Positions 1 to 64,000 of a stretch of DNA of 64,000 bases are shown piece after piece. The notes below the pieces were generated by a model. That model was not told the origin of the DNA. It saw nothing but the letters and a program-made list of their open reading frames with translations, and searched no databases. This DNA is from Longimicrobiales bacterium (GTDB lineage Bacteria; Gemmatimonadota; Gemmatimonadetes; Longimicrobiales; Gaopeijiaceae). Position numbers and translations under genes: made by a program. The stretch lies in assembly GCA_965204735.1 (NCBI GenBank), contig OZ242008.1:64001-128000 (forward strand), in the 5' to 3' direction. Each line of letters begins with the position of its first letter. Position 1 is the stretch's first letter.

Positions 1-1
1 T

Positions 2-838
2 CGCGAAATCTCCAAGATCGTCGGCGGCTCCGACGGAGCTGTCGGAGTGGTGGACTTCGAGCTGAGGAGACTTCAAGTCTTCAGCCCCATGGGCTCGAGC
101 TTGCGCGTAGCCCAGACGCGCGTCCCCGGCATCTTCACGCCTACGGCGCCTCTCGATTCGACGATCGTGGGGTATCGCATCGCCGTCTCGCCTGACGGGG
201 CCGAGTACTACCATCTGGAACTGGACACGCGCGACGGAAACGTGATCTGGGAGCGGCGCTACCCTGGAAGCATGGCAGGGCCGGAGTGCGGGCAGAAAAC
301 CGACCTGTACCCTGGCACGCCCCTTCCCGGCGGCGGCATGGCGTTCTCCGTCTGCGACGGGCGAAGGATGGCCTTCTTTGCGGACAGGGACGACGACGCT
401 CCGATCTTGGTTCCAACGCAAACATATGCGGAAGAACTTCCGGGCCCGCGGGATGTGGACCAGTACGTCGCGGGGCTGCGAAGGCTGTTCGGAAGCGAAC
501 CGCCCGAGTCGCAAGTGGCCGAGTATCGGTGCCGTCCGAAGCGCTGGTACAGACAGAGTGCGGCCGCGGACGATCAAGGGCGGCTCTGGATCGCCACGAA
601 CCGGGACCGCGACGAATACTCCTACTTGGACGTCCACGTCGATCGGGAGCACGCCTGGACGGTGCGTGTGCAAAGCCGCTTGATGGGATTCGACGTAAGG
701 GACTCGACGCTGGTGGTCCTCGCGGAACGAGCCGGCGACTTTCCCAGGGTCGTCGACTGGTACCGCCTCTATCGCTCCAACGACGCCAGCCGGACCACGC
801 GAACGGTCTCGATGCCCAACTCGTCCGACTCCACGTAG
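2..838 (+). CDS. 6-bladed beta-propeller (NHL-like) protein, 5'-partial
   Basis: Frame is open from the window edge (REISKIVGGSDGAVGVVDFE...). The 'DDQGRLWIAT' blade motif and overall pattern resemble the neighbouring propeller proteins. The 3' end overlaps the convergent gene by 70 bp. Confidence 0.6.
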   Translation, partial: REISKIVGGSDGAVGVVDFELRRLQVFSPMGSSLRVAQTRVPGIFTPTAPLDSTIVGYRIAVSPDGAEYYHLELDTRDGNVIWERRYPGSMAGPECGQKTDLYPGTPLPGGGMAFSVCDGRRMAFFADRDDDAPILVPTQTYAEELPGPRDVDQYVAGLRRLFGSEPPESQVAEYRCRPKRWYRQSAAADDQGRLWIATNRDRDEYSYLDVHVDREHAWTVRVQSRLMGFDVRDSTLVVLAERAGDFPRVVDWYRLYRSNDASRTTRTVSMPNSSDST

Positions 839-2110
839 GCCATGAGGCCTCCGGGCCCGAAGGCGTCCGGGATGCGGAGGCCGTCCGCCGGCAGGGTGCC
901 CAGGTACTCGCCGGAAGCGGTCGCGATGTCCGTGGGACCGTCGTCCTGGCCCAGCGGACCCGAGCGGGCGACCCATATCCTGTCGTCCCAGTCCACCGCC
1001 AAGTTGGCGATCACGGGGATTTCGTCGGCGAAGATCATCTCTTCGATCCCGCGTCTCATCGCTTCGGTGATCACCGGGTCGGCGTCCATGTTGGCGCCAA
1101 GAACCACAAGCCGACCCATCGCCCCGTCTTCCAGCTCCGCCTCGCGACGAGCCCGCTCCTGTTCCTGAACCGACGCGGTCGCTCGCGCGGGCGCGATCGG
1201 GCGCTCCAACGTCCCGGCGACGCTGCCGTCGGACGCCAACAGCTTGACTCGCCAGCCCAGCGAGTCGGCCACCGCGACCCGGCCGTCGGAGAGCGCCCCG
1301 AAGTGCAGCCCGGGCTCGAACGCCCGAATCTTCGCCATGGACAGCGCCATTCTTCGTTGGCCTTCCGAATCGGAAGCGCTTACCTCTTCGCCCTGGCCGG
1401 CGGGCGGAAGGTCCCACGCTTCGTACAGCTGCTCGGGACCGGTCCCGTCGAGAGAGAAGACCTCCAGAGGGCGGCGGTTCTCCACGGGGGCCTCCTCGTC
1501 CTCGCCGTCGGAGTCTTGCCCCGCAAAAATGACCCGCCCTCCTCCGGCGGTGAGCAGCCGGCCGTCCGGCAACGCGATCAGCCTTAGTCCCGGTATGCCC
1601 TTGGTGATGTCCACGGACACGGTCTCCACGTGAGCGCCGTCGGGACCGAACAGCTCGAAGGCGCCCGGCATTCCGAAGTCGAACACCGCCAATCGGCCGT
1701 CGGACAGCAACGCGGCCGCCATCGGGTTGCCGATCTCGCCGGGACCATCGCCCTGCTGGCCTACCGTCCGGACCAACGCTCCGTCGGGTCCCACCACCAC
1801 GACTCGGTGGGCTCCGGGGTCGAAGACGTGCAAGTTGCCGGCTGCGTCGAACGACACGGAGCGGACGTTGCCGAACGTCTCCCAGTCCTCGCCGTCGAGC
1901 GCGCCCACTGTGAAGACGTCTTCGGCCTCCGCCGTCAGAGGCATGTCGGGGCCGTCCAAGCCGCCGGGTGCGCCACCAGCGCCGGTGGAGGAGTCGCCGC
2001 ACGCGACCAGCCCGACGGCGGCGCCGAGCAGGAGGAAGAAGCGCACGGCCGAGCCGTGGCGCCTGGGCGAGGGCTTGCTGGCAGATGTGGAGGTGCTGGC
2101 GGTGGGCATC
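769..2110 (-). CDS. 6-bladed beta-propeller (NHL-like) lipoprotein
   Basis: Lipobox LVAC, then 'GQQGDGPGEIGNP' and 'VDWDDRIWVAR' blade motifs. Start may be 2110 (ATG) or 2142. Confidence 0.8.
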
Positions 2111-2208
2111 TGTGTCTCCGTTTGGCGAAAGTTGAGGTGCACTTCGACCAGGGCTGCTTGGCGGTGAGCTTGTCGTCGCCCGGCGCGCCGGGCGAACGGC
2201 CGTCAATG

Positions 2209-2982
2209 TTAGTTTGAGTCGGGACTTCCTGTCGAGGGTTGCCCGCGACTCGCCGACTGCACGATCTCGGCCATGATGCTGACGGCGACTTCTTCGGGGC
2301 GACGGGCGCCGATGTCGAGGCCGGCTGGGCCCCTGACGCGACCAACGTCCTTGGCGTCCGTCCCGCCTTCCGACAGGGTCGTCCGGATCTGCGCCATGCG
2401 CTTGGGGGACGCGACGACGCCCACGTAGTCGGGGTCGGCCTTCAGGGCGGCTGCCAGCGCCTGTTCGTCGCCGCGGCCCATTGTGGCGACCACGGCAAGG
2501 AAGAGGGCGCCCTGCGGACGACCCGCGTGCCTTCGCACGAGGTCTTCGGGCGGCTCGGCGTCGGTTGCGACGACGCGCCAGCCCATTGCGTCGCCCAGTC
2601 TGCCGACGGCCTGCGCAACCGGCGACGTGCCCACCACGAGCAAGTCGGGGGCCGGGAAGACGGGGTTGAGGTGCACTTCGACCTTCCCTTCGCTGCCGCA
2701 AGTCATGGGGATGTTCACAAAGCCGTCGGCGGGCTCGCGGAAGAGTCCGAAGGAGAGCAGCCTCGGCGTGCCTTCGCTCAGCGCCTCCAGCGCGTGCCGG
2801 ACGACCTCGGGTTGGGTACAGCTTCCGCCGATCCAGCCATGGACCGTTCCGTCGGCGGTGATCACGGCGGCGTCGCCGGGGGAGGCGGAGCTGGGTTTCC
2901 GGCGGCGGATCACCGTGGCCAGGACGTAGGGCTGGTCCTTCTCCAGCGCCTGGGCGGCAACGGCGATCAGGCGGCTATCCAC
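2209..2982 (-). CDS. XdhC/CoxI-family molybdoenzyme maturation protein
   Basis: 'GWIGGSC', 'MTCGSEG', 'YVGVVAS' and 'GPAGLDIGARRPEEVAVSIMAEIV' motifs. Confidence 0.9.
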   Translation of the reverse strand: MDSRLIAVAAQALEKDQPYVLATVIRRRKPSSASPGDAAVITADGTVHGWIGGSCTQPEVVRHALEALSEGTPRLLSFGLFREPADGFVNIPMTCGSEGKVEVHLNPVFPAPDLLVVGTSPVAQAVGRLGDAMGWRVVATDAEPPEDLVRRHAGRPQGALFLAVVATMGRGDEQALAAALKADPDYVGVVASPKRMAQIRTTLSEGGTDAKDVGRVRGPAGLDIGARRPEEVAVSIMAEIVQSASRGQPSTGSPDSN

Positions 2983-3742
2983 GAGGGGCGAATCCAGCTC
3001 TCGACGAGGCGTCGGCGCGGCCGTCGCCGAAGGCTTCGGACCTTGCGCCGCTGCCCCCTGGCCCTTGGCCGGCCGTCGCCACCGCCTCGCGCACCCGTCG
3101 GTAGTGTTCGGGCCGGTCCACGTCCCGTCCCGCCTCCGACGGCCACTCGATCTCCGCGACCTTGTCCCGGTGGCGCTGCACGACGCGACGCCCGCAACCC
3201 GCGTCCATGGCTGCCACTTCGCCGAAGAGGCGTCGGTCGTACAGCACCGGCGGCGCGGTCGGCCCGTCCCGGTAGCGGGACGCCACCGCCAGCGCGCCCG
3301 TTCGTCGATGGCGGGCGATCAGCGTGCGCAGCATCTCGGCCGTGACCAAGGGCATGTCGGCCAGCATGACGACGGCCGCGTCGGGCGGGGCGCCCCCGTT
3401 CGGCCGGGCGGCGGTGCGGTCAGGCTGCGAAGCGACCTCGGCTGCCCCGGCGGCCACCGAGGCGTACAGCCCCTCGGCGTGTTCCGGGTTGTGGACGAAG
3501 CGGCACGGCAGGTCGGCCAACGCCGCTTCGACGGCTTCCCGGTCGTGACCAGTCACGACCACCACCGGGTCCAGTCCGGCTCGGAGCGCCGTCGCGACGA
3601 CCCGCCGGACCATTGCTTCGCCCCCGACCTCCATCAACAGCTTGTTGCGGCGACCCATGCGGGTGGACGCGCCGGCGGCGGCTACGATTCCCGCAACGCC
3701 GCCCGCGGCCTCCCGGCCCCGGCCGCCGCTCCCCCTGGTCAC
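2975..3742 (-). CDS. MocA-like molybdenum cofactor cytidylyltransferase (nucleotidyltransferase family)
   Basis: 'AAGASTRMGRRNKLL', 'LADMPLV' and 'DVDRPEHY' motifs. GTG start at 3742 overlaps the upstream TGA (GTGA). Adjacent to xdhC. Confidence 0.85.
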   Translation of the reverse strand: MTRGSGGRGREAAGGVAGIVAAAGASTRMGRRNKLLMEVGGEAMVRRVVATALRAGLDPVVVVTGHDREAVEAALADLPCRFVHNPEHAEGLYASVAAGAAEVASQPDRTAARPNGGAPPDAAVVMLADMPLVTAEMLRTLIARHRRTGALAVASRYRDGPTAPPVLYDRRLFGEVAAMDAGCGRRVVQRHRDKVAEIEWPSEAGRDVDRPEHYRRVREAVATAGQGPGGSGARSEAFGDGRADASSRAGFAPRG

Positions 3743-4686
3743 TGCTCCGGCGCGCTCTCCATCCACGCCGACCACCAGAGAGCGGCCAGCATGTCGGCGC
3801 CCGCAGCCAGCCGCCGTGCCGCAAACTCCTTGGCCTTCGAGCTCGCCGGCCGATCGGCCTCGAAGCCGAAGTCCCGCTCGATCCGATAAAGGGTCTCCAC
3901 CTCGGCATGAGATGCCGCGACGTGCTCGAAGACTGCTTCCCGCACAGCCCCGGCCACCGACGGCGGATGGCCCCGGCGCGCGTGCCGCCGAACGTCGTCC
4001 ACGGTCACGTGAGCCTCCACGAACCCGCTTTCGAAGCGCGAATGGAAGCGGTTGTCCCGGGTGTAGCCCTCGGGGTTCGGCGTGTCGGCGTCCCAGCCGT
4101 TGAAGTGGATCGTGGTGTGGTGCGGTTGGGAGGCGTCGGTCACGTAGTGCCCCATGACGCCCGCGTCGGCGACGATGAGCTCCTCGATCCACCGCCGCCG
4201 CTCCGGGTCGTCCTCGGCTCGCCAGCGCCGCCAGCTTGCCACGGTGCGCTGATAGAGTTCCACGATGCGGTACGGCAGGAAGCCCACGTCCCGCTCGGGC
4301 CGGCCGATGCCGGCGCGGTACAGGACGCGCAGGAGGGTGAAGCGGGTCCTCGGTTCCAGGCCGTCGGGCTTGACGACGGCCTCGGGGACGTTCTCCAGGT
4401 CGATGTAGTGGTCGTACTGGTAGGCTTGGTCCATCTCCCGGAAGTCGCGGTTCCGCCAGCGGTCGGGTTCCGGGTTCAAGTAGACGAGCTGGTCGGCGGC
4501 TTCCCGAAAGAAGGCGGGCATCTCCTGGGGGACCGCCTCCGTGGCGACCCGCGCCGCCATTTCGTGGCCCGCTTGGCCCCAAGGGGCGCCGGCGCCGAGG
4601 CCCGCCGCCAGCAGCGCCGCCGCTGCCGAACGCTTGCGTACGATCTTCGGCCGACCATCCGATGGAGTGGCCGCCGACCTGGTCAT
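3739..4686 (-). CDS. Secreted S1/P1 nuclease-family (Zn-dependent) protein
   Basis: Signal peptide, mature N-terminus 'WGQAGHE', and 'HYIDLE', 'GHYVTDASQPHH', 'HSRFES' zinc-ligand motifs. Confidence 0.8.
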   Translation of the reverse strand: MTRSAATPSDGRPKIVRKRSAAAALLAAGLGAGAPWGQAGHEMAARVATEAVPQEMPAFFREAADQLVYLNPEPDRWRNRDFREMDQAYQYDHYIDLENVPEAVVKPDGLEPRTRFTLLRVLYRAGIGRPERDVGFLPYRIVELYQRTVASWRRWRAEDDPERRRWIEELIVADAGVMGHYVTDASQPHHTTIHFNGWDADTPNPEGYTRDNRFHSRFESGFVEAHVTVDDVRRHARRGHPPSVAGAVREAVFEHVAASHAEVETLYRIERDFGFEADRPASSKAKEFAARRLAAGADMLAALWWSAWMESAPEQ

Positions 4687-5456
4687 GACCCCTTCTTACC
4701 CATCACGAACGGCGAACGCTGCACGGTCGGCATCACGACCATGTGCAGCACGTTGACCCGGGGCGGCGCCTCCAGCACATAGCGAACGGCGTCGGCCACG
4801 TCCTCCGGCTGGAGCGCATCGACGCCCTTGTAGGTCTGGCGCGCCCGGCCCGCGTCTCCCCGAAAGCGGACCAGCGAGAACTCCGTCTTCACCAGCCCCG
4901 GGTCCACGCTGGACATCCGCACCTTCGTGTCCACCAAGTCGATGTTCGCGCCCTCGGTCAGCCCCCGCACAGCAAACTTGGTGGCGCAGTAGACGTTGCC
5001 TTTGGGGTAGGCCATGTAGCCCGCGATGCTGCCGATGTTGACTACGTGCCCCGCGTCCCGCTCGACCATTCCCGGGAGCAGCGCCCGCATCATGTTGAGG
5101 ACGCCTTTGACGTTGGTGTCGATCATCTCGTCCCAGTCGTCGTGCTTCCCGTTGTGCACGGCGGCGAGTCCTCGGGCCAACCCCGCGTTGTTGACCAGGA
5201 TGTCGGCGGCCAGACCGTCGGCCTCCAGCCGCTCGACGAACGCCGCCACGCCCTCGCGGTCCCGCACGTCCAGCACGTAGGGCCGAACCTCGCCGCCGCT
5301 TCCTGCCACCTCCGCGGCCAGCGCCCGGAGCCGATCCTCTCGCCGGCCCGTCGCCACCACCAAGGCGCCGACCTCCGCCAACGCGCGAACGCACGCCGCG
5401 CCGATCCCGGCGGTGGCTCCCGTAACGACTGCAACCTTCCCTGCGATGCGGCTCAT
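4683..5456 (-). CDS. SDR-family oxidoreductase (YdfG-like)
   Basis: TGATAGIG, NNAG and YCATK motifs. Confidence 0.9.
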   Translation of the reverse strand: MSRIAGKVAVVTGATAGIGAACVRALAEVGALVVATGRREDRLRALAAEVAGSGGEVRPYVLDVRDREGVAAFVERLEADGLAADILVNNAGLARGLAAVHNGKHDDWDEMIDTNVKGVLNMMRALLPGMVERDAGHVVNIGSIAGYMAYPKGNVYCATKFAVRGLTEGANIDLVDTKVRMSSVDPGLVKTEFSLVRFRGDAGRARQTYKGVDALQPEDVADAVRYVLEAPPRVNVLHMVVMPTVQRSPFVMGKKGS

Positions 5457-5616
5457 GCGGCGGCCTCCCAACGGGCCGGGAACGTGCGACGGACGAAGGG
5501 GACGCTACTGGCAACGGCAGGGCGTGGCAAGGGCAGGGGGGCAGCCGAGCATGGAGGGAACCTTGTCGGTGGTTCCGGGTAATGGGTAAACGAACCCTCG
5601 TTCACGCACCTGCCCC

Positions 5617-6231
5617 ATGGAGGACATCATGGCCAATCGAGCCGAAGCCGACGCCGGCGGGAAACCCGGCCCGGCCCCCCGCAAGCCCCGCTGCCCGTCG
5701 GAGGACTTGTCGCTGCTGGAGCGGCTCCGACAGGGAGATCACGAAGCGCTGAAGACCGTCGCCGACCGCGAGTGGCTGCCAGTCTACCGCCGCGTCCGCT
5801 GCATCGTCGGCAACCGACACGCAGCCGAGGACGCGGTTCAGGAGACCTTCCTGCGCTTCTGGGCGCGCAGGGAGAAGTGGCGGCCGGAGCGTCCGATCCG
5901 CGCGATTCTGCTCCGAATCGCAGCCAACATCGCGAATGACCTGGTCCGGGCGCGGCGGACCCGGTGCGACTGTCTGGCGTCCTGGCCTCGTCCCGCGTCG
6001 CCCGAGGCCCCGGACGAGGCGCTGGAGCGCCAGGAGTTCCAGAGGGCGGTCTGGTCCGCGATCGATGGGTTGCCGAAACGGAGGCGGCGTGCGCTGGTCC
6101 TCGTCCACTTCGAGGGCTGTTCGTACCAAGAGGCTGCGGATCGGATGGGAGTGGCGCCCCAGACGATCGCCAACCACGTCACGGCGGCCCGCAAGGAGCT
6201 GGGACGGACTCTGAAGCCATGGGCCGAGTAG
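5617..6231 (+). CDS. ECF RNA polymerase sigma factor
   Basis: Region 2 'AEDAVQETFLRFW' and region 4 'LPKRRRRALVLVHFEGCSYQEAADRMGV'. Confidence 0.88.
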   Translation: MEDIMANRAEADAGGKPGPAPRKPRCPSEDLSLLERLRQGDHEALKTVADREWLPVYRRVRCIVGNRHAAEDAVQETFLRFWARREKWRPERPIRAILLRIAANIANDLVRARRTRCDCLASWPRPASPEAPDEALERQEFQRAVWSAIDGLPKRRRRALVLVHFEGCSYQEAADRMGVAPQTIANHVTAARKELGRTLKPWAE

Positions 6232-6276
6232 GCCAGAGTAGGCCAGATTAGTAGGAATTCGCGCCTCGTCCGTTAA

Positions 6277-6534
6277 CAGGGTACAGTTCCAGCAGCGGAC
6301 CGGTTCGGTCGCGGCTCCCTGCGTTCAGGCCTTCAAGCCAAGGAGGTTCTCCTGACGTCGGTCTCTCCCGAAACTGCCCTGGCGTTCAAGTTCCGGTTTA
6401 CGCCGCAGACGCTCGTGCTCCACCAAGGCAAGGTGGTTCGAGGCTGGACCGGAGTCCTCCGGGACGAGGATGTGGCGCTGGCCGCAGACGCTCTGGCTGG
6501 AGAGGCCGGAGAAGTGCTCGGAAAAACGCCGTGA
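6277..6534 (+). pseudogene. C-terminal remnant of a thioredoxin-fold (TlpA/redoxin-like) gene
   Basis: Manual translation gives '...ALAFKFRFTPQTLVLHQGKVVRGWTGVLRDEDV...KTP*', a cis-Pro loop plus beta-hairpin pattern. There is an in-frame TAA at 6274, no CxxC and no start codon ahead of the conserved part. The stop overlaps the next GTG. Confidence 0.5.
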
Positions 6535-6755
6535 CGCAGCCGAGATTCGCCCTCAAGCGCTTTGGGCTGTGGCTGGTGCTGACAGCGCTCCTCATGACTC
6601 TGTACTGGCTCGCCGTTCGCCCCGACGCTCCGCCCGACTACGGCTTGCCCCCGGCCTGCGACGGCGTTCCGTGCGCCAACGACAGCGAGTGCGGCACCAA
6701 GTGCACCTGCGAGGGCTTCACGACCGATCAACTGGGAGAGTGCCGTGCCAAGTAG
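6531..6755 (+). CDS. Small membrane-anchored/secreted six-cysteine (knottin-like) protein
   Basis: N-terminal hydrophobic helix, then C-x4-C-x5-C-x3-C-x-C-x10-C. Overlaps the genes on both sides. Confidence 0.7.
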   Translation: MTQPRFALKRFGLWLVLTALLMTLYWLAVRPDAPPDYGLPPACDGVPCANDSECGTKCTCEGFTTDQLGECRAK

Positions 6756-7887
6756 AGCCGTTCGCCCATTCCTTCTGGCAACGACAGGGCTTGTGTTCGC
6801 GGGATCGTGCGACGACGCCCGCGAACCGGAGGTCGCCGGCTGGAGCCTCGAAGAAGAGCTCAGGCTCACGGCCACGCCGGAACAGGAGTTCGGCGGGGTG
6901 ACGGCCGTCGCCGCCGACGAGGACGACAACATCTACGTGCTCGACATGCTGGCTCAGCAGGTCTACGTCTTCGATTCCATGGGTACCTACTCCCACGGCA
7001 TTGGGCGGCCGGGAGAGGGCCCCGGGGAGCTGTCGGACGCCCGGGGCTTGGGCGTGGGTCCAGACAACCGCATCTGGGTTCCCGACATGATGCGGCGGCG
7101 CGTGTCCGTGTTCGAGCGCGACGGCGCCTTCGTAGCCTCCATTCCGAGGCACGGCTACGCCAGCAGCGGCATCTGGGACCGCCCGGCGGGCGCCGTCAAC
7201 GTCTACACCGACTGGATGCTTCGGTTTCCCAACGAGGATGCCGGCAGCTTGGCCGACGTACAGCAGTTTCCCATCGTTCTTCGATGGAGCGGGGAGGCTG
7301 GCGGGTCGGTCGAAGTGGATTCGTTCCCGCCGCTGGAGTACACGCAAGAAACGGCGCAAATCGGCGGCAGGGAAGCCCCGCGAGTCTACTTCGCGGGCCG
7401 AACGTTGTCGGCTCTGGACGGCCGGGGCGCTTTCTGGTTCGCTCACTCGCGAGAGTATCGCCTGTACAAGCGTTCCCTGGAGGGAGACACGCTCCTGGTC
7501 GTTGAGCTCGACGCCGAACCAGCCGCAGTCGCCGAGGCGGACGTCCAGGCGGTCCGGGAATACTATGCCAATCGGCCGTCGCGCTACGACGAGGACTACA
7601 TCAAGGCTCTGCCGGAACAAAAGCCGGTTGTCCTCGCGATCTTTGCCGACGGCGCCGGCAACGTATTCGTGATGCCCGAGACGAGCGACGCAAAGGGGGG
7701 CACGGTCATCGACGCCTTCGGGCCGGACGGAACGTACTGGGGCCGGGCGGCCCTCCCGCAACCTGTCGTTGCGCCCCTGCTCCGCTCCATCGCGGCGTAC
7801 GCAACGAACCGATACTTGATCCTCTCCGGGGTAGACGCCGGCGGCACGCCGTACGTGGTCCGTCTGGGGATCAGGCGGCCGACATAA
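6745..7887 (+). CDS. 6-bladed beta-propeller lipoprotein
   Basis: Lipobox-like FAGSC; 'DEDDNIYVLD' and 'GRPGEGPGEL' NHL-type motifs. Confidence 0.85.
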   Translation: MPSRAVRPFLLATTGLVFAGSCDDAREPEVAGWSLEEELRLTATPEQEFGGVTAVAADEDDNIYVLDMLAQQVYVFDSMGTYSHGIGRPGEGPGELSDARGLGVGPDNRIWVPDMMRRRVSVFERDGAFVASIPRHGYASSGIWDRPAGAVNVYTDWMLRFPNEDAGSLADVQQFPIVLRWSGEAGGSVEVDSFPPLEYTQETAQIGGREAPRVYFAGRTLSALDGRGAFWFAHSREYRLYKRSLEGDTLLVVELDAEPAAVAEADVQAVREYYANRPSRYDEDYIKALPEQKPVVLAIFADGAGNVFVMPETSDAKGGTVIDAFGPDGTYWGRAALPQPVVAPLLRSIAAYATNRYLILSGVDAGGTPYVVRLGIRRPT

Positions 7888-7913
7888 AAGCCACACCAAA
7901 GGAGAAGCCTGAA

Positions 7914-9065
7914 GTGATGCCGAACATGTCGGCCCGCTGGCTTCTCGTGGCGGCAGCCTGCCTCTCCGCGAGTTCGGCGGCCTGCGACGACACGGCCGAT
8001 GCGGACCCGACGGCGACCGACAGCTGGTTTCTCGAAGAGGAACTCAGGTTGACCGGCGCACCTGGGCATGAATTCGGCAGGGTGCTGACCGTCGTCGCCG
8101 ACGAGGACGACAACATCTACGTGCTCGACGTCTTTGGCCGGGCGGTCTACGTCTTCGACTCCGAAGGGACGTATTCCCACAGCATAGGGCGACCAGGCGA
8201 GGGGCCAGGCGAGCTGTCGAGCCCAAGAGGCATCGGAATGGGACCCGGTGGCCGGGTTTGGATCCCCGATGTTGGCTCGGCGCGGATATCGATTTTCGAG
8301 AGCCACGGCCCGTTCGTGGCCCAGATTCCAAGGCGATGGAACGGAAGCACAAGCATCTGGGACCGTCCCTTCGACGCCAACGGCAACTACATCGACTGGA
8401 AGCTACGGTTTCCCGGGGCGGAAGCCGGAGGCACCATCGCCGAAGTGCGACTGACGCCGATGGTCCTCCGCTGGGACGAGGCGGGCCAGTACCCCGGCCC
8501 GGATTCCTTCCCGCCGCTGGCGTACACACATGAGATGGCCGAGATCGGCGGCTACGAACGGCCGACGGTCTTCTTCGACGAAGGCATGCCGTTGGCCCTG
8601 GACGGCTTGGACGCCGTCTGGTTCGCTCACAGCCGCGAGTACCGTCTCTACAGGCGTTCGCTGGAAGGCGACACGCTGATGGTCGTGACGCTGGATGTGG
8701 AGCCGGCGCCTGTAACGAGAGAAGACGTTCGAACAATCCGCGGCTACTTTGCCAATCGGTCTTCACCTTACGCCGAAGACTACATCGCCGCTCTGCCGGC
8801 GGTCAAGCCGGTTGTCCTTGCTCTCTTCGCCGACGGCGACGGCAACGTGTTCGTGATGCCCGAGACCAAGGGCGTCGAGGGGGGAACGGCGTTAGACGCC
8901 TTCGGGCCGGACGGCGCGTACTGGGGTCGGGCCACGTTGCCAGAACCAATAAGTCCACCACTGCTTGGTTCCATCCCGGCCTACGCGACGAGCCGTTACC
9001 TGCTGCTCGCCGGCGTCGACGCGGGCGGCACGCCGTACGTGGTTCGTCTCGGATACCGGCGCTGA
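7914..9065 (+). CDS. 6-bladed beta-propeller lipoprotein (tandem paralog of 6745-7887)
   Basis: Lipobox SAAC; many segments identical to the preceding protein (e.g. WFAHSREYRLY, GVDAGGTPYVVRLG). Confidence 0.85.
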   Translation: MMPNMSARWLLVAAACLSASSAACDDTADADPTATDSWFLEEELRLTGAPGHEFGRVLTVVADEDDNIYVLDVFGRAVYVFDSEGTYSHSIGRPGEGPGELSSPRGIGMGPGGRVWIPDVGSARISIFESHGPFVAQIPRRWNGSTSIWDRPFDANGNYIDWKLRFPGAEAGGTIAEVRLTPMVLRWDEAGQYPGPDSFPPLAYTHEMAEIGGYERPTVFFDEGMPLALDGLDAVWFAHSREYRLYRRSLEGDTLMVVTLDVEPAPVTREDVRTIRGYFANRSSPYAEDYIAALPAVKPVVLALFADGDGNVFVMPETKGVEGGTALDAFGPDGAYWGRATLPEPISPPLLGSIPAYATSRYLLLAGVDAGGTPYVVRLGYRR

Positions 9066-9174
9066 CCCACTGCAAAGAAGTCGGGCGAGTGAAACCCTCT
9101 CGGCGGCTCCCGCGTAGGGACCGGACATGAACACGCACATGCGTGCATCGCTGCACCGATCCAGGGAACCTTCC

Positions 9175-10509
9175 ATGACCGAGCGACAAGAACTCCACAA
9201 GACGCCGATCCGCCCCTTCCGCGCCGCACTGGCGTCGATCTTCACGCGGACCTCGCTTGCCGTGGCTGCACTCGGCGCCGCCTGCTCCGGCCACGGCCGC
9301 GATTCCTGGGTCGGCCGACACGCGAGCGATGAGCAGGTCACGCAGCGAAGCGCGGTCGTTCCGGAGCTGCACGAGGACGTCGCCGCCGAACCGGCGAACG
9401 TGGATCGAGCAGACCCCGATCCCGCTTTCGATGCCCGTCCGTGGGCTGAGGGGCCTTGGCTGACGCCGACTTTGGAAGCCGCCTCGGGAGACGACGTACT
9501 GTTGTCTCGCGTGGACGCCCTCGACATCGCGTCGGACGGCCGAGTCTACGTCGTGGATGGAGCGAGCGAAGGCGTCCTGGTGCTTGGGGCCGATCTGACC
9601 TACAAGGGGTCGATCGGTCGGCGTGGGGATGGCCCCGGCGAGTTCAAGCGCCTTACGGTTGCTCAGGTGCTGCCGGGCGACAGCTTGTTCGTATTCGATG
9701 CCGATCTGCAACGCATCACCCTGTTTGCCTCCCAAGCCGACGGCCCCGAGTATGCAAGACCTGTTTGGGGCCCGACCCGTACTGGATCCGGAGCCTACAA
9801 GCCGGCGGCTGCGGCCTATCGTCATCCAGGCAATGGATCGCTTCTGGGTGTTTTTCGCCTGGCGTACATGGCTTCGGGCAGCGACGTAGGCGAACGAAGA
9901 TACCACGTGTTGCGCCACCTGTATGAGAACCACGAGGGCCAACACGCCGACTCCGTGTTCGCCTTCCCCAGTGGCGAGGCACTAGTCGTCAGGCGCGGAT
10001 GGATCAAAGGCGGCGCCGTGATGGTCGCGACACATCCCTTCGGCCGCCGGCCGTACTGGTCCCTCTTGGGCCACGACCGCTTGGTCTACGTCCATTCCCA
10101 TGCCGTGTCGGCGCAAGTGATCGACTGGGACGGCCGATCTGTGTCGTCGTTTTCCTACGATTTGAAGCCGATACCGGTCACTGATGCCGAAGTCGACGCC
10201 GAGGCGGACGAGATGAAGGCCGAGACGGCGCGGCTGTTTCGGGACGGCGCGCCGTACGTGTGGCCTCCGGTAGCCGGTCTGGTCGGCGACGACCAAGAGC
10301 GCATCTGGCTGGCCATTCGCAAGACCGACCGCGCCGTCCTGGAGTGGGCGGCCTTTACCCAGGACGGCACGCACGCGGCATCGGTCCTGCTCCCGGCCAA
10401 CTTTCGCGTGTTGGCCGTCCGCGACGGCCGCCTCGTCGGCGTCGACGTGGACGCCTACGACGTGCCGACGATCAAGTCGTACCGTACGGCGCCGCCGCTC
10501 GCGTCGTAA
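9175..10509 (+). CDS. 6-bladed beta-propeller lipoprotein
   Basis: Lipobox GAAC; 'IGRRGDGPGEF' and 'GDDQERIWLA'. Start uncertain (9127, 9139 or 9175). Confidence 0.8.
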   Translation: MTERQELHKTPIRPFRAALASIFTRTSLAVAALGAACSGHGRDSWVGRHASDEQVTQRSAVVPELHEDVAAEPANVDRADPDPAFDARPWAEGPWLTPTLEAASGDDVLLSRVDALDIASDGRVYVVDGASEGVLVLGADLTYKGSIGRRGDGPGEFKRLTVAQVLPGDSLFVFDADLQRITLFASQADGPEYARPVWGPTRTGSGAYKPAAAAYRHPGNGSLLGVFRLAYMASGSDVGERRYHVLRHLYENHEGQHADSVFAFPSGEALVVRRGWIKGGAVMVATHPFGRRPYWSLLGHDRLVYVHSHAVSAQVIDWDGRSVSSFSYDLKPIPVTDAEVDAEADEMKAETARLFRDGAPYVWPPVAGLVGDDQERIWLAIRKTDRAVLEWAAFTQDGTHAASVLLPANFRVLAVRDGRLVGVDVDAYDVPTIKSYRTAPPLAS

Positions 10510-10683
10510 GGGCGGCCCGGCCGGCTGGCGGGAGCCGCCCGGCAAGCCGAACCGAACTCGGCGACTTCTCGGGCGCCGGCCTTCCCATACGACCCCGGCT
10601 GTGGCACAATTGGCTGTCCGCCGTCCGCGGCGCTTCCGCACTCGTTCGCGTCCTGCCCCCGCATTTCGTCCCCGGAGCCTCCG

Positions 10684-11091
10684 TTGAGCCACGCCCAGGT
10701 CCGCCACTACCGCGTTGCCGACCTTCCCAAGGAAGAGCTGAACCCCCGCATCTCCCGAAGCCTGATCACCGGCGAGCGGACGATGCTGGCCCACGTCTAC
10801 CTCAAGAAGGGCGCCCTCGTGCCGATGCACTCCCACGACAACGAGCAGATCACCTACGTGATCGAGGGCGCGCTTCAGTTTCGGATCGGCGACGACGGAC
10901 CGCAGGCGCTGGTCGTGCGCAGCGGGGAGGTCCTGCACCTGCCCAGCAACGTGCCCCACGAGGCGGTCGCCCTGGAAGACACGCTGGACGTGGACGTCTT
11001 CACGCCGCCGCGACAGGACTGGCTGGACGGCACCGACGCCTACCTGCGGACCGCCGCCCCGGACGCCGTCGCCCCGAGCGAGGAAGGCTAG
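10684..11091 (+). CDS. Cupin-domain protein
   Basis: 'PMHSHDNEQITYVIEG' and 'PSNVPHEA' cupin motifs. Confidence 0.9.
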   Translation: MSHAQVRHYRVADLPKEELNPRISRSLITGERTMLAHVYLKKGALVPMHSHDNEQITYVIEGALQFRIGDDGPQALVVRSGEVLHLPSNVPHEAVALEDTLDVDVFTPPRQDWLDGTDAYLRTAAPDAVAPSEEG

Positions 11092-11095
11092 CGCC

Positions 11096-12028
11096 ATGGG
11101 CGGGGTCGGCAAGCTTGAAGGAAGCCCCTGGATCTGGAAGGATCGGGAGTTCGTCCGGTGGGAGGACGCTCAGGTGCACGTCCTCAGCCTGGCGGTGCAG
11201 TTCGCCGCGTCGGTCTTCGAGGGCATTCGCTGCTATGCGACCGAGCGCGGCCCTGCCGTCTTCAGGCTCGACGCGCACCTGCGCAGGCTCATGGCGTCCA
11301 GCCGCACCTACCGCATGGAGCCCGACTACACGGTGGCCGAGCTGACGGACGCCACCGTCGCCACGATCAAGAAGAACGGGCTCGAGTCGTGCTACGTGCG
11401 GCCCATGGTCTTGCGGGGCTACGGATCGTCCGGGATGAACCCGGAGCACAGCCCGATCGAGACCTACATTCCCATGTGGCCGTGGGGCGCCTACCTGGGC
11501 GAAGAGGGGCTGAAGAACGGCGTGGACGTGGGCGTGTCCTCGTGGAACCGGCCCGCCCCCAACACGCTTCCCAGCGGCGCCAAGTCGGCGGGCAACTACC
11601 TGGTCTCCCAGCTGATGGTGCTGGAGGCCGTCGCCAACGGCTACGTGGAGGCGATCGGACTGGGACCCGGCGGCCTGGTGAGCGAAGGCAGCGGCCAGAA
11701 CCTCTTCATGGTGGTGGACGGCGAAGTCGTCACGCCGATCCTGGACGGCACCTCGCTCTCGGGGATCACGCGCCACTCGGTGATCAAGATCGCCGAGGAG
11801 ATGGGGTACACGGTCCGCGAGCAGCTGGTCACCCGCGAGATGCTCTACGCCGCCGACGAGCTCTTCTTCACGGGCACGGCGTCGGAGGTGACCCCCATCC
11901 GCTCAGTGGACGGAATCCGGATCGGCGAAGGCAGGCGGGGTCCGGTGACCGAGCGCCTCCAGACCCGCTACCTGGAGATCGCCCATGGGACCGCGCCCGA
12001 CCCGTGGGGCTGGGTCCAGCACGTATAA
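11096..12028 (+). CDS. ilvE: Branched-chain amino acid aminotransferase
   Basis: 'VFEGIRCY', 'AKSAGNY', 'SEGSGQNLF', 'LSGITR' and 'FFTGTASEVTPI' motifs. Confidence 0.93.
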   Translation: MGGVGKLEGSPWIWKDREFVRWEDAQVHVLSLAVQFAASVFEGIRCYATERGPAVFRLDAHLRRLMASSRTYRMEPDYTVAELTDATVATIKKNGLESCYVRPMVLRGYGSSGMNPEHSPIETYIPMWPWGAYLGEEGLKNGVDVGVSSWNRPAPNTLPSGAKSAGNYLVSQLMVLEAVANGYVEAIGLGPGGLVSEGSGQNLFMVVDGEVVTPILDGTSLSGITRHSVIKIAEEMGYTVREQLVTREMLYAADELFFTGTASEVTPIRSVDGIRIGEGRRGPVTERLQTRYLEIAHGTAPDPWGWVQHV

Positions 12029-12203
12029 GGTCGCCAGCTCGGGGAGCAACTTCGAGCCCTGCCGCGGGGCTGGGTCCAGCACGTGCAGGGCTCGCCGGCT
12101 CTGGGCCGGTCTGCTCTAGCCCTCCGCGGCGCTGGGTCCAGCTTGTGCAGGGCTCGCCGGCTCCGGGCCAGTGGGCCAGTCTGCTCTAGCTCTAGCCCTC
12201 CGC
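12006..12203. repeat. Degenerate ~60-bp tandem triplication between convergent genes
   Basis: GCTGGGTCCAGC occurs three times (~12009, 12069, 12131), and CTGCTCTAGC/CCTCCGCG recurs. Confidence 0.8.
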
Positions 12204-13661
12204 GTCGAGCGCCAGCACCGACCGCAGCAGCACGTTCGCGCCGCGCACCACGTCCTCCGGCTCCGTGTGCTCCCTGGGGGAGTGGCTGATGCCGTCCTTG
12301 CTCGGCACGAAGATCATCCCTATGGGACCCAGCTCGGCCATGCTCTGGGCGTCGTGCCCCGCTCCCGACGGCATTCGGGCGTGGGAATAGCCCAACGCGT
12401 CGGCCGACGCCTCCACGATCCGCCGGAAGCGCTCGTCGGTGGGAGCGGCCAGGCTCTCGTAGAAGCGGTCGAAGGAGAAGGCGACGCCCCGCGCCTCGGC
12501 GATCGAAGTTGCCTGCGACTCGATCTCTGCGAACACGCTGTCGATCTTGGCCATCGACAAGTCCCTGATCTCCAGGGACGCCCGGGCCACGCCCGGCACG
12601 ACGTTGGGCGCGCCGGGCTCGGCTTCGATCCTTCCTACGGTGGCCACCTGCCGCCCCTCCGTCCCGGAGGCGACTTCGTGCACCGCGCGGACGAAGTCGG
12701 CCGCGGCCACCAAGGCGTCCCGTCGCTGGTCCATCGGCGTGGTCCCGGCGTGGTTGGCGGCGCCCGTGACGACCACGTTCCACCGGCGGATGCCGACGAT
12801 GCCCTCCACGACGCCGATCTGGGTTCCCGCAGCCTCCAGGTAGGCTCCCTGCTCGATGTGCAGCTCCAGAAACCCGGCGATGGAGCCTGGTTCGCGACGC
12901 GCTTCCGCCAGCCGGTTCGGGTCCCCGCCCAGGCGGGCGATTCCTTCCCGAATGGTGAAGCCGGAGGCGGTCTCGATCTCCAGCTCGAAGGGCTCGACGC
13001 GCCCGACCAGCGCGCGACTGCCCGTCTTGCCGCCCTCCTCGTTCTGGAAGACGACGACTTCCAGCGGACGACGCAGGGCGAGGCCATGGTCGTGCAGGAC
13101 GAGAGCCGTCTCGATGGCGGCCGCCGATCCCACGTGGCCGTCGAAGCTGCCCCCCTGGGGCACCGTGTCGATGTGGGAGCCGACGACGATCGGGCGGCCC
13201 GCCAGGCCCGCGTCGGTTCCCGGCAGTCGGCCCACGAGGTTGCCGGCCAAGTCGGTGGCCACGTCCAGCCCCGCCCCGTGCATCAGGTCGGAGGCGTACT
13301 CGCGCGCCGCGAGGTCTTCGTCGCTGTAGGCGAGTCGCGTGGTGCCGCCGTCGGGCGTGCCGCCGAAGCGGCGGAAGTCGGCCACGATGCGGTTCACGCG
13401 CTCGCCGTCCACGAGGGGGAGCTGGCTCCTTGAAGCGCCGCTCCGGCCCGGGCGCGCCGCCGTCGTGGCGCCGTCGCGGCCGTCTTGGCGGGCGTGGGCC
13501 GACAGCAGCCGGTCCGAGCGCGCCGCCGACAGCAGCCTGCCCGGGCGCGCCGCCGCCAACGCGGCCGCGACGGCCGACGCCTTCAGGAAGCGCCGCCTCG
13601 ACGTGCGGGCGGGGCGGGACGCGCGGTACGCCAGCGAGCTGGCGGAAACGCCGCCGGGCAT
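12192..13661 (-). CDS. M20-family Zn-dependent amidohydrolase (hydantoinase/carbamoylase, allantoate amidohydrolase-like) with Tat signal
   Basis: 'GSHIDTV', 'NEEG', 'ELHIEQG', 'NHAGTTPM' and 'SGAGHDA' motifs; SRRRFLK twin-arginine motif. ATG overlaps the upstream TGA. Confidence 0.88.
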   Translation of the reverse strand: MPGGVSASSLAYRASRPARTSRRRFLKASAVAAALAAARPGRLLSAARSDRLLSAHARQDGRDGATTAARPGRSGASRSQLPLVDGERVNRIVADFRRFGGTPDGGTTRLAYSDEDLAAREYASDLMHGAGLDVATDLAGNLVGRLPGTDAGLAGRPIVVGSHIDTVPQGGSFDGHVGSAAAIETALVLHDHGLALRRPLEVVVFQNEEGGKTGSRALVGRVEPFELEIETASGFTIREGIARLGGDPNRLAEARREPGSIAGFLELHIEQGAYLEAAGTQIGVVEGIVGIRRWNVVVTGAANHAGTTPMDQRRDALVAAADFVRAVHEVASGTEGRQVATVGRIEAEPGAPNVVPGVARASLEIRDLSMAKIDSVFAEIESQATSIAEARGVAFSFDRFYESLAAPTDERFRRIVEASADALGYSHARMPSGAGHDAQSMAELGPIGMIFVPSKDGISHSPREHTEPEDVVRGANVLLRSVLALDAEG

Positions 13662-16066
13662 CAGGTCCCGTCCGGGCCCGTGATCTCGTACTCCTTCGGC
13701 GGCGCCTTGCCCAGCAGGTGCTCGACGAAGTAGTCCCATGTCCTGCGCACCACGTAGGGCTCGTTGGCGTAGCCGTGGTTGCGGTTCGGGAGGACGAACA
13801 TGTCGAAGTCCTTGTTGTGCTTGATCAGTTCGTCGACGAGACGGATCGTCATGTTCGGATGGACGTTGTCGTCCAGCGTGCCGTAGTGCAGCAGCAGCTT
13901 GCCCTCCAGATTGGCGGCCAAGTTCTGGTTCGCCTGGCTGTCGTAGTTGTCGGTTCCGTCCGGGTTCTCCTCCAGCAGGCCCTGGTACTTCTCGCCCCAG
14001 GGGAAGTGGTAGCCTCGGTTGTCGTGGTTGCCGGCGCCCGACACGGCGACCTTGAAGAAGTCCGGGTGTCGCAAGATCGCGTCCGTCGACGAGAAGCCGC
14101 CGCCGGAGTGACCGAAGATGCCGACCCGGCTCAGGTCCATCTGCGGATGCCGCCCCGCGAGTTCCTTCAGGGCGGAGATGTGATCGGGGATGCCGTTGTC
14201 GCCCATGTTGCCGTAGTAGCCGTCGTGGAACGCCTTGGAGCGCATCGGGGTTCCGAAGGCGTCCACGGCGAAGACGACGAAGCCCAGCTCGGCGAGCGCT
14301 CGGCCATTGCCCCGCCCGGCGGCCGAGAAGTCGTAGCGCGTCACGGCGCCGATCTGGGGACCCGGATAGATGTAGTCCACGACGGGGTAGCTTCGCGTCG
14401 GGTCGAAGTTCGACGGGAACCAGAGGAGGCCGTACACCGGAGTGGTCCCGTCCCTGCCCCGGGCTCGGAACGGCGTCGGCGGAACCCACCCGGCCTCCTG
14501 GAGCCGCGAGATGTCGCTCGTCTCGACAGTCAAGCGCACGTCGCCGTCTTGCCCGCGCACCACGGCCACGGGCGGTGCCTCCGGGGTGGAGTACGCGTCC
14601 AGAAAGTAGCGACCCGATGGCGATGCAATGATTCGATGGACCGCGTTCTCCGGCGTCAGCAGCCTTGTGCCGGAGCCGTCCAGGCCGACGCTGTACAGGT
14701 GCGTGAAGTACGGATGGCGACCTTCCTCGCGACCCGCCGCAGTGAAGTACGCCGTGCGGCTCTCCTCGTCCACTGCGATCAGCTCCGCCACGAGCCAGGG
14801 GCCTTCGGTGACCCGGTTCTTGAGCGTTCCGTCGCCGTCGTACAGGTAGAGGTGTCCGTAGCCGTCGCGTTCCGACCACCACACGAACTCGCTGCCGTCG
14901 CCAAGCGCCCGCCACGCCGGCGGCGAGTAGGTGAGCTGGTTGAGTTCCACGTAGGTCGGTCCGGCTTCTTCCAGCAGCAGCGTTGCGGCGCCCGTTGCCG
15001 CGTCCACCTTGTACAACTTGTACGTCTTGAAGTCGCGGCTCCGATGGGTATAGAAGACGTGGCGGCCGTCGGCGGTCCATTGCACGTCCACGTACGCCGT
15101 GTCGCCCCGGGTGAAGAAGCCCGGCTGCGGCTCGACCTGGGCGCGCGCCGAAGTCGCGTTGTCGACGTCGAAGATCCAAAGCTCGGACGTGGGCACGACC
15201 GAATCGCCGGGAAGCGCGTACGCCCAAGAATGCAAGATCGGTCGGCCGTCGGCGGCTTCCAGCAGATGAAAGCGCTCCACGTTGCGTTCGTCGTAGCGAT
15301 GCGTGGCGATGCGCCGAGAATCCGGCGACCACTGAAGAACTGGCGAGCGCTCGCGCCCCTGCCGTCGGCTGGTGATCTCCTGGCAGCACCCTTCGGGAAC
15401 GGCGCCGTAGCCGAACTCCGCCTCTCCGTCGCGGCTCAGCTGGGTTTCGTCGCCGCCGGTCTCCCTGACCCAAAGGTTGTCGTCCCTGACAAAGGCCACC
15501 CAGCGTCCGTCGGGCGACGGTCTTTCGGCGTCGGACGGCCGCGGGATCGAGTCGGGTCCCGAGCAGGCGTAGTCGACGACGTCGCAGGTCCAGCGCGCGG
15601 AGTCCGCCACGTGAAAGCGTATCGTGCCGCCCCCGTCCACGAAGTCGAACTCGTCGAAGGGCAGCTTGGCGCCTTCGTAGGCCGTGTCCGCCGCCAACGA
15701 GAGAGCAGCCGCCAAGCGGGCGTGGTCGAAGGCCGGGGCGCGAGAGGCGGCGGCCGGATCCACCACGACGAACTCGTGACCCGTGGACGTCTTGCTTCGG
15801 AACCAGAAGCGGTCGCCGTCGAAGAACTCGGGAACGACCTGGTCGCCGGAGACCAGCTTGGCCGCGTGCCACGGCAGGAACTGCTCGGCTCGCGCGTAGT
15901 CCCGCTCGGTGACCCGCCCGTCGGCCTGCCCGAGAGCGGGTCCGGGCGCCGCAATGGTCGGAAGGGCGGCGAGGGCGAAGAAGACGATGCCGACGAGCGA
16001 AAGCGCGGGCTGCGGCGTCGGCGGGTACGTCGATTCGGGTTCTTGCACTGCTGGGTTCGTCGTCAT
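13661..16066 (-). CDS. S9 (DPP-IV-like) serine peptidase, secreted
   Basis: Signal peptide, DPP-IV N-terminal propeller, nucleophile motif GHSGGG, 'DDNVH' and 'NHG'. Confidence 0.92.
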   Translation of the reverse strand: MTTNPAVQEPESTYPPTPQPALSLVGIVFFALAALPTIAAPGPALGQADGRVTERDYARAEQFLPWHAAKLVSGDQVVPEFFDGDRFWFRSKTSTGHEFVVVDPAAASRAPAFDHARLAAALSLAADTAYEGAKLPFDEFDFVDGGGTIRFHVADSARWTCDVVDYACSGPDSIPRPSDAERPSPDGRWVAFVRDDNLWVRETGGDETQLSRDGEAEFGYGAVPEGCCQEITSRRQGRERSPVLQWSPDSRRIATHRYDERNVERFHLLEAADGRPILHSWAYALPGDSVVPTSELWIFDVDNATSARAQVEPQPGFFTRGDTAYVDVQWTADGRHVFYTHRSRDFKTYKLYKVDAATGAATLLLEEAGPTYVELNQLTYSPPAWRALGDGSEFVWWSERDGYGHLYLYDGDGTLKNRVTEGPWLVAELIAVDEESRTAYFTAAGREEGRHPYFTHLYSVGLDGSGTRLLTPENAVHRIIASPSGRYFLDAYSTPEAPPVAVVRGQDGDVRLTVETSDISRLQEAGWVPPTPFRARGRDGTTPVYGLLWFPSNFDPTRSYPVVDYIYPGPQIGAVTRYDFSAAGRGNGRALAELGFVVFAVDAFGTPMRSKAFHDGYYGNMGDNGIPDHISALKELAGRHPQMDLSRVGIFGHSGGGFSSTDAILRHPDFFKVAVSGAGNHDNRGYHFPWGEKYQGLLEENPDGTDNYDSQANQNLAANLEGKLLLHYGTLDDNVHPNMTIRLVDELIKHNKDFDMFVLPNRNHGYANEPYVVRRTWDYFVEHLLGKAPPKEYEITGPDGT

Positions 16067-17169
16067 CTGGGTTCCTTGATGCGGCGTGCTATTTCACCGT
16101 GGTCGCGTCGGTCGGCGCGCACCTGCTGGTCCTCGTCCTTCGTCAACACGTAGACCGCCGTCTTGGCGCGGTGGTCGGCGTGCTCTTCCTGATCGAGCAG
16201 CCGGCCGATGCTTCGCAGCACGTCCATCCGCTGGGTCGTGACGAACAGTTGCGTCTTCTGGGCGGCGCAATGCTCGAAGAGGAAGTGCAGCACCGGACGG
16301 ATCGAGCTGCCGTGAAGGCCGTTCTCGATCTCGTCGATCATGAGAACGCTCTCGTTGTCCAGTATGCACGCCGTCGCCATGTAGACGGCCCTTACCAGCC
16401 CGCTGCCGAACATGCTGAGCGGCATCATACGGTCGTAGCCCGCGTCCACGTAGACCGTGCTGTCGTGCGTGGCGATTCCGCAAACGTTGGGATTTACCAT
16501 GCGCAAGCATTCAAGGACGACGTCGGCCTTCTTGCTCACGACGACGCTGGCGATCGCGGTGGAGTCGTAGGAGTAGCCGGCGTGCACGTATCGAACGGGG
16601 ATCGCGCGCTCTCCGGACGCCAAGGTGGACCCCGGCTCCGTGCTGGTGGTGACCTTGCCGTCGCTTGCGGCGACTTCTCCGCAGAAGATTTCGGTGTTTC
16701 CCGACGCCAGCTCTATGATTTCGCCGTCGCACCGCAGGACCCGCGGGCGGTAGGGAAGCGACGAACGGACGGCCGCGGCGTAGTCGCCTTGGTTGCCGTT
16801 TGTGGTTTCGGCGACTTGCTGCGCTTCGACGACGTCTCCGTCCACGTAGGCTGCCGTGACGTTCAGCCGCCGATGGTCTGCGCCGGTGGTGGCGGCCGTT
16901 TCGATTGTTCCACTCGCGTTGAGGCCGTGAAAGAGCAACGCCAAGTCGTTGAAGTCGCTGACCAGGTGGCCTCGCAAGTTTTGCATCCGCACGAACAACT
17001 GGGGGCTGGAGAGACCGGCAACGAGGAAGACGGCCTCCAGCACAGAGGTCTTGCCCACGTCGTTGGCGCCCAAGATCAGATTGAACTGTCCGATCTCTTC
17101 CAAGTACAGATCCTGGAGTCCACGAAACCCAGAAACGTTGATCGTGGTGAAGTGCTGCTTGCTTTTCAT
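16063..17169 (-). CDS. AAA_15/AAA_21-type ABC-like ATPase (standalone)
   Basis: 'SGFRGL', Walker A GANDVGKT, signature-like FGSG, Walker B LMIDEIENGLH. Confidence 0.85.
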   Translation of the reverse strand: MKSKQHFTTINVSGFRGLQDLYLEEIGQFNLILGANDVGKTSVLEAVFLVAGLSSPQLFVRMQNLRGHLVSDFNDLALLFHGLNASGTIETAATTGADHRRLNVTAAYVDGDVVEAQQVAETTNGNQGDYAAAVRSSLPYRPRVLRCDGEIIELASGNTEIFCGEVAASDGKVTTSTEPGSTLASGERAIPVRYVHAGYSYDSTAIASVVVSKKADVVLECLRMVNPNVCGIATHDSTVYVDAGYDRMMPLSMFGSGLVRAVYMATACILDNESVLMIDEIENGLHGSSIRPVLHFLFEHCAAQKTQLFVTTQRMDVLRSIGRLLDQEEHADHRAKTAVYVLTKDEDQQVRADRRDHGEIARRIKEPR

Positions 17170-17187
17170 GGCGTCGTCCGTCCTGTC

Positions 17188-17215
17188 GGGGCAAGGGGCA
17201 AGGGGCAAGGGGCAA
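17188..17215 (+). repeat. (GGGGCAA)4 heptamer tandem repeat / potential G-quadruplex
   Basis: Four perfect copies, read directly. Confidence 0.9.
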
Positions 17216-17351
17216 GACGCGCAAGATCAGGCACCGGGAAGCGGGCGGCGAGATCGCGGCCCGACCACTGTACCATGCGGCGGCCCGCCGTGCAATGTTC
17301 GGACGGCCCGACGGGCTCCCTTCGGCTGGCCGCCCAGAGTACCTTCCCGCC

Positions 17352-19376
17352 ATGGACAGCCCCGCCTCCGCCATGGACCACTCGCCATCGCCCGTCGCCG
17401 ACCCTCGTTCCACCTACGCCGAACGGATCGCACGCTTCGACGAGGCCGCCGCCCTGGCCGACACGAGTGTCCGGAACTACGGACGCCTTCGGTTGGCGAC
17501 CTTCGCGGCTGCCGTCGCCGGTCCGTGGTTCTCCTTCGCGGCCGGGCGCAACGTCGTCGCCTGGGGAGCGGTTGCGGTCGCGGCGACGACGTTCGGGTTC
17601 CTGGTGAGGGGCCAGCGGCGCGCCAGGCGCCGTCGCCGACTCGCCGAGCTGACAGCGGACGCGAACCGTCGGGGCATTTCGCGACTGGACCGACGCTGGG
17701 ACGACCTGCCCCCGCCGGGGGACGACTTGCCTCCGCCGGGGGACGACTTGCCTCCGCCCGGGGACGACTTGCCCCCGCCGGGGGAGAAGGCGCGCCACGA
17801 GGAGTCCCCCGCCGTCGGACACGACTGCGCCGACGACCTGGACGTGCACGGTCGGGCCTCGCTGCTTCGGCTGCTCCACGTCGGCGGAACGCCCGAGGGT
17901 CGAGCGACGCTTCGCGGGTGGTTGTTGTCCGGGGCCGACCGGCAAAGCGCGGTTCACCGGCAGCAAGCCGTGACGGAAATGGCCGCGGCCTTCGACTTTC
18001 GGGACGGCTTGGCCGCCGAAGCCGCGCTGGCGATGGAGCGTCGCGAAAAGAGGTCCGGTTCGGCCCAAGCGCCGCGTCCCGACGCAGGGACCGGTCGCTT
18101 CCTTCGGTGGGCGGAAGGGGACGGACGCATGCGCGGGCGCCGACGGCTCCTCCTTGCCGCCGTGATCCTGCCGCCCGTCAACGTGACGGCTCTCGCGCTG
18201 TACTTGCTGGGAGTCGTCCCCAGTCCCGTTGTCGCGTGGCCCGTGCTTCTCTCGCTGGTGATTCTCGGGGCTTCCCGGAAGAGAACGAACCGCGCGTTCT
18301 CCGAGGCGAGCGACGGCGAATCGGGCGTTCGCGACTATGGACCTGTCCTTGCTCACCTGTCCAACCGTGGTTCCAGCCTGGAGTCGCGCTGCTTCGCCGA
18401 CGTCCTTGAGCGCCTGGGCGGCGAGGGCCAACGTCCGGACCGCGCCCTGGTCCCTCCGAACCGCGACGACGCTTCCAGCCGCCCGGCTCATCGAGAGATC
18501 GAGCGGTTGCGACGCCTTCTGGACATGGCGGACGCCCGGCGCGCGCCTCTCTTTCACCTTCCCCTGGCCCTCTTCCTTTTCTGGGACGTGCACGTGCTGG
18601 CGGCGCTGGAGCGGTGGAAGGCGCGATCGGGCCACCGCGTCCGGGGCTGGCTCGAAGCCATGGCCGAGGCCGAGGCGCTGGCCGCGTTGGCCGCTCTGGC
18701 GGCCGATCATCCCGACTGGACGATGCCGACACTCGACGACCGCGCCGCCACGGTGCGCGGACGCGCTCTCGGTCACCCGCTGCTTCCCCCCGAAGCCTGC
18801 GTCCGCAACGACGTGGAGGTCGGCCCGCCCGGCTCGTTCCTCCTGGTGACCGGCTCCAACATGTCCGGCAAGTCCACCCTGCTGAAGGCGATCGGCCTGA
18901 ACGTCGTGCTTGCCCGGGCGGGAGCGCCCGTGTGCGCCCGGTCGCTTCGGCTGCCGTCGCTGCGGGTGGCGACCAGCATGTCCGTCCGCGATTCGCTGGC
19001 CGACGGCGTGTCGCACTTCATGGCCGAACTCCAGCGGCTCAAGAGGGTCGTGGACGCCTGCGAGGCCGGCCCGCGCACCCTCTACCTGCTGGACGAGGTT
19101 CTCCAGGGGACCAACAGCGCCGAACGCCAGGCCGCCGCGCGGACGGTCCTGCGCCGGCTGCTGGCCTCGGGCGCCGTCGGCGCCGCGACCACCCACGACT
19201 TGGCGCTGGCCGACTCGGACGACCTTGCTACCCGCGCCGTTGCGGTTCACTTCACCGAAACGGTGACCGATGCCGGCGAGGGCGGCGGGAAGCTCGTCTT
19301 CGACTACCGCCTTCGTCCGGGAATCGCCACCTCGACCAACGCCCTTCGGCTGCTGGGCTTGGTCGGGCTGGAGTGA
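17352..19376 (+). CDS. Membrane-associated MutS-like ATPase (MutS domain V)
   Basis: Hydrophobic segments, 'TGSNMSGKST', 'SHFMAELQRL', 'LLDEVLQGTNS' and 'ATTHDL'. Confidence 0.9.
   Translation: MDSPASAMDHSPSPVADPRSTYAERIARFDEAAALADTSVRNYGRLRLATFAAAVAGPWFSFAAGRNVVAWGAVAVAATTFGFLVRGQRRARRRRRLAELTADANRRGISRLDRRWDDLPPPGDDLPPPGDDLPPPGDDLPPPGEKARHEESPAVGHDCADDLDVHGRASLLRLLHVGGTPEGRATLRGWLLSGADRQSAVHRQQAVTEMAAAFDFRDGLAAEAALAMERREKRSGSAQAPRPDAGTGRFLRWAEGDGRMRGRRRLLLAAVILPPVNVTALALYLLGVVPSPVVAWPVLLSLVILGASRKRTNRAFSEASDGESGVRDYGPVLAHLSNRGSSLESRCFADVLERLGGEGQRPDRALVPPNRDDASSRPAHREIERLRRLLDMADARRAPLFHLPLALFLFWDVHVLAALERWKARSGHRVRGWLEAMAEAEALAALAALAADHPDWTMPTLDDRAATVRGRALGHPLLPPEACVRNDVEVGPPGSFLLVTGSNMSGKSTLLKAIGLNVVLARAGAPVCARSLRLPSLRVATSMSVRDSLADGVSHFMAELQRLKRVVDACEAGPRTLYLLDEVLQGTNSAERQAAARTVLRRLLASGAVGAATTHDLALADSDDLATRAVAVHFTETVTDAGEGGGKLVFDYRLRPGIATSTNALRLLGLVGLE
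17700..17783 (+). repeat. In-frame 21-bp tandem repeat x4 (DDLPPPG)
   Basis: GACGAC(C/T)TGCC(C/T)CCGCC(G/C)GGG repeated four times. Confidence 0.95.
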
Positions 19377-19403
19377 CCGAAGCTCGTCTTCCGACTCGTC
19401 AGG

Positions 19404-20954
19404 TCAGAGACCCGAGCGCCAGCGGTTGACTGCGTCCGTCAAGTCCCTCATCAGCGGCTGAACCTGGCTCGCCTCGCGCTTGGCTTCCATGGAAGCGACC
19501 AAGCGACACAGATCGGCGGAGCTCCTGCGGAATGACTCGGCGAGGTTCTCCACCTTGTACTTGGCTGCCTCCGACGGCTTGCCGGACGTGTGGTCGAAGG
19601 CCGCTTCGAGTCGCCTCGTCTGCTTGGCCAGGTCGTTGGGTTCGACGCCGAGCAAGCGGGCGGCGTCCGGAGCGCTCCGCAGCTTCTCCCAAACCCATGC
19701 CTCGGGAGTCGAGTCGCCCGGCAGGAAGAAGACGGGAACGTCCTGTTCCGCCGCCCTGCGAATCTTGTCGTCGTCGTCATGGCCCCGCCGGTCTCCGTCC
19801 AGCACGAAGACGACGTTGTCGATCTGGCCGAACTTCCTCATGGCTCTGGCGTGCGCCGGAAACTCGCCGGCGCCCGTGTCCCGACCCACCTTGATCGACT
19901 CCCGGTTGATTCTGTCGCGCGCCGCGATCTGGTCCACCAGACCCCACAAGATCGCTTCCGCGGCGGCGTCCTCGCACAGCACGTTCAGCGTGCGGGCCGA
20001 CCTGCCGTAGAGCGCGTCCTGCACGATGTCCCGGTACGCGGGCACGACCGAAACCCTGCCTTCCTCGTCTCTCTCCAGGAATACTCGCCCCGCGGGCGGC
20101 ACCGAGTTCAGCACGACGGAGCTGTGCGAGGTCACGATGACCTGAAGGTTGTTCTGCAGCGCCAGCTTCTGAAGCTGCAACATGAGGAGTTGCTGAACCC
20201 ATGGATGCAGGCCGGCCTCCACTTCGTCCACCAGCACCAGTCCGTCCTTCATGTGGGCGATCTTCTGCGACAAGCGGATGATTGCCCGTTCCCCGGCCGC
20301 CATGTGCAGCTCCGAATACTTCGCGCCTCCTTCTTGAACGGCGAAGAGGAGGTTCTTCCGGTCGCTGGAAAGGCTCAGGACCTCGGCGTACCGAAACGGA
20401 ACCATGCGCTGCGCAAAGTCGATCTCCCAGGGCGTAAGCGCCGTCTCGTCAGGGGGGGAAGGCAGGTGGGACATGGCCAGCACTCCCCGCACCTCGGAAG
20501 GGTTGGTCAAGTTGGCCAATGTCCGAAGGTACACGAGCCGCTCCGGCTGCGCTGCGCCCTTGCGTCCGAAGTAGCTGCGGTTCCAGCTCTTCAAGCGTCC
20601 CCACCGCATCGACCGACGGCCGTCGGGCGTCGAGTACTCGAAGTCCATCACAACCTTGCCCCGTTCGTCCCACCGGTCGCCGACCTTGGCGCGAAAGTCG
20701 GGGAAGAGCGTGGAGGGAACGAACTCCCGCACCCCTGCCCCTGGGACCTTGTAGGCGCACGCGGCGGCAAAGAGAACCGTCGACTTGCCGCTGGCGTTGC
20801 CGCCGCCGATCACGGTCACCGGGTACTCGAATGCGGTCCGAAGGCCGTCGATGCCGCGGAGCCCCTCGATGTAGACTTCGGACAGGAAGTGGGGCATCTG
20901 GGGCTTCTTGGCCTGCAGGCGAGTCCACATCTCCTTCAACTGCTTCTCGATCAT
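19404..20954 (-). CDS. ABC/AAA_21 ATPase fused to a TOPRIM-like domain (OLD-like ATP-dependent nuclease)
   Basis: GGAGGAG RBS; Walker A GGNASGKS; 'MAAGE'; Walker B LVDEVEAGLHP; H-loop TSHS; C-terminal 'CED...LDGD' TOPRIM acidic motifs. Confidence 0.82.
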   Translation of the reverse strand: MIEKQLKEMWTRLQAKKPQMPHFLSEVYIEGLRGIDGLRTAFEYPVTVIGGGNASGKSTVLFAAACAYKVPGAGVREFVPSTLFPDFRAKVGDRWDERGKVVMDFEYSTPDGRRSMRWGRLKSWNRSYFGRKGAAQPERLVYLRTLANLTNPSEVRGVLAMSHLPSPPDETALTPWEIDFAQRMVPFRYAEVLSLSSDRKNLLFAVQEGGAKYSELHMAAGERAIIRLSQKIAHMKDGLVLVDEVEAGLHPWVQQLLMLQLQKLALQNNLQVIVTSHSSVVLNSVPPAGRVFLERDEEGRVSVVPAYRDIVQDALYGRSARTLNVLCEDAAAEAILWGLVDQIAARDRINRESIKVGRDTGAGEFPAHARAMRKFGQIDNVVFVLDGDRRGHDDDDKIRRAAEQDVPVFFLPGDSTPEAWVWEKLRSAPDAARLLGVEPNDLAKQTRRLEAAFDHTSGKPSEAAKYKVENLAESFRRSSADLCRLVASMEAKREASQVQPLMRDLTDAVNRWRSGL

Positions 20955-21165
20955 TGGCGGCTCCTCCGAGGGGTGGTCGGCGTCCGTCGGTTCGTGTCCG
21001 GAGTCGGTCGCTGGCCGGCGGTCGGCGTCCGGCAACCAGTCGACTGGCCTCCTTCGGTCGGATCGCAAGCGCAAGCGGGCGAAGCACCGGAGCCGACGTC
21101 CGCGTCGCGCCGCGCGGGGCGACCAGCCTCGGTCCTGGGAGGCCCTGGCGCACCGGCCCACCGGC

Positions 21166-21178
21166 ATAGTACTATACT
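21166..21178. promoter_or_regulatory. Putative overlapping divergent -10 elements
   Basis: AT-rich palindrome ATAGTACTAT with TATACT on + (towards sdh) and TATAGT/TACTAT on - (towards the OLD-like gene), in a GC-rich background. Confidence 0.4.
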
Positions 21179-21312
21179 GCTCGCCGGTCGGGCCAGCCGC
21201 TCGCCATGGCCGGCGGCCGCCGTTGGTCCAGCGCCCGTCGCCGGTTCCGCCGCCTTCCACTGCTGGGCCGGCCCCCCGTTCCTCCCAATCGACTGGATGC
21301 TTCCCCGCCCAA

Positions 21313-22125
21313 ATGGAACGCACCCTCGCGACGGTACCTGCGCCCCCGGCGGTGTCTCGGCGCCGGTTCCTGCGGACTGCCCGGACCGACCGCTGGTGGA
21401 GCAAGCCCCTTGCCGTCTTCCTTGGCTTGACGGCCTTCATCGTCTACTCCACCTGGGCCGCCCTCCAGAACGCCCACTTCGAGTTCGAGGGCTACCTGTC
21501 GCCCATGTACTCGCCCCTGATCTTCGGCGAGTCGCACCACGCCGTCCTCGGCGCCCTGCCGACGTGGTGGCCCGCTTGGCTGCCCTTCTACCCGGCGTTT
21601 CTGATCCTGTGGGCGCCCGGCGGCTTCCGCTTCACCTGCTACTACTACCGGGGGGCGTACTACAAGTCCCACTGGGCGTCTCCCGCCGGCTGCGGCGTCG
21701 GCAAAGCGCAAAAGAACTACCGGGGCGAGCACTCGTTCCCACTGATCTTCCAGAACCTCCACCGCTGGTTCCTCTACTTCGCGCTGGTGTTTCTGGTGAT
21801 CCTCTCCATCGACGTGTACCGGGGAATGTGGTTCGGCTCCGGCCACGACGAGTTCGGCATCGGCGTCGGCACGCTGGTCCTTGCCGCGAACGTCGTCCTC
21901 CTTTCGGGCTACACTTTCGGCTGCCACTCGTTGCGACATCTGATCGGCGGCAAGCTCAACGTGCTGTCGAAGCGTCCGGGCCGGCTGAAGGCGTGGAAGG
22001 GCGTGACGTGGTGCAACACGCGCCACCAGCTCTTTGCGTGGCTGAGCCTCTTCTGGGTCGGCTTCACCGACTTCTACGTGCGCATGTGCTCGATGGGCGT
22101 CTGGACCGACTTGAGGATCGTCTGA
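21313..22125 (+). CDS. Succinate dehydrogenase membrane anchor (Sdh1/actinobacterial type)
   Basis: Multi-TM protein with 'FRFTCYYYRGAYY', 'NLHRWF' and 'GCHSLRH' motifs, immediately upstream of the flavoprotein subunit. Confidence 0.85.
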   Translation: MERTLATVPAPPAVSRRRFLRTARTDRWWSKPLAVFLGLTAFIVYSTWAALQNAHFEFEGYLSPMYSPLIFGESHHAVLGALPTWWPAWLPFYPAFLILWAPGGFRFTCYYYRGAYYKSHWASPAGCGVGKAQKNYRGEHSFPLIFQNLHRWFLYFALVFLVILSIDVYRGMWFGSGHDEFGIGVGTLVLAANVVLLSGYTFGCHSLRHLIGGKLNVLSKRPGRLKAWKGVTWCNTRHQLFAWLSLFWVGFTDFYVRMCSMGVWTDLRIV

Positions 22126-23940
22126 ATGGCCGCCTACGAGACTCGCGAGTACGACGTGCTCATCATCGGTGCGGGGGGCGCGGGGCTGCGGGCGGCGATC
22201 GAGGCGTCGGCGTCCGGCGTCCGGGTGGGCTTGGTGTGCAAGTCGCTGCTGGGCAAGGCCCACACCGTCATGGCCGAGGGAGGCATGGCGGCGGCGCTGG
22301 CCAACGTGGATGAGCGCGACGGATGGCAGGTGCACTTTGCCGACACCATGCGCGGGGGACAGTACCTCAACCAGTGGCGGATGGCCGAGATACACGCCAA
22401 GGAGGCGCCGGCCAGGGTCAACGAGCTGGAAGCTTGGGGAGCGCTCTTCGACCGCACGAACGACGGACGCATCCTTCAGCGCAACTTCGGCGGACACGCG
22501 TATCCGCGCTTGGCCCACGTCGGCGACCGAACCGGCCTGGAGATGATCCGCACCTTGCAGGACCACGGCGTCCACCAGGGGATGACCGTGCACATGGAGA
22601 TCACCGTCACGAAGCTGTTCAAGGACGGCGACCGGGTGGCCGGCGCGTTCGGCTACGACAGGGAGCGGGGTCGGTTCCGCGTCTTCAAGGCGCCCGCGGT
22701 CATCTTGGCGACCGGGGGCCTGGGCAAGGCGTACAAGATCACCTCCAACTCGTGGGAGTGCACGGGGGACGGCATAGCGCTCGCCTACCACGCCGGGGCG
22801 CAGCTCAAGGACATGGAGTTCGTCCAGTTTCACCCCACGGGCATGGTCTGGCCGCCGTCGGTGAGCGGCATTCTGGTGACGGAAGGCGTGCGCGGCGAAG
22901 GGGGCGTGCTGACGAACAGCGAAGGCAAGCGCTTCATGTTCGACAACATCCCCGAGCTGTACAAGGAGCTGGTGGCCGACGACGCCGAAGAGGGCTGGCG
23001 CTACGTGACGGGCGACAGGGAGGCGCGCAGGCCTCCCGAGCTGCTCACCCGCGACCACGTGGCGCGCATGATCCTGGCGGAAGTGAAGGCCGGCCGGGGC
23101 ACTCCCCACGGAGGCGCCTTCCTGGACATTGCGTGGATCAAGGAGCGGGTGCCGGGCGGCGCCGAGCACATCAAGCGCAAGCTTCCGTCGATGTACCACC
23201 AGTTCAAGCAGCTGGCGGACCTGGACATCACCGAGGAGCCGATGGAGGTGGGGCCGACGACCCACTACGCCATGGGCGGCGTCAAGGTGGATTCGGACAG
23301 CCAGATGACCAGCGTGCCCGGCTTGTACGCGGCGGGCGAGTGCGCGACCGGGCTCCACGGGGCCAACCGCCTGGGCGGCAACTCGCTGTCGGACTTGGTC
23401 GTCTTCGGAAAGCGGGCCGGCGAGCACGCCGTGGAGCACGCCCGGGAGGCGGGCCCGGCGGCGGTTCGCGACGCCGACGTGGAAGCGGCCGCGGCGGAAG
23501 CGCTGGCGCCGTTCGACCGGGACGACACCGGCGAGGGCCCCTTCCAGCTTCAGCAGGCGCTGCAGGAGCTGATGCAGGAGAATGTGGGGATCATCCGCGA
23601 CGCGCCCGACCTGGACCGTGGGATCGAGGCGCTGGCGGACCTTCGGCGGCGCGCGCGCCAGGTCAAGGTGCACGGCAACCGGGAGTGGAACTCGGGCTGG
23701 CACACGGCGCTGGACTTGGCGCCGCTGCTCACCGTCTCCGAGGCGATCGCGCTGGCGGCGAAGGAGCGGCGAGAGAGCCGGGGCGCCCACACTCGAGACG
23801 ACCATCGGGAGAAGGACCTCGAGTGGGGCAAGGTCAACCTGGTCGTCGAGAAGGGCGCCGATGGCTCGATGCAGGTGCGCAAGGAGCCGGTCGAGCCCGT
23901 CCCCGAGAGGCTCGCGAAGATCATCGAGGAGCAGGGCTGA
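22126..23940 (+). CDS. sdhA: Succinate dehydrogenase/fumarate reductase flavoprotein subunit
   Basis: GAGGAG; 'KAHTVMAEGG' FAD-His; 'QFHPTG'; 'HYAMGG'; 'HGANRLGGNSL'; 'ESRGAH'. Confidence 0.95.
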   Translation: MAAYETREYDVLIIGAGGAGLRAAIEASASGVRVGLVCKSLLGKAHTVMAEGGMAAALANVDERDGWQVHFADTMRGGQYLNQWRMAEIHAKEAPARVNELEAWGALFDRTNDGRILQRNFGGHAYPRLAHVGDRTGLEMIRTLQDHGVHQGMTVHMEITVTKLFKDGDRVAGAFGYDRERGRFRVFKAPAVILATGGLGKAYKITSNSWECTGDGIALAYHAGAQLKDMEFVQFHPTGMVWPPSVSGILVTEGVRGEGGVLTNSEGKRFMFDNIPELYKELVADDAEEGWRYVTGDREARRPPELLTRDHVARMILAEVKAGRGTPHGGAFLDIAWIKERVPGGAEHIKRKLPSMYHQFKQLADLDITEEPMEVGPTTHYAMGGVKVDSDSQMTSVPGLYAAGECATGLHGANRLGGNSLSDLVVFGKRAGEHAVEHAREAGPAAVRDADVEAAAAEALAPFDRDDTGEGPFQLQQALQELMQENVGIIRDAPDLDRGIEALADLRRRARQVKVHGNREWNSGWHTALDLAPLLTVSEAIALAAKERRESRGAHTRDDHREKDLEWGKVNLVVEKGADGSMQVRKEPVEPVPERLAKIIEEQG

Positions 23941-24692
23941 TGCCGAACGCGACGTTCAGGATATGGAGGGGGGACTCGGAGGGCGGCGAGTTCCGCGACT
24001 ACCGTACCGAGTACTCGGAGGGGATGGTCGTGCTCGACGTGGTCCACAAGATCCAGGCCGAGCAGGCCAACGACCTGGCGGTCCGCTGGAACTGCAAGGC
24101 CGGCAAGTGCGGCTCGTGCTCGGCGGAGGTGAACGGCCAGCCCAAGCTCATGTGCATGACCCGCATGAACACGCTGCCCGTGGACCGGCCCGTGACGGTC
24201 GAGCCCATGCAGGCGTTCCCGGTGGAGAAGGACCTGGTCGCGGACGTGAGCGTCAACTACGAGATCAAGAAGCGCATCAAGCCCTTCGCGCCCCGCCCGC
24301 CGGACCGGGCCGACGGCACCTGGACGATGCACCAGCCGGACGTGGAGCGCTCCCAGGAGTTCCGCAAGTGCATCGAGTGCTTCCTCTGCCAGGACGTGTG
24401 CCACGTGGACCGGGACCACCACTACCACCTGGAGGGCAAGTTCGTCGGCCCCCGCTTCTTCGTGCACGCCGCCTACCTGGACATGCACCCCGCGGACGAG
24501 GCCGACCGCCTGGAAGACCTGAAGGAGCGCGACGGCGTGGGCTACTGCAACATCACCAAGTGCTGCACGGTGGTCTGTCCCGAGCACATCACCATCACCG
24601 ACAACGCGATCATCCCCCTGAAGGAACGGGTGGCGGACCGGTACTACGACCCGTTGACGAAGGTGCTGCGGGTGATTGGGGTGGGGAGGTAG
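23940..24692 (+). CDS. sdhB: Succinate dehydrogenase iron-sulfur subunit
   Basis: 'CKAGKCGSC', 'CIECFLCQDVC' and 'CNITKCCTVVCP'. ATG overlaps the sdhA stop. Confidence 0.93.
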   Translation: MPNATFRIWRGDSEGGEFRDYRTEYSEGMVVLDVVHKIQAEQANDLAVRWNCKAGKCGSCSAEVNGQPKLMCMTRMNTLPVDRPVTVEPMQAFPVEKDLVADVSVNYEIKKRIKPFAPRPPDRADGTWTMHQPDVERSQEFRKCIECFLCQDVCHVDRDHHYHLEGKFVGPRFFVHAAYLDMHPADEADRLEDLKERDGVGYCNITKCCTVVCPEHITITDNAIIPLKERVADRYYDPLTKVLRVIGVGR

Positions 24693-24841
24693 GCGACACT
24701 TGCGGCAGTGCCTGTCCAAGGCGATACCATGATACTACCGCCTCGCTACGGTGCCATCTTGAACCCCGATGTTTTTGATTGTCCGATTCGGATCGTATCC
24801 CCTTCGACGACGTGGCCGGACGCGAGATCGGAGGCCGAGCG

Positions 24842-26323
24842 ATGCTGAAGCGACTGAAACTCTCCAACTTCAAGGTCTGGAATGAACTGAGTCTGCCGCT
24901 AGGTCGGGTGACCGGGCTCTTCGGTGGAAACAGTTCCGGCAAGAGCAGCATCCTTCAGTTCCTGTTGATGCTGAAGCAGACGAAGAACGCCTCGGATCGC
25001 AGCGTGGTGTTGCACTTCGGGGATCGGGATCGTGGCGACTTCGTGGAGCTGGGCGGCTTCAGGGACATCGTGCATCGCAACGACAGTTCGCGGACGATTT
25101 CATGGGCGCTTGAGTGGGGACACGACCACGTGACGATCGGGGATCCGCAAGGAAGTCGCAGGGAGACACTGTACGACTTTGATTCCTTGCTGACGGAATG
25201 CGCCGTGCACATGTACGGTGGGGACATACGGCCGTATATGCTGAAGTATGTGTTCGAGTCGGGCAGCTTTTCCGTTATGGCTGACCAAGACTCGCCCAAG
25301 TACGCCCTCGATGGAGGCGACTATTCGTTCCTGCGCAACCAGGGCCGGCCTTGGGGGCTTCCCGGTCCCGTGAAGACTCACTTGTTTCCGGACCAAGCCA
25401 AGACATACTACCAGAACACCGGCTTTCTGAGTGTGTTCGAAACGGAATACGAAAGGCTGATGGATCGCATCCACTACCTCGGACCGCTCCGAGAGGGTCC
25501 ACGGCGCGAGTACTTCTGGTCCGGCACCAGCCCTCACGACACAGGGGTTCGTGGCGAGCGAACGATTGAGGCCATACTGTCTGCGACCAAGAAGGGCGAG
25601 ACCAGGAATCTGGCACGATACAAGCACCGTAAAGAATTTCAGGAGATGATCGGCTACTGGCTTGATCAGCTTGGGCTGGCCACTGAGTTCGGCGTCGCGG
25701 AAATCGCTTCTGAAAGCAATCTCTACCGGGCAGCCGTCAGGAAGGACGAGGCCAGCGCAGAGGCTGTGTTGCCGGATGTTGGCTTCGGCGTCTCTCAGGT
25801 CTTGCCGGCGCTTGTCTTGCTGTACTATGTGCCACGTGGTTCCATTGTGCTGATGGAACAGCCGGAGATCCACCTTCACCCTTCGGCCCAAGGGGGATTG
25901 GCCGACGCAATCCTGTCGGCCGCCAAAGCCCGCGACCTTCAAGTCATTGTGGAGAGCCACAGCGAACACCTCTTACGGCGACTGCAACTTCGTGTTGCGA
26001 CGGAAGAAGCCTCATCCGATGAAGTCAAACTTTATGCTACGAACGTCCTGGACGGTGTGGGCTCTGTTTCGGATTTGGATCTCACTCCGCTCGGCGAAAT
26101 CAGAAATTGGCCGACACACTTCTTCGGGGACGAAATGGGCGAGATTACCGCGATTCGACGGGCCACGCTCGAGCGACGGTTGCAAGTCGGCGAGGGTCAG
26201 GTAATTGTCGATGTCGATCAGGCGAGGGCAGTGCCTGGCCGGCGTGTTCCGGCCGGCGACGACTCCAACAGGCCGAGCTACGGCGTGTCCAAGCTGGCCA
26301 GCGCTGCGACGCCGGCGGCGTAG
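24842..26323 (+). CDS. AAA ATPase with C-terminal DUF3696-like domain
   Basis: 'SNFK', GGNSSGKS, 'YLGPLR', 'DVGFGVSQVLP', 'EQPEIHLHP', 'ESHSEH', 'GEIRNWPTHFF'. Visibly lower GC than the flanks. Confidence 0.85.
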   Translation: MLKRLKLSNFKVWNELSLPLGRVTGLFGGNSSGKSSILQFLLMLKQTKNASDRSVVLHFGDRDRGDFVELGGFRDIVHRNDSSRTISWALEWGHDHVTIGDPQGSRRETLYDFDSLLTECAVHMYGGDIRPYMLKYVFESGSFSVMADQDSPKYALDGGDYSFLRNQGRPWGLPGPVKTHLFPDQAKTYYQNTGFLSVFETEYERLMDRIHYLGPLREGPRREYFWSGTSPHDTGVRGERTIEAILSATKKGETRNLARYKHRKEFQEMIGYWLDQLGLATEFGVAEIASESNLYRAAVRKDEASAEAVLPDVGFGVSQVLPALVLLYYVPRGSIVLMEQPEIHLHPSAQGGLADAILSAAKARDLQVIVESHSEHLLRRLQLRVATEEASSDEVKLYATNVLDGVGSVSDLDLTPLGEIRNWPTHFFGDEMGEITAIRRATLERRLQVGEGQVIVDVDQARAVPGRRVPAGDDSNRPSYGVSKLASAATPAA

Positions 26324-27618
26324 CCGATCTGCGGAGGAACCGCTCTGCCGATCATATTCGAGACGTTGGTTCTCGACAGGGGCGCTCCGCTGACCATTCT
26401 GAACTCGAAGGTGTCGGGGAATCCCTGGATGCGGGCTGCTTCATGGGGTGTGATGGTCCTGCGCAACTGGGGATGTATGTACCTTCCACGCCCGGGTGTG
26501 TTGAACCCGGTGGTTATGGTACCGGCTGGCTTGTCCCAGCGAAGTCTTCCATAGATCGACGGATACGTGTGGCCGTCCTTGTGGCAGTCGGGACGCCAAT
26601 CGTTCGGCAAGTCGAACAGGTCGTGGCTGAACAGGTAGTCGATCCTCTCTCGATTGATCGCTGACAGCTCCGCCGGCGCATCCAAGAAACCGCGGGGCTC
26701 GCGCTCCAGGAGGTCGCCGATCACCCAGCGCAAGTCTCGTTCCGGGCGCGCCAGAGCTTGGACGGCCGCTTCCAGCTCCGGCTGTCCATCGACCGAAGCA
26801 ACGAGGATGTGCCGCTTTCGCGTCTGCGGCAATCCGAGACGCCTCGCGTCGATCACCGCCTCGTCGACGTAGTACTCCCGCGACTCGAACAGCGCTCGGG
26901 CCTCGTCGAGTATCCCCCGGCGGTCGTGTCGTATCCCGGGCACGTTCTCGATGATCACCGCCCTTGCGCCCAGCGCCACGGCCAAGGCCGGCATTGCCAC
27001 GTAGTACATGTTGCGCCCGTCCGACCGAAGAGTGACGTTGTTGGACGTCGAGTGTCCTTCGCACGGCGGTCCACCCAGCAAGATGTCCACTCGGCCGGCG
27101 GCAAGACGCATCGGCCCGTCCAACGGCCTGGGGTCTTCCACGAACCTGGCGGTTCCGTTCCGATAGGAATAGCTGGTGGTCACCGAGGTCCAGATGTTGC
27201 GCGACGAGCAGTACTGCGGATCGAAGTTCCTCCGGTACACGTCCAGCGCGACCGCGCTGTTGTCTGCCGCGAAGACGAACTCGGGCGCCATGCCAGCCGC
27301 GAGCACGGCTTCGCGCACGCCGTGCGACAGTCCCCCGGCCCCGCAGAACACGTCGGCAATCTCGACACAGCGTCGCCCGGAAAGCGACTCGTGCTCCACT
27401 TCGCCGCGCAGCAGCGCATGGTCGAACTGGGACTGCAACGACGCGACTTCGGACCCGTCCACGCCAGCGTCGCTGCGACACGACGATTCTCCCGACGCGC
27501 TGGGCACCTCCAGGCTTCTGACGATGCGCGAGTCGTCAAGGCGAAACGTCTCGCAGACGGCCTTGCCTCCCAGCGCCAACGATCCCTGGCGCACCCTTCC
27601 CGCAATTCTACCGGGCAC
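26278..27618 (-). CDS. DNA (cytosine-5)-methyltransferase
   Basis: Motif I DVFCGAGG, IV GGPPCEGHS, VI ENV, VIII QTRKR, IX 'RIQGFPD', X 'GRAVPP'. Confidence 0.93.
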   Translation of the reverse strand: MPGRIAGRVRQGSLALGGKAVCETFRLDDSRIVRSLEVPSASGESSCRSDAGVDGSEVASLQSQFDHALLRGEVEHESLSGRRCVEIADVFCGAGGLSHGVREAVLAAGMAPEFVFAADNSAVALDVYRRNFDPQYCSSRNIWTSVTTSYSYRNGTARFVEDPRPLDGPMRLAAGRVDILLGGPPCEGHSTSNNVTLRSDGRNMYYVAMPALAVALGARAVIIENVPGIRHDRRGILDEARALFESREYYVDEAVIDARRLGLPQTRKRHILVASVDGQPELEAAVQALARPERDLRWVIGDLLEREPRGFLDAPAELSAINRERIDYLFSHDLFDLPNDWRPDCHKDGHTYPSIYGRLRWDKPAGTITTGFNTPGRGRYIHPQLRRTITPHEAARIQGFPDTFEFRMVSGAPLSRTNVSNMIGRAVPPQIGYAAGVAALASLDTP

Positions 27619-28363
27619 GTCTCAGGTCCTGGCTGTGCTTCTCCAGCACCGCCCGAAGTTCTTGATCGCTCATGAACTCGAACGCATACACGCTGTGAAT
27701 GTGTCGAAGTCGCTTGTATAGCTTGCGGATGCCGAGAGCGTCTGTGCTGTGAAGGTAGACCTCTTTCGACTTTGGATGACGGTATTGAAACTTCACGAGG
27801 ACGCGCGCCAAGTTTCTGCACCAACCATACCTGTGCCGGATGATCCCCGATTCTATGAAGTCGGAGTGCAGAAACCTCTTCGCCAGACGATAGGGGTCGG
27901 AAGCGGCGGCATCGTACAGCATGTCCGCCCGCAACCAGAGTATCCGAAGCCGATTCCTGTAGTCCAAGGCGTCGATGCCGTAGTTTCCGAGGTGGGCGTA
28001 CACGCCCCTGCGGTGTCGCGCTTCAATGACGTCTGACAGCTTCGCCACGGCCAGCCATCTCCAAAAACCGTCCGACGCCGCCACTTTCGGAGGCAACCGC
28101 ATCTCTTTGTGCATCAGCGAGCAGACGTCTCGATCGAAGTTGAATGCGTCCACCGTTTTGCTGTCACTTTCGAGTTCGTCCAGGAGCTTCATAACTTTGG
28201 TGCAAGCACTGTCCACAAAGGCGGGGTTCCAGCTAGTTCCAGCTTCTATCGTAGGACAATCCCGATCAAGCAGCTTCTCCGGCATACCGCGGCGCCGTGC
28301 CTCGACAAGGCTCCGTGCCCTCTCGTTGGACAGCGTTCTCGCACCGCTTGAAGCGTTCGCCAT
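27608..28363 (-). CDS. Hypothetical protein, DUF6339-like
   Basis: Operonic ORF overlapping the MTase start; 'FWRWLA...NRLRILWLR' resembles DUF6339 as recalled, not verified. Confidence 0.6.
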   Translation of the reverse strand: MANASSGARTLSNERARSLVEARRRGMPEKLLDRDCPTIEAGTSWNPAFVDSACTKVMKLLDELESDSKTVDAFNFDRDVCSLMHKEMRLPPKVAASDGFWRWLAVAKLSDVIEARHRRGVYAHLGNYGIDALDYRNRLRILWLRADMLYDAAASDPYRLAKRFLHSDFIESGIIRHRYGWCRNLARVLVKFQYRHPKSKEVYLHSTDALGIRKLYKRLRHIHSVYAFEFMSDQELRAVLEKHSQDLRRAR

Positions 28364-28380
28364 CAGCAGCTCTTCACCCC

Positions 28381-29343
28381 CTACCCGACTACGCCGACGA
28401 TCGTGGCGACGTGGGACCGAAGCTCCAGCAGCCCGTCCTCCTTCACCAGATCCCGGAGGTCTCCGTAGTTCCTGCCGCTCGCCCTTGCAAGGCGGTCGAA
28501 CACCTGCCCCGCCAGCGTCTCGGTGTCGGTCGGTTCCGGATCATCCGACGTGCCCCTCAGCACTTCGCACCATATCTGAACAACGATCTCCGCTGCCAGC
28601 ATCTTCCACACCAAGTCCCGTTGGCCTGGGACGGCGTTCAGCGCGTTCAGGCCTTCTTCAGCGGCCTTGTTCATATAGACGGTGAGCGCTTCGCCTATCG
28701 GGCGCGAGTAGCGGTCGTCGCCCGTGGCGTCTTCTTCCCACTTGATCGCCCACAGCAGTTCTCGCGGATAGCCAGTGTCGCCGCCGAACTCTCGCCAGCT
28801 GAACGGGAACGCGACCGCGTCGATGCGCTGCCGGACTGCAAATTCTCTCCTGCACAAGACCTTCCCTGGGCCAAGGCCGCGTTTCGCCAGTGTCGGATCG
28901 TCGGCAACGATGCGGATGGCCAGAATGAACTCCATGCCGCCGCCCGTCTGCATCTCGTCCAAAGCCTCGGGCGCAGGCGACCATTGCTCCGGACGCTTGG
29001 CTAGGCTCCACCGTCCGAGACGCTTGTATCGCTTCAGGCGTCTGTTCCTGGCCGACACGGCGAGTTCCAACTGCGACTCTTCCAGTGCAAGGCTGGTCAG
29101 TACCTCGTCGACGCCGTCCACCGTGAAGACGAAGAGCGGTTCGATCAGCCGCTCCGTTTCGGCAGGTTCAAGGTAGTACGACGGCTCTGTCGTCGGCTCA
29201 CGCGAAAACGGACAGAACTCGCAACCCTCGAGGAGCCCGTCGAGCCGGTTGGAGAGTTGGTTCGGGCTGAGGCCGTCCCCGAACGGTGGAAGCAGCCTCC
29301 GCTCCACCCGTCGCCGACCACGCTTCTCGACATTGGCGCTCAA
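28381..29343 (-). CDS. Hypothetical protein in GHKL-MTase operon
   Basis: TTG start overlaps the upstream TGA (TTGA). About 320 aa, acidic, no recognised motif. Confidence 0.7.
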   Translation of the reverse strand: MSANVEKRGRRRVERRLLPPFGDGLSPNQLSNRLDGLLEGCEFCPFSREPTTEPSYYLEPAETERLIEPLFVFTVDGVDEVLTSLALEESQLELAVSARNRRLKRYKRLGRWSLAKRPEQWSPAPEALDEMQTGGGMEFILAIRIVADDPTLAKRGLGPGKVLCRREFAVRQRIDAVAFPFSWREFGGDTGYPRELLWAIKWEEDATGDDRYSRPIGEALTVYMNKAAEEGLNALNAVPGQRDLVWKMLAAEIVVQIWCEVLRGTSDDPEPTDTETLAGQVFDRLARASGRNYGDLRDLVKEDGLLELRSHVATIVGVVG

Positions 29344-31327
29344 CTCGACGACTCCTCGCTCTCGGGCCGACCGGCGTGCGGATCGTCGTCTGCCGACCAT
29401 GCTTCCGACCGGGCCGCTACGACTACGTCGAGGCTGGCATAATAGTCCGAGTTGAAGGACTCGGACGTCACGTCCACCACTATCTCCCGGTCCTTCCAAA
29501 CCACCAAGTCCACACCATCCGCGTGCGTGTCCACGCCGTCGCTGGCCAAGTCCGCCTCTTCGCCGTCGACGCGGAAGGACGCCAAGGGGATCCGTCCCGA
29601 TCCGTCGCGACGCCTGTTGTCGTCGAGTACGACGGCAGGAACGACCGACACACGTGCGAGCACTCTCTCCGCCGAAGCGTCTTCCTTCAGCTTGATTCCT
29701 ACGCGCGCCGTGGCCACCGACTCTGAACCGACGCTTTGTCGTCCCTCCCTGATCCGAATCTCAAAGGGGTCAGGGAGGACCGGAGGTGGTGGCGGCCGAC
29801 CCAGCTTCTCCGCCGACATCACGCTCGCCAGAATCTGCTCCAAGCGTCTCGATCCTCGCGCTACAGGAGGCTCCGGCTTGGGGTTGAGGTCCTTGAGGAA
29901 CTTCTGAGTGTGTTCTTTGATGCGACGCAGGATGCGCTCCACCAGCTTCTGGAGGAGCTCGCGCTTGGCCTGGTCGTCCGGGTACGCGTCCCGCAGTCTC
30001 TGAGAGTTGGGATTCCAGGTGTCATGCGAAGGCGGTTCCGATAGGTGAAGCGCCTCGTCGGCGTCGGGATCGCCAAGAAAAACGCCAACGCCCTTCTGAT
30101 CGCCGGCGCTTGGTAGTTTCAGGTATTTGACGACCATCAGGGGCCCGCTGCGAATCAGCGCCACCGAATTCTGGAATAGATCATCCGGCGAGTCGTCCGC
30201 TTCGATGGGCTGTTGATCGTCGGCACCTTTGAGGGCGAGTTGACCGGGTTGCAAACCCTGGAACCGGTGGAACTTCAGCTTCTTCTCGCGAGGCCCACTC
30301 AGCGGCACGCTGTGCTCGATCATCGTGTAGCAGGTGATGTGCGCCTCCAGTTCGGCGACGGCCAGGGGGGCCGGAGCGCGAACCAGATCGTTGTCCATGC
30401 ACAACTCGACGGTCAGCTTGTTGGAGAGCAAGCGTGGCCACCACCATTGCTCGACGGCGGTACGGAATTCGCCGATGTCGATCGACGACCCGATGATCAT
30501 GATCGAAGTGCCGTGCTCGTCGCGGGTTCTCGTGAACCCGACCTGTTCGGCGATTTCGTGCGCCATATCGTCGACGATCGGCCTGCACACCGGTTGTCCA
30601 CCCTGTCGGTCCTCATGGACGCCAAAGAGAGCGCGGCCTGTGTACTTGCGAGCCGCGGAGTCCCTGCTCCCTGCCGAGCGCGCCTCGTTCCCCTTCCACC
30701 AATGGCCGTCGAACGTGGCGCAGGCGAAGAGCCGCGCGTGGTGGCCACCTGTCTTCGCGCTGGGCTCGAAAATGGAATACACGACGAACATGTTGCAGTC
30801 CGACGCCTCCTCGTAGACCGCCTTCCCCAAGCCGTACGACCCGCCCTTGCCGGAAGACACGCTTGTCGTGTCCTGCCCCAGCGAAAGGCAAAGCTCCTCG
30901 AAACGATCCTTCTTGTCCCGCTCGTCGTATCCCAATCCGCAAGTGTTGCGATCTTCGACTATGGTCACCTGAACGGGTACGCCGTCGCGCAGTCGAGTCA
31001 GCGCGTTCGGAGACGAAAGACCGAGTTTCTCCAGCCGAGCGAGGGGAGAGTCGATCGCATCGAAGCCAAGAAGCTTGCGGAAGGCCGTCACCTCTTGACG
31101 CGAGAGCGTCATGTTCCGTATCAGGACCTCGGTCTTCGTGTCCGGCAGCGTGGCATCGACACTATTCTGGATCGCCTCCCGCGCGACGCGTGCTGCTGTG
31201 TCGTGACCAGAGCCTTCCAATGCGAAGCGCCGAGCCGTTGACTTGATTCGCTCGTTCGGGTTTTCCTCAACGAACAGCCAAGCTGGCTGGTCGGAGCGTG
31301 ATCGGGGGGGGGGGGGGGGGGCGACAT
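29340..31327 (-). CDS. GHKL (Hsp90/MORC-like) ATPase-domain protein; out of frame at the C18 tract if the ATG at 31327 is the start
   Basis: N-box 'REAIQNSVDA', G1 'EDRNTCGL', G2 'GGSYGLGK', G3 'GTSI'. The long frame is open from 31511 to 29340, but its first ~60 codons look non-coding. Confidence 0.78.
31304..31321 (+). repeat. G18 homopolymer (C18 on the coding strand)
   Basis: 18 consecutive G, counted directly. Confidence 0.95.
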
Positions 31328-31528
31328 GAAGGCGGGCAAGGCAGCAAGCAGGAGAGGACGTTGCGAAAAGAAGCAGTAAGTTACGAAGCTCGGACGGCTC
31401 CCGCAAGCGGGGGCCACAGGCGACTCCAGCAGCCGGCCGCGGCGGTTTCCACAAGTGGGATCGTAGGCGATTTCCGCAGGCGGTGCTCAGCCGCTTCCCG
31501 CAAGCGGCCACGAACGGAGGCCCCTCGA

Positions 31529-32608
31529 ATGCCGGTCCAGTCCTCTTCGCCGACGCTTGTAGTCCTGGCCGCCGGAGCCTCCACCAGGTACGGACGCCTC
31601 AAGCAGCTGGACCCGCTGGGACCCGGTGGCCAAGCATTGCTGGACTACGCGCTCTTCGACGGCGCCGGGCTGGGGTACGCCCCGGCCCTCTTGGTCGTCC
31701 AGGAGGACAAGCAACGTCACTTCGCGGCCCACCTGCAGCCAGCGACGGCCGCCGGCCTCGACATCCGCTTCGCCCATCAGCCCATGGACCTGCCCGGAGT
31801 GCTGCAACAGGCGCCAAGGGGACGCATGAAGCCTTGGGGCACCGGGTTCGCCGTCTTGGCGGCCGGCGAGTGCCTGGACGGCCCCTTCGCCGTCTGCAAC
31901 GCCGACGACTTCTATGGCAGAACGGCGTTCGCGGCCGTGGCAATGGCCCTGGAAGCCATGGCGGCGCTGGAATCGGAGCGCCTCACGCCGGACCCGGCCA
32001 ACCCGAGTCGGCCCGCCGCCGCTCGCAGCCCGGGGTGCAACCCCGCTCGGCAAGCCGTCCCCCTCCCGGCCGTCACCGTCGGCTACCGTCTCGACGCCAC
32101 CTTGTCGGACAGCGGCGGAGTCTCCCGAGGCATCTGCGAAGTCGGCGACGACGGGACGCTCCACTCCCTGACCGAGGGACTGGACCTCCGTCGCGTCGGA
32201 AAGCGGATACGGGGCCGGGACCCGACCGGCGCACCCCTGGACGCGAGCCCGGATGCGCTGGCGTGCACTAGCCTGTGGGGCTTTCCGCCACGCATCCTCG
32301 GTCTGCTGGCCGAGCGGTTCAAGGCGTTTGTTGCGACGGACCCCGGCCCGGAGCGAGAGTTCTACCTGACGGAGGCGGTCAACGACCTGATCATGGCGGG
32401 CAAGGTGCGGTGCACCGTTCTGCCGACCGAGGAGACCTGGCTGGGCGTCACCTTCCCCGATGACCGGCACGGCGTAGCCGAGTCGCTCCGGAAGTTGGTA
32501 GAATCGGGAACGTACCCGAAGAACCTCTGGTCGCGGGCCAAGCCGTGCCCGGCGAAGACTTCAGAAGCCGTTCCGGCCCCGAAGCTGGTTCCCAGGGCAA
32601 AGCAATGA
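31529..32608 (+). CDS. Sugar-phosphate nucleotidyltransferase
   Basis: GGAGG RBS; 'LAAGASTRYGRLKQ', 'KPWGTG', 'NADDFYG', 'EFYL'. Confidence 0.88.
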   Translation: MPVQSSSPTLVVLAAGASTRYGRLKQLDPLGPGGQALLDYALFDGAGLGYAPALLVVQEDKQRHFAAHLQPATAAGLDIRFAHQPMDLPGVLQQAPRGRMKPWGTGFAVLAAGECLDGPFAVCNADDFYGRTAFAAVAMALEAMAALESERLTPDPANPSRPAAARSPGCNPARQAVPLPAVTVGYRLDATLSDSGGVSRGICEVGDDGTLHSLTEGLDLRRVGKRIRGRDPTGAPLDASPDALACTSLWGFPPRILGLLAERFKAFVATDPGPEREFYLTEAVNDLIMAGKVRCTVLPTEETWLGVTFPDDRHGVAESLRKLVESGTYPKNLWSRAKPCPAKTSEAVPAPKLVPRAKQ

Positions 32609-32667
32609 TCGGGCAGCGGATGCCCAACCGAAGCCAGAAAATGGGCTGACAGCCAGAAAGGGCCAAA

Positions 32668-34437
32668 ATGCAGCTCGCAATCCTGGACTGGATCGTCGTG
32701 GCGCTGTACGGACTGCTGGTCCTGGCCATCGGCCTGCGCTACGCCCGCCGGGCCGGGACCGGGGCCGGCGAGTTCTTCCTCTCGGGCCGCAAGCTGCCTT
32801 GGTGGCTGCTGGGCACGTCAATGGTCGCGACGACCTTCTCCACCGACACGCCCAACTTGGTCGCCGACTTCGTGCGGGACGGGGGCGTGGCGCAGAACTG
32901 GTCGTGGTGGGCCTTCCTGATCACGGGGATGTGCACGGTCTTCTTCTACGCGAAGCTGTGGCGGCGCTCGGGCGCCCTCACCGACATCGAGTTCTACGAG
33001 CTTCGCTACTCGGGGCGGCCGGCGGCGTTCCTCCGAGGCTTCCGGGCGCTGTACCTGGGCGTCTTCTACAACGTGATGATCATCGCGACCGTGACGCTGG
33101 CCGCGACCAAGATCGGCGGAGTTCTCCTGGGGCTGGACCCCCTCGCCACGGTTCTGATCGCAGGCTCGGTGGCAATGGTCTATTCGGCCACCTCGGGGCT
33201 CTGGGGCGTAGTGGCGACCGACCTGGTCCTCTTCGTAGTGGCAATGGCCGGATCGGTCGCGGCTGCCTGGTTCGCCCTCCAGCAGCCGGAAGTCGGCGGG
33301 CTCGCGGGGCTGTTGGCCAACCCCGCCGTCCAGCCCGCCACGAGCTTCCTCCCCGACTTCTCGGACTGGAGCGTGGCCCTGGGCGTCTTCGTCGTCCCGA
33401 TCGCGGTCCAGTGGTGGAGCGCGTGGTACCCGGGTGCCGAACCGGGGGGCGGAGGCTACGTGGCCCAGCGGATGCTCGCCGCCAAGAACGAGCGCGAATC
33501 CATGAAGGCGACCCTGTGGTTCAACATCGCCCACTACGGGCTCCGGCCGTGGCCGTGGATCGTGGTCGCGCTGTGCTCGATGGTCGTCTACCCCGAACTT
33601 GCCGACATCCAGGCGCGCTTTCCCAACCTGGACCCGTCGCTGGTGGGCAACGACCTGGCCTATCCGGCCATGCTGGTCTTCCTGCCCGCAGGGCTTTTGG
33701 GACTGGTGGTCGCGTCGCTGGCCGCCGCCTACATGTCCACCGTCAGCACCCAGCTCAACTGGGGCTCGTCCTACGTGGTCAACGACTTCTACCGGCGCTT
33801 CGTGAACCCGGACGCCAGCGACCGCAAGCTGGTGGCGGCAGGCCGACTCTCCACGGTGGGGCTGATGATCTTGGGCGCCTTCGTCGCGCTCCAGCTGGAC
33901 ACCGCTGGACAGGGCTTTCAGATCCTTCTCCAGATCGGCGCCGGAACAGGTCTCGTCTTCCTGCTGCGATGGTTCTGGTACCGAGTGAACGTGTGGAGCG
34001 AACTCGCCGGCATGACGCTCTCGTTCCTGGTGGCGCTCTACTTCGCGTTCGTCCATGGCAGGTTGGGACTCGACCCGCTGACGGGCTGGCAGCAGCTGAT
34101 CGCGGGCGTGGCGGTCACGACGCTGGGATGGCTGGCCGTCACCCTCGTCACGCCGCCGGCGGACGCCCCCACGCTGCAACGCTTCTACGACAAGATCCAG
34201 CCGCTGGGCCGGGGCTGGCGCCGTGTCGTGGACACGAGCGCCGCTCGAACCGACGACGGCTCGGTCACGGCCGCCTTCCTGGGCTGGTTCCTAGGCTGCG
34301 TCCTCGTCTACGGCGCGCTTTTCGGCACGGGGTACGCGCTGTACGGCCGTGCAGTCCCGGCGACCCTGGCGCTGGCCGTCTCGGCCGGCGCAGGAGCTTG
34401 GCTCTTCAGGCTATTGCCTCGCCTCGGGTTCCGATGA
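32668..34437 (+). CDS. Sodium:solute symporter
   Basis: 'EFFLSGRKLPWW', 'SMVATTF', 'QRMLAAK', 'AAYMST'; many TM helices. Confidence 0.92.
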   Translation: MQLAILDWIVVALYGLLVLAIGLRYARRAGTGAGEFFLSGRKLPWWLLGTSMVATTFSTDTPNLVADFVRDGGVAQNWSWWAFLITGMCTVFFYAKLWRRSGALTDIEFYELRYSGRPAAFLRGFRALYLGVFYNVMIIATVTLAATKIGGVLLGLDPLATVLIAGSVAMVYSATSGLWGVVATDLVLFVVAMAGSVAAAWFALQQPEVGGLAGLLANPAVQPATSFLPDFSDWSVALGVFVVPIAVQWWSAWYPGAEPGGGGYVAQRMLAAKNERESMKATLWFNIAHYGLRPWPWIVVALCSMVVYPELADIQARFPNLDPSLVGNDLAYPAMLVFLPAGLLGLVVASLAAAYMSTVSTQLNWGSSYVVNDFYRRFVNPDASDRKLVAAGRLSTVGLMILGAFVALQLDTAGQGFQILLQIGAGTGLVFLLRWFWYRVNVWSELAGMTLSFLVALYFAFVHGRLGLDPLTGWQQLIAGVAVTTLGWLAVTLVTPPADAPTLQRFYDKIQPLGRGWRRVVDTSAARTDDGSVTAAFLGWFLGCVLVYGALFGTGYALYGRAVPATLALAVSAGAGAWLFRLLPRLGFR

Positions 34438-35795
34438 CCGCTTCCCGCCGCCAGGTGATCGCCCCCGGCCGCGTGAACCTGATCGGCGAGCACATCGACT
34501 ACAACGGACTGCCCGTTCTGCCCATGGCGCTGGACCGGTCCGTGCGCATCGACTTCGTCCCGCTGGACGAGCCTGTCGTGCGACTGGCCAGCGCGGCGCC
34601 GGGATGCGATCCCGTCGAGTTCCGACTGGACCGCCCGATCGACCGCGCTCCCCAAGGGCACTGGTCGAACTACGCCCGCGCCGCCGCCTGGGGGCTGTTG
34701 GAGGACGAACGCCGGCTGGCGCAGGGCGACCGGGCAAACTCCAGGCCAGTCGCCCCCGACCCCGACGGCCGCCCCGGCGCCCGTGGGCCACTGGGTCGGG
34801 CTGGCCGCCTCCGCGGCTTTGACGGACGGCTCGACAGCGACCTTCCAATTGCCTCGGGACTGGCGTCCTCGTCGGCCTTCGTCGTGGCCGTCGGTCTCGC
34901 GCTGCTCCACTCCAACGACCTGAAGCTTGCCCCGTTGGACCTCGCCGTCAGGATGGCCGGGGCCGAGCGCTTCACCGGCGTGCAGGGCGGCGGAATGGAC
35001 CAGGCGGCCTGTCTGTGCGGGGTCGCGGGTCACGCTCTCCGAATCGACTTCGGCCCATTGCGCGCGACTCCTGTGCCCATGCCGGCCGGCTGGCGGTGGA
35101 TCGTGGCGTCTTCGTTGGCCCGAGCCGAGAAGTCACGGGGCGCGATGGAGGCGTACAACGCGCGAGCCTGGGAGTGCCGCGAAGCGCTCCGACGCCTGAT
35201 CGTCGACGCTTCGAATCCGAAGACTGGCGGCCGTGCCGCCGCGACTTTCTGGCCCCGCACGGAGACGAGGGTGGCTCCAGCCTACCGCGATCTGACTCGA
35301 GCGTTATCAGTGGGCGAAGTGTTGGATTGGGCCGCACGTGTGCTCAACCCCCGCCTGCTTTCTCGGTTCCGTCACGTGGTCACCGAAGCCCGGCGAGTCG
35401 AAGCGGCCCAGCGAGCCATGGCCGAGGCGCGCATCGACGAGTTCGGCACCCAGATGGTGCACTCCCACGACAGCCTTCGAGACGACTACGGGGTCAGCAC
35501 GCCGGCCTTGGACGAGATCGTGTCCGTCGCGCTGGACGCGGGCGCCGCCGGAGCCAGGCTGACGGGGGCCGGCTTCGGAGGCTCCGCAGTAGTCCTCTGC
35601 TCAGCGCAGACAGCGCCCACGGTCTCGGAAGCGCTGAAGTCCCGCTTCTACGCCAAGCACCGGAGCGCCCGAACACCCGGCGCCCGGTCCGCACCTGCCA
35701 CTCCTCTCCACGAGACGATCTTCGTCGCGCGACCTTCGGCCGGCGCCGGTGTGCAGGACGATCCCCATGCCGCCGGGCTGCCCGGTGCCGTCTGA
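34434..35795 (+). CDS. galK: Galactokinase-family (GHMP) sugar kinase
   Basis: 'APGRVNLIGEHIDY', 'PIASGLASS', 'GGMDQ', 'ARLTGAGFGG'. ATGA overlap with the symporter. Confidence 0.85.
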   Translation: MTASRRQVIAPGRVNLIGEHIDYNGLPVLPMALDRSVRIDFVPLDEPVVRLASAAPGCDPVEFRLDRPIDRAPQGHWSNYARAAAWGLLEDERRLAQGDRANSRPVAPDPDGRPGARGPLGRAGRLRGFDGRLDSDLPIASGLASSSAFVVAVGLALLHSNDLKLAPLDLAVRMAGAERFTGVQGGGMDQAACLCGVAGHALRIDFGPLRATPVPMPAGWRWIVASSLARAEKSRGAMEAYNARAWECREALRRLIVDASNPKTGGRAAATFWPRTETRVAPAYRDLTRALSVGEVLDWAARVLNPRLLSRFRHVVTEARRVEAAQRAMAEARIDEFGTQMVHSHDSLRDDYGVSTPALDEIVSVALDAGAAGARLTGAGFGGSAVVLCSAQTAPTVSEALKSRFYAKHRSARTPGARSAPATPLHETIFVARPSAGAGVQDDPHAAGLPGAV

Positions 35796-35820
35796 TCCCC
35801 GCCTGCCATCGGGATCAAGA

Positions 35821-36507
35821 TCACGGTTCCCCCAAGCTCTCCATCCGCTCCATCCAGGCATTGAAGTTCGGACAAGCTGCACGGATTTCGTGAAGTCCGA
35901 TCCGCGAGGCAGCGACTAATCCGTCAGCGACCTTCTGATACCCGGGTGCGACCTCCAAGATGCGCTTGGACGGCGCCGTGGATACGCCATCGTCGATCTC
36001 CTCTGGCGTGCCGAAGCGGCTCATGACTTGATGGAATCGCCGCACGGCCCGGTCTTGTTGAGAACCAAGCGACACTACCCTTCCCAGAACCTCTGGTGCG
36101 GCAAACAACAAGGCCTCAAACTCATGCAACTGCACATACGGTATGAACGCATCGGGGCGCCAGTGCTTCCCCACTATTCCCTCCATCCTTGCGTACATTT
36201 CGTTTTCGATTTCAGTGGCCTTCTGGCCATGGGGCCTGCGAGCCGCGGCCGCCCGTCCTGGCCAATCAAGCGGCATGCCGTAGTAGTCGAACATCGTCGT
36301 CACGTGACGGCCGCCATCCTCCTGAAGCAATCGACGCAGTTCCTTCTCTGTTTGTTTCCATGACTTCACTCCGCCTGTGACGCGAGGCCTGCCCATGGTG
36401 GTCGTTTGCAAGTGGACGCCTCTGTTGCCCAAGAACGGTGCAATCAATTCGTTGCAGAATCTTTCTTCTGTCTGGCCTTCCACCAACGCCAGGATCCGCA
36501 CACTCAA
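35821..36507 (-). CDS. DUF4276-family (TOPRIM-like) protein
   Basis: 'VEGQTEERF', 'TTMFDYYG', 'HEFEALLF', 'PEEIDD...APSKRI', 'CPNFNAW'. TTG start overlaps the ATPase stop. Confidence 0.85.
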   Translation of the reverse strand: MSVRILALVEGQTEERFCNELIAPFLGNRGVHLQTTTMGRPRVTGGVKSWKQTEKELRRLLQEDGGRHVTTMFDYYGMPLDWPGRAAAARRPHGQKATEIENEMYARMEGIVGKHWRPDAFIPYVQLHEFEALLFAAPEVLGRVVSLGSQQDRAVRRFHQVMSRFGTPEEIDDGVSTAPSKRILEVAPGYQKVADGLVAASRIGLHEIRAACPNFNAWMERMESLGEP

Positions 36508-37654
36508 GGACGACCTCCAAACAGGTTCTTTTCCCACAGTTCGCTGAGCGAGTAGTCCTCCAGCCACTCCGTCAGGGCTTCTTCGGCTAGTCGCTTGTAC
36601 TGGGTACCGGACTTGGCGTCCGCTTCAAGCACGGCAATCTGGCTCGGCTTGAATTCGTCTACCAACCTAGTCGATTGAGTTGCCAGGATCACTTGCACCC
36701 TCGTAGCCGCGGATTTTGCCAGTGCCGCAAGCACGACTATGGCTGATGGATGAAGGCCAAGCTCGGGTTCGTCCAGCACGATCACGTTGGGAAGCCTGGG
36801 CTGGAGAAACAGCGTCGCAAGAGCCATGAAGCGTAAAGTTCCGTCGGAAATCTGATGCGGCCCAAGGAGATATTCATGTCCCCTCTCGTGCCAGTTCAGC
36901 AGTATCTTGTTAGGATCCGTGGTTCGTGGACCCAAATCGAATCCACCGAACGCGGGAAACGCCAAGCGGATGGTCTCCTCAATCCGGCGGTAGCATTCTA
37001 GATCGGTCCGCTCCAGCCCATGGAGAAACGCGGCCAAGTTGCCGGCATCGTCTCGCAAGTACCGATTGTCCTCGATGTACGCGCTCTTGCGAATGTTGGC
37101 ACGAAACGACGTATCGTGAAACTGGTATCCTCGACAAAGGGAAAGCAGCCACAGCACCACGTCGCATGTCTTGTTGCCTTCGTCCCGCTTCTCCTGCAGC
37201 CGGCTTTCCCCGTGGCCGGAACCAAGCAGGAGCCGCTGGGGCTGGGCATAGCCAGCACGATGGTATTCGACTCGTTCTTCGGCGAACAACATGGTGTCGG
37301 GAGCCGCATCCATGAGTCGCATGTGGTATGTGGTGGTGGTCTTCTCATATGCGCCGTCAGCGCCACCGAACTCGACCTCGGCACGCATCTGCGGAGTCGT
37401 CCTGGCTCCGTAGCGCAAAAGCGATTCTGATCCGCCCTCCCGGCCGATGTAGAGTTGAAGGCTATTCGTGCTTACAAATCCGAGCATCCGGAAGAAAGAC
37501 ACAAGGTTGCTCTTTCCAGATCCATTGGCCCCGAGCAGCACCGTGATGTCGCCGAAATCAACCCTGCTTGACGCGAACGACTTGTAGCCCTCGATGGCGA
37601 TGCTGTTCAGCCTGCTTGTCTTGCTCTCGGTGCCGTCGGTCAAGGAATGCTCCA
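36504..37654 (-). CDS. AAA_21-family ATPase, partner of DUF4276
   Basis: 'GYKS', GANGSGKSN, 'SDGTLRF', 'LDEPELGLHP', 'ATQS', 'LSELWEKNLFGGRP'. Confidence 0.9.
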
Positions 37655-37810
37655 TGTGTTCCGCGGAACGTTGGGGTGGGGCGTCAGCCTGCGCCAAAGC
37701 CTCGCACGCTGTTCGAGGGGGTTCGTAAGCTAGGAACGGTCATAGCGAAACCTTGGATCGCCGTCCCTGGGCGTCAAGCCCCCTCGGGGGAGGTTGAATC
37801 CGCTCGTGCC

Positions 37811-37887
37811 ACCATTCTACTACCATTTTGCTGCCATTCTACTACCAAGATGCCTCCGTTTTACTACCGTTCCGCTACCATTGCGCG
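37811..37887 (+). repeat. 11-bp-period degenerate tandem array x7 (consensus ACCATT-y-T-r-CT)
   Basis: ACCATTCTACT ACCATTTTGCT GCCATTCTACT ACCAAGATGCC TCCGTTTTACT ACCGTTCCGCT ACCATTGCGCG. Confidence 0.8.
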
Positions 37888-37923
37888 AGAGGCCTCCCCA
37901 CTACAGCCCGCTCTAGTGCCCGG

Positions 37924-40137
37924 CTACGTTCCGGGCCGCCACACACGCTCGGCGACCCGTCTGAACCTTGCGTCGCCCCGGATCGGGTCCCAGATGGGAC
38001 TGGCCAAGGACTTGCCCAGGAACGGTTCCCGCCGGGCGACGGCTTCTTCCAGGTGCTCGAAGGCTTGGTCGACGTCGCCCAGACCCACCGCTGTGAACGC
38101 CTGGACCGTGTGGGGGACGTGCTCGCCACGGGCTTGACGAGCTTGAGCCTCCCGCAGCCGGAGCCGCCAGTAGCTTCCCCGGTCGTCCTCGTCGAAGGCC
38201 TCCCAGAGCTCGTCGATCCGCTCCGCCCGCTCCGGCGTGTCGTCCTGCGTGGCCAGGATGTGCTGCTCGCGCACCTTGACCGCGCCGGCGTAGTCACCGC
38301 GCAAGAGATGCAGGTCCTCCAAGACCAGCCAATTGACCTCGTCCTCGGGGTCCGCGGTCACCAGCTCCCGGTAGCTCGCGGCTGCCCGGTCGTACTGGCC
38401 GGAATCCAGAAAGCGGTCCGCTGCGCGTCGTCGCCGAGCCAAGGCCCGGTCTTCGCTGGTCACGAGCACTGGACGGTTCCCGCGATCCGCAACGAACCGC
38501 TCCACGCGCCTACCGATCTCGGTCGAGCTGCGTACGTAGGCGCGAGCCAGCGAGTCGGTGGCAACTCCGGCCTCGGCCAGCGCCGCCTCCACATCCTCCG
38601 CCAGTCCCTCGTCAAACTTCATTGTAACGTTCAACAGGGCAATTCGGAAGACGTCCAGCTCTCGCTTCGGCGCACCCAGCAACTCCGCCCGGTGCAACGA
38701 CTCCTGAATGCGCGCAACGGACTCGTGCGGAGTTCCCGCGCCATGCGCACCGTCCCCGCCCCGGCCCGCAGCCCCGTGCGGAGCCTCGCCCGTTGCCTCG
38801 TGCGTAGCCCCGTGCGTAGCCTCGCCCGCAGCCTCGTGCGTAGCCCCGTCCCGTCGCCTCGTGCGCAGGGTCGCCCCCGGCCCATCCGAAAGCTCCGTCG
38901 GTTCCCCCGGAAACGCGACCGACCCGCCGTCCGCCTTTGCCAGCAGCACGAGCCCCGCCTCGGCCCGCCCCAGCCACGCCAGTCCGAAGGTCGAGTCGAT
39001 CCCGACGGCTTCGGTGAAGTGCCGCATCGCTTGCGCCGCCGCCCGATCCAGCGCCATCTCGGCGTCGGCGCCCAAGTTCTCCGCTTCCAGGCCCAGGTCC
39101 CGCTCGCCCATGTCCACGCCCACCGCCTCCAAGCCCAGCTCGTGGTCCAGCTCCTCCCAGCCCTGGAGGTAGGCTTGGTGCGCCTCGGGATCGACGGCTG
39201 CCACGTGCTCGACGGTCGGCACCGCCGGTTCACCCTCCACTTCCGCCTGCACCGCCTGCGCAATCTCCAGCGCGATCTCGGTCTGGAGGCGCAGGATGTC
39301 GGTCATCTCCCGTTGGTAGGTGCGCGTCATCAGGTGAGTGTCCGACGGCGCGTGAAGCAGCTGGATGCTGATCCGCACGCTGTCGTTCTCGGCCGTCATC
39401 GCCACCGAGCCCGTGACCACGGCCTGGACGCGCAGCTCCTGGGCGATCCGCGGCAGCTGCATCGTGGTGTCGGCGTAGCGGGCGACCGAGGTGCGCGAGA
39501 CGACCCGGAGGCTGGTCATCCCGGTCAGCTGGTTGATGATCTCGTCGTGCAGCTGGCGGGCGAAGAGGTCGCCCTGGCCCTCGGCGAAGTTCGCCAGGGG
39601 CAGCACGGCGATCGCCGCGACCGGCGCCTCGGGGTCGAAGTTGGCGAAGACGGGGCCGCCTCTGGGGCCTCGCGAGTCGGAAGAGCCGGGGCCCGGAGCC
39701 AGCCGGGCTTGGCGGGCCGCCCAGAAAGAGGACCGCCAGCCGGAGCCGTCCCCTTCGGATGCGGACATGAAGCTTCGGCTGAACCAGACGGCCGCGAACG
39801 CCACCGACACCGTCGTCACCCCCAGAAGAGCGAGGCGCGGAGCAAGGGAGCGCACGGCCCCCTGCCCCGACGTTCCGGCGGAAGAGTCCTGCGTCCGCCG
39901 CAGCCCCTCCGACGTGAGCTCGTAGGCCCAAGCCACCGCCAGCACCACCGGCAGTCCCAAGGCGGCTGCCACCACCAGCGACTGCAAGGCCCAGTCGGGC
40001 GTGTTGAAGGCCGGCAGCACGATCTCGCCCAGCTGAAGCGCGACGAAGGCGGCGACCGCGTAGAAGCCTCCGGCCCGCACCACCTTCCGGCGGCGGAGCT
40101 CGTTCCAGAAGGGACCGAACCCGGACTTCAGGCTCAT
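37924..40137 (-). CDS. Membrane-anchored TolB-N-like/TPR protein
   Basis: 'ELRRRKVVR...Y' N-terminal TM module, 'IAVLPLAN', 'LRVVSRTS', TPR helices, C-terminal 'WDPIRGDARF'. Confidence 0.85.
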   Translation of the reverse strand: MSLKSGFGPFWNELRRRKVVRAGGFYAVAAFVALQLGEIVLPAFNTPDWALQSLVVAAALGLPVVLAVAWAYELTSEGLRRTQDSSAGTSGQGAVRSLAPRLALLGVTTVSVAFAAVWFSRSFMSASEGDGSGWRSSFWAARQARLAPGPGSSDSRGPRGGPVFANFDPEAPVAAIAVLPLANFAEGQGDLFARQLHDEIINQLTGMTSLRVVSRTSVARYADTTMQLPRIAQELRVQAVVTGSVAMTAENDSVRISIQLLHAPSDTHLMTRTYQREMTDILRLQTEIALEIAQAVQAEVEGEPAVPTVEHVAAVDPEAHQAYLQGWEELDHELGLEAVGVDMGERDLGLEAENLGADAEMALDRAAAQAMRHFTEAVGIDSTFGLAWLGRAEAGLVLLAKADGGSVAFPGEPTELSDGPGATLRTRRRDGATHEAAGEATHGATHEATGEAPHGAAGRGGDGAHGAGTPHESVARIQESLHRAELLGAPKRELDVFRIALLNVTMKFDEGLAEDVEAALAEAGVATDSLARAYVRSSTEIGRRVERFVADRGNRPVLVTSEDRALARRRRAADRFLDSGQYDRAAASYRELVTADPEDEVNWLVLEDLHLLRGDYAGAVKVREQHILATQDDTPERAERIDELWEAFDEDDRGSYWRLRLREAQARQARGEHVPHTVQAFTAVGLGDVDQAFEHLEEAVARREPFLGKSLASPIWDPIRGDARFRRVAERVWRPGT

Positions 40138-40306
40138 GGCGTCGTCCAGCGTGGGGTAAGCGATGATCTTGTCCGAAGATGAGCCCGGCGCAGGCCGTCG
40201 GCCAGTGCACCGCCCTCCGGTCCCGGAACCAGTCGGCCCGGAAGAGAGTTGGACGAGCCTCGGCCCTCGGGGGTTGCAGTCCCTTCGCCGCTCCCTCCCT
40301 TGGGTG

Positions 40307-40400
40307 TTGGCCAGCGACCGGAGGCGGGGTTGTCCGGCGAGCTTGGCCAGCGACCGGCGGCAGGGTTGTCCAGCGGGGTTGTCCAGCGACCGGAGAGTTG
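40307..40400. repeat. 36-bp tandem repeat (~2.5 copies) in a divergent promoter region
   Basis: TTG(G/T)CCAGCGACCGG recurs at 36-bp spacing, with GGGTTGTCC(G/A)GCG. Confidence 0.75.
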
Positions 40401-40498
40401 CAACCTTCGGTGCACCAGCGCGTACCGGCCGAGCGTCGCGTTCCCGCTGCAGCCGATCCCGCACTCCCGCAAAAACAGCCAGCCCCAAGGGCCGCCTC

Positions 40499-41446
40499 AT
40501 GACCGTAGTCGAAACCTGCGGACTCACCAAGCGCTTCAAGGACGTGCTGGCCGTGGACCAGGTCGACCTCTCGGTGGAGCAGGGCCAAGTCTTCGGCTTC
40601 CTCGGACCCAACGGCAGCGGGAAGACGACGACGATCGGGATGCTGATGGGGATCGTCACCCCCACGGCGGGGAGCTTCAGCCTCTTCGGCGCGTCTTCGC
40701 CCCGGGCGCTGCTGGCGGCCCGCACCCGGATCGGCGCCACTCTGGAGACGCCCAACTTCTACCCCTATCTGGGCGGGCGGGACAACTTGACGGTCACCGC
40801 TCGGCTGAAGGGCGTGGGGAACGAGCGGATCGACGAGTGCCTGGACCTGGTGGGCCTCGGCGACCGGGGCAAGCACAAGTTCAAGACCTACTCGCTGGGC
40901 ATGAAGCAGCGGCTCGCCCTGGCCGCCACGATGCTGAACGACCCGGAGCTGATCGTCCTCGACGAGCCCGCCAACGGCCTGGACCCCCAAGGGATGCGGG
41001 AGGTCCGAGAGATCATCGGCGTGCTGGCGGACCGGGGGAAGACGATCTTCCTCTCCAGCCACTTGCTGTGGGAAGTCGAGCGCACCTGCACCCACGTGGC
41101 CATCGTCCGCAAGGGCAGGATCGTGAAGATGGGAAGCGTCGCCGAGGTCGTGGGCGGGACCAGCGGCGACGACAAGACGGTCGAGGTCCTGGTCCGCGCC
41201 GCCGCCGACGAGGCGCTGCGGCCGGCGCTGGAGGCGTATCCGGGGGCCTCTTCGGTAAGGCCGGCGGAGGACGGGGGCTTCGTGGTCGGCCTCCGCTCCC
41301 ACGACTTGGCTGGCCTGAACCGGTGGCTGGCGGACCGCGGAGTGTACGTCTCTCACCTGGCCCCTCGCCGGCAGAGCCTGGAGGACGCCTTCATGGGCCT
41401 GACCGAAGGCGGCGACTTCGGCTCGATGAAGGAGATCGCGTCGTGA
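40499..41446 (+). CDS. ABC transporter ATP-binding protein
   Basis: GPNGSGKT, YSLGMKQR, LDEPANGLD, SSH. Confidence 0.93.
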   Translation: MTVVETCGLTKRFKDVLAVDQVDLSVEQGQVFGFLGPNGSGKTTTIGMLMGIVTPTAGSFSLFGASSPRALLAARTRIGATLETPNFYPYLGGRDNLTVTARLKGVGNERIDECLDLVGLGDRGKHKFKTYSLGMKQRLALAATMLNDPELIVLDEPANGLDPQGMREVREIIGVLADRGKTIFLSSHLLWEVERTCTHVAIVRKGRIVKMGSVAEVVGGTSGDDKTVEVLVRAAADEALRPALEAYPGASSVRPAEDGGFVVGLRSHDLAGLNRWLADRGVYVSHLAPRRQSLEDAFMGLTEGGDFGSMKEIAS

Positions 41447-42312
41447 CGACTTCGCCAGGCGAATCCGCGGGCGTTGACGGGCGCCGCGTCGCAGGCGGCT
41501 TCGGCGCGCTCTTCAGGAACGAAGTCCTCAAGGCCCGCAAGCGCCTTGCCTTCTGGGTGACGACGGGTCTCTTCGTCCTGGTCAACGGGGGCGAGACTGT
41601 CGATTCGGTGCAGCGGGAAATGAAGGACCCCGAACGAGTCTTCTCGCTCCCGGAGAGCTGGGCCGACATCTTGGTCGCGCCTGCGAACATGGGGCCGTTC
41701 TTCTTGGCGCTGCTGCTGATCCTCCTCGTGGCGCCCGAGTTCCAGTGGCGAACAGCGCGGCAGAACGTGATCGACGGCCTGAGCAAGGAACGCTTCTACG
41801 TGGGCAAGGCCATGGCGCTGGCCGTGCTCGTCGTCTTGTTCTTCGTACTCCCGCTGGCGATCGGCGGTGCTGGGGCGCTGCTCAGCCCTGGCGAGAACGG
41901 CCCGGACTTGGTCCTCTCCACCGACTTCTCCTACATGACGGGCTACGCGCTGTCCCTGTTGCTGCTCGGAAGCGCGGCGGTGATGCTAGCGGTCCTCGTT
42001 CGGTCGTCGGGTCCCGCCCTGGGCGCGCTCTTCGCCTACATCCTGGTGGAAGAGTTCCTCAGCTTCTTCCTCGAACGCTACGAAAGCCTGCGCGACGTCA
42101 CGAGCCACTTCCCCATGGCGCTGCACGACGCCTTGAACGACAGCCGGTTCCACTACCCCGAGCGACTGGCCGAGGCCAATGCAGCCCGCGCGGAGATCGG
42201 CGTGCCCCCGCTGGAGTTTCTCGACCACGGGGTGGTCGTGACGGCGACGCTGCTCTACAGCGCCGTCTTCTTGGTCGTCGCCTTCGTCGGCATGAGCAAG
42301 CGGGACTTGTAG
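41443..42312 (+). CDS. ABC-2 type transporter permease
   Basis: Six-TM pattern with 'EFQWRT'. GTGA overlap with the ATPase. Confidence 0.85.
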   Translation: MTTSPGESAGVDGRRVAGGFGALFRNEVLKARKRLAFWVTTGLFVLVNGGETVDSVQREMKDPERVFSLPESWADILVAPANMGPFFLALLLILLVAPEFQWRTARQNVIDGLSKERFYVGKAMALAVLVVLFFVLPLAIGGAGALLSPGENGPDLVLSTDFSYMTGYALSLLLLGSAAVMLAVLVRSSGPALGALFAYILVEEFLSFFLERYESLRDVTSHFPMALHDALNDSRFHYPERLAEANAARAEIGVPPLEFLDHGVVVTATLLYSAVFLVVAFVGMSKRDL

Positions 42313-42417
42313 AGAGCAAGGTCCTTCCGGGGCCGCCCTCCCTGTCCAAACCGACGCCTGCACGGCATCTTGTGTCGTGACCACGAACAAGCACGCGACC
42401 ACGAACGAGCACAGACC

Positions 42418-43638
42418 ATGACCACGCGCCGGCGCTTCATTCGCAACACCGCCGCGGCCGGGGGCGCCCTCGCCGCCGGCAACACGCTTGCAGCCGCTGC
42501 CGGCTCGGCGGAAACCCCTGCCCCGGCCGTCCCCGGTCAGGCCGGAGTCGACCTGGTCGAGCCCGGTCGGCGCACACCGGCCCCGGCGCCTGCCGCCGGA
42601 CCCGTGCAAGCCCGACGCTCGCTGTCTCTCCTCGTGCTCGGGGGGACGAACTTCATCGGCCCTCATCAGGTGGAGCACGCCCTCTCGAGAGGGCATCGAG
42701 TGACCCTCTTCAACCGGGGACGCACCAACACGCACCTCTTCCCGGAGATCGAGAAGCTGGTCGGCGACCGCAACGACGACCTGCGGGCGCTGGAGGGCCG
42801 CAGCTGGGACGTGGTGATCGACAACTCCGCCATCAACCCCACGTGGGTCGAGCGCAGCGCCGGCGTGCTCAAGGACAGCTGCGAGAGGTACGTCTTCGTC
42901 TCGACGCGCTCCGTCTACGCCGACACCAGCCGTGTTCCCATGTCCACGGCCGCCCCGGTGTGGAGCTACGAGTCCGCGGGCGTGGCGCCGGGCGCCGAGC
43001 GGCTGCCCTACGGCCTCTCGAAGGCGCTGGCCGAGCAGAAGGCCCGCGACGCCTTCGGGGACGACCGGACCCTCGTCTTCCGCCCCGGCCTCATCATCGG
43101 CCCGGGCGACACCACCGACCGCTTCACCTATTGGCCCGCCCGCATCCACCGAGGGGGCGAGGTCCTGGCCCCGGGCGACGGCTCCGACCCCGTGCAGATC
43201 ATCGACGCGCGGGACTTCGCCGAGTGGCTGGTCCGCATGGTGGAAGCCGGCGAGTCCGGCACCTACAACGTGGTCGGTCCGCGCACCCCCCGGCCCATGG
43301 CCGAGCTCCTCTACGGCATCCGCGCCGTGACCACCGCCGAGACGACCTTCACCTGGGTGGACACCGACTTCGCCATCAACGCCGGCCTGCGCCCCTACGC
43401 CGAGCTTCCCGTGTGGCGCCCCGCCCGAGACGGCGCGGAAGGCTTCGCCCGCTTCGACCTGACGCCGGAAGTGGAGAAGGGACTGACCTTCCGCTCCCTG
43501 GCCGACACCACGGCGGCCACGCTGGAGTACCACTTCTCCCGGCCGGCCGACCGTCAGGCAGCCCTGCGGGCGGGCGTCGACGCCCAGCGGGAGCGGGAAG
43601 CGCTGGACCTGTGGCGCGCCTACCGCCGGGCCGGATAG
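42418..43638 (+). CDS. NAD-dependent epimerase/dehydratase-family protein with Tat signal
   Basis: TRRRFIR twin-arginine motif, GGTNFIG, YGLSK, 'RPGLIIGPGD'. Confidence 0.88.
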   Translation: MTTRRRFIRNTAAAGGALAAGNTLAAAAGSAETPAPAVPGQAGVDLVEPGRRTPAPAPAAGPVQARRSLSLLVLGGTNFIGPHQVEHALSRGHRVTLFNRGRTNTHLFPEIEKLVGDRNDDLRALEGRSWDVVIDNSAINPTWVERSAGVLKDSCERYVFVSTRSVYADTSRVPMSTAAPVWSYESAGVAPGAERLPYGLSKALAEQKARDAFGDDRTLVFRPGLIIGPGDTTDRFTYWPARIHRGGEVLAPGDGSDPVQIIDARDFAEWLVRMVEAGESGTYNVVGPRTPRPMAELLYGIRAVTTAETTFTWVDTDFAINAGLRPYAELPVWRPARDGAEGFARFDLTPEVEKGLTFRSLADTTAATLEYHFSRPADRQAALRAGVDAQREREALDLWRAYRRAG

Positions 43639-43645
43639 CCGTCTC

Positions 43646-45529
43646 GTGCGAATCCGCTCCCGACGCGGCCTCGTGCTTGGCCCCCGAAGCGGCCTTGGCC
43701 CCCGATGCGGCCTCCGCCCCCGACTCGGCCTCGTCCTTGCGGCGTTCGCCCCAGCTGCCTGCGGCCCCGCCGCCGCTCCGTCGCCGTCGGCCGTCCAGAG
43801 CGCCCCGGAGCCGCCCCCGGTTGAAGCCGGCGTCCCGGCCGCGCCCGGCGAGTACGAGATCGCCCCCGACGTCCTCCACTACGAGATCGAGCTTGCCCTG
43901 GGCGCTCCCGAGATCGAGGCCCGGGCCACCCTGTCGGTCCTCCCCAACGGCGCCGCCGAGCTTCCCCTCGACCTGGTCGGCCTGGGCGTCCGCAGCGTGC
44001 ACGTCGACGGCGCCCCCTCGGCCTTCGCCTACGCCGACGGCAAGCTGACCGTCCCACTGGACCGGACCGGCGAGAGCGGCGCCCGCGACCTCGCCGCCCT
44101 CGACACGGTCCACGTCGCCGTCGCCTACCACGGGACCCCCGACGACGGCCTGATCATCCGCCCGAACGTCCACGGCTTCCCCACGGCGTTCGTGGACAAC
44201 TGGCCGAACCGCGCCCGCTTCTGGCTCCCCTCGGTGGACCACCCGTCGGACAAGGCCACGGCCGGCTTCACCGTCCACGCCCCAAACGGCTGGCAGGTCG
44301 TCGCCAACGGCGCCCAAGTCGCTGCCCCGTCGCCCACTGCCCCCGACGCCCTGGGCGGGCCTGCCACCCGGGGAGTCGGCGCCCCGACGGACGGCGCGAC
44401 CCCCAGCGGCAAGACCACCTGGCGATGGGCCACAAGCGTTCCCCACCCCACCTACACCCTCGTCGCCGGCGCCGCCGAGTTCGCGGTCGAGTCCCTGGGC
44501 CGGGCGGCCTGCGGCGCCGCGCCCGTCGCCCCCTCTCCGGACGGCTGCGTCGACGTGTCGTATTGGGTCTACCCCCAGGACACGGCCTTCGCCAGGCAAG
44601 TCTTCCGCCGCGCTCCCCAGATGGTGGACTACTTCGTCGCCACGATCGGCCCGTACCCCTTCGAGAAGCTCGCCAACGTCCAGTCGGCGACGCGCTTCGG
44701 CGGCATGGAGAACTCGTCGGCGATCTTCTACTCCGAAGAAGCGATCGCCGCAGGACGACTGGGGGAGGGGACGGTCTCCCACGAGATCGCCCACCAATGG
44801 TTCGGCGACTCGGCCACGGAGGGCGAGTGGAGCCACCTCTGGCTTTCGGAGGGCTTTGCCACCTACTTCGGCGCCCTCTTCTTCGAAGCGGCGGACGGGG
44901 TCGAGGACTTCCGCGCGCGGATGGAGCGGAGCCGCCGAAGCTACGTGGAGTCGGACGACGCCCGGCGGCCCATGGTGGACATTGCCGGGCCCGACAACCT
45001 CTTCGATCTGCTGAACCGAAACAACTACGCCAAGGGCGCGTGGGTCCTGCACATGCTCCGCGGGCTGCTGGGAGACGAGACGTTCTTCGGCGCGATCCGT
45101 TCCTACTACGCCCAGCACGCCTACGGCACCGCCCTCACCGCCGACCTCCAGCGCGTCTTCGAGGAGAGCTCGGGACGCTCGCTGGAGTGGTTCTTCGAGC
45201 AGTGGGTCCGCCAGCCCGGGCATCCGGTGCTCGAGCACCAGTGGGAGGTGTCGGAAGACGGCGCGGAGCTGATCGTGACGGTCGTCCAGACCCAGTCGCC
45301 CGAGTGGCCCGCCTTCCGCTTCCCGCTGGAGATCGGGATCGTCGGCCCCGCGACCGCGACCGGCTCGACCGCAACCGGCCCTGCGCCCGTTCGCCGCCCC
45401 GGAACCGAAGCCGGCGCCCGTCGCGAGCGCGTCGAACTCCGGGAGCGCGCCCACACGTTCCGCTTCCCCGTCGAGGCGCCGCCCGAAGCCGTCGTGCTGG
45501 ACCCGGACGGCTGGCTGCTCAGGGGCTGA
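43646..45529 (+). CDS. M1-family aminopeptidase (probable lipoprotein)
   Basis: GGMEN, HEIAH-x18-E ('WLSEGFA'), 'YAKGA'; lipobox-like PAAC. Confidence 0.92.
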   Translation: MRIRSRRGLVLGPRSGLGPRCGLRPRLGLVLAAFAPAACGPAAAPSPSAVQSAPEPPPVEAGVPAAPGEYEIAPDVLHYEIELALGAPEIEARATLSVLPNGAAELPLDLVGLGVRSVHVDGAPSAFAYADGKLTVPLDRTGESGARDLAALDTVHVAVAYHGTPDDGLIIRPNVHGFPTAFVDNWPNRARFWLPSVDHPSDKATAGFTVHAPNGWQVVANGAQVAAPSPTAPDALGGPATRGVGAPTDGATPSGKTTWRWATSVPHPTYTLVAGAAEFAVESLGRAACGAAPVAPSPDGCVDVSYWVYPQDTAFARQVFRRAPQMVDYFVATIGPYPFEKLANVQSATRFGGMENSSAIFYSEEAIAAGRLGEGTVSHEIAHQWFGDSATEGEWSHLWLSEGFATYFGALFFEAADGVEDFRARMERSRRSYVESDDARRPMVDIAGPDNLFDLLNRNNYAKGAWVLHMLRGLLGDETFFGAIRSYYAQHAYGTALTADLQRVFEESSGRSLEWFFEQWVRQPGHPVLEHQWEVSEDGAELIVTVVQTQSPEWPAFRFPLEIGIVGPATATGSTATGPAPVRRPGTEAGARRERVELRERAHTFRFPVEAPPEAVVLDPDGWLLRG

Positions 45530-45560
45530 CCGACTCCCTCCCGAAAAGGAGCCCGCGTCC

Positions 45561-46538
45561 GTGGCAGCCCACGCCCCTTTCGAGCGTCACATCGTCGAGA
45601 TGGAGGACCAGATCTCCAAGCTCAAGGAGATGGCGTCCAAGGGCGGAATCGACGTCTCCAGCGAGCTCCGGGTGCTGACGGCGAAGCTCGACGTCCTCCG
45701 ACGAGACACCTACCGCAACCTGGACGCCATGGAGCAAGTTCAGGTGGCGCGCCACGCGGGCCGGCCGTACACGCTGGACTACGTGGAGGGCGTCTTCACC
45801 GACTGGTTCGAGCTCAAGGGGGACCGGCGGTTCCGCGACGACGAGGCGATCGTCGGGGGCTGGGCCCGCCTGGAGGGCCGCTCGGTGATGGTGATCGGGC
45901 ATCAGAAGGGGAAGGACATGAAGGAAAACCTGCGCCGCAACTTCGGAATGCCCCACCCGGAGGGCTATCGGAAGGCGCTGCGCCTCATGAAGACGGCGGA
46001 GAAGTTCGGCCGTCCGGTGGTCACCCTGGTGGACACGCCTGGAGCCTACCCGGGGTTCGGCGCCGAGGAGCGCGGCCAGGCCGAAGCCATCGCCACCAAC
46101 CTTCGAGAGATGGCGCGCCTGCGCACGCCCGTCGTCTGCCTCGTGATCGGCGAAGGCGGCTCCGGGGGCGCGCTGGCCCTGGGCGTCGCCGACCGCATCC
46201 TCCTGATGGAGCACGCGATCTACTCGGTCATCTCGCCGGAAGGCTGCGCGGCGATCCTCTGGCGCTCCGCCGACTACCGCAACGAGGCTGCCCGAGCCCT
46301 GCGCCTCACCTCGTCCGACCTGCTTTCCTTGGGCGTGGCGGACGAAATCGTCCCCGAGCCCCATGGGGGCGCCCACACCAACCCGGAAGCGGCAATGGCC
46401 GCCGCCGCGAAAGCTCTCGTTCGCAACTTGGCCGCGCTGGACGCCGCCGAGCCCGACGAGCTGGTCGCCCGGCGCTGGGCCAAGTACGAGGCCATGGGCG
46501 CTTGGCAGGAGACCGCCGCCGGCGTGGAAGCGCCCTAG
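45561..46538 (+). CDS. accA: Acetyl-CoA carboxylase carboxyltransferase alpha subunit
   Basis: 'RNFGMPHPEGYRKALR', 'DTPGAYPG', 'GEGGSGGA', 'YSVISPEGCA'. Confidence 0.96.
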   Translation: MAAHAPFERHIVEMEDQISKLKEMASKGGIDVSSELRVLTAKLDVLRRDTYRNLDAMEQVQVARHAGRPYTLDYVEGVFTDWFELKGDRRFRDDEAIVGGWARLEGRSVMVIGHQKGKDMKENLRRNFGMPHPEGYRKALRLMKTAEKFGRPVVTLVDTPGAYPGFGAEERGQAEAIATNLREMARLRTPVVCLVIGEGGSGGALALGVADRILLMEHAIYSVISPEGCAAILWRSADYRNEAARALRLTSSDLLSLGVADEIVPEPHGGAHTNPEAAMAAAAKALVRNLAALDAAEPDELVARRWAKYEAMGAWQETAAGVEAP

Positions 46539-46542
46539 CGAG

Positions 46543-47415
46543 ATGTCGGGGTCGGGCTTCGCCGAGGTCGCCTTCAAGGCCACGCGCCGGGCGTACTACA
46601 AGTACGAAGCGCTGGAGCTGTCTCCGGGCGACGAAGTGATCGTGCAGGCCGACCGGGGCGAGGACCTGGGCCGCGTCACCGCCCTGGGCAGCATCGCCGA
46701 GCGGAAGTGCTCGTCGTCGAGCGGGTGCGCCACGCCGGTGCCGACCAAGCGGGTGATCCGCCCCGCCAGCGCGGACGAGACGGGGCGCGCCCGGCACATG
46801 CGCGCCGACGAGGAGGTGGCGCGCCGGGAGACGCGGAAGCACGTTCGCCGCCACGGCCTGCGGATGAAGGTCACCGACGCCGAGTGGCAGTTCGACCGAA
46901 AGAAGCTGTACGTCTACTTCACCGCCGAGAAGCGGGTCGACTTCCGGGCCCTCGTTCGCGATCTGGCAAAGGCGTTTCGGACTCGGATCGAGCTGCGCCA
47001 GATCGGCGTCCGCGACGAGGCTGCCCGTCTGGGCGGCGTCGGGCGGTGCGGTCGCGAGCTCTGCTGCTCCACGTGGCTGCCCGCGCTCAAGCCGGTGAGC
47101 CTGCAGCTGGCGAAGGACCAGAGCCTCTCCCTCAACCCGTCCCAGATATCGGGTTGCTGCGGGCGACTGATGTGCTGCTTGATGTACGAGCACGACACCT
47201 ACGTGCAGGCCCGTCGCAAGTTCCCCAGGGAAGGCCGGACGATCCGCACCGCCCACGGCAAGGAGAGGGTCGTCGGCGTGAACATCTTCAAGGAGACGAT
47301 TGCCTTGAGGGACGCCGAAGGGGTCCGGCGCGTCGTGTCCGTCGCCGAGCTGAAGGAGGAAGTTTCGGCCGCGGGCCGTTTGCCGACAGAGCAAGAAACT
47401 CAGGAGAAGCGATGA
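46543..47415 (+). CDS. ricT: PSP1-domain protein (RicT/YaaT family)
   Basis: 'RVDFRALVRDLA', 'RIELRQIGVRDEA', 'CGRELCC', 'SGCCGRLMCCL'. Confidence 0.88.
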   Translation: MSGSGFAEVAFKATRRAYYKYEALELSPGDEVIVQADRGEDLGRVTALGSIAERKCSSSSGCATPVPTKRVIRPASADETGRARHMRADEEVARRETRKHVRRHGLRMKVTDAEWQFDRKKLYVYFTAEKRVDFRALVRDLAKAFRTRIELRQIGVRDEAARLGGVGRCGRELCCSTWLPALKPVSLQLAKDQSLSLNPSQISGCCGRLMCCLMYEHDTYVQARRKFPREGRTIRTAHGKERVVGVNIFKETIALRDAEGVRRVVSVAELKEEVSAAGRLPTEQETQEKR

Positions 47416-47867
47416 GCATCAACCTCTCGGAAGACGCAGTGCACGCCCTCAACCGCTCCGCCGCCGCCGCTGCCAGGGACGGCGAGGAAGCGGTCGCGCC
47501 GATCCACGTCCTGGCGGGATGCCTCTCCGAGAAGCATGGGACGCTTGTGGATGCGCTGGAGGGGATCGGTCTGGCGACCGAGGACCTGCCCTCGGAGCTG
47601 CTGGACTTGCCCCGGACCTACGAAGGCCACCTGCCCTTCACGCCCGAGTCCCACGACGCACTGGCCGCGGCCGTCGAGTTCGGCGAGTCCCGCGGCGGCG
47701 CCACGACCAGCGCCCACCTCCTTCTGGGCGTCGCCCGGACACGACCCCCGGACTGCTCCGAGCTCCTTGACGGCTGGGGCTTGGAGCCGGAGGCGCTGGC
47801 CGAGCAGCTGGCTGCCGCTGCCGCAATGGCCGGCTCGGCTCAAGCCCCTTCCCTGGGAGCCGGGTAG
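47412..47867 (+). CDS. Clp N-terminal-domain protein
   Basis: Two Clp-repeat-like units ('PIHVLAG', 'LPFT...A...SAHLLLG'). ATGA overlap. Confidence 0.75.
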   Translation: MSINLSEDAVHALNRSAAAAARDGEEAVAPIHVLAGCLSEKHGTLVDALEGIGLATEDLPSELLDLPRTYEGHLPFTPESHDALAAAVEFGESRGGATTSAHLLLGVARTRPPDCSELLDGWGLEPEALAEQLAAAAAMAGSAQAPSLGAG

Positions 47868-48959
47868 GTGAGGCCCGCCGCTGCCGCCTTCGGCGTTGCG
47901 CTGCTCCTGGGCGCGGCCACCGCCTGCGCTCCCGCCGCCGACTCCCGCGCGGGCGCCGAATCCGCCCCCGACCCCTTCCCCGCCGTGCCGCCGGACGGCC
48001 CGCTTCCCGAGATCGGCCCCGCTCCCGCCGACTACCGCCCCACCGCCGCCGCCGCGCCCTCCACCGACATCTGGCTCGGCCGCCTCGACCGGACCGGCGG
48101 CACCCTGTCCGCCCTGGAGCTGATCAACGTCACCGACCGGGACGGCTACGACAACCAGCCCGCCTTCGATCCCGACGGCGGCTTCCTCTACTACACGTCG
48201 GCGGTGGATTCGACCCAAACCGAAGTCTTCCGCCGCGACCTGGCTACCGGCGCGACCGAGCAGGTCACCCGCACGCCGGGCGCCAGCGAGTTCTCCCCGA
48301 CCTTCGTCCCCGGCCAGGACGCCTTCTCGGCCATTCGCGAGACGCGCGGCAAGCAGTACCTGTGGCGGTACTCGATCGCCGGTGACGAGATCGGGCCCGT
48401 CTTCTCCACGGTCGAGCCGGTGGGCTACCACGCCTGGGCCGACGAGCGGAGGGTCGTGGCCTTCGTCCTGGGCGACCCGCCGACCCTCCATGTCGGCGAC
48501 GCGGTCTCGGGAGCGATCCGGGTCGTGGCCGAGAACCCGGGCCGCTCGATCCATCGCATCCCCGACGGCGGCGCCGTCTCCTTCGTGCGAAAGGCGACCG
48601 ACGACGAGTGGTGGATCGAGCGCCTGGACCCTGTCACCGGCGCCACCGAGCGCCTGGCCCGGACCCTGCCCGGACGAGAGGACTTCGCATGGACCCCCGA
48701 GGGCGAGATTCTCATGAGCGACGGAGAGACGCTCCACGCCTGGACGCCGGAATCGGGCTGGACCGAAGTGGAGTTGGCCCTCGCAGCGGCCTCGGCGGAG
48801 GACGGGCAGTCGAGGTCGCCCCAGGACTCGCCGACCGGCCGGACCGACCGCCCAGGCGAGCTCTCTCCCGTCGCGGGCGACATCTCCCGCATCGCCGTGA
48901 GCGCCGACGGCGTCCGAATTGCGCTGGTCCGCGGTCGGTCGGCGCCGGACCGGCCTTGA
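47868..48959 (+). CDS. TolB-like (PD40) beta-propeller lipoprotein
   Basis: Lipobox-like ATAC; 'GYDNQPAF', 'SEFSPT', 'PVGYHAW'. Confidence 0.8.
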   Translation: MRPAAAAFGVALLLGAATACAPAADSRAGAESAPDPFPAVPPDGPLPEIGPAPADYRPTAAAAPSTDIWLGRLDRTGGTLSALELINVTDRDGYDNQPAFDPDGGFLYYTSAVDSTQTEVFRRDLATGATEQVTRTPGASEFSPTFVPGQDAFSAIRETRGKQYLWRYSIAGDEIGPVFSTVEPVGYHAWADERRVVAFVLGDPPTLHVGDAVSGAIRVVAENPGRSIHRIPDGGAVSFVRKATDDEWWIERLDPVTGATERLARTLPGREDFAWTPEGEILMSDGETLHAWTPESGWTEVELALAAASAEDGQSRSPQDSPTGRTDRPGELSPVAGDISRIAVSADGVRIALVRGRSAPDRP

Positions 48960-48975
48960 AGCCGGGCGACCGGCC

Positions 48976-49146
48976 GTGAAGCCCGGGCTGATCGCTTCGT
49001 GCGTCGTGGGGACGGCGGTTCTGGCGGGCCTTGCCCACTCGGGTCTCTTCTTCCCGCCCAACGGGTGGGCCACCCTGGGCGCCGGGGCCCTGGGCGCTTG
49101 GCTGGGCCTTGCCGTCTACCGCCTCGTGGCCGACCCTTTCGAGTAG
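48976..49146 (+). CDS. Small two-helix membrane protein
   Basis: 56-aa hydrophobic ORF (MKPGLIASCVVG...LVADPFE) following the operon in the same direction. Confidence 0.5.
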   Translation: MKPGLIASCVVGTAVLAGLAHSGLFFPPNGWATLGAGALGAWLGLAVYRLVADPFE

Positions 49147-49234
49147 CCCTCGCGCGAGTGGTTCTGGCGAAACCGTTGCCGCGACGCGCGCGTAGTGCCA
49201 AGGTTGCCCAACACCACAGCAGGAGGACCCAGCC

Positions 49235-49525
49235 ATGGAATACTTCTTCTTCAACTACCTGCGCTCGCTGGCCGAGTTCTGGAGTTTCGCCTTCCGGCTC
49301 GGCCTCCCCCAGATCCTCCTCATCGTCCTGGTGGTCTGGTGGCTCAAGCGGAGCCGCTGCGGGCAGGACGACGACTGCTGCGGCGTCTGGACCCTGGGAA
49401 CCCGCTGGGGTTGCTGTCGGGGGCCACGCAGCAACAACTGCTGCTGCAGGCAGGACGCCGGCTGCGAAGAGGCCCCCGAGGAGGTCCACGAAGAGGCGCA
49501 AGAAGCGGTCGAAGACGACGACTGA
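49235..49525 (+). CDS. Small Cys-rich membrane protein with acidic tail
   Basis: AGGAGG RBS at 49221-49226; GC3-rich codons; TM helix followed by 9 Cys. Confidence 0.75.
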   Translation: MEYFFFNYLRSLAEFWSFAFRLGLPQILLIVLVVWWLKRSRCGQDDDCCGVWTLGTRWGCCRGPRSNNCCCRQDAGCEEAPEEVHEEAQEAVEDDD

Positions 49526-49586
49526 CCAAGCCGGCGCGCTGCCCGTTCGGCGCGACCGGCGCCGACGCGACGGACGCGCCGATCCT

Positions 49587-51869
49587 GTGGCGCCACCGTT
49601 GCGCGCGACCCTGCGGAGCTTCGTCGCGGGTCTCCCAGCGGTCCTGACCGCCGCGGGTCTCCCAGCGGTCCTGACCGTCGCGGGTCTCCCAGCGGTCATG
49701 GCCGTCGCAGGGCTTTCGGCTCCAACTGTCGCCCAGAGCTTGCCGCCCTCGATCCAGGTCGGCCCGCCGCCGGGTCCGTCCTCGATCGTGCGGGCCCACC
49801 GCACCGACGCGCCCCCGACGATCGACGGCGTGCTGGACGAAGCGTTCTGGCAGCAGATCGAGCCCGTCGCCGACTTCCGGCAGCGCACGCCCGTGGACGG
49901 CGCGCCGGCCTCGGAGCGCACCGAGTTCCGTGTCGCCTTCGACCAGAACGCCCTCTACTTCGCCGTCGTGGCCTACGACTCGGAGCCCGAGTCGATCCGC
50001 CGGAGCATCCTCCACCGCGAGGGTCGGATCGACCAGGACGACAACATCAGGATCGGCCTCGACACGTACCACGACCGGCGCAACGCCTACATCTTCGAGC
50101 TCAACCCCTTCGGCACCCAGGGCGACGCCCTGATCACCGACGAGTCGATGACGCTGGCGGACTGGAACTGGGAGGGGGTCTACGAGAGCGAGGGCAGAGT
50201 CACCGAAGACGGCTGGGTCGTCGAGGCCGCCGTCCCCTTCACCACGATCCGCTTCTCCGACGACGAGGCGCCGACGATGGGCATCCTCGTGGAGCGCACG
50301 ATCCGCCGGAAGAACGAGTTCGTCTACTTCCCCCACGTGAGCCAGGAGTTCCGCAGCGGTCTCGTGCAAGTCTCCCAGTACGCCACGCTGGAGGGCTTGG
50401 AGGACCTGCGACGAGGCCGCTACATGGAGGCGAAGCCCTTCGTCATTGCGGGGCGGTCCGAGTCGGGCCGAGCCGCCGACGAACCGGGGGCCGTCGAGAC
50501 CCTCCGCGAGATCGGGCTGGACTTCAAGTACTCGATCACGTCGAACCTGACCCTGGACGCCACGCTGAACCCCGACTTCGCCCAGGTGGAAGCGGACAAC
50601 GTCCAGATCAACCTGACCCGCTTCAGCCTCTTCTTCCCCGAAAAGCGCGAGTTCTTCCTGGAGCGCGCGGGGCTCTTCAACTTCGGCGACGCCCGCGAGA
50701 CGGAGGTGTTCTTCAGCCGCCGAATCGGCATCGCCAACGACATTGCCGGCGGGGGACGGCTGACCGGCCAGGCGGGTCCCCTCTCCATCGGCGCCCTGAG
50801 CCTGCTCACCCAAGACGCCCGGGACTCGCAGGGCAGGCTCGTGCCCGGCGGCCTCAACTCGGTGCTGCGGCTCCGAGCGGACCCGTTCCCGCGCACCACC
50901 GTCGGCGGTGTCCTCACGTCGCTGGACGCGGGCGACCAGTGGAACCGAGTCGCCGGCGCCGACGTGCAGGTCAGGTTCGGCGGCTCCAGCTCGGTGGTGG
51001 GATGGGCCGCCCGCTCGTTCCAATCCGACGGGCCCAACGCCACCGCGGGCTCGATCGAGGCCAGCGTGGGCAACAGCGTGGCTTCGATCCGAGGCGGGTT
51101 CGCCCGCGTGCCACGGGAGTTCGACCCGGCCCTGGGCTTCGTGCGGCGGCGCGACATGCAGCGCTGGGAAGGGTCCCTGGCGGCGTTCCCGCGCTTCGAG
51201 TCCAGCCGCTGGGCGCGGCAGGTGGTGGCGGCGTTGAACGGCACTCACACCGTAGGGCTGGACGGGGCCAAGCAGAGCGCGGGCCTGCTTGCCCACAGCA
51301 TGCTGACCTTCCAGACGGGCGACTGGCTGGTCTTCAACGCGCGTCGCCGCTCCGAGACCCTGCACGTGCCCGTCAGCATCCAGGGACGGTGGCTGGATGC
51401 GGGCGAGTACGCCTTCAGCACGGCCGAGCTCCGCTGGCGCTCCAACGACAGCCGACCCCTCTCGACTCGCGGCGGCGTCTCCACCGGCGGCTTCTGGGGA
51501 GGCGACAGGACCCAAGTGTCGGTGGGCGGCCAGTGGAAGACGGGGCCGTACCTGACTGTGGGCGCCGACTACGTCTGGAACCGGATCGGCTTGCCCGTCG
51601 AGGACGGCGACTTCACCACGCGCCTCTTCGGAGCGACGGTCCTGGGCGCCGTCAGCCGTTCCCTCTTCGCCAACGCCCTGGTCCAGTACGACGACGTGTC
51701 CAACGTGGTGCAGGCCAACGTGCGCATCGACTGGATACACACGCCGGGCAGCGACCTCTTCGTCGTCTTCGACACCGGCTACGTTGTCGGCGACTTGCTG
51801 GACCCGCGCACCGAGCGATGGCAGCAGCGCACGGGCGTCGTCAAGCTCACCTACCTGAAGGCGTTCTGA
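49587..51869 (+). CDS. CBM9-like + DUF5916 outer-membrane protein
   Basis: 'PTIDGVLDEAFW', 'LDTYHDRRNAY', 'NPDFAQVEAD', 'FFPEKREFFLE', C-terminal Phe. Start uncertain (49587 or 49698). Confidence 0.85.
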   Translation: MAPPLRATLRSFVAGLPAVLTAAGLPAVLTVAGLPAVMAVAGLSAPTVAQSLPPSIQVGPPPGPSSIVRAHRTDAPPTIDGVLDEAFWQQIEPVADFRQRTPVDGAPASERTEFRVAFDQNALYFAVVAYDSEPESIRRSILHREGRIDQDDNIRIGLDTYHDRRNAYIFELNPFGTQGDALITDESMTLADWNWEGVYESEGRVTEDGWVVEAAVPFTTIRFSDDEAPTMGILVERTIRRKNEFVYFPHVSQEFRSGLVQVSQYATLEGLEDLRRGRYMEAKPFVIAGRSESGRAADEPGAVETLREIGLDFKYSITSNLTLDATLNPDFAQVEADNVQINLTRFSLFFPEKREFFLERAGLFNFGDARETEVFFSRRIGIANDIAGGGRLTGQAGPLSIGALSLLTQDARDSQGRLVPGGLNSVLRLRADPFPRTTVGGVLTSLDAGDQWNRVAGADVQVRFGGSSSVVGWAARSFQSDGPNATAGSIEASVGNSVASIRGGFARVPREFDPALGFVRRRDMQRWEGSLAAFPRFESSRWARQVVAALNGTHTVGLDGAKQSAGLLAHSMLTFQTGDWLVFNARRRSETLHVPVSIQGRWLDAGEYAFSTAELRWRSNDSRPLSTRGGVSTGGFWGGDRTQVSVGGQWKTGPYLTVGADYVWNRIGLPVEDGDFTTRLFGATVLGAVSRSLFANALVQYDDVSNVVQANVRIDWIHTPGSDLFVVFDTGYVVGDLLDPRTERWQQRTGVVKLTYLKAF
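49623..49703 (+). repeat. 27-bp tandem repeat x3 (VAGLPAVLT) in the signal region
   Basis: G(T/C)CGCGGGTCTCCCAGCGGTC(C/A)TG(A/G)CC x3. Confidence 0.9.
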
Positions 51870-52645
51870 TGAAGCGGGCCGAGCGACGGGCGGACTCGCC
51901 CGGAATCCAGCGCCTTTGCGTCGATCGGCTGCGACGGGCCAAAGTGGCCGCCTGCGCCCTCGTGCACCTCCTCGCATCTGCCTATAGCGTTGCGGCCCAA
52001 GAGGTGCGGGGGCGCGCGTCCGACGGGTCGACGGGAAGGTCGATTTCGTTCGCCGAAGTTGCGCTGTTGGACGGAGACGGGGTGCCCGTCGTGGCGGCCC
52101 TGTCCGATTCGGAGGGCCGCTTCGTCTTGAAGGCCCCGTCGGCGGGCGAGTACTACGTCGCCATGCAGCGCCTCGGCTACGAGGCCATGCGCTCGCCGCT
52201 GATCGCGGTCGAGGAGGACGGAGCATACCTGCTGGAGCTGGAGACCGCTCCCGAGGCGATTCCCCTTCGCGGCTTGGAGGTCTCGGTGGTCAACGAGGCC
52301 ACAGTCAACTGGTTGCGTCGGGAGTTTCGCGGCAGTCCCTACGCCATGAAGGGCTTTCGGCTGATTCGGGGCGTTCGGCTGGAAGAGGCCAAGTCGAAGA
52401 GCAGGGACAACACCCAGCTGTTGCGCTGGCTCTACATTCCCGTGTCCCACGGTCGTCAAGTATGCGTGCTCGCGTTGTTCGACGCTTGCGGTGAGCTGTA
52501 CGTGGACGGGCGTTGGATGCCCGCCGAGCACGTCGAGAGCATCGACATGGAGTCGATTGCGACGATCGTCACCGTGCTGGAAGACGGTGCGCGGGTGTAT
52601 CTCTTTACGTCGGACTTCGACTGGAAGAAGCATTGGAACCCGTGA
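51869..52645 (+). CDS. Carboxypeptidase-regulatory-like domain protein (exported)
   Basis: 'VRGRASD...SDSEGRF...GEY...RLGY' Ig-like domain and a plug-like 'LYVDG' tail. Confidence 0.7.
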   Translation: MKRAERRADSPGIQRLCVDRLRRAKVAACALVHLLASAYSVAAQEVRGRASDGSTGRSISFAEVALLDGDGVPVVAALSDSEGRFVLKAPSAGEYYVAMQRLGYEAMRSPLIAVEEDGAYLLELETAPEAIPLRGLEVSVVNEATVNWLRREFRGSPYAMKGFRLIRGVRLEEAKSKSRDNTQLLRWLYIPVSHGRQVCVLALFDACGELYVDGRWMPAEHVESIDMESIATIVTVLEDGARVYLFTSDFDWKKHWNP

Positions 52646-52649
52646 GGCG

Positions 52650-54242
52650 CTACTGCCCGTGCGGCTCCGACGAAAGCGACTTGGCCCACTCGGGGACCAC
52701 GGCGGGGTCGATGTCGAAGACGACCAGGCCCAGCGTGTAGACGATCGTCGCGATCACCAGCACGCCGATCAGGTTGAGGAAGATGCCTGGTCGAGCCATC
52801 TCGCCCACCGTGATTCGGTTGCTTCCGAAGACGATGGAGTTGGGCGGCGTGGCCACCGGCATCATGAAGGCGCACGACGCCGACAGCGTGGCCGGAACCA
52901 TGAGAAGCAGGGGATGGGTCCCTGTGGCCACCGCGACCGACGCCAGGATCGGAAGGATCATCTCGGTGGTGGCGGTGTTGCTGGTCAGTTCGGTCAGGAA
53001 CGTCAGCGAGAGGCAGATGAAGAGGATCACCACGAAGGGCGGCAGCACGCCCAGCACGCTGAACTGGTCTCCGATCAGCTGCGCCAGCCCGGTCTGCTGA
53101 AAGCCGCTGGCGAGAGCGAATCCGCCCCCGATCAGCAGGACGATGTTCCACGGCAGGCGCGGGATCACGTCCGGGCCCATGACCCGGGTGTCGGGGACGC
53201 TGCCGGCGCCCGGAGCGTCGTTCGAGCCGCCGGCGTGCGGCCGATTCCGCGTCGGGATGAAGAAGAGCGCCGACGCCATGCCGATCGCCACCGTGCCGTC
53301 GTCGACGAATCCGCCGAAGGGAAGCAGGCTGGACCAGCCGGGGATCGTGATCGCGTCCCCGATCCGCAGGTCGGCGCGGAAGACCCACAGCAGGGCCGTG
53401 AGGGCGAACACCACCGACACCGCCCGTTCCTCGTGGGATATGCGCCCCAGCTTGGCGCGCTCCCGCTCCACCACCTTCGTGTCCACGTTCACGCCCTCCG
53501 GGGCGCGGTAGACGACGTGGGTGATCAGGAACCAGGCGACCGCCAGCATGATCGCGCCGATGGGCAGCGCCACGACCATCCAATGGCCGAATGCGATGGC
53601 GGGCGCCTCGGGAAAGAGGATCTCGAAGATGCGCTGGAACGACAGGTTGGGCGGCGTGCCCACCAGCGTGGTCAGCCCGCCGACGGAGCAGCCGTAGGCG
53701 ATCCCCAGCATGAGGCCGACGGAGAAGGGGCGCGCCTCGTCGCCGGCCGTGTCCTCGATCTGCAGCACGATGGCCAGGCCGATCGGCACCATCATCACCG
53801 CCGTCGCCGTGTTCGATATCCACATCGAGAGGAACGCCGCCGCCAGCATGAAGCCCAGCACGATCCGCGCCGGTCCGCCGCCGACGAAGTGGATGATGTT
53901 CAGCGCGATGCGGCGGTGCAGGTTCCACTTCTCCATCGTCAGGGCGATCATGAAGCCGCCGATGAAGAGGGCGATCGTGCTGTTGAAGTACGCCGGCACC
54001 GTGTCTCCGCCGTCCATGACGCCCAGCAGGGGGTACAGCACGATGGGGACCAGGGCCGTTGCGAAGAGCGGAATCGCGTCGCTCACCCACCACACCGCCA
54101 TGAGCACCGCCACCGCCGCCAGCCGGCTGGCAGGCAGGTTGTCGGGCGCGACGGGAAACGCCAGCAGCAGCAAGGCGAGCGCGGGACCGAGCCACAGCCC
54201 GATGCGACGACCGCGCCCGCCGCGCGAGTTGTCGGTTGCCAT
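52650..54242 (-). CDS. SLC13/DASS-family anion transporter
   Basis: Two SNT motifs ('WISNTAT', 'TSNTAT'), 'GTPPN' and 'PVATPPN'. Confidence 0.93.
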   Translation of the reverse strand: MATDNSRGGRGRRIGLWLGPALALLLLAFPVAPDNLPASRLAAVAVLMAVWWVSDAIPLFATALVPIVLYPLLGVMDGGDTVPAYFNSTIALFIGGFMIALTMEKWNLHRRIALNIIHFVGGGPARIVLGFMLAAAFLSMWISNTATAVMMVPIGLAIVLQIEDTAGDEARPFSVGLMLGIAYGCSVGGLTTLVGTPPNLSFQRIFEILFPEAPAIAFGHWMVVALPIGAIMLAVAWFLITHVVYRAPEGVNVDTKVVERERAKLGRISHEERAVSVVFALTALLWVFRADLRIGDAITIPGWSSLLPFGGFVDDGTVAIGMASALFFIPTRNRPHAGGSNDAPGAGSVPDTRVMGPDVIPRLPWNIVLLIGGGFALASGFQQTGLAQLIGDQFSVLGVLPPFVVILFICLSLTFLTELTSNTATTEMILPILASVAVATGTHPLLLMVPATLSASCAFMMPVATPPNSIVFGSNRITVGEMARPGIFLNLIGVLVIATIVYTLGLVVFDIDPAVVPEWAKSLSSEPHGQ

Positions 54243-54330
54243 GAAGGGAGAAGAATGGCGCGGGGGCGGGGTGGGAGCAAGAACCAACCCCGGAAAGCAG
54301 GGCGGCGCGCGGGGCCCAGGTCTTCGTCGT

Positions 54331-54494
54331 CGGCTTCTGGGTGCCCCGCGGCCTCTGGGCTTCCCGCGGCTCCTCGGTGCCCCACAGCCTCTCGGCGGGC
54401 TCGCGGCCTCTCGGCTTCCCGCGGCCTCTGGGCGTCCCGCCGGCCTCTCGCGCTCGTGGCCTCTCGGCGTCCCGCGCCCTCTGGACGCCCCGCG
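54331..54494. repeat. ~18-bp degenerate tandem array (~9 copies) upstream of brxF
   Basis: Unit approximately CGCGGCCTCT(G/C)GGC(T/G)TCC, repeated. Confidence 0.8.
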
Positions 54495-54497
54495 TAG

Positions 54498-54503
54498 TAT
54501 ACT
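54498..54503 (+). promoter_or_regulatory. Putative -10 element for the BREX operon (leaderless start)
   Basis: TATACT lies 7 nt upstream of the brxF ATG, and there is no Shine-Dalgarno. Confidence 0.5.
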
Positions 54504-54510
54504 GTACGGA

Positions 54511-55134
54511 ATGGAAGCCCTTGCCGACCGGATCGAACGCCGGGCCCGCGAAGCCGCGTCGCTCCATCATCGACTGGTGCTCGTCGCGGGTCCGCCCGGC
54601 TCGGGCAAGACGACGGCTCTGCGAAAGCTGCGGGACCGCACCGGCGCGCCCCTTGTGAACGCCGGCCTCGAGCTCTCCCGCCGAATGCTGGAGCTGACCG
54701 AACGACAGTGCAGGCTCCGCCTCGCCGGGTTGCTCGGCGACGTGGTGGACGAAGCCCACGCCCAGCAGCGGGAAGCCAAGTCCCAGCAGTGGGAAGCCGC
54801 ATCCCACCGCCCGGAAGCGGCGGCGGGGTCGGCGCCCGACCGAGTGGTCCTGCTGGACAACATCGAGATCGTCTTCGATCCGGTGTTCCAGCACGACCCT
54901 CTTCGGCTGCTCCAAGGGCTGTCGCGCCATCGGGTGGTCGTGGCGGCTTGGCCGGGCGCCGTCGCCGAGGGGCAACTCGCGTATGCGGTTCCCGGCCACC
55001 CGGAGCACCGTTCCTATCCGGTCGCAGAGTTGAGCCGAGGTTCGATCGTGGTGGCCGCCCAGGCCGGCTTCCGACCCTTGACCGCGCTGGAACGCTCCCC
55101 GCAGGACCACCCCCCACAGGAACGCCGGCGATGA
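54511..55134 (+). CDS. brxF: BREX type 3 P-loop protein BrxF
   Basis: '[14 protein letters not shown]', '[10 protein letters not shown]', '[11 protein letters not shown]', '[10 protein letters not shown]'; first gene before the BrxC/PglY ATPase. Confidence 0.88.
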
Positions 55135-58100
55135 AGTACCGCGACCTGGTCCAGTTCGACTCCATCGAGTCCGTGGTGCAGCTTCGCAACGCGGCGAAGC
55201 AAGACGAGGCTCGGCGGCTGGTCGAGTCCTACGTCGTGTCCGACGAGATGGCGGAGAAGCTGTCGGCGGTGGTGATTCCCCAGCTTCAGTACGACGCTGC
55301 CGCCGACAACCGGGGCCTTCTGGTAGTGGGCAACTACGGCACGGGCAAGTCCCATCTGATGGCGGTGCTGGCCGGGGTCGCCGAGCACGCGGAGTTGGCC
55401 GAGCGCCTCACGCATCCAAAGCTGGTCGAGGCAGCCAGGGCCGTGGCGGGCCGCTTCAAGGTGATCCGGGTGGAGATTGGGGCGTCGCAGATGCCCTTGC
55501 GGGACATCGTGGCGAACGAGCTGGAGGAAGGGACGGCCGCCATGGGCGTCCGCTACGCCTTCCCGCCCGCCGACGAAGTGCGCAGCAACAAGCACTGCTT
55601 CGAGGAGATGATGACGGCGTTCCACGGCGTCTTCCCCGACCACGGCCTCTTGCTGGTGGTGGACGAGCTCCTGGACTACTTGCGGTCGCGGAAGGACCAG
55701 GAGCTGGTGTACGACCTGAACTTCATGCGGGAAGTGGGCGAAGTGTGCCGCGACTTGCGCTTCCGCTTCATGGCCGGCGTGCAGGAAACGATCTTCGGCG
55801 CTCCCTCGCTGGCGTTCGCGGCCCAGGCGCTTCGGCGGGTCAAGGACCGCTTCGAGCAAGTGCTCATCGCCAAGAGCGACGTGAAGTTCGTGGTGGCCGA
55901 GCGCCTGCTGAAGAAGACGGCTGACCAGAAGGCCAGGATACGCGAGCACTTGGCGCCCTTCGCCAAGTTCTACGAGCGCATGAACGAGGGCATGGACGAG
56001 TACGTGCACCTATTCCCCGTGCACCCCGCCTACATCGACACCTTCGACCAAGTGGCCCAGGCCGAGAAGCGGGAGATCCTCAAGACGCTCTCCCGAGCGA
56101 TGCACAAGATGCTCGACGAAGAGCTTCCCGCGGATCACCCGGGACTCGTCACCTACGACAGCTACTGGAACACGTTGCGCGAGAACCCGGCGTTCCGCGC
56201 CGTGCCAGACATCCGCGCCGTCGTTCAGTGCAGCGAAGTGCTGGAGGCGCGGGTCCGGCAGGCGTACACGCGGCCCCAGTACATGGCGATGGCGCTGCGG
56301 ATCATACACGCGCTCTCGGTCCACAGGCTCACGACCGGCGACATACACTCGAAGCTGGGCGCCACGGGGAAGGAGCTGCGGGACTCCTTGTGCCTGCACC
56401 AGCCCGGCGTCGAGAACCTGGGGGGCGATCCGGCCGACGACCTCCTGACCCAGGTCGAAGCCGTCCTGCACGAGATATACAAGACGGTGAGCGGCCAGTT
56501 CGTCTCGTCGAACCCCGACAACGGCCAGTACTACCTGGACCTGAAGAAGACCGACGACTACGACGCCTTGATCGAGGCGCGCGCCGAGACGTTGGAGGCC
56601 TCCAAGCTGGACCGCTACTACTACGACGCGCTCCGGCGGATCATGGAGTGCACGGATCAGACCTACGTCACCGGCTACCAGATATGGGAGCACGAGCTGG
56701 TCTGGCCGGACCGGAAGGCGTCCAGGCGCGGCTACTTGTTCTTCGGGGCGCCCAACGAGCGTTCCACCGCCGTGCCTCCGAGGGACTTCTACCTGTACTT
56801 CATCCAGCCCTACGAGCCGCCCCGGTTCAAGGACGAGCAGAAGCCCGACGAGGTGTTCGTGCGGCTGGCGCGCCGCGACCAGACCTTCGACGAAGTGCTG
56901 ACAAGCTACGCCGCGGCGGCGGACTTGGCGCTGACGTCGTCGGGGCACGCCAAGAAGACCTACCAGGAGAAGGCGGACGGCTTCCTGCGCGAGATCGTGA
57001 AGTGGCTTCGCGAGAACATGATCGACGCCTTCCAGGGCACGTACCGGGGCCGCGCTCGAAGGCTGGTCGAGTGGAGCAAGGAGAAGTCGGTGCGCGAGGT
57101 CGCGGGCTTGCGTCCCGACGATGTGATCGACTTCCGCGGCTTCGTGAATGCGGTGGCCGGCCTGTGCCTATCGCCTCACTTTGCGGACCAGGCGCCCGGG
57201 TACCCCCGCTTCTCCGTGCTGGTCACGGACCAGAGCCGGGAACAGGCGGCCCGGGACGCCCTGCAGGTCGTGGCTGGCAAGCGCCCGACCGCCCAGGCCA
57301 CCGCTGTGCTGGACGCGCTGGGGCTGCTGGACGGCGACCGCATCGACCCCTCCGGCTCGCCCTACGCCGGACACGTGCGGGAGCTGCTGGAGCGGAAGGG
57401 TCACGGGCAGGTCGTGAACCGGAGCGAGGTCGTCGAGGTCGATCGCGGCGTCGAGTACATGGACAAGAACGGCCAGCGCCTGGAGCCCGAGTGGGTGGTG
57501 GTCGTGCTGGCGGCGCTGGTGCACTCCGGTCACGTGGTGCTGGCGGTGCCGGGGGCGGTGTTCGACGCGGTCGGTCTTCCCGAGATGGCGAAGCGCCCGA
57601 TCAAGGAGCTGATCGACTTCAAGCACTACAAGGCGCCGAAGGAGTGGAACCTGCCGGCGCTGACCGCCTTGTGCGAGCTGGTCGGCTTGCAGCCCGGCAC
57701 CGGCCGGCTGGCGACGCAGGGCCAGCAGGCGGCGGTCCAGCAGCTGCAGGAGAAGCTGACGGAGGTGGTGCAGCGGCTGGCCAAGAGCACGCACCTGGTC
57801 CATGAGGGACTTCCGTTCTGGGGCGCGCCCCTGCTGGCGGACGACGAGACCCAGCGGCTCCACGAAGGCATGAAGGGGACCAAGGTGTTCCTGGAGTCCC
57901 TTCAGGCGTACACGACGCCCGGCAAGCTGAAGAACTTCCGCCACTCCACCGACGATGTGGAGTCCCACGGCGCGGGCATGAAGTGCCTGGAGGAGGTCGA
58001 CGCGCTGAACAAGCTGCGGACCAGCTTGGACCCGCTGGCGTCCTACTTGACGGCCGCGCTGGCGGGACTGCCGTCGGAGCACGGATGGGCTGTTCGGGCG

Positions 58101-58865
58101 GGGAAGGTCCGGCGGGACGTGCTGACGCGCTTCGCCGACCCCAAGATGCGTCGCTCCGACGAGTTCCGCCGCAACGCCGGCCAAGCCCTGCGAGACCTGA
58201 AGGGCGAGTACGCGCGCATCTACTTGGCGGCTCACGCCAAGCACCGTCTGGGAGCGGCCGGCCAGGCGCAGAGGCGGCGCCTGCTGGCGAGCGCCCGGCT
58301 GAAGGGGCTGGCCAAGTTGTGCGCAATCGAGCTCCTGCCCAAGCGGCAGCTGGACGACTACCGCGAGCGGCTGAAGGGACTGGCCGCGTGCACGGCGCTC
58401 ATGGAGTCCGAGCTGCGCGCGGCGCCGGTGTGCGGCCACTGCGGCTTCCGCCTGGGCGTTGGCGACTCGGGGCCGTCGGCGGAGTCCGTGCTGGACGCCC
58501 TCGACCAAGCGGCGGACCGAATGCTGGCGCGGTGGTCCGACACGTTGCTGGAGAACTTGGCCGACTCCACCGCCCAGGAGAGCTTGAAGCTGCTGGAGCC
58601 GGCGGCCAAGGCGCTCGTGGACCGGTTCGTGGCCACTGGTCGGCTTGCGCAGGACCCGGAGCAGGAGCTGATCGACGCCTTGGCCGAGGCGCTGGCGGGG
58701 CTCGAGAAGGTGTCGGTGAGGCCGGCCGAGCTGTGCGCCGCCGTGGCCCCCGACGGCGCGCCCTCGACCCCGTCCGAGATGGTGAAGCGGCTGGCGGGCT
58801 GGTTGGAGGACCAGGTCGGCGGACGGGACGCGAGCAAGGTCAGGATCGTGCTGGAGGAGGAATGA
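55131..58865 (+). CDS. brxC: BREX type 3 large ATPase BrxC/PglY (DUF6079 family)
   Basis: '[18 protein letters not shown]', [10 protein letters not shown], 'VVDELLDYL', C-terminal CxxC and 'KVRIVLE'. Confidence 0.9.
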
Positions 58866-58905
58866 CACGGGACGGGGCGGAAAGAGGGTCGTACTGCCGC
58901 AGAAC

Positions 58906-59000
58906 GGGGTTGGTCACTGACCAAGCTGCCGCGCCTAAAGGGGGGTTGGTCACTGCTGGAGTGACCAACTTGACGGGACGCCGCAATTTGATTATACATT
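58906..59000 (+). promoter_or_regulatory. Paired palindromic operator-like sites plus sigma70-like promoter upstream of pglXI
   Basis: TTGGTCA-C-TGACCAA (58910-58924), GTTGGTCACT-N5-AGTGACCAAC (58945-58969), TTGACG-N17-TATACA (58970-58998). Confidence 0.55.
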
Positions 59001-59027
59001 AAGAATGGTTTGCCCCGTACCCACCCC

Positions 59028-61814
59028 ATGACCAACTCGCCGAGCAAGCTCTTTGAGCGGAAGGCGACCCCGACGACCGACCAGGTCGAATGCTTGGGCC
59101 TGACCTTCGAGTCCGACGACGCCCGGCGCGAGCACTTCTTGCAGCGGCTGCGCGAGAAGCTCCCCGAGTTGCGCAAGCGTTCCGACTTCCCCAAGGGGGA
59201 GGACGAGAACATCCTGCGCATGTCGGACCCGCCGTACTACACGGCCTGCCCGAACCCCTTCCTGGCCGAGTTCGTCGAGTGCTACGGCGCGCCCTACGAC
59301 CCCGCCGAGGAGTACCACCGCGAGCCGTTCGCCGTGGACGTGAGCGTGGGCAAGACCGATCCGCTCTACCGGGCGCACGGCTATCACACCAAGGTGCCCC
59401 ATCTGGCGATCGTCCCGTCGATCCTGCACTACACCGAGCCCGGCGACATCGTGCTGGACGGCTTCTGCGGCTCGGGGATGACCGGCGTGGCCGCCCAGTG
59501 GTGCGGCGCGGTCCCGGAGGAGTACCGCCGCAAGCTCGAGAAGGAATGGAAGGACCAAGGCCGGGAGCCGCCCAAGTGGGGCGCGCGGCGGACAGTTCTG
59601 GGCGACCTGTCCCCCGCGGCCACCTTCATCGCCGCCAACTACAACATCCCCTTCAACGTGGACGAGTTCGCCGAGGCGGCCAAGCGGCTGCTGGACGATG
59701 TGGAGAAGGAAGTCGGCTGGATGTACGAGACGCTCCACACCGACGGCAAGACCAAGGGTCGGATCAACTACACGGTATGGAGCGAGGTGTTCTCGTGCCC
59801 GGAGTGCGGTGGAGAGGTGGTGTTCGGCAGGGAGGCGGTGGACGCCCGGACCAAGAAGGTGAAGAAGGAGTTTCCGTGCCCGGAGTGCGGGGCGGTGCTG
59901 ACGAAGATACGGCTCGTGCGGAGCTCTTCTGCCCGGTGGGACCGAGCCCTTGAACGGAGCGTAGACGAACCCAAGCGAGTGCCTGTCCTCATCAACTATC
60001 AGATCGGCAACGACAGGCACGAAAAGGAGCCGGACAGCGCCGACCTTCAACTTCTCGAACGAATCGCAGCCATGGAGCCCCTTCAAGGCGTGCCTTTGGA
60101 CCGCATGATGCACGTCTCCGACGGCGTGACCAAGTGGGGCGACAAGTGGCGGGCCGGATCTGCCTCGTTTCAACACGTGCACCATTTGTTCTTGCCTCGA
60201 GCCGCGCGTACTCTGGCTTGCCTGTGGGGCCGGGTTCGCCAACAGAACGACCTGCGGTTGCGCAACATGCTCGTGTTCTTGGCCGAGCAGGCGATCCTCG
60301 GCATGTCCATCTTGAATCGGTACGGTCCAACCCACTACTCCCAGGTGAACCGTGCGATGTCCGGGGTGTACTACGTCAGCTCCCAGATCTCGGAATGCTC
60401 TCTACGCTACAACCTAGCCGGACGCACTGGTCGATTGCCCAAGGCGTTCACGCCCATGCCTTCGCGTCGTGGCCATGCTGTCGTATCGGCCGTGGACTGC
60501 GGACGCATCCCGATTCCGGCGGATTCCGTCGACTACATCTTCACTGACCCACCCTTCGGCGACAGCTTGGCCTACGCCGAACTCAACTTCGTCGTCGAGG
60601 CGTTCCACGGCGTCTTCACGAACCAAGCTCCGGAAGCGATCGTCAGCCCGACGTACCGCAAGCAGCTGGACGAATACCAAGTGCTCATGCGACGCTGCTT
60701 CCGCGAATACGCCCGGGTGCTCAAGCCGGGGCGGTGGATGACCGTCGTGTTCCACAACTCCCAGAACTCGGTTTGGAACGCCATTCAGGAGGGCCTGTCC
60801 GCCGCCGGCTTGGTCGTGGCCGACGTGCGCACGCTGGACAAGAAGGTGGGCTCCTACAACCAAGCCGTTGCCAGCGGCGCCGTGAAGCAAGACCTGGTCA
60901 TCTCGTGCTACAAGCCGTCCCGCGACCTGGAGGCGCGCTTCAAGCTGACGGCCGGAAGCGAAGACGGCGTCTGGGAGTTCGTCCACAATCACCTCAGGAA
61001 CCTGCCGGTGTTCGTGGCCAAAGGGGACGTGGCGGAGATCGTGGCCGAGCGCCTCGACTACCTCCTCTTCGACCGAATGGTGGCGTTCCATGTCCAGCGA
61101 GGTGTCATCATCCCCCTCTCTGCCGCCGAGTTCTACGAAGGCCTGAAGCAGCGGTTCGCGGCCCGCAACGGTATGTACTTCCTCCCCGAGCAAGCCGTCG
61201 AGCACGACCGCAAGCGCCTCACGGTCCGGCGCATCGAGCAGTTGGCCCTCCTCGTAACCGACGAGAAGTCCGCCATCGAGTGGTTGCGCCTCCAGCTGAA
61301 GGCCCGTCCCCGGACCTTCCAGGCGATCCACCCCGACTTCGTCCGCGAACTCGGCGGCTGGCAGAGGCACGAGCAGCTTCTGGAGCTGTCCACCCTCCTG
61401 GAGCAGAACTTCCTCTGCTACGACGGCGAAGACGAAGTCCCCTGCCAGATTCACGGCTACCTGTCCAGCAACTACAAGAACGCCCGCAACCTCCCCAAGG
61501 ACGCTCTCCACCTCCAGAAGCGCGCCAAGGACCGCTGGTACGTACCGGACGTCAACAAGGCCACCGACCTGGAGCGGCTCCGGGAGCGCACGCTCCTCCG
61601 GGAGTTCCAGACCTACCGAGAGCCGTCGCTGCGGCGCCTGACGAAGTTCCGCCTGGAGGCCGTCCGCGCCGGCTTCCGCCGCGCCTGGGGAAAGGGCGAC
61701 TACGACACGATCCTCGATATCGCCCGGAAGGTCCCCGACAAGGTGCTCCGGGAGGACCTCCAGCTGCTGATGTGGTACGACCAGGCGAAGAGAAGAAAGG
61801 AGGCGGAGGGGTGA
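59028..61814 (+). CDS. pglXI: BREX type 3 DNA methyltransferase PglXI
   Basis: 'YHTKVP', motif I DGFCGSG, two CPECG Zn knuckles, motif IV DPPF; follows brxC. Confidence 0.88.
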   Translation: MTNSPSKLFERKATPTTDQVECLGLTFESDDARREHFLQRLREKLPELRKRSDFPKGEDENILRMSDPPYYTACPNPFLAEFVECYGAPYDPAEEYHREPFAVDVSVGKTDPLYRAHGYHTKVPHLAIVPSILHYTEPGDIVLDGFCGSGMTGVAAQWCGAVPEEYRRKLEKEWKDQGREPPKWGARRTVLGDLSPAATFIAANYNIPFNVDEFAEAAKRLLDDVEKEVGWMYETLHTDGKTKGRINYTVWSEVFSCPECGGEVVFGREAVDARTKKVKKEFPCPECGAVLTKIRLVRSSSARWDRALERSVDEPKRVPVLINYQIGNDRHEKEPDSADLQLLERIAAMEPLQGVPLDRMMHVSDGVTKWGDKWRAGSASFQHVHHLFLPRAARTLACLWGRVRQQNDLRLRNMLVFLAEQAILGMSILNRYGPTHYSQVNRAMSGVYYVSSQISECSLRYNLAGRTGRLPKAFTPMPSRRGHAVVSAVDCGRIPIPADSVDYIFTDPPFGDSLAYAELNFVVEAFHGVFTNQAPEAIVSPTYRKQLDEYQVLMRRCFREYARVLKPGRWMTVVFHNSQNSVWNAIQEGLSAAGLVVADVRTLDKKVGSYNQAVASGAVKQDLVISCYKPSRDLEARFKLTAGSEDGVWEFVHNHLRNLPVFVAKGDVAEIVAERLDYLLFDRMVAFHVQRGVIIPLSAAEFYEGLKQRFAARNGMYFLPEQAVEHDRKRLTVRRIEQLALLVTDEKSAIEWLRLQLKARPRTFQAIHPDFVRELGGWQRHEQLLELSTLLEQNFLCYDGEDEVPCQIHGYLSSNYKNARNLPKDALHLQKRAKDRWYVPDVNKATDLERLRERTLLREFQTYREPSLRRLTKFRLEAVRAGFRRAWGKGDYDTILDIARKVPDKVLREDLQLLMWYDQAKRRKEAEG

Positions 61815-61837
61815 GCGGCAAGACTCCTCTGCCCGGG

Positions 61838-63427
61838 TCAGGGCAGGCCGCTAGTCAGTCCGGCCCTCGCGAGAGAAAACGGGAACAAGTACTCATAGAA
61901 GAACCATGCAAGGTTGTAATTCGCCCACATGTTTTCCAGTGGGTATTGATCGGGGGCATCATTCGTTGGTCCATAACGATCCAACTCCACCCTAGCAGCC
62001 CGTGGCAAAACTGCTTGGCGCGGAACGCCGGGAATTGGGCGGAGGCGGGCGTCCAGCGGAGCCCCGAACGACGCGAATGCCGGGAATTGGGCCCGGAGAG
62101 CCCCCGAGAGGCCGCAGAACGCCCTGAGAGGGCCAAAATGGCCCCGAAATCGGCGTAAAACAGTGGACGCAGCCCCTGCCAAGCAGGAATCGAGCACAGC
62201 TTGCGCTGTGGCGGGGCGGCCCTGCAGGCCCCGAGGCGTGCCGACTCCGAAGCGTTTTCGCATCAGCAGCCCCAGGTTGAAGGCGGCGACGTGAATCAGC
62301 ATCCGCTTTCGGATCTCCTCCTGGCCTCGGACGTGCACACGCCGCATCCCGCCCGTCACCAGCAGGTGCGCGAACGTCCGCTCCAGCTTCTCGCCCCGCA
62401 GCCGCAGCAGCCACTTGCCGCGCTCTCCCCGTATCCGCCTCCGGTTCGCGTAGACCTGCTTCCTCGCGTCCTTTGCCTGCTTCCAGTTCCGGCGGCCTCG
62501 GGCGGGCTCGCTCACGTAACTGCGCAGCCCCCGCCCCGCGACCTCCTCCATCGTCTTGTTCGAGTGGTAGCCCTTGTCGCACACCACTTCCGCCGCCTCA
62601 CCACCCAACTCCGCCAGCTGCTCCGCCGCTTCGTCCAGCGTCTCCGCCAGCGACGCCACGTCGCCCCCGTCGGTCGTCTGAACCGTCACCCCCACCACCG
62701 CGCCCGACTCCAGGTCCACCGCCTGCTCCAGCTTGTGCGCCAAGTGCGTGCGACCGTCCTTCATCTTCGCGATCCGCGCCTCCGGGTCGCCCAGATGCAC
62801 CCACTCCGCATTCGATCCCTTCTTCGACCGCTTCCGGTCCAGCTTCGCCAACTCCTCCCGCGTCGGCGTCTCGATCCCCGACGCCCGCGCCAACTCGCGC
62901 AGCCACTCCTCGTAGCTCGTGCCCTCGTCGCGCCGCACGATCGACCGCATCGCCGCGTTCGCCTCCAGCGTCGTCGAGTCCACGCCCAGCGTGCCGCCGC
63001 TCAGCAGCCCCGAGTCGTCCAACAGCTTCAGCGCCCGGGCGAACACCGCCACGTGCGCCTCCAAGCTCAGCCGCTTGCGCGTCCTCGACAGGCTCGAATG
63101 GTCCGGCGGGTTCTTCGTCAGCCCGTAGCCCAGGAAGTCGCGCAGCGACAACGAGTCCTTGCACCGCCACGCGATGCCCCGCTCCGACCCGATCCCTTCC
63201 AGGTACCCCACCATCATCATGCGGAAGTACACGCCGGGGGGTATGCCGGGCCTGCCCACGTTGCCCGCGTAGAACTCCTGGCACAGGTCCTCGGTGAACT
63301 CGTCGAAGCCGCTCTCGCCCAGCAGCCCGTTCAGAGCCCGATAGAACGGGTTCTCCGCCGCGCTGATCTCGCTGGTCGCCACGAACAGCGCCTGCTCCGG
63401 CGCGCTCCGCTGCCTGCCCATCGCCAT
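61838..63427 (-). CDS. DDE transposase (IS1182/IS5-like), reading through the IS end
   Basis: 'GRPGIPP', 'SERGIAW', 'PDHSSLSR', 'VDST', 'DKGY', 'ERTFA'. No stop inside the element. GAAGGAGG RBS. Confidence 0.9.
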   Translation of the reverse strand: MAMGRQRSAPEQALFVATSEISAAENPFYRALNGLLGESGFDEFTEDLCQEFYAGNVGRPGIPPGVYFRMMMVGYLEGIGSERGIAWRCKDSLSLRDFLGYGLTKNPPDHSSLSRTRKRLSLEAHVAVFARALKLLDDSGLLSGGTLGVDSTTLEANAAMRSIVRRDEGTSYEEWLRELARASGIETPTREELAKLDRKRSKKGSNAEWVHLGDPEARIAKMKDGRTHLAHKLEQAVDLESGAVVGVTVQTTDGGDVASLAETLDEAAEQLAELGGEAAEVVCDKGYHSNKTMEEVAGRGLRSYVSEPARGRRNWKQAKDARKQVYANRRRIRGERGKWLLRLRGEKLERTFAHLLVTGGMRRVHVRGQEEIRKRMLIHVAAFNLGLLMRKRFGVGTPRGLQGRPATAQAVLDSCLAGAASTVLRRFRGHFGPLRAFCGLSGALRAQFPAFASFGAPLDARLRPIPGVPRQAVLPRAARVELDRYGPTNDAPDQYPLENMWANYNLAWFFYEYLFPFSLARAGLTSGLP

Positions 63428-63511
63428 TGCCGTCCTCCTTCGAGAGGTTCGTCGCGTCCCTCTAACCTAACCAAACTGGAGCGCCAGCGCAGGGACTTTT
63501 GCCACAGGCTG
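61996..63511 (-). mobile_element. Insertion sequence (IS1182/IS5-related), 1516 bp, CTAG target-site duplication
   Basis: Terminal IRs CAGCCCGTGGCAAAA / TTTTGCCACAGGCTG (14/15 match), flanked by CTAG at 61992-61995 and 63512-63515. Confidence 0.9.
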
Positions 63512-64000
63512 CTAGTTGTCTTTTTCAGCTCCTCGTCAAACCACCCGGCACCATAGGTTCTTGCATCATGGTCAAAGAGACACAGCCGATCGTCAGGAAG
63601 TATTCTCTTGACATCCATGAGCCACTTCATCGACGCAGTTCCAAAAAAAGCCAGATCGTCGTTGGTGTACGTTCCATCTTTCAAGGCGGGGCGCGGCGGT
63701 AGGACGTCGGCTAGGTGGCGGCGACGCGTACGTGTTTCGTCCACAATCTTTCCAAAGGTATCGGCCTCAGTCCGTATCTGCTTTTGAAGCGTCTCTGGCA
63801 GATCATTGAAGAGATCGTCAAGGCTGTGAGTGTCCAGCCAGCTTGGACACATACCTTCTCGCAAGAGAGTGTGGGCCTTCATCGCCTTCAGCACTCCCTC
63901 TATGGCATAGTGCATCCCTGCCCCAATAAATCGATCCAATGTAATCGGATCGAAGGATCGTTGCACGAGACGGCCAACCTCATGTCTCTGCAAGAGATCT

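Follow-up and report, generated by a model that had tools for sequence, protein, structure and literature searches.

A GHKL ATPase, DUF6339 and C5 methyltransferase cassette in a Longimicrobiales bacterium, a putatively phase-variable relative of the defence candidate PDC-M33

Gene set, genomic setting and conservation

The window analysed here, a stretch of 64,000 nucleotides from a Longimicrobiales bacterium, carries four co-oriented ORFs on its minus strand (Table 1), and an ORF check of the window confirmed that they are real genes. They are joined by a 4-bp overlap, a 17-bp gap and an 11-bp overlap, exactly the spacing given in an earlier note made from the sequence, which had described four co-oriented, tightly coupled genes of atypical codon usage. 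The latter is borne out by a GC3 of 0.70–0.80 across the four genes, versus 0.81–0.93 in the flanks (sdhA 0.93, a symporter 0.90, a nucleotidyltransferase 0.81). The cassette is a lower-GC3 island amid other defence candidates, with matches to the PADLOC candidates HEC-03-type, HEC-04 and HEC-01 A+B within 12 kb.

Table 1. Features of the cassette, in positions of the window
Feature	Position	Strand	Remarks
GHKL (Bergerat-fold) ATPase gene, ~660 aa	ORF 29340..31511, gene 29340..31327	-	Conserved ATG at 31327
B' protein gene, 320 aa	28381..29343	-	TTG start
DUF6339 protein gene, 251 aa	27608..28363	-	Pfam PF19866, PADLOC PDC-M33C
C5 cytosine DNA methyltransferase gene, 446 aa	26278..27618	-	PF00145, PADLOC MTase_II
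Conserved ATG of the ATPase gene	31325..31327	-	Aligns with the starts of L004, L002 and L040; directly 5' of the PAWLF motif
Putative promoter	31378..31406	-	TTGCGG 31406..31401, 17-nt spacer, TAACTT 31383..31378; conservation
Poly-C tract C18 (G18 on the + strand)	31304..31321	-	ATG TCG C18; candidate slipped-strand switch

A consensus scan upstream of the ATPase gene returned no sigma-70-like site, and the putative promoter is therefore proposed from conservation: CTTGCG(G/A)G, 17 nt and TA(A/G)C(T/C)T or TAAATA precede the start codon not only in the window but also in the related loci L004, L002 and L040.

The earlier note stated that its proposal would fall if the four genes did not co-occur elsewhere; they do. 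Of 18 related loci, 14 keep the identical order, in MAGs of Longimicrobiales and of Dehalococcoidia/Chloroflexota and thus in two phyla, so that the grouping is more than chance. The methylase is present in all 18, whereas the ATPase has been lost from four (L014–L017), in which DUF6339 and the methylase remain; since the loci were collected via DUF6339, forms without this gene could not show up in these counts.

The four proteins and their relation to PDC-M33

The first gene encodes all GHKL boxes, as the earlier note had read it. The Bergerat-fold motifs REAIQNSVDA, DRNTCGLG, GGSYGxGK and GTSIM, which are GHKL motifs I–IV (N box, G1, G2 and GT), all lie at invariant positions when 30 sequences are aligned (E43, N47, D50, A51; D118, G123; G154, G155, G160, K161; G265, T266). 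Searches against Pfam and NCBIfam detected no domain in this protein, GHKL/HATPase_c included, and PDB sequences gave no match at E up to 10. A weak match was obtained to PADLOC PDC-M33A (E 3.9e-10, residues 107–232), a model to which the typical PDC-M33A of locus L051 itself scores 3.2e-63. Aligned to the latter with hhalign, the window ATPase gave a probability of 94.6% over 257 columns, and the match includes an N-terminal PAWLF motif common to both.

The second protein, B', has no match in Pfam, NCBIfam or PADLOC (the last at E up to 0.1), and none of 48 representatives of its family matches any PADLOC model. Its structural model (pLDDT 80.6) consists of an N-terminal beta-sandwich and a C-terminal helical part, with generic Ig/FN3-like structural matches only (Z up to 7.8). 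The third protein was correctly called DUF6339-like, with E 2.5e-11 and 44.1 bits against PF19866 (cut-off 23.2), and it matches PADLOC PDC-M33C at 3.9e-5 and 2.8e-4. Its model is all-alpha (pLDDT 87.1) and found no match in structural searches (Foldseek best E 0.81, VIA best Z 5.2). The nuclease folds that the earlier note had thought to look for in these two proteins were found by structure searches in neither model.

B' and DUF6339 are predicted to form a heterodimer. Their pair prediction reached an ipSAE of 0.85, compared with a best of 0.00 among three controls; the ipSAE mark is one that 116 of 157 solved complexes attain, as do 2 of 215 mismatched pairs. At least 80% of the contacts agree across three runs, and the partners have pLDDT of at least 87. 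The predicted interface on B' comprises residues 64–165, and in L014 and L015 it is the part of B' spanning these residues that forms an in-frame fusion with DUF6339.

The last gene encodes a complete C5 methyltransferase, again as noted earlier. Residues 86–434 cover profile positions 2–317 of 324 of PF00145 (E 7.8e-33), and the protein has an N-terminal extension of ~85 aa. PADLOC assigns it to MTase_II (1.9e-85) and DruM (5.5e-84), and it scores slightly below the cut-off of TIGR00675 (96.7 bits, cut-off 100.65). The C5 methyltransferase motifs FCGAGG, GPPCEGHS (with the catalytic PC), ENV, QTRKR and GRAVPP are legible in the sequence.

Judged by these matches, the ATPase is distantly related to PDC-M33A and the DUF6339 protein to PDC-M33C, and the statement of the earlier note that no named system could be matched does not stand. 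In PADLOC, where the note had expected no full hit, the first and third proteins matched weakly and the second not at all. B' resembles PDC-M33B neither in PADLOC models nor by hhalign against the B protein of L051 (probability 0.6%). Because the second protein has no PADLOC match, we call the cassette a PDC-M33 variant, apparently with a replaced B subunit.

PDC-M33 is one of 145 candidates predicted by 'guilt-by-embedding' (Payne et al., bioRxiv 10.1101/2024.01.29.577857), the prediction being based on genes that lie embedded within BREX, DISARM or type I RM systems. PDC-M33-type cassettes, themselves predicted defence candidates, are widespread; a literature search for 'PDC-M33' or 'DUF6339' found no paper. 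The co-oriented A-B-C order, beginning with a GHKL-type ATPase with a PAWLF-like start and ending with DUF6339, is common to the window, 14 of the 18 loci, L051 and L058. The typical operon of L058 (A 1.1e-99, B 1e-39, C 3.6e-36) also includes a C5 methylase, located at its 5' end, whereas the methylase gene of the window closes the operon on the 3' side, overlapping that of DUF6339. Further differences from typical PDC-M33 are the weak matches of the window's A and C (3.9e-10, 3.9e-5) and the middle protein.

The poly-C tract of the ATPase gene

The ATPase ORF is open over 653 codons except at the poly-C tract, the only homopolymer of at least 9 nt in the window. At C18 the frame of the ATG ends after 68 codons; in-frame lengths would be C16, C19 and C22. 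This run, which puts the gene out of frame relative to its ATG, explains why the earlier note spoke of a frame-restored operon.

The poly-C run looks like an on/off switch. Homopolymer slippage drives phase-variable RM and Pgl/BREX loci, as in the contingency loci of Neisseria, Haemophilus and Campylobacter and at a G-tract in pglX of Streptomyces. The tract described here shares their characteristics: it is a long G/C run near the 5' end of the coding sequence, its length sets the frame, and this length differs among relatives and within one run. The orthologous tract is C22 in L002 and C27 in L004, and L040 has none. Contigs of run X10 carry C17, C18 and C19 at depths of 85, 65 and 22, the last being an in-frame length, and the main contig of run X9 has C17; homopolymer length in assemblies is unreliable, and laboratory slippage can also yield C17, C18 and C19. 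The window's tract differs from the known loci in that it lies in the ATPase gene, where those loci switch a methylase or specificity gene. Its carriers are Gemmatimonadota and Chloroflexota, free-living bacteria of high GC content, and the tracts are very long by comparison (12–27 nt, with other homopolymers of the window's genome reaching 36). No title on homopolymer phase variation in Gemmatimonadota was found in a literature search.

Such tracts are recurrent. Among 15 orthologous ATPase genes, 8 contain a G/C tract of 12–27 nt, with four positions represented, and a ninth (ATG-T-C26) opens the paralogous typical PDC-M33A gene of L051, giving nine genes and five sites. Across the 18 loci, the ATPase gene makes up 6.9% of the sequence and contains seven of the eight tracts of at least 12 nt (binomial tail 5.5e-8, with related genomes not being independent). 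Frame breaks coincide exactly with the tracts in L003, L005, L007 and L010.

Six of the eight orthologous tracts (the window and five further loci) are out of frame, which, together with the loss of the ATPase from four of the 18 loci, fits decay as well as switching. The cassette could accordingly be a decaying remnant, in which the ATPase is a pseudogene, the C18 frameshift stems from mutation or from an error of assembly, and only the methylase is active, possibly with DUF6339. Errors or decay are indeed present in these MAGs, given that the ATPase of L012 is frameshifted without any tract and that stray stops occur in L009, L012 and L017. We nevertheless regard this explanation as very unlikely. 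Apart from the tract the ORF is open with all its motifs invariant, tracts in nine genes at five sites are not expected from random decay, an in-frame C19 allele exists in run X10, and the tract-bearing genes of L004, L006 and L051 are in frame.

Proposed function and comparison with known systems

We think it probable, with moderate confidence, that the cassette is a horizontally acquired, phase-variable, ATP-dependent, restriction-like defence module guarded by its methylase, and a divergent branch of PDC-M33. The C5 methyltransferase would mark host DNA as self. DNA lacking the mark would be acted on, by cutting or trapping, by the B'-DUF6339 heterodimer together with the GHKL ATPase, which is probably a dimeric clamp driven by ATP in the manner of MutL or MORC. 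Stochastic on/off switching would hit the ATPase gene and spare the methylase gene, by slippage of the G/C homopolymer directly 3' of the start codon, and the present assembly would represent the OFF state. Defence function, self-marking and switch phenotype are what we infer from sequence and genomic context.

The earlier note had likewise proposed a restriction-like system with self-marking by the methylase. The context fits this part, through the conservation in two phyla, the defence-rich lower-GC3 island and the kinship to PDC-M33; the accompanying suggestion of an effector role for the two small proteins found no support. Beyond that kinship, the tracts, their length variation, the predicted B'-DUF6339 binding and the Vsr adjacency described below are new here. 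The recurrent, independently gained G/C tracts suggest that ATPase activity is costly and under fluctuating selection, as would be expected if the ATPase belongs to the half of an immune system that attacks. They would also extend phase variation by homopolymers to Gemmatimonadota and Chloroflexota that are free-living and high in GC.

Vsr adjoins the cassette in 11 of the 18 relatives, located between DUF6339 and the methylase in seven loci and 3' of the methylase on the opposite strand in four. Furthermore, DUF6339 lies beside Vsr and a C5 methylase without the ATPase in L050 and L061, and DUF6339 and the methylase outlast the ATPase in L014–L017. MutL of E. coli stimulates Vsr. Together these observations speak for an accessory of m5C damage repair rather than defence, in which a MutL-like ATPase and two partners would aid Vsr-type repair of T:G mismatches arising from deamination of 5-methylcytosine. 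We consider this quite unlikely, because the window operon has no Vsr (the only Vsr-like gene of the genome is far off, at ~1.67 Mb), the ATPase-B-DUF6339 trio is found with non-methylase partners too, and repair leaves the recurrent on/off tracts, the spread between phyla and the defence-rich neighbourhood unexplained.

As the earlier note had stated, there is no recognisable REase, Vsr, Z1 or helicase in the cassette: none of these models in Pfam, PADLOC or NCBIfam matches any of the four proteins. Prokaryotic MutL/MORC-type GHKL ATPases were reportedly described by Iyer, Abhiman and Aravind in 2008 from restriction-modification contexts, alongside helicases and recognisable endonucleases. 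The window is similar in having a mobile cassette that encodes both a Bergerat-fold ATPase and a DNA methylase, and differs in having, by sequence models, neither helicase nor recognisable endonuclease. The lack of a nuclease family match in any of the four proteins, the absence of nuclease matches for the B' and DUF6339 models and the intact GHKL motifs are consistent with a MORC-like silencer that does not cut, in which the ATPase clamp, aimed by B'-DUF6339, would compact or trap DNA depending on how it is methylated and block replication or transcription. MORC- and MutL-type GHKL proteins work as dimeric clamps (bioRxiv 10.64898/2026.09.30.754977).

Against such a silencer, which seems unlikely, stand the characterised defence GHKL proteins Tiamat and VcSduA, single-protein ATPases that bear nucleases (bioRxiv 10.64898/2026.09.30.754977, PMC12137116). 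These GHKL ATPases serve in anti-phage defence and are modelled as dimeric clamps controlling an effector, similar to the reading proposed here for the window. Their fused nuclease is of the PD-(D/E)xK type (NOV_C/DUF3883 or DUF4263), whereas neither Pfam nor PADLOC gave a sequence match to these domains in the window ATPase, which furthermore matches no PADLOC Tiamat or Shedu model and belongs to a multi-gene cassette. Its C-terminal ~350 aa carry no domain assignment and contain the invariant residues H420, E423, H427, D561 and D562, which could make up a metal site; this too argues against a purely non-cutting role.

A broader version of the defence reading is offered tentatively, as a possibility. 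The ATPase-B-DUF6339 trio may be a portable, nuclease-free 'reader-plus-clamp' immune module, whose heterodimer would sense whether DNA bears the mark set by the modification partner (m5C or a sulfur-type modification) and whose MORC-like ATPase would trap unmarked DNA, self-toxicity being hedged by slippage in the ATPase gene only, a trait that would have evolved at least five separate times. The present branch provides evidence that DUF6339 moves together with a modification gene, and it offers experimental handles in the predicted heterodimer with its interface residues and in a clear methylase partner. Modification partners of other kinds in related loci speak for the main defence reading given above. 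In L060 an A-like gene and DUF6339 adjoin a cysteine desulfurase and PP-loop proteins; reading such neighbours as a PT module is a weak case, as the desulfurase reaches no NCBIfam cut-off and neither NCBIfam nor Pfam assigns the PP-loop proteins to a family. The neighbours of an A-like gene and DUF6339 in L059 are PbeA and PbeC, and the DUF6339 protein of L051 carries a fused SspD-like PP-loop domain (5e-17).

Gene content, setting and distribution of the cassette

The four minus-strand genes bounded by sdhAB and a nucleotidyltransferase gene encode a GHKL-type ATPase, a 320-aa protein, a DUF6339 protein and a C5 methyltransferase. The tight, co-oriented spacing described in the earlier note was re-found (a 4-bp overlap, a 17-bp gap and an 11-bp overlap), as was the atypical codon usage, with a GC3 of 0.70–0.80 in the cassette versus 0.93, 0.90 and 0.81 in the flanking sdhA, symporter and nucleotidyltransferase genes. 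Neither a tRNA gene nor a flanking direct repeat was found when insertion marks were sought around the cassette.

Features of the cassette and of neighbouring defence candidates (coordinates of the window)
Feature	Position	Strand	Basis
Gene 1, ATPase ORF	29340..31511	-	ORF calling
Gene 2, 320-aa protein ORF	28381..29343	-	ORF calling
Gene 3, DUF6339 ORF	27608..28363	-	ORF calling
Gene 4, C5 methyltransferase ORF	26278..27618	-	ORF calling
HEC-03-type ABC ATPase	24842-26323	+	PADLOC HEC-03B model, full length, 1.7e-191
HEC-01A ATPase	36504..37697	-	3.7e-127
HEC-01B, DUF4276 protein	35821..36567	-	3.8e-70
PDC-M38A/AbiLi-like ATPase	16063..17208	-	
Protein with MutS domain V only	17295..19376	+	
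HEC-04-like ATPase	19404..21440	-	7.3e-38

A conservation scan with the DUF6339 alignment as seed and one genome per species gave 18 loci, three from Longimicrobiales MAGs and 15 from MAGs of Dehalococcoidia or other Chloroflexota. Since these loci were found via DUF6339, forms lacking it could not appear. By tblastn, 14 of the 18 loci carry all four genes in an unchanged order; the methylase is present in all 18, and the full ATPase is missing from four (L014–L017). The flank of the window is common to the related locus L002, where the symporter is 93% identical, and not to L004. The cassette is rare among the genomes searched: of 401 genomes sampled from the window's phylum, 3 have the ATPase and 5 have DUF6339, and two scans of the metagenome_contigs collection returned no relatives.

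In the best-supported explanation of the locus, the cassette is probably an ATP-dependent restriction-like module, guarded by its methylase and switched by slippage in the ATPase gene. The methylase, complete by both Pfam and PADLOC matches as had been claimed, would then mark self in a system serving defence. In seven related loci a vsr gene separates the DUF6339 and methylase genes, and in four more it closely follows the methylase gene, an arrangement that bears on a role as an accessory to m5C repair. The operon of the window has no Vsr, and we regard such a role as quite unlikely.

Other defence candidates lie nearby. The HEC-03-type ATPase gene converges on the methylase gene with a 46 bp overlap. 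HEC-03 requires the ATPase plus a PIN protein, according to bioRxiv 10.1101/2024.01.29.577857, and no PIN-domain ORF is evident beside this ATPase in the ORF lists. The A/B labels differ between sources, the ATPase being HEC-03A in that text and HEC-03B in PADLOC. As a fifth cassette member the HEC-03-type ATPase was rejected, being near the cassette in only one of the 18 loci (L004, about 8 kb off). A complete HEC-01 pair (35821..37697) occupies a low-GC stretch (0.57–0.60), and three further ATPase-type genes are grouped at 16063-21440.

The ATPase, its two partners and PDC-M33

The four Bergerat-fold motifs of the ATPase are invariant columns in a 30-sequence alignment, in agreement with the earlier assignment of all GHKL boxes. 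Sequence-profile searches of the ATPase against Pfam and the PDB gave no match, and none of proteins 1–3 matched NCBIfam. Its sole PADLOC match is PDC-M33A (3.9e-10). The DUF6339-like nature of gene 3 was borne out by Pfam (2.5e-11), and the protein also matches PDC-M33C weakly. The claim that the cassette matches no named system therefore has to be given up, as the ATPase and DUF6339 are distantly homologous to PDC-M33A and PDC-M33C, whereas no similarity was found between protein 2 and PDC-M33B. The PDCs, according to bioRxiv 10.1101/2024.01.29.577857, are 145 candidates that were predicted because they are embedded in BREX, DISARM or type I RM systems. A literature search for 'PDC-M33' or 'DUF6339' found no paper with either name. 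For the trio of ATPase, 320-aa protein and DUF6339, an assignment to Tiamat, Mza, Shedu, Druantia or DISARM was discarded; the only PADLOC models of these systems that matched were methylase models. A second, distant GHKL-like match in the window's own genome (C1:3071345-3072211) is 24% identical to the ATPase over 319 aa.

Second DUF6339 genes of related genomes sit in typical PDC-M33 operons; no second DUF6339 gene was found in the window's genome. One operon (L058) consists of a C5 methylase, A (1.1e-99), B (1e-39) and C (3.6e-36). In another (L051), A (3.2e-63) and B (1.8e-33) precede a C gene whose product is fused to an SspD-like PP-loop domain (5e-17), and metK comes next. Profile alignment of the window's ATPase family with the A protein of L051 gave a probability of 94.6%, and an N-terminal PAWLF motif is found in both. 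In other contexts, DUF6339 adjoins PbeA and PbeC (L059) or Vsr (L050, also near a C5 methylase, and L061), and A-like genes lie alongside cysteine desulfurase and PP-loop proteins (L060). Phosphorothioation as an established second partner was downgraded to a lead, because the L060 desulfurase falls under every NCBIfam cut-off and most PP-loop matches cover the loop motif only.

The 320-aa protein gave no match in Pfam, in PADLOC or in a PDB sequence-profile search, and its protein Atlas matches are unnamed clusters of hypothetical proteins only. It belongs to a small family (65 close homologues; 146 representative clusters by profile search), with PADLOC matches in 0 of 48 representatives. 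The predicted model (pLDDT 80.6) has an N-terminal beta-sandwich (about residues 26–173) followed by a mostly helical C-terminal part, and its structural matches by Foldseek and VIA-align are generic Ig/FN3-like beta-sandwiches only (Z up to 7.8). The DUF6339 model is all-alpha (pLDDT 87.1); against solved structures its Z reached 5.2, under the noise level for helical proteins, the PDB sequence-profile search gave chance-level rows only (best E 0.91), and the protein Atlas held no usable match.

Binding of the 320-aa protein to DUF6339 is supported by structure prediction. The pairing reached an ipSAE of 0.85, and the best of three controls scored 0.00. Among 157 solved complexes 116 attained that value, and among 215 mismatched pairs 2 did. 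At least 80% of contacts were common to three runs, and partner pLDDT was at least 87. The predicted interface comprises residues 64–165 of the 320-aa protein, in the beta-sandwich, and on DUF6339 includes the conserved 175–183 loop, whose prediction in the monomer is poor. Within it, residues 99–108 of the 320-aa protein are predicted to face 175–183 and 224–231 of DUF6339. Independently of the model, one ORF in L014 (9410-10735) and L015 (9410-10738) fuses the N-terminal beta-sandwich half, the same half that holds the predicted interface, to a complete DUF6339. These two loci have lost the ATPase and retained methylase and Vsr.

No effector was identified in the cassette; the nuclease search by model covered the two small proteins, and Foldseek and VIA-align recognised no nuclease fold in either. 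A clamp or silencer acting without DNA cutting is one alternative to the restriction-like module, and we consider it unlikely.

Poly-C and poly-G tracts and the start of the ATPase gene

The ATPase gene starts on the minus strand with ATG TCG followed by 18 C (31321..31304). At C18 the frame from this ATG closes after 68 codons, and C16, C19 or C22 would be in frame. A tract stands at the same place in L002 (ATG then C22, out of frame) and L004 (ATG T then C27, in frame), and the G250 copy (L040) has the same start position without a tract. Orthologues from Chloroflexota have tracts at three further sites within the gene. L006 has G21 in a loop behind VFEP and is in frame; L010 has G12 between FDGH and KYTGRA, and its frame breaks there; L003, L005 and L007 have C15, C20 and C14, respectively, in the proline linker that precedes DPF, and each loses its frame exactly at the tract. 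Tracts of at least 12 thus occur in 8 of 15 orthologous ATPase genes, two in frame and six out of frame. Seven of the eight such tracts in the 18 loci fall within the ATPase gene, which makes up 6.9% of the sequence (binomial tail 5.5e-8, related genomes not being independent). The paralogous PDC-M33A gene of L051 likewise opens with ATG T and a C26 run, and it is in frame.

Tract length varies in public sequencing runs. Run X10 gave three short contigs across the tract, with C17 (depth 85), C18 (65) and C19 (22), and the main contig of X9, from the same sample, has C17; the calls rest on these two runs, as the contigs of X8 are interrupted at the tract and X11 does not cover it. Slippage in the laboratory could account for part of this variation. 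Two observations speak against a pure switch: the L012 ATPase is frameshifted without a tract, and single stops occur in L009, L012 and L017. We hold a decaying remnant to be very improbable, and favour a slippage switch that would turn the restriction-like module on and off.

About 50–80 nt upstream of the ATPase gene, the motif CTTGCGRG, 17 nt, TAACTT or a near variant is conserved in four orthologous loci and constitutes a putative promoter; a consensus promoter scan found no site. If transcription starts from this motif, the GTG and TTG codons that lie upstream in the same frame would fall outside the transcript. The region upstream of the gene also carries a 23-nt element with CCGCTTGCGGGA twice, at 31388-31410 and 31485-31507. 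The two copies are 83% alike, the proximal one overlaps the putative -35, and they could be operator sites.

Long G/C runs in the genome

The window's 4.14-Mb genome holds 18 G/C runs of 8–11 nt versus 27 of 12–36 nt, a bimodal length distribution. The long runs (for example C1:2687460-2687477, 2079705-2079717 and 3424558-3424570) look like contingency loci spread over the whole genome of a free-living bacterium of 69% GC. ORFs were scanned beside 20 of the 27, leaving out this locus and six with short or low-GC3 flanking frames. Nine had Pfam matches: Cas3, an MmeI/Eco57I-type methylase, an N6 methylase, DUF6998 (three), fn3, an HTH regulator with a PBP-like domain and a GFO/IDH/MocA-type oxidoreductase. 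Of the 11 without a Pfam match, most exceed 1,300 codons and several start in a signal-peptide-like way. Related Longimicrobiales genomes have G/C tracts as well (L060, 9045-9055 and 16379-16397; L051, 605-623), one of them placed 6 nt into a PP-loop (SspD-like) gene adjoining a DUF6339 gene.
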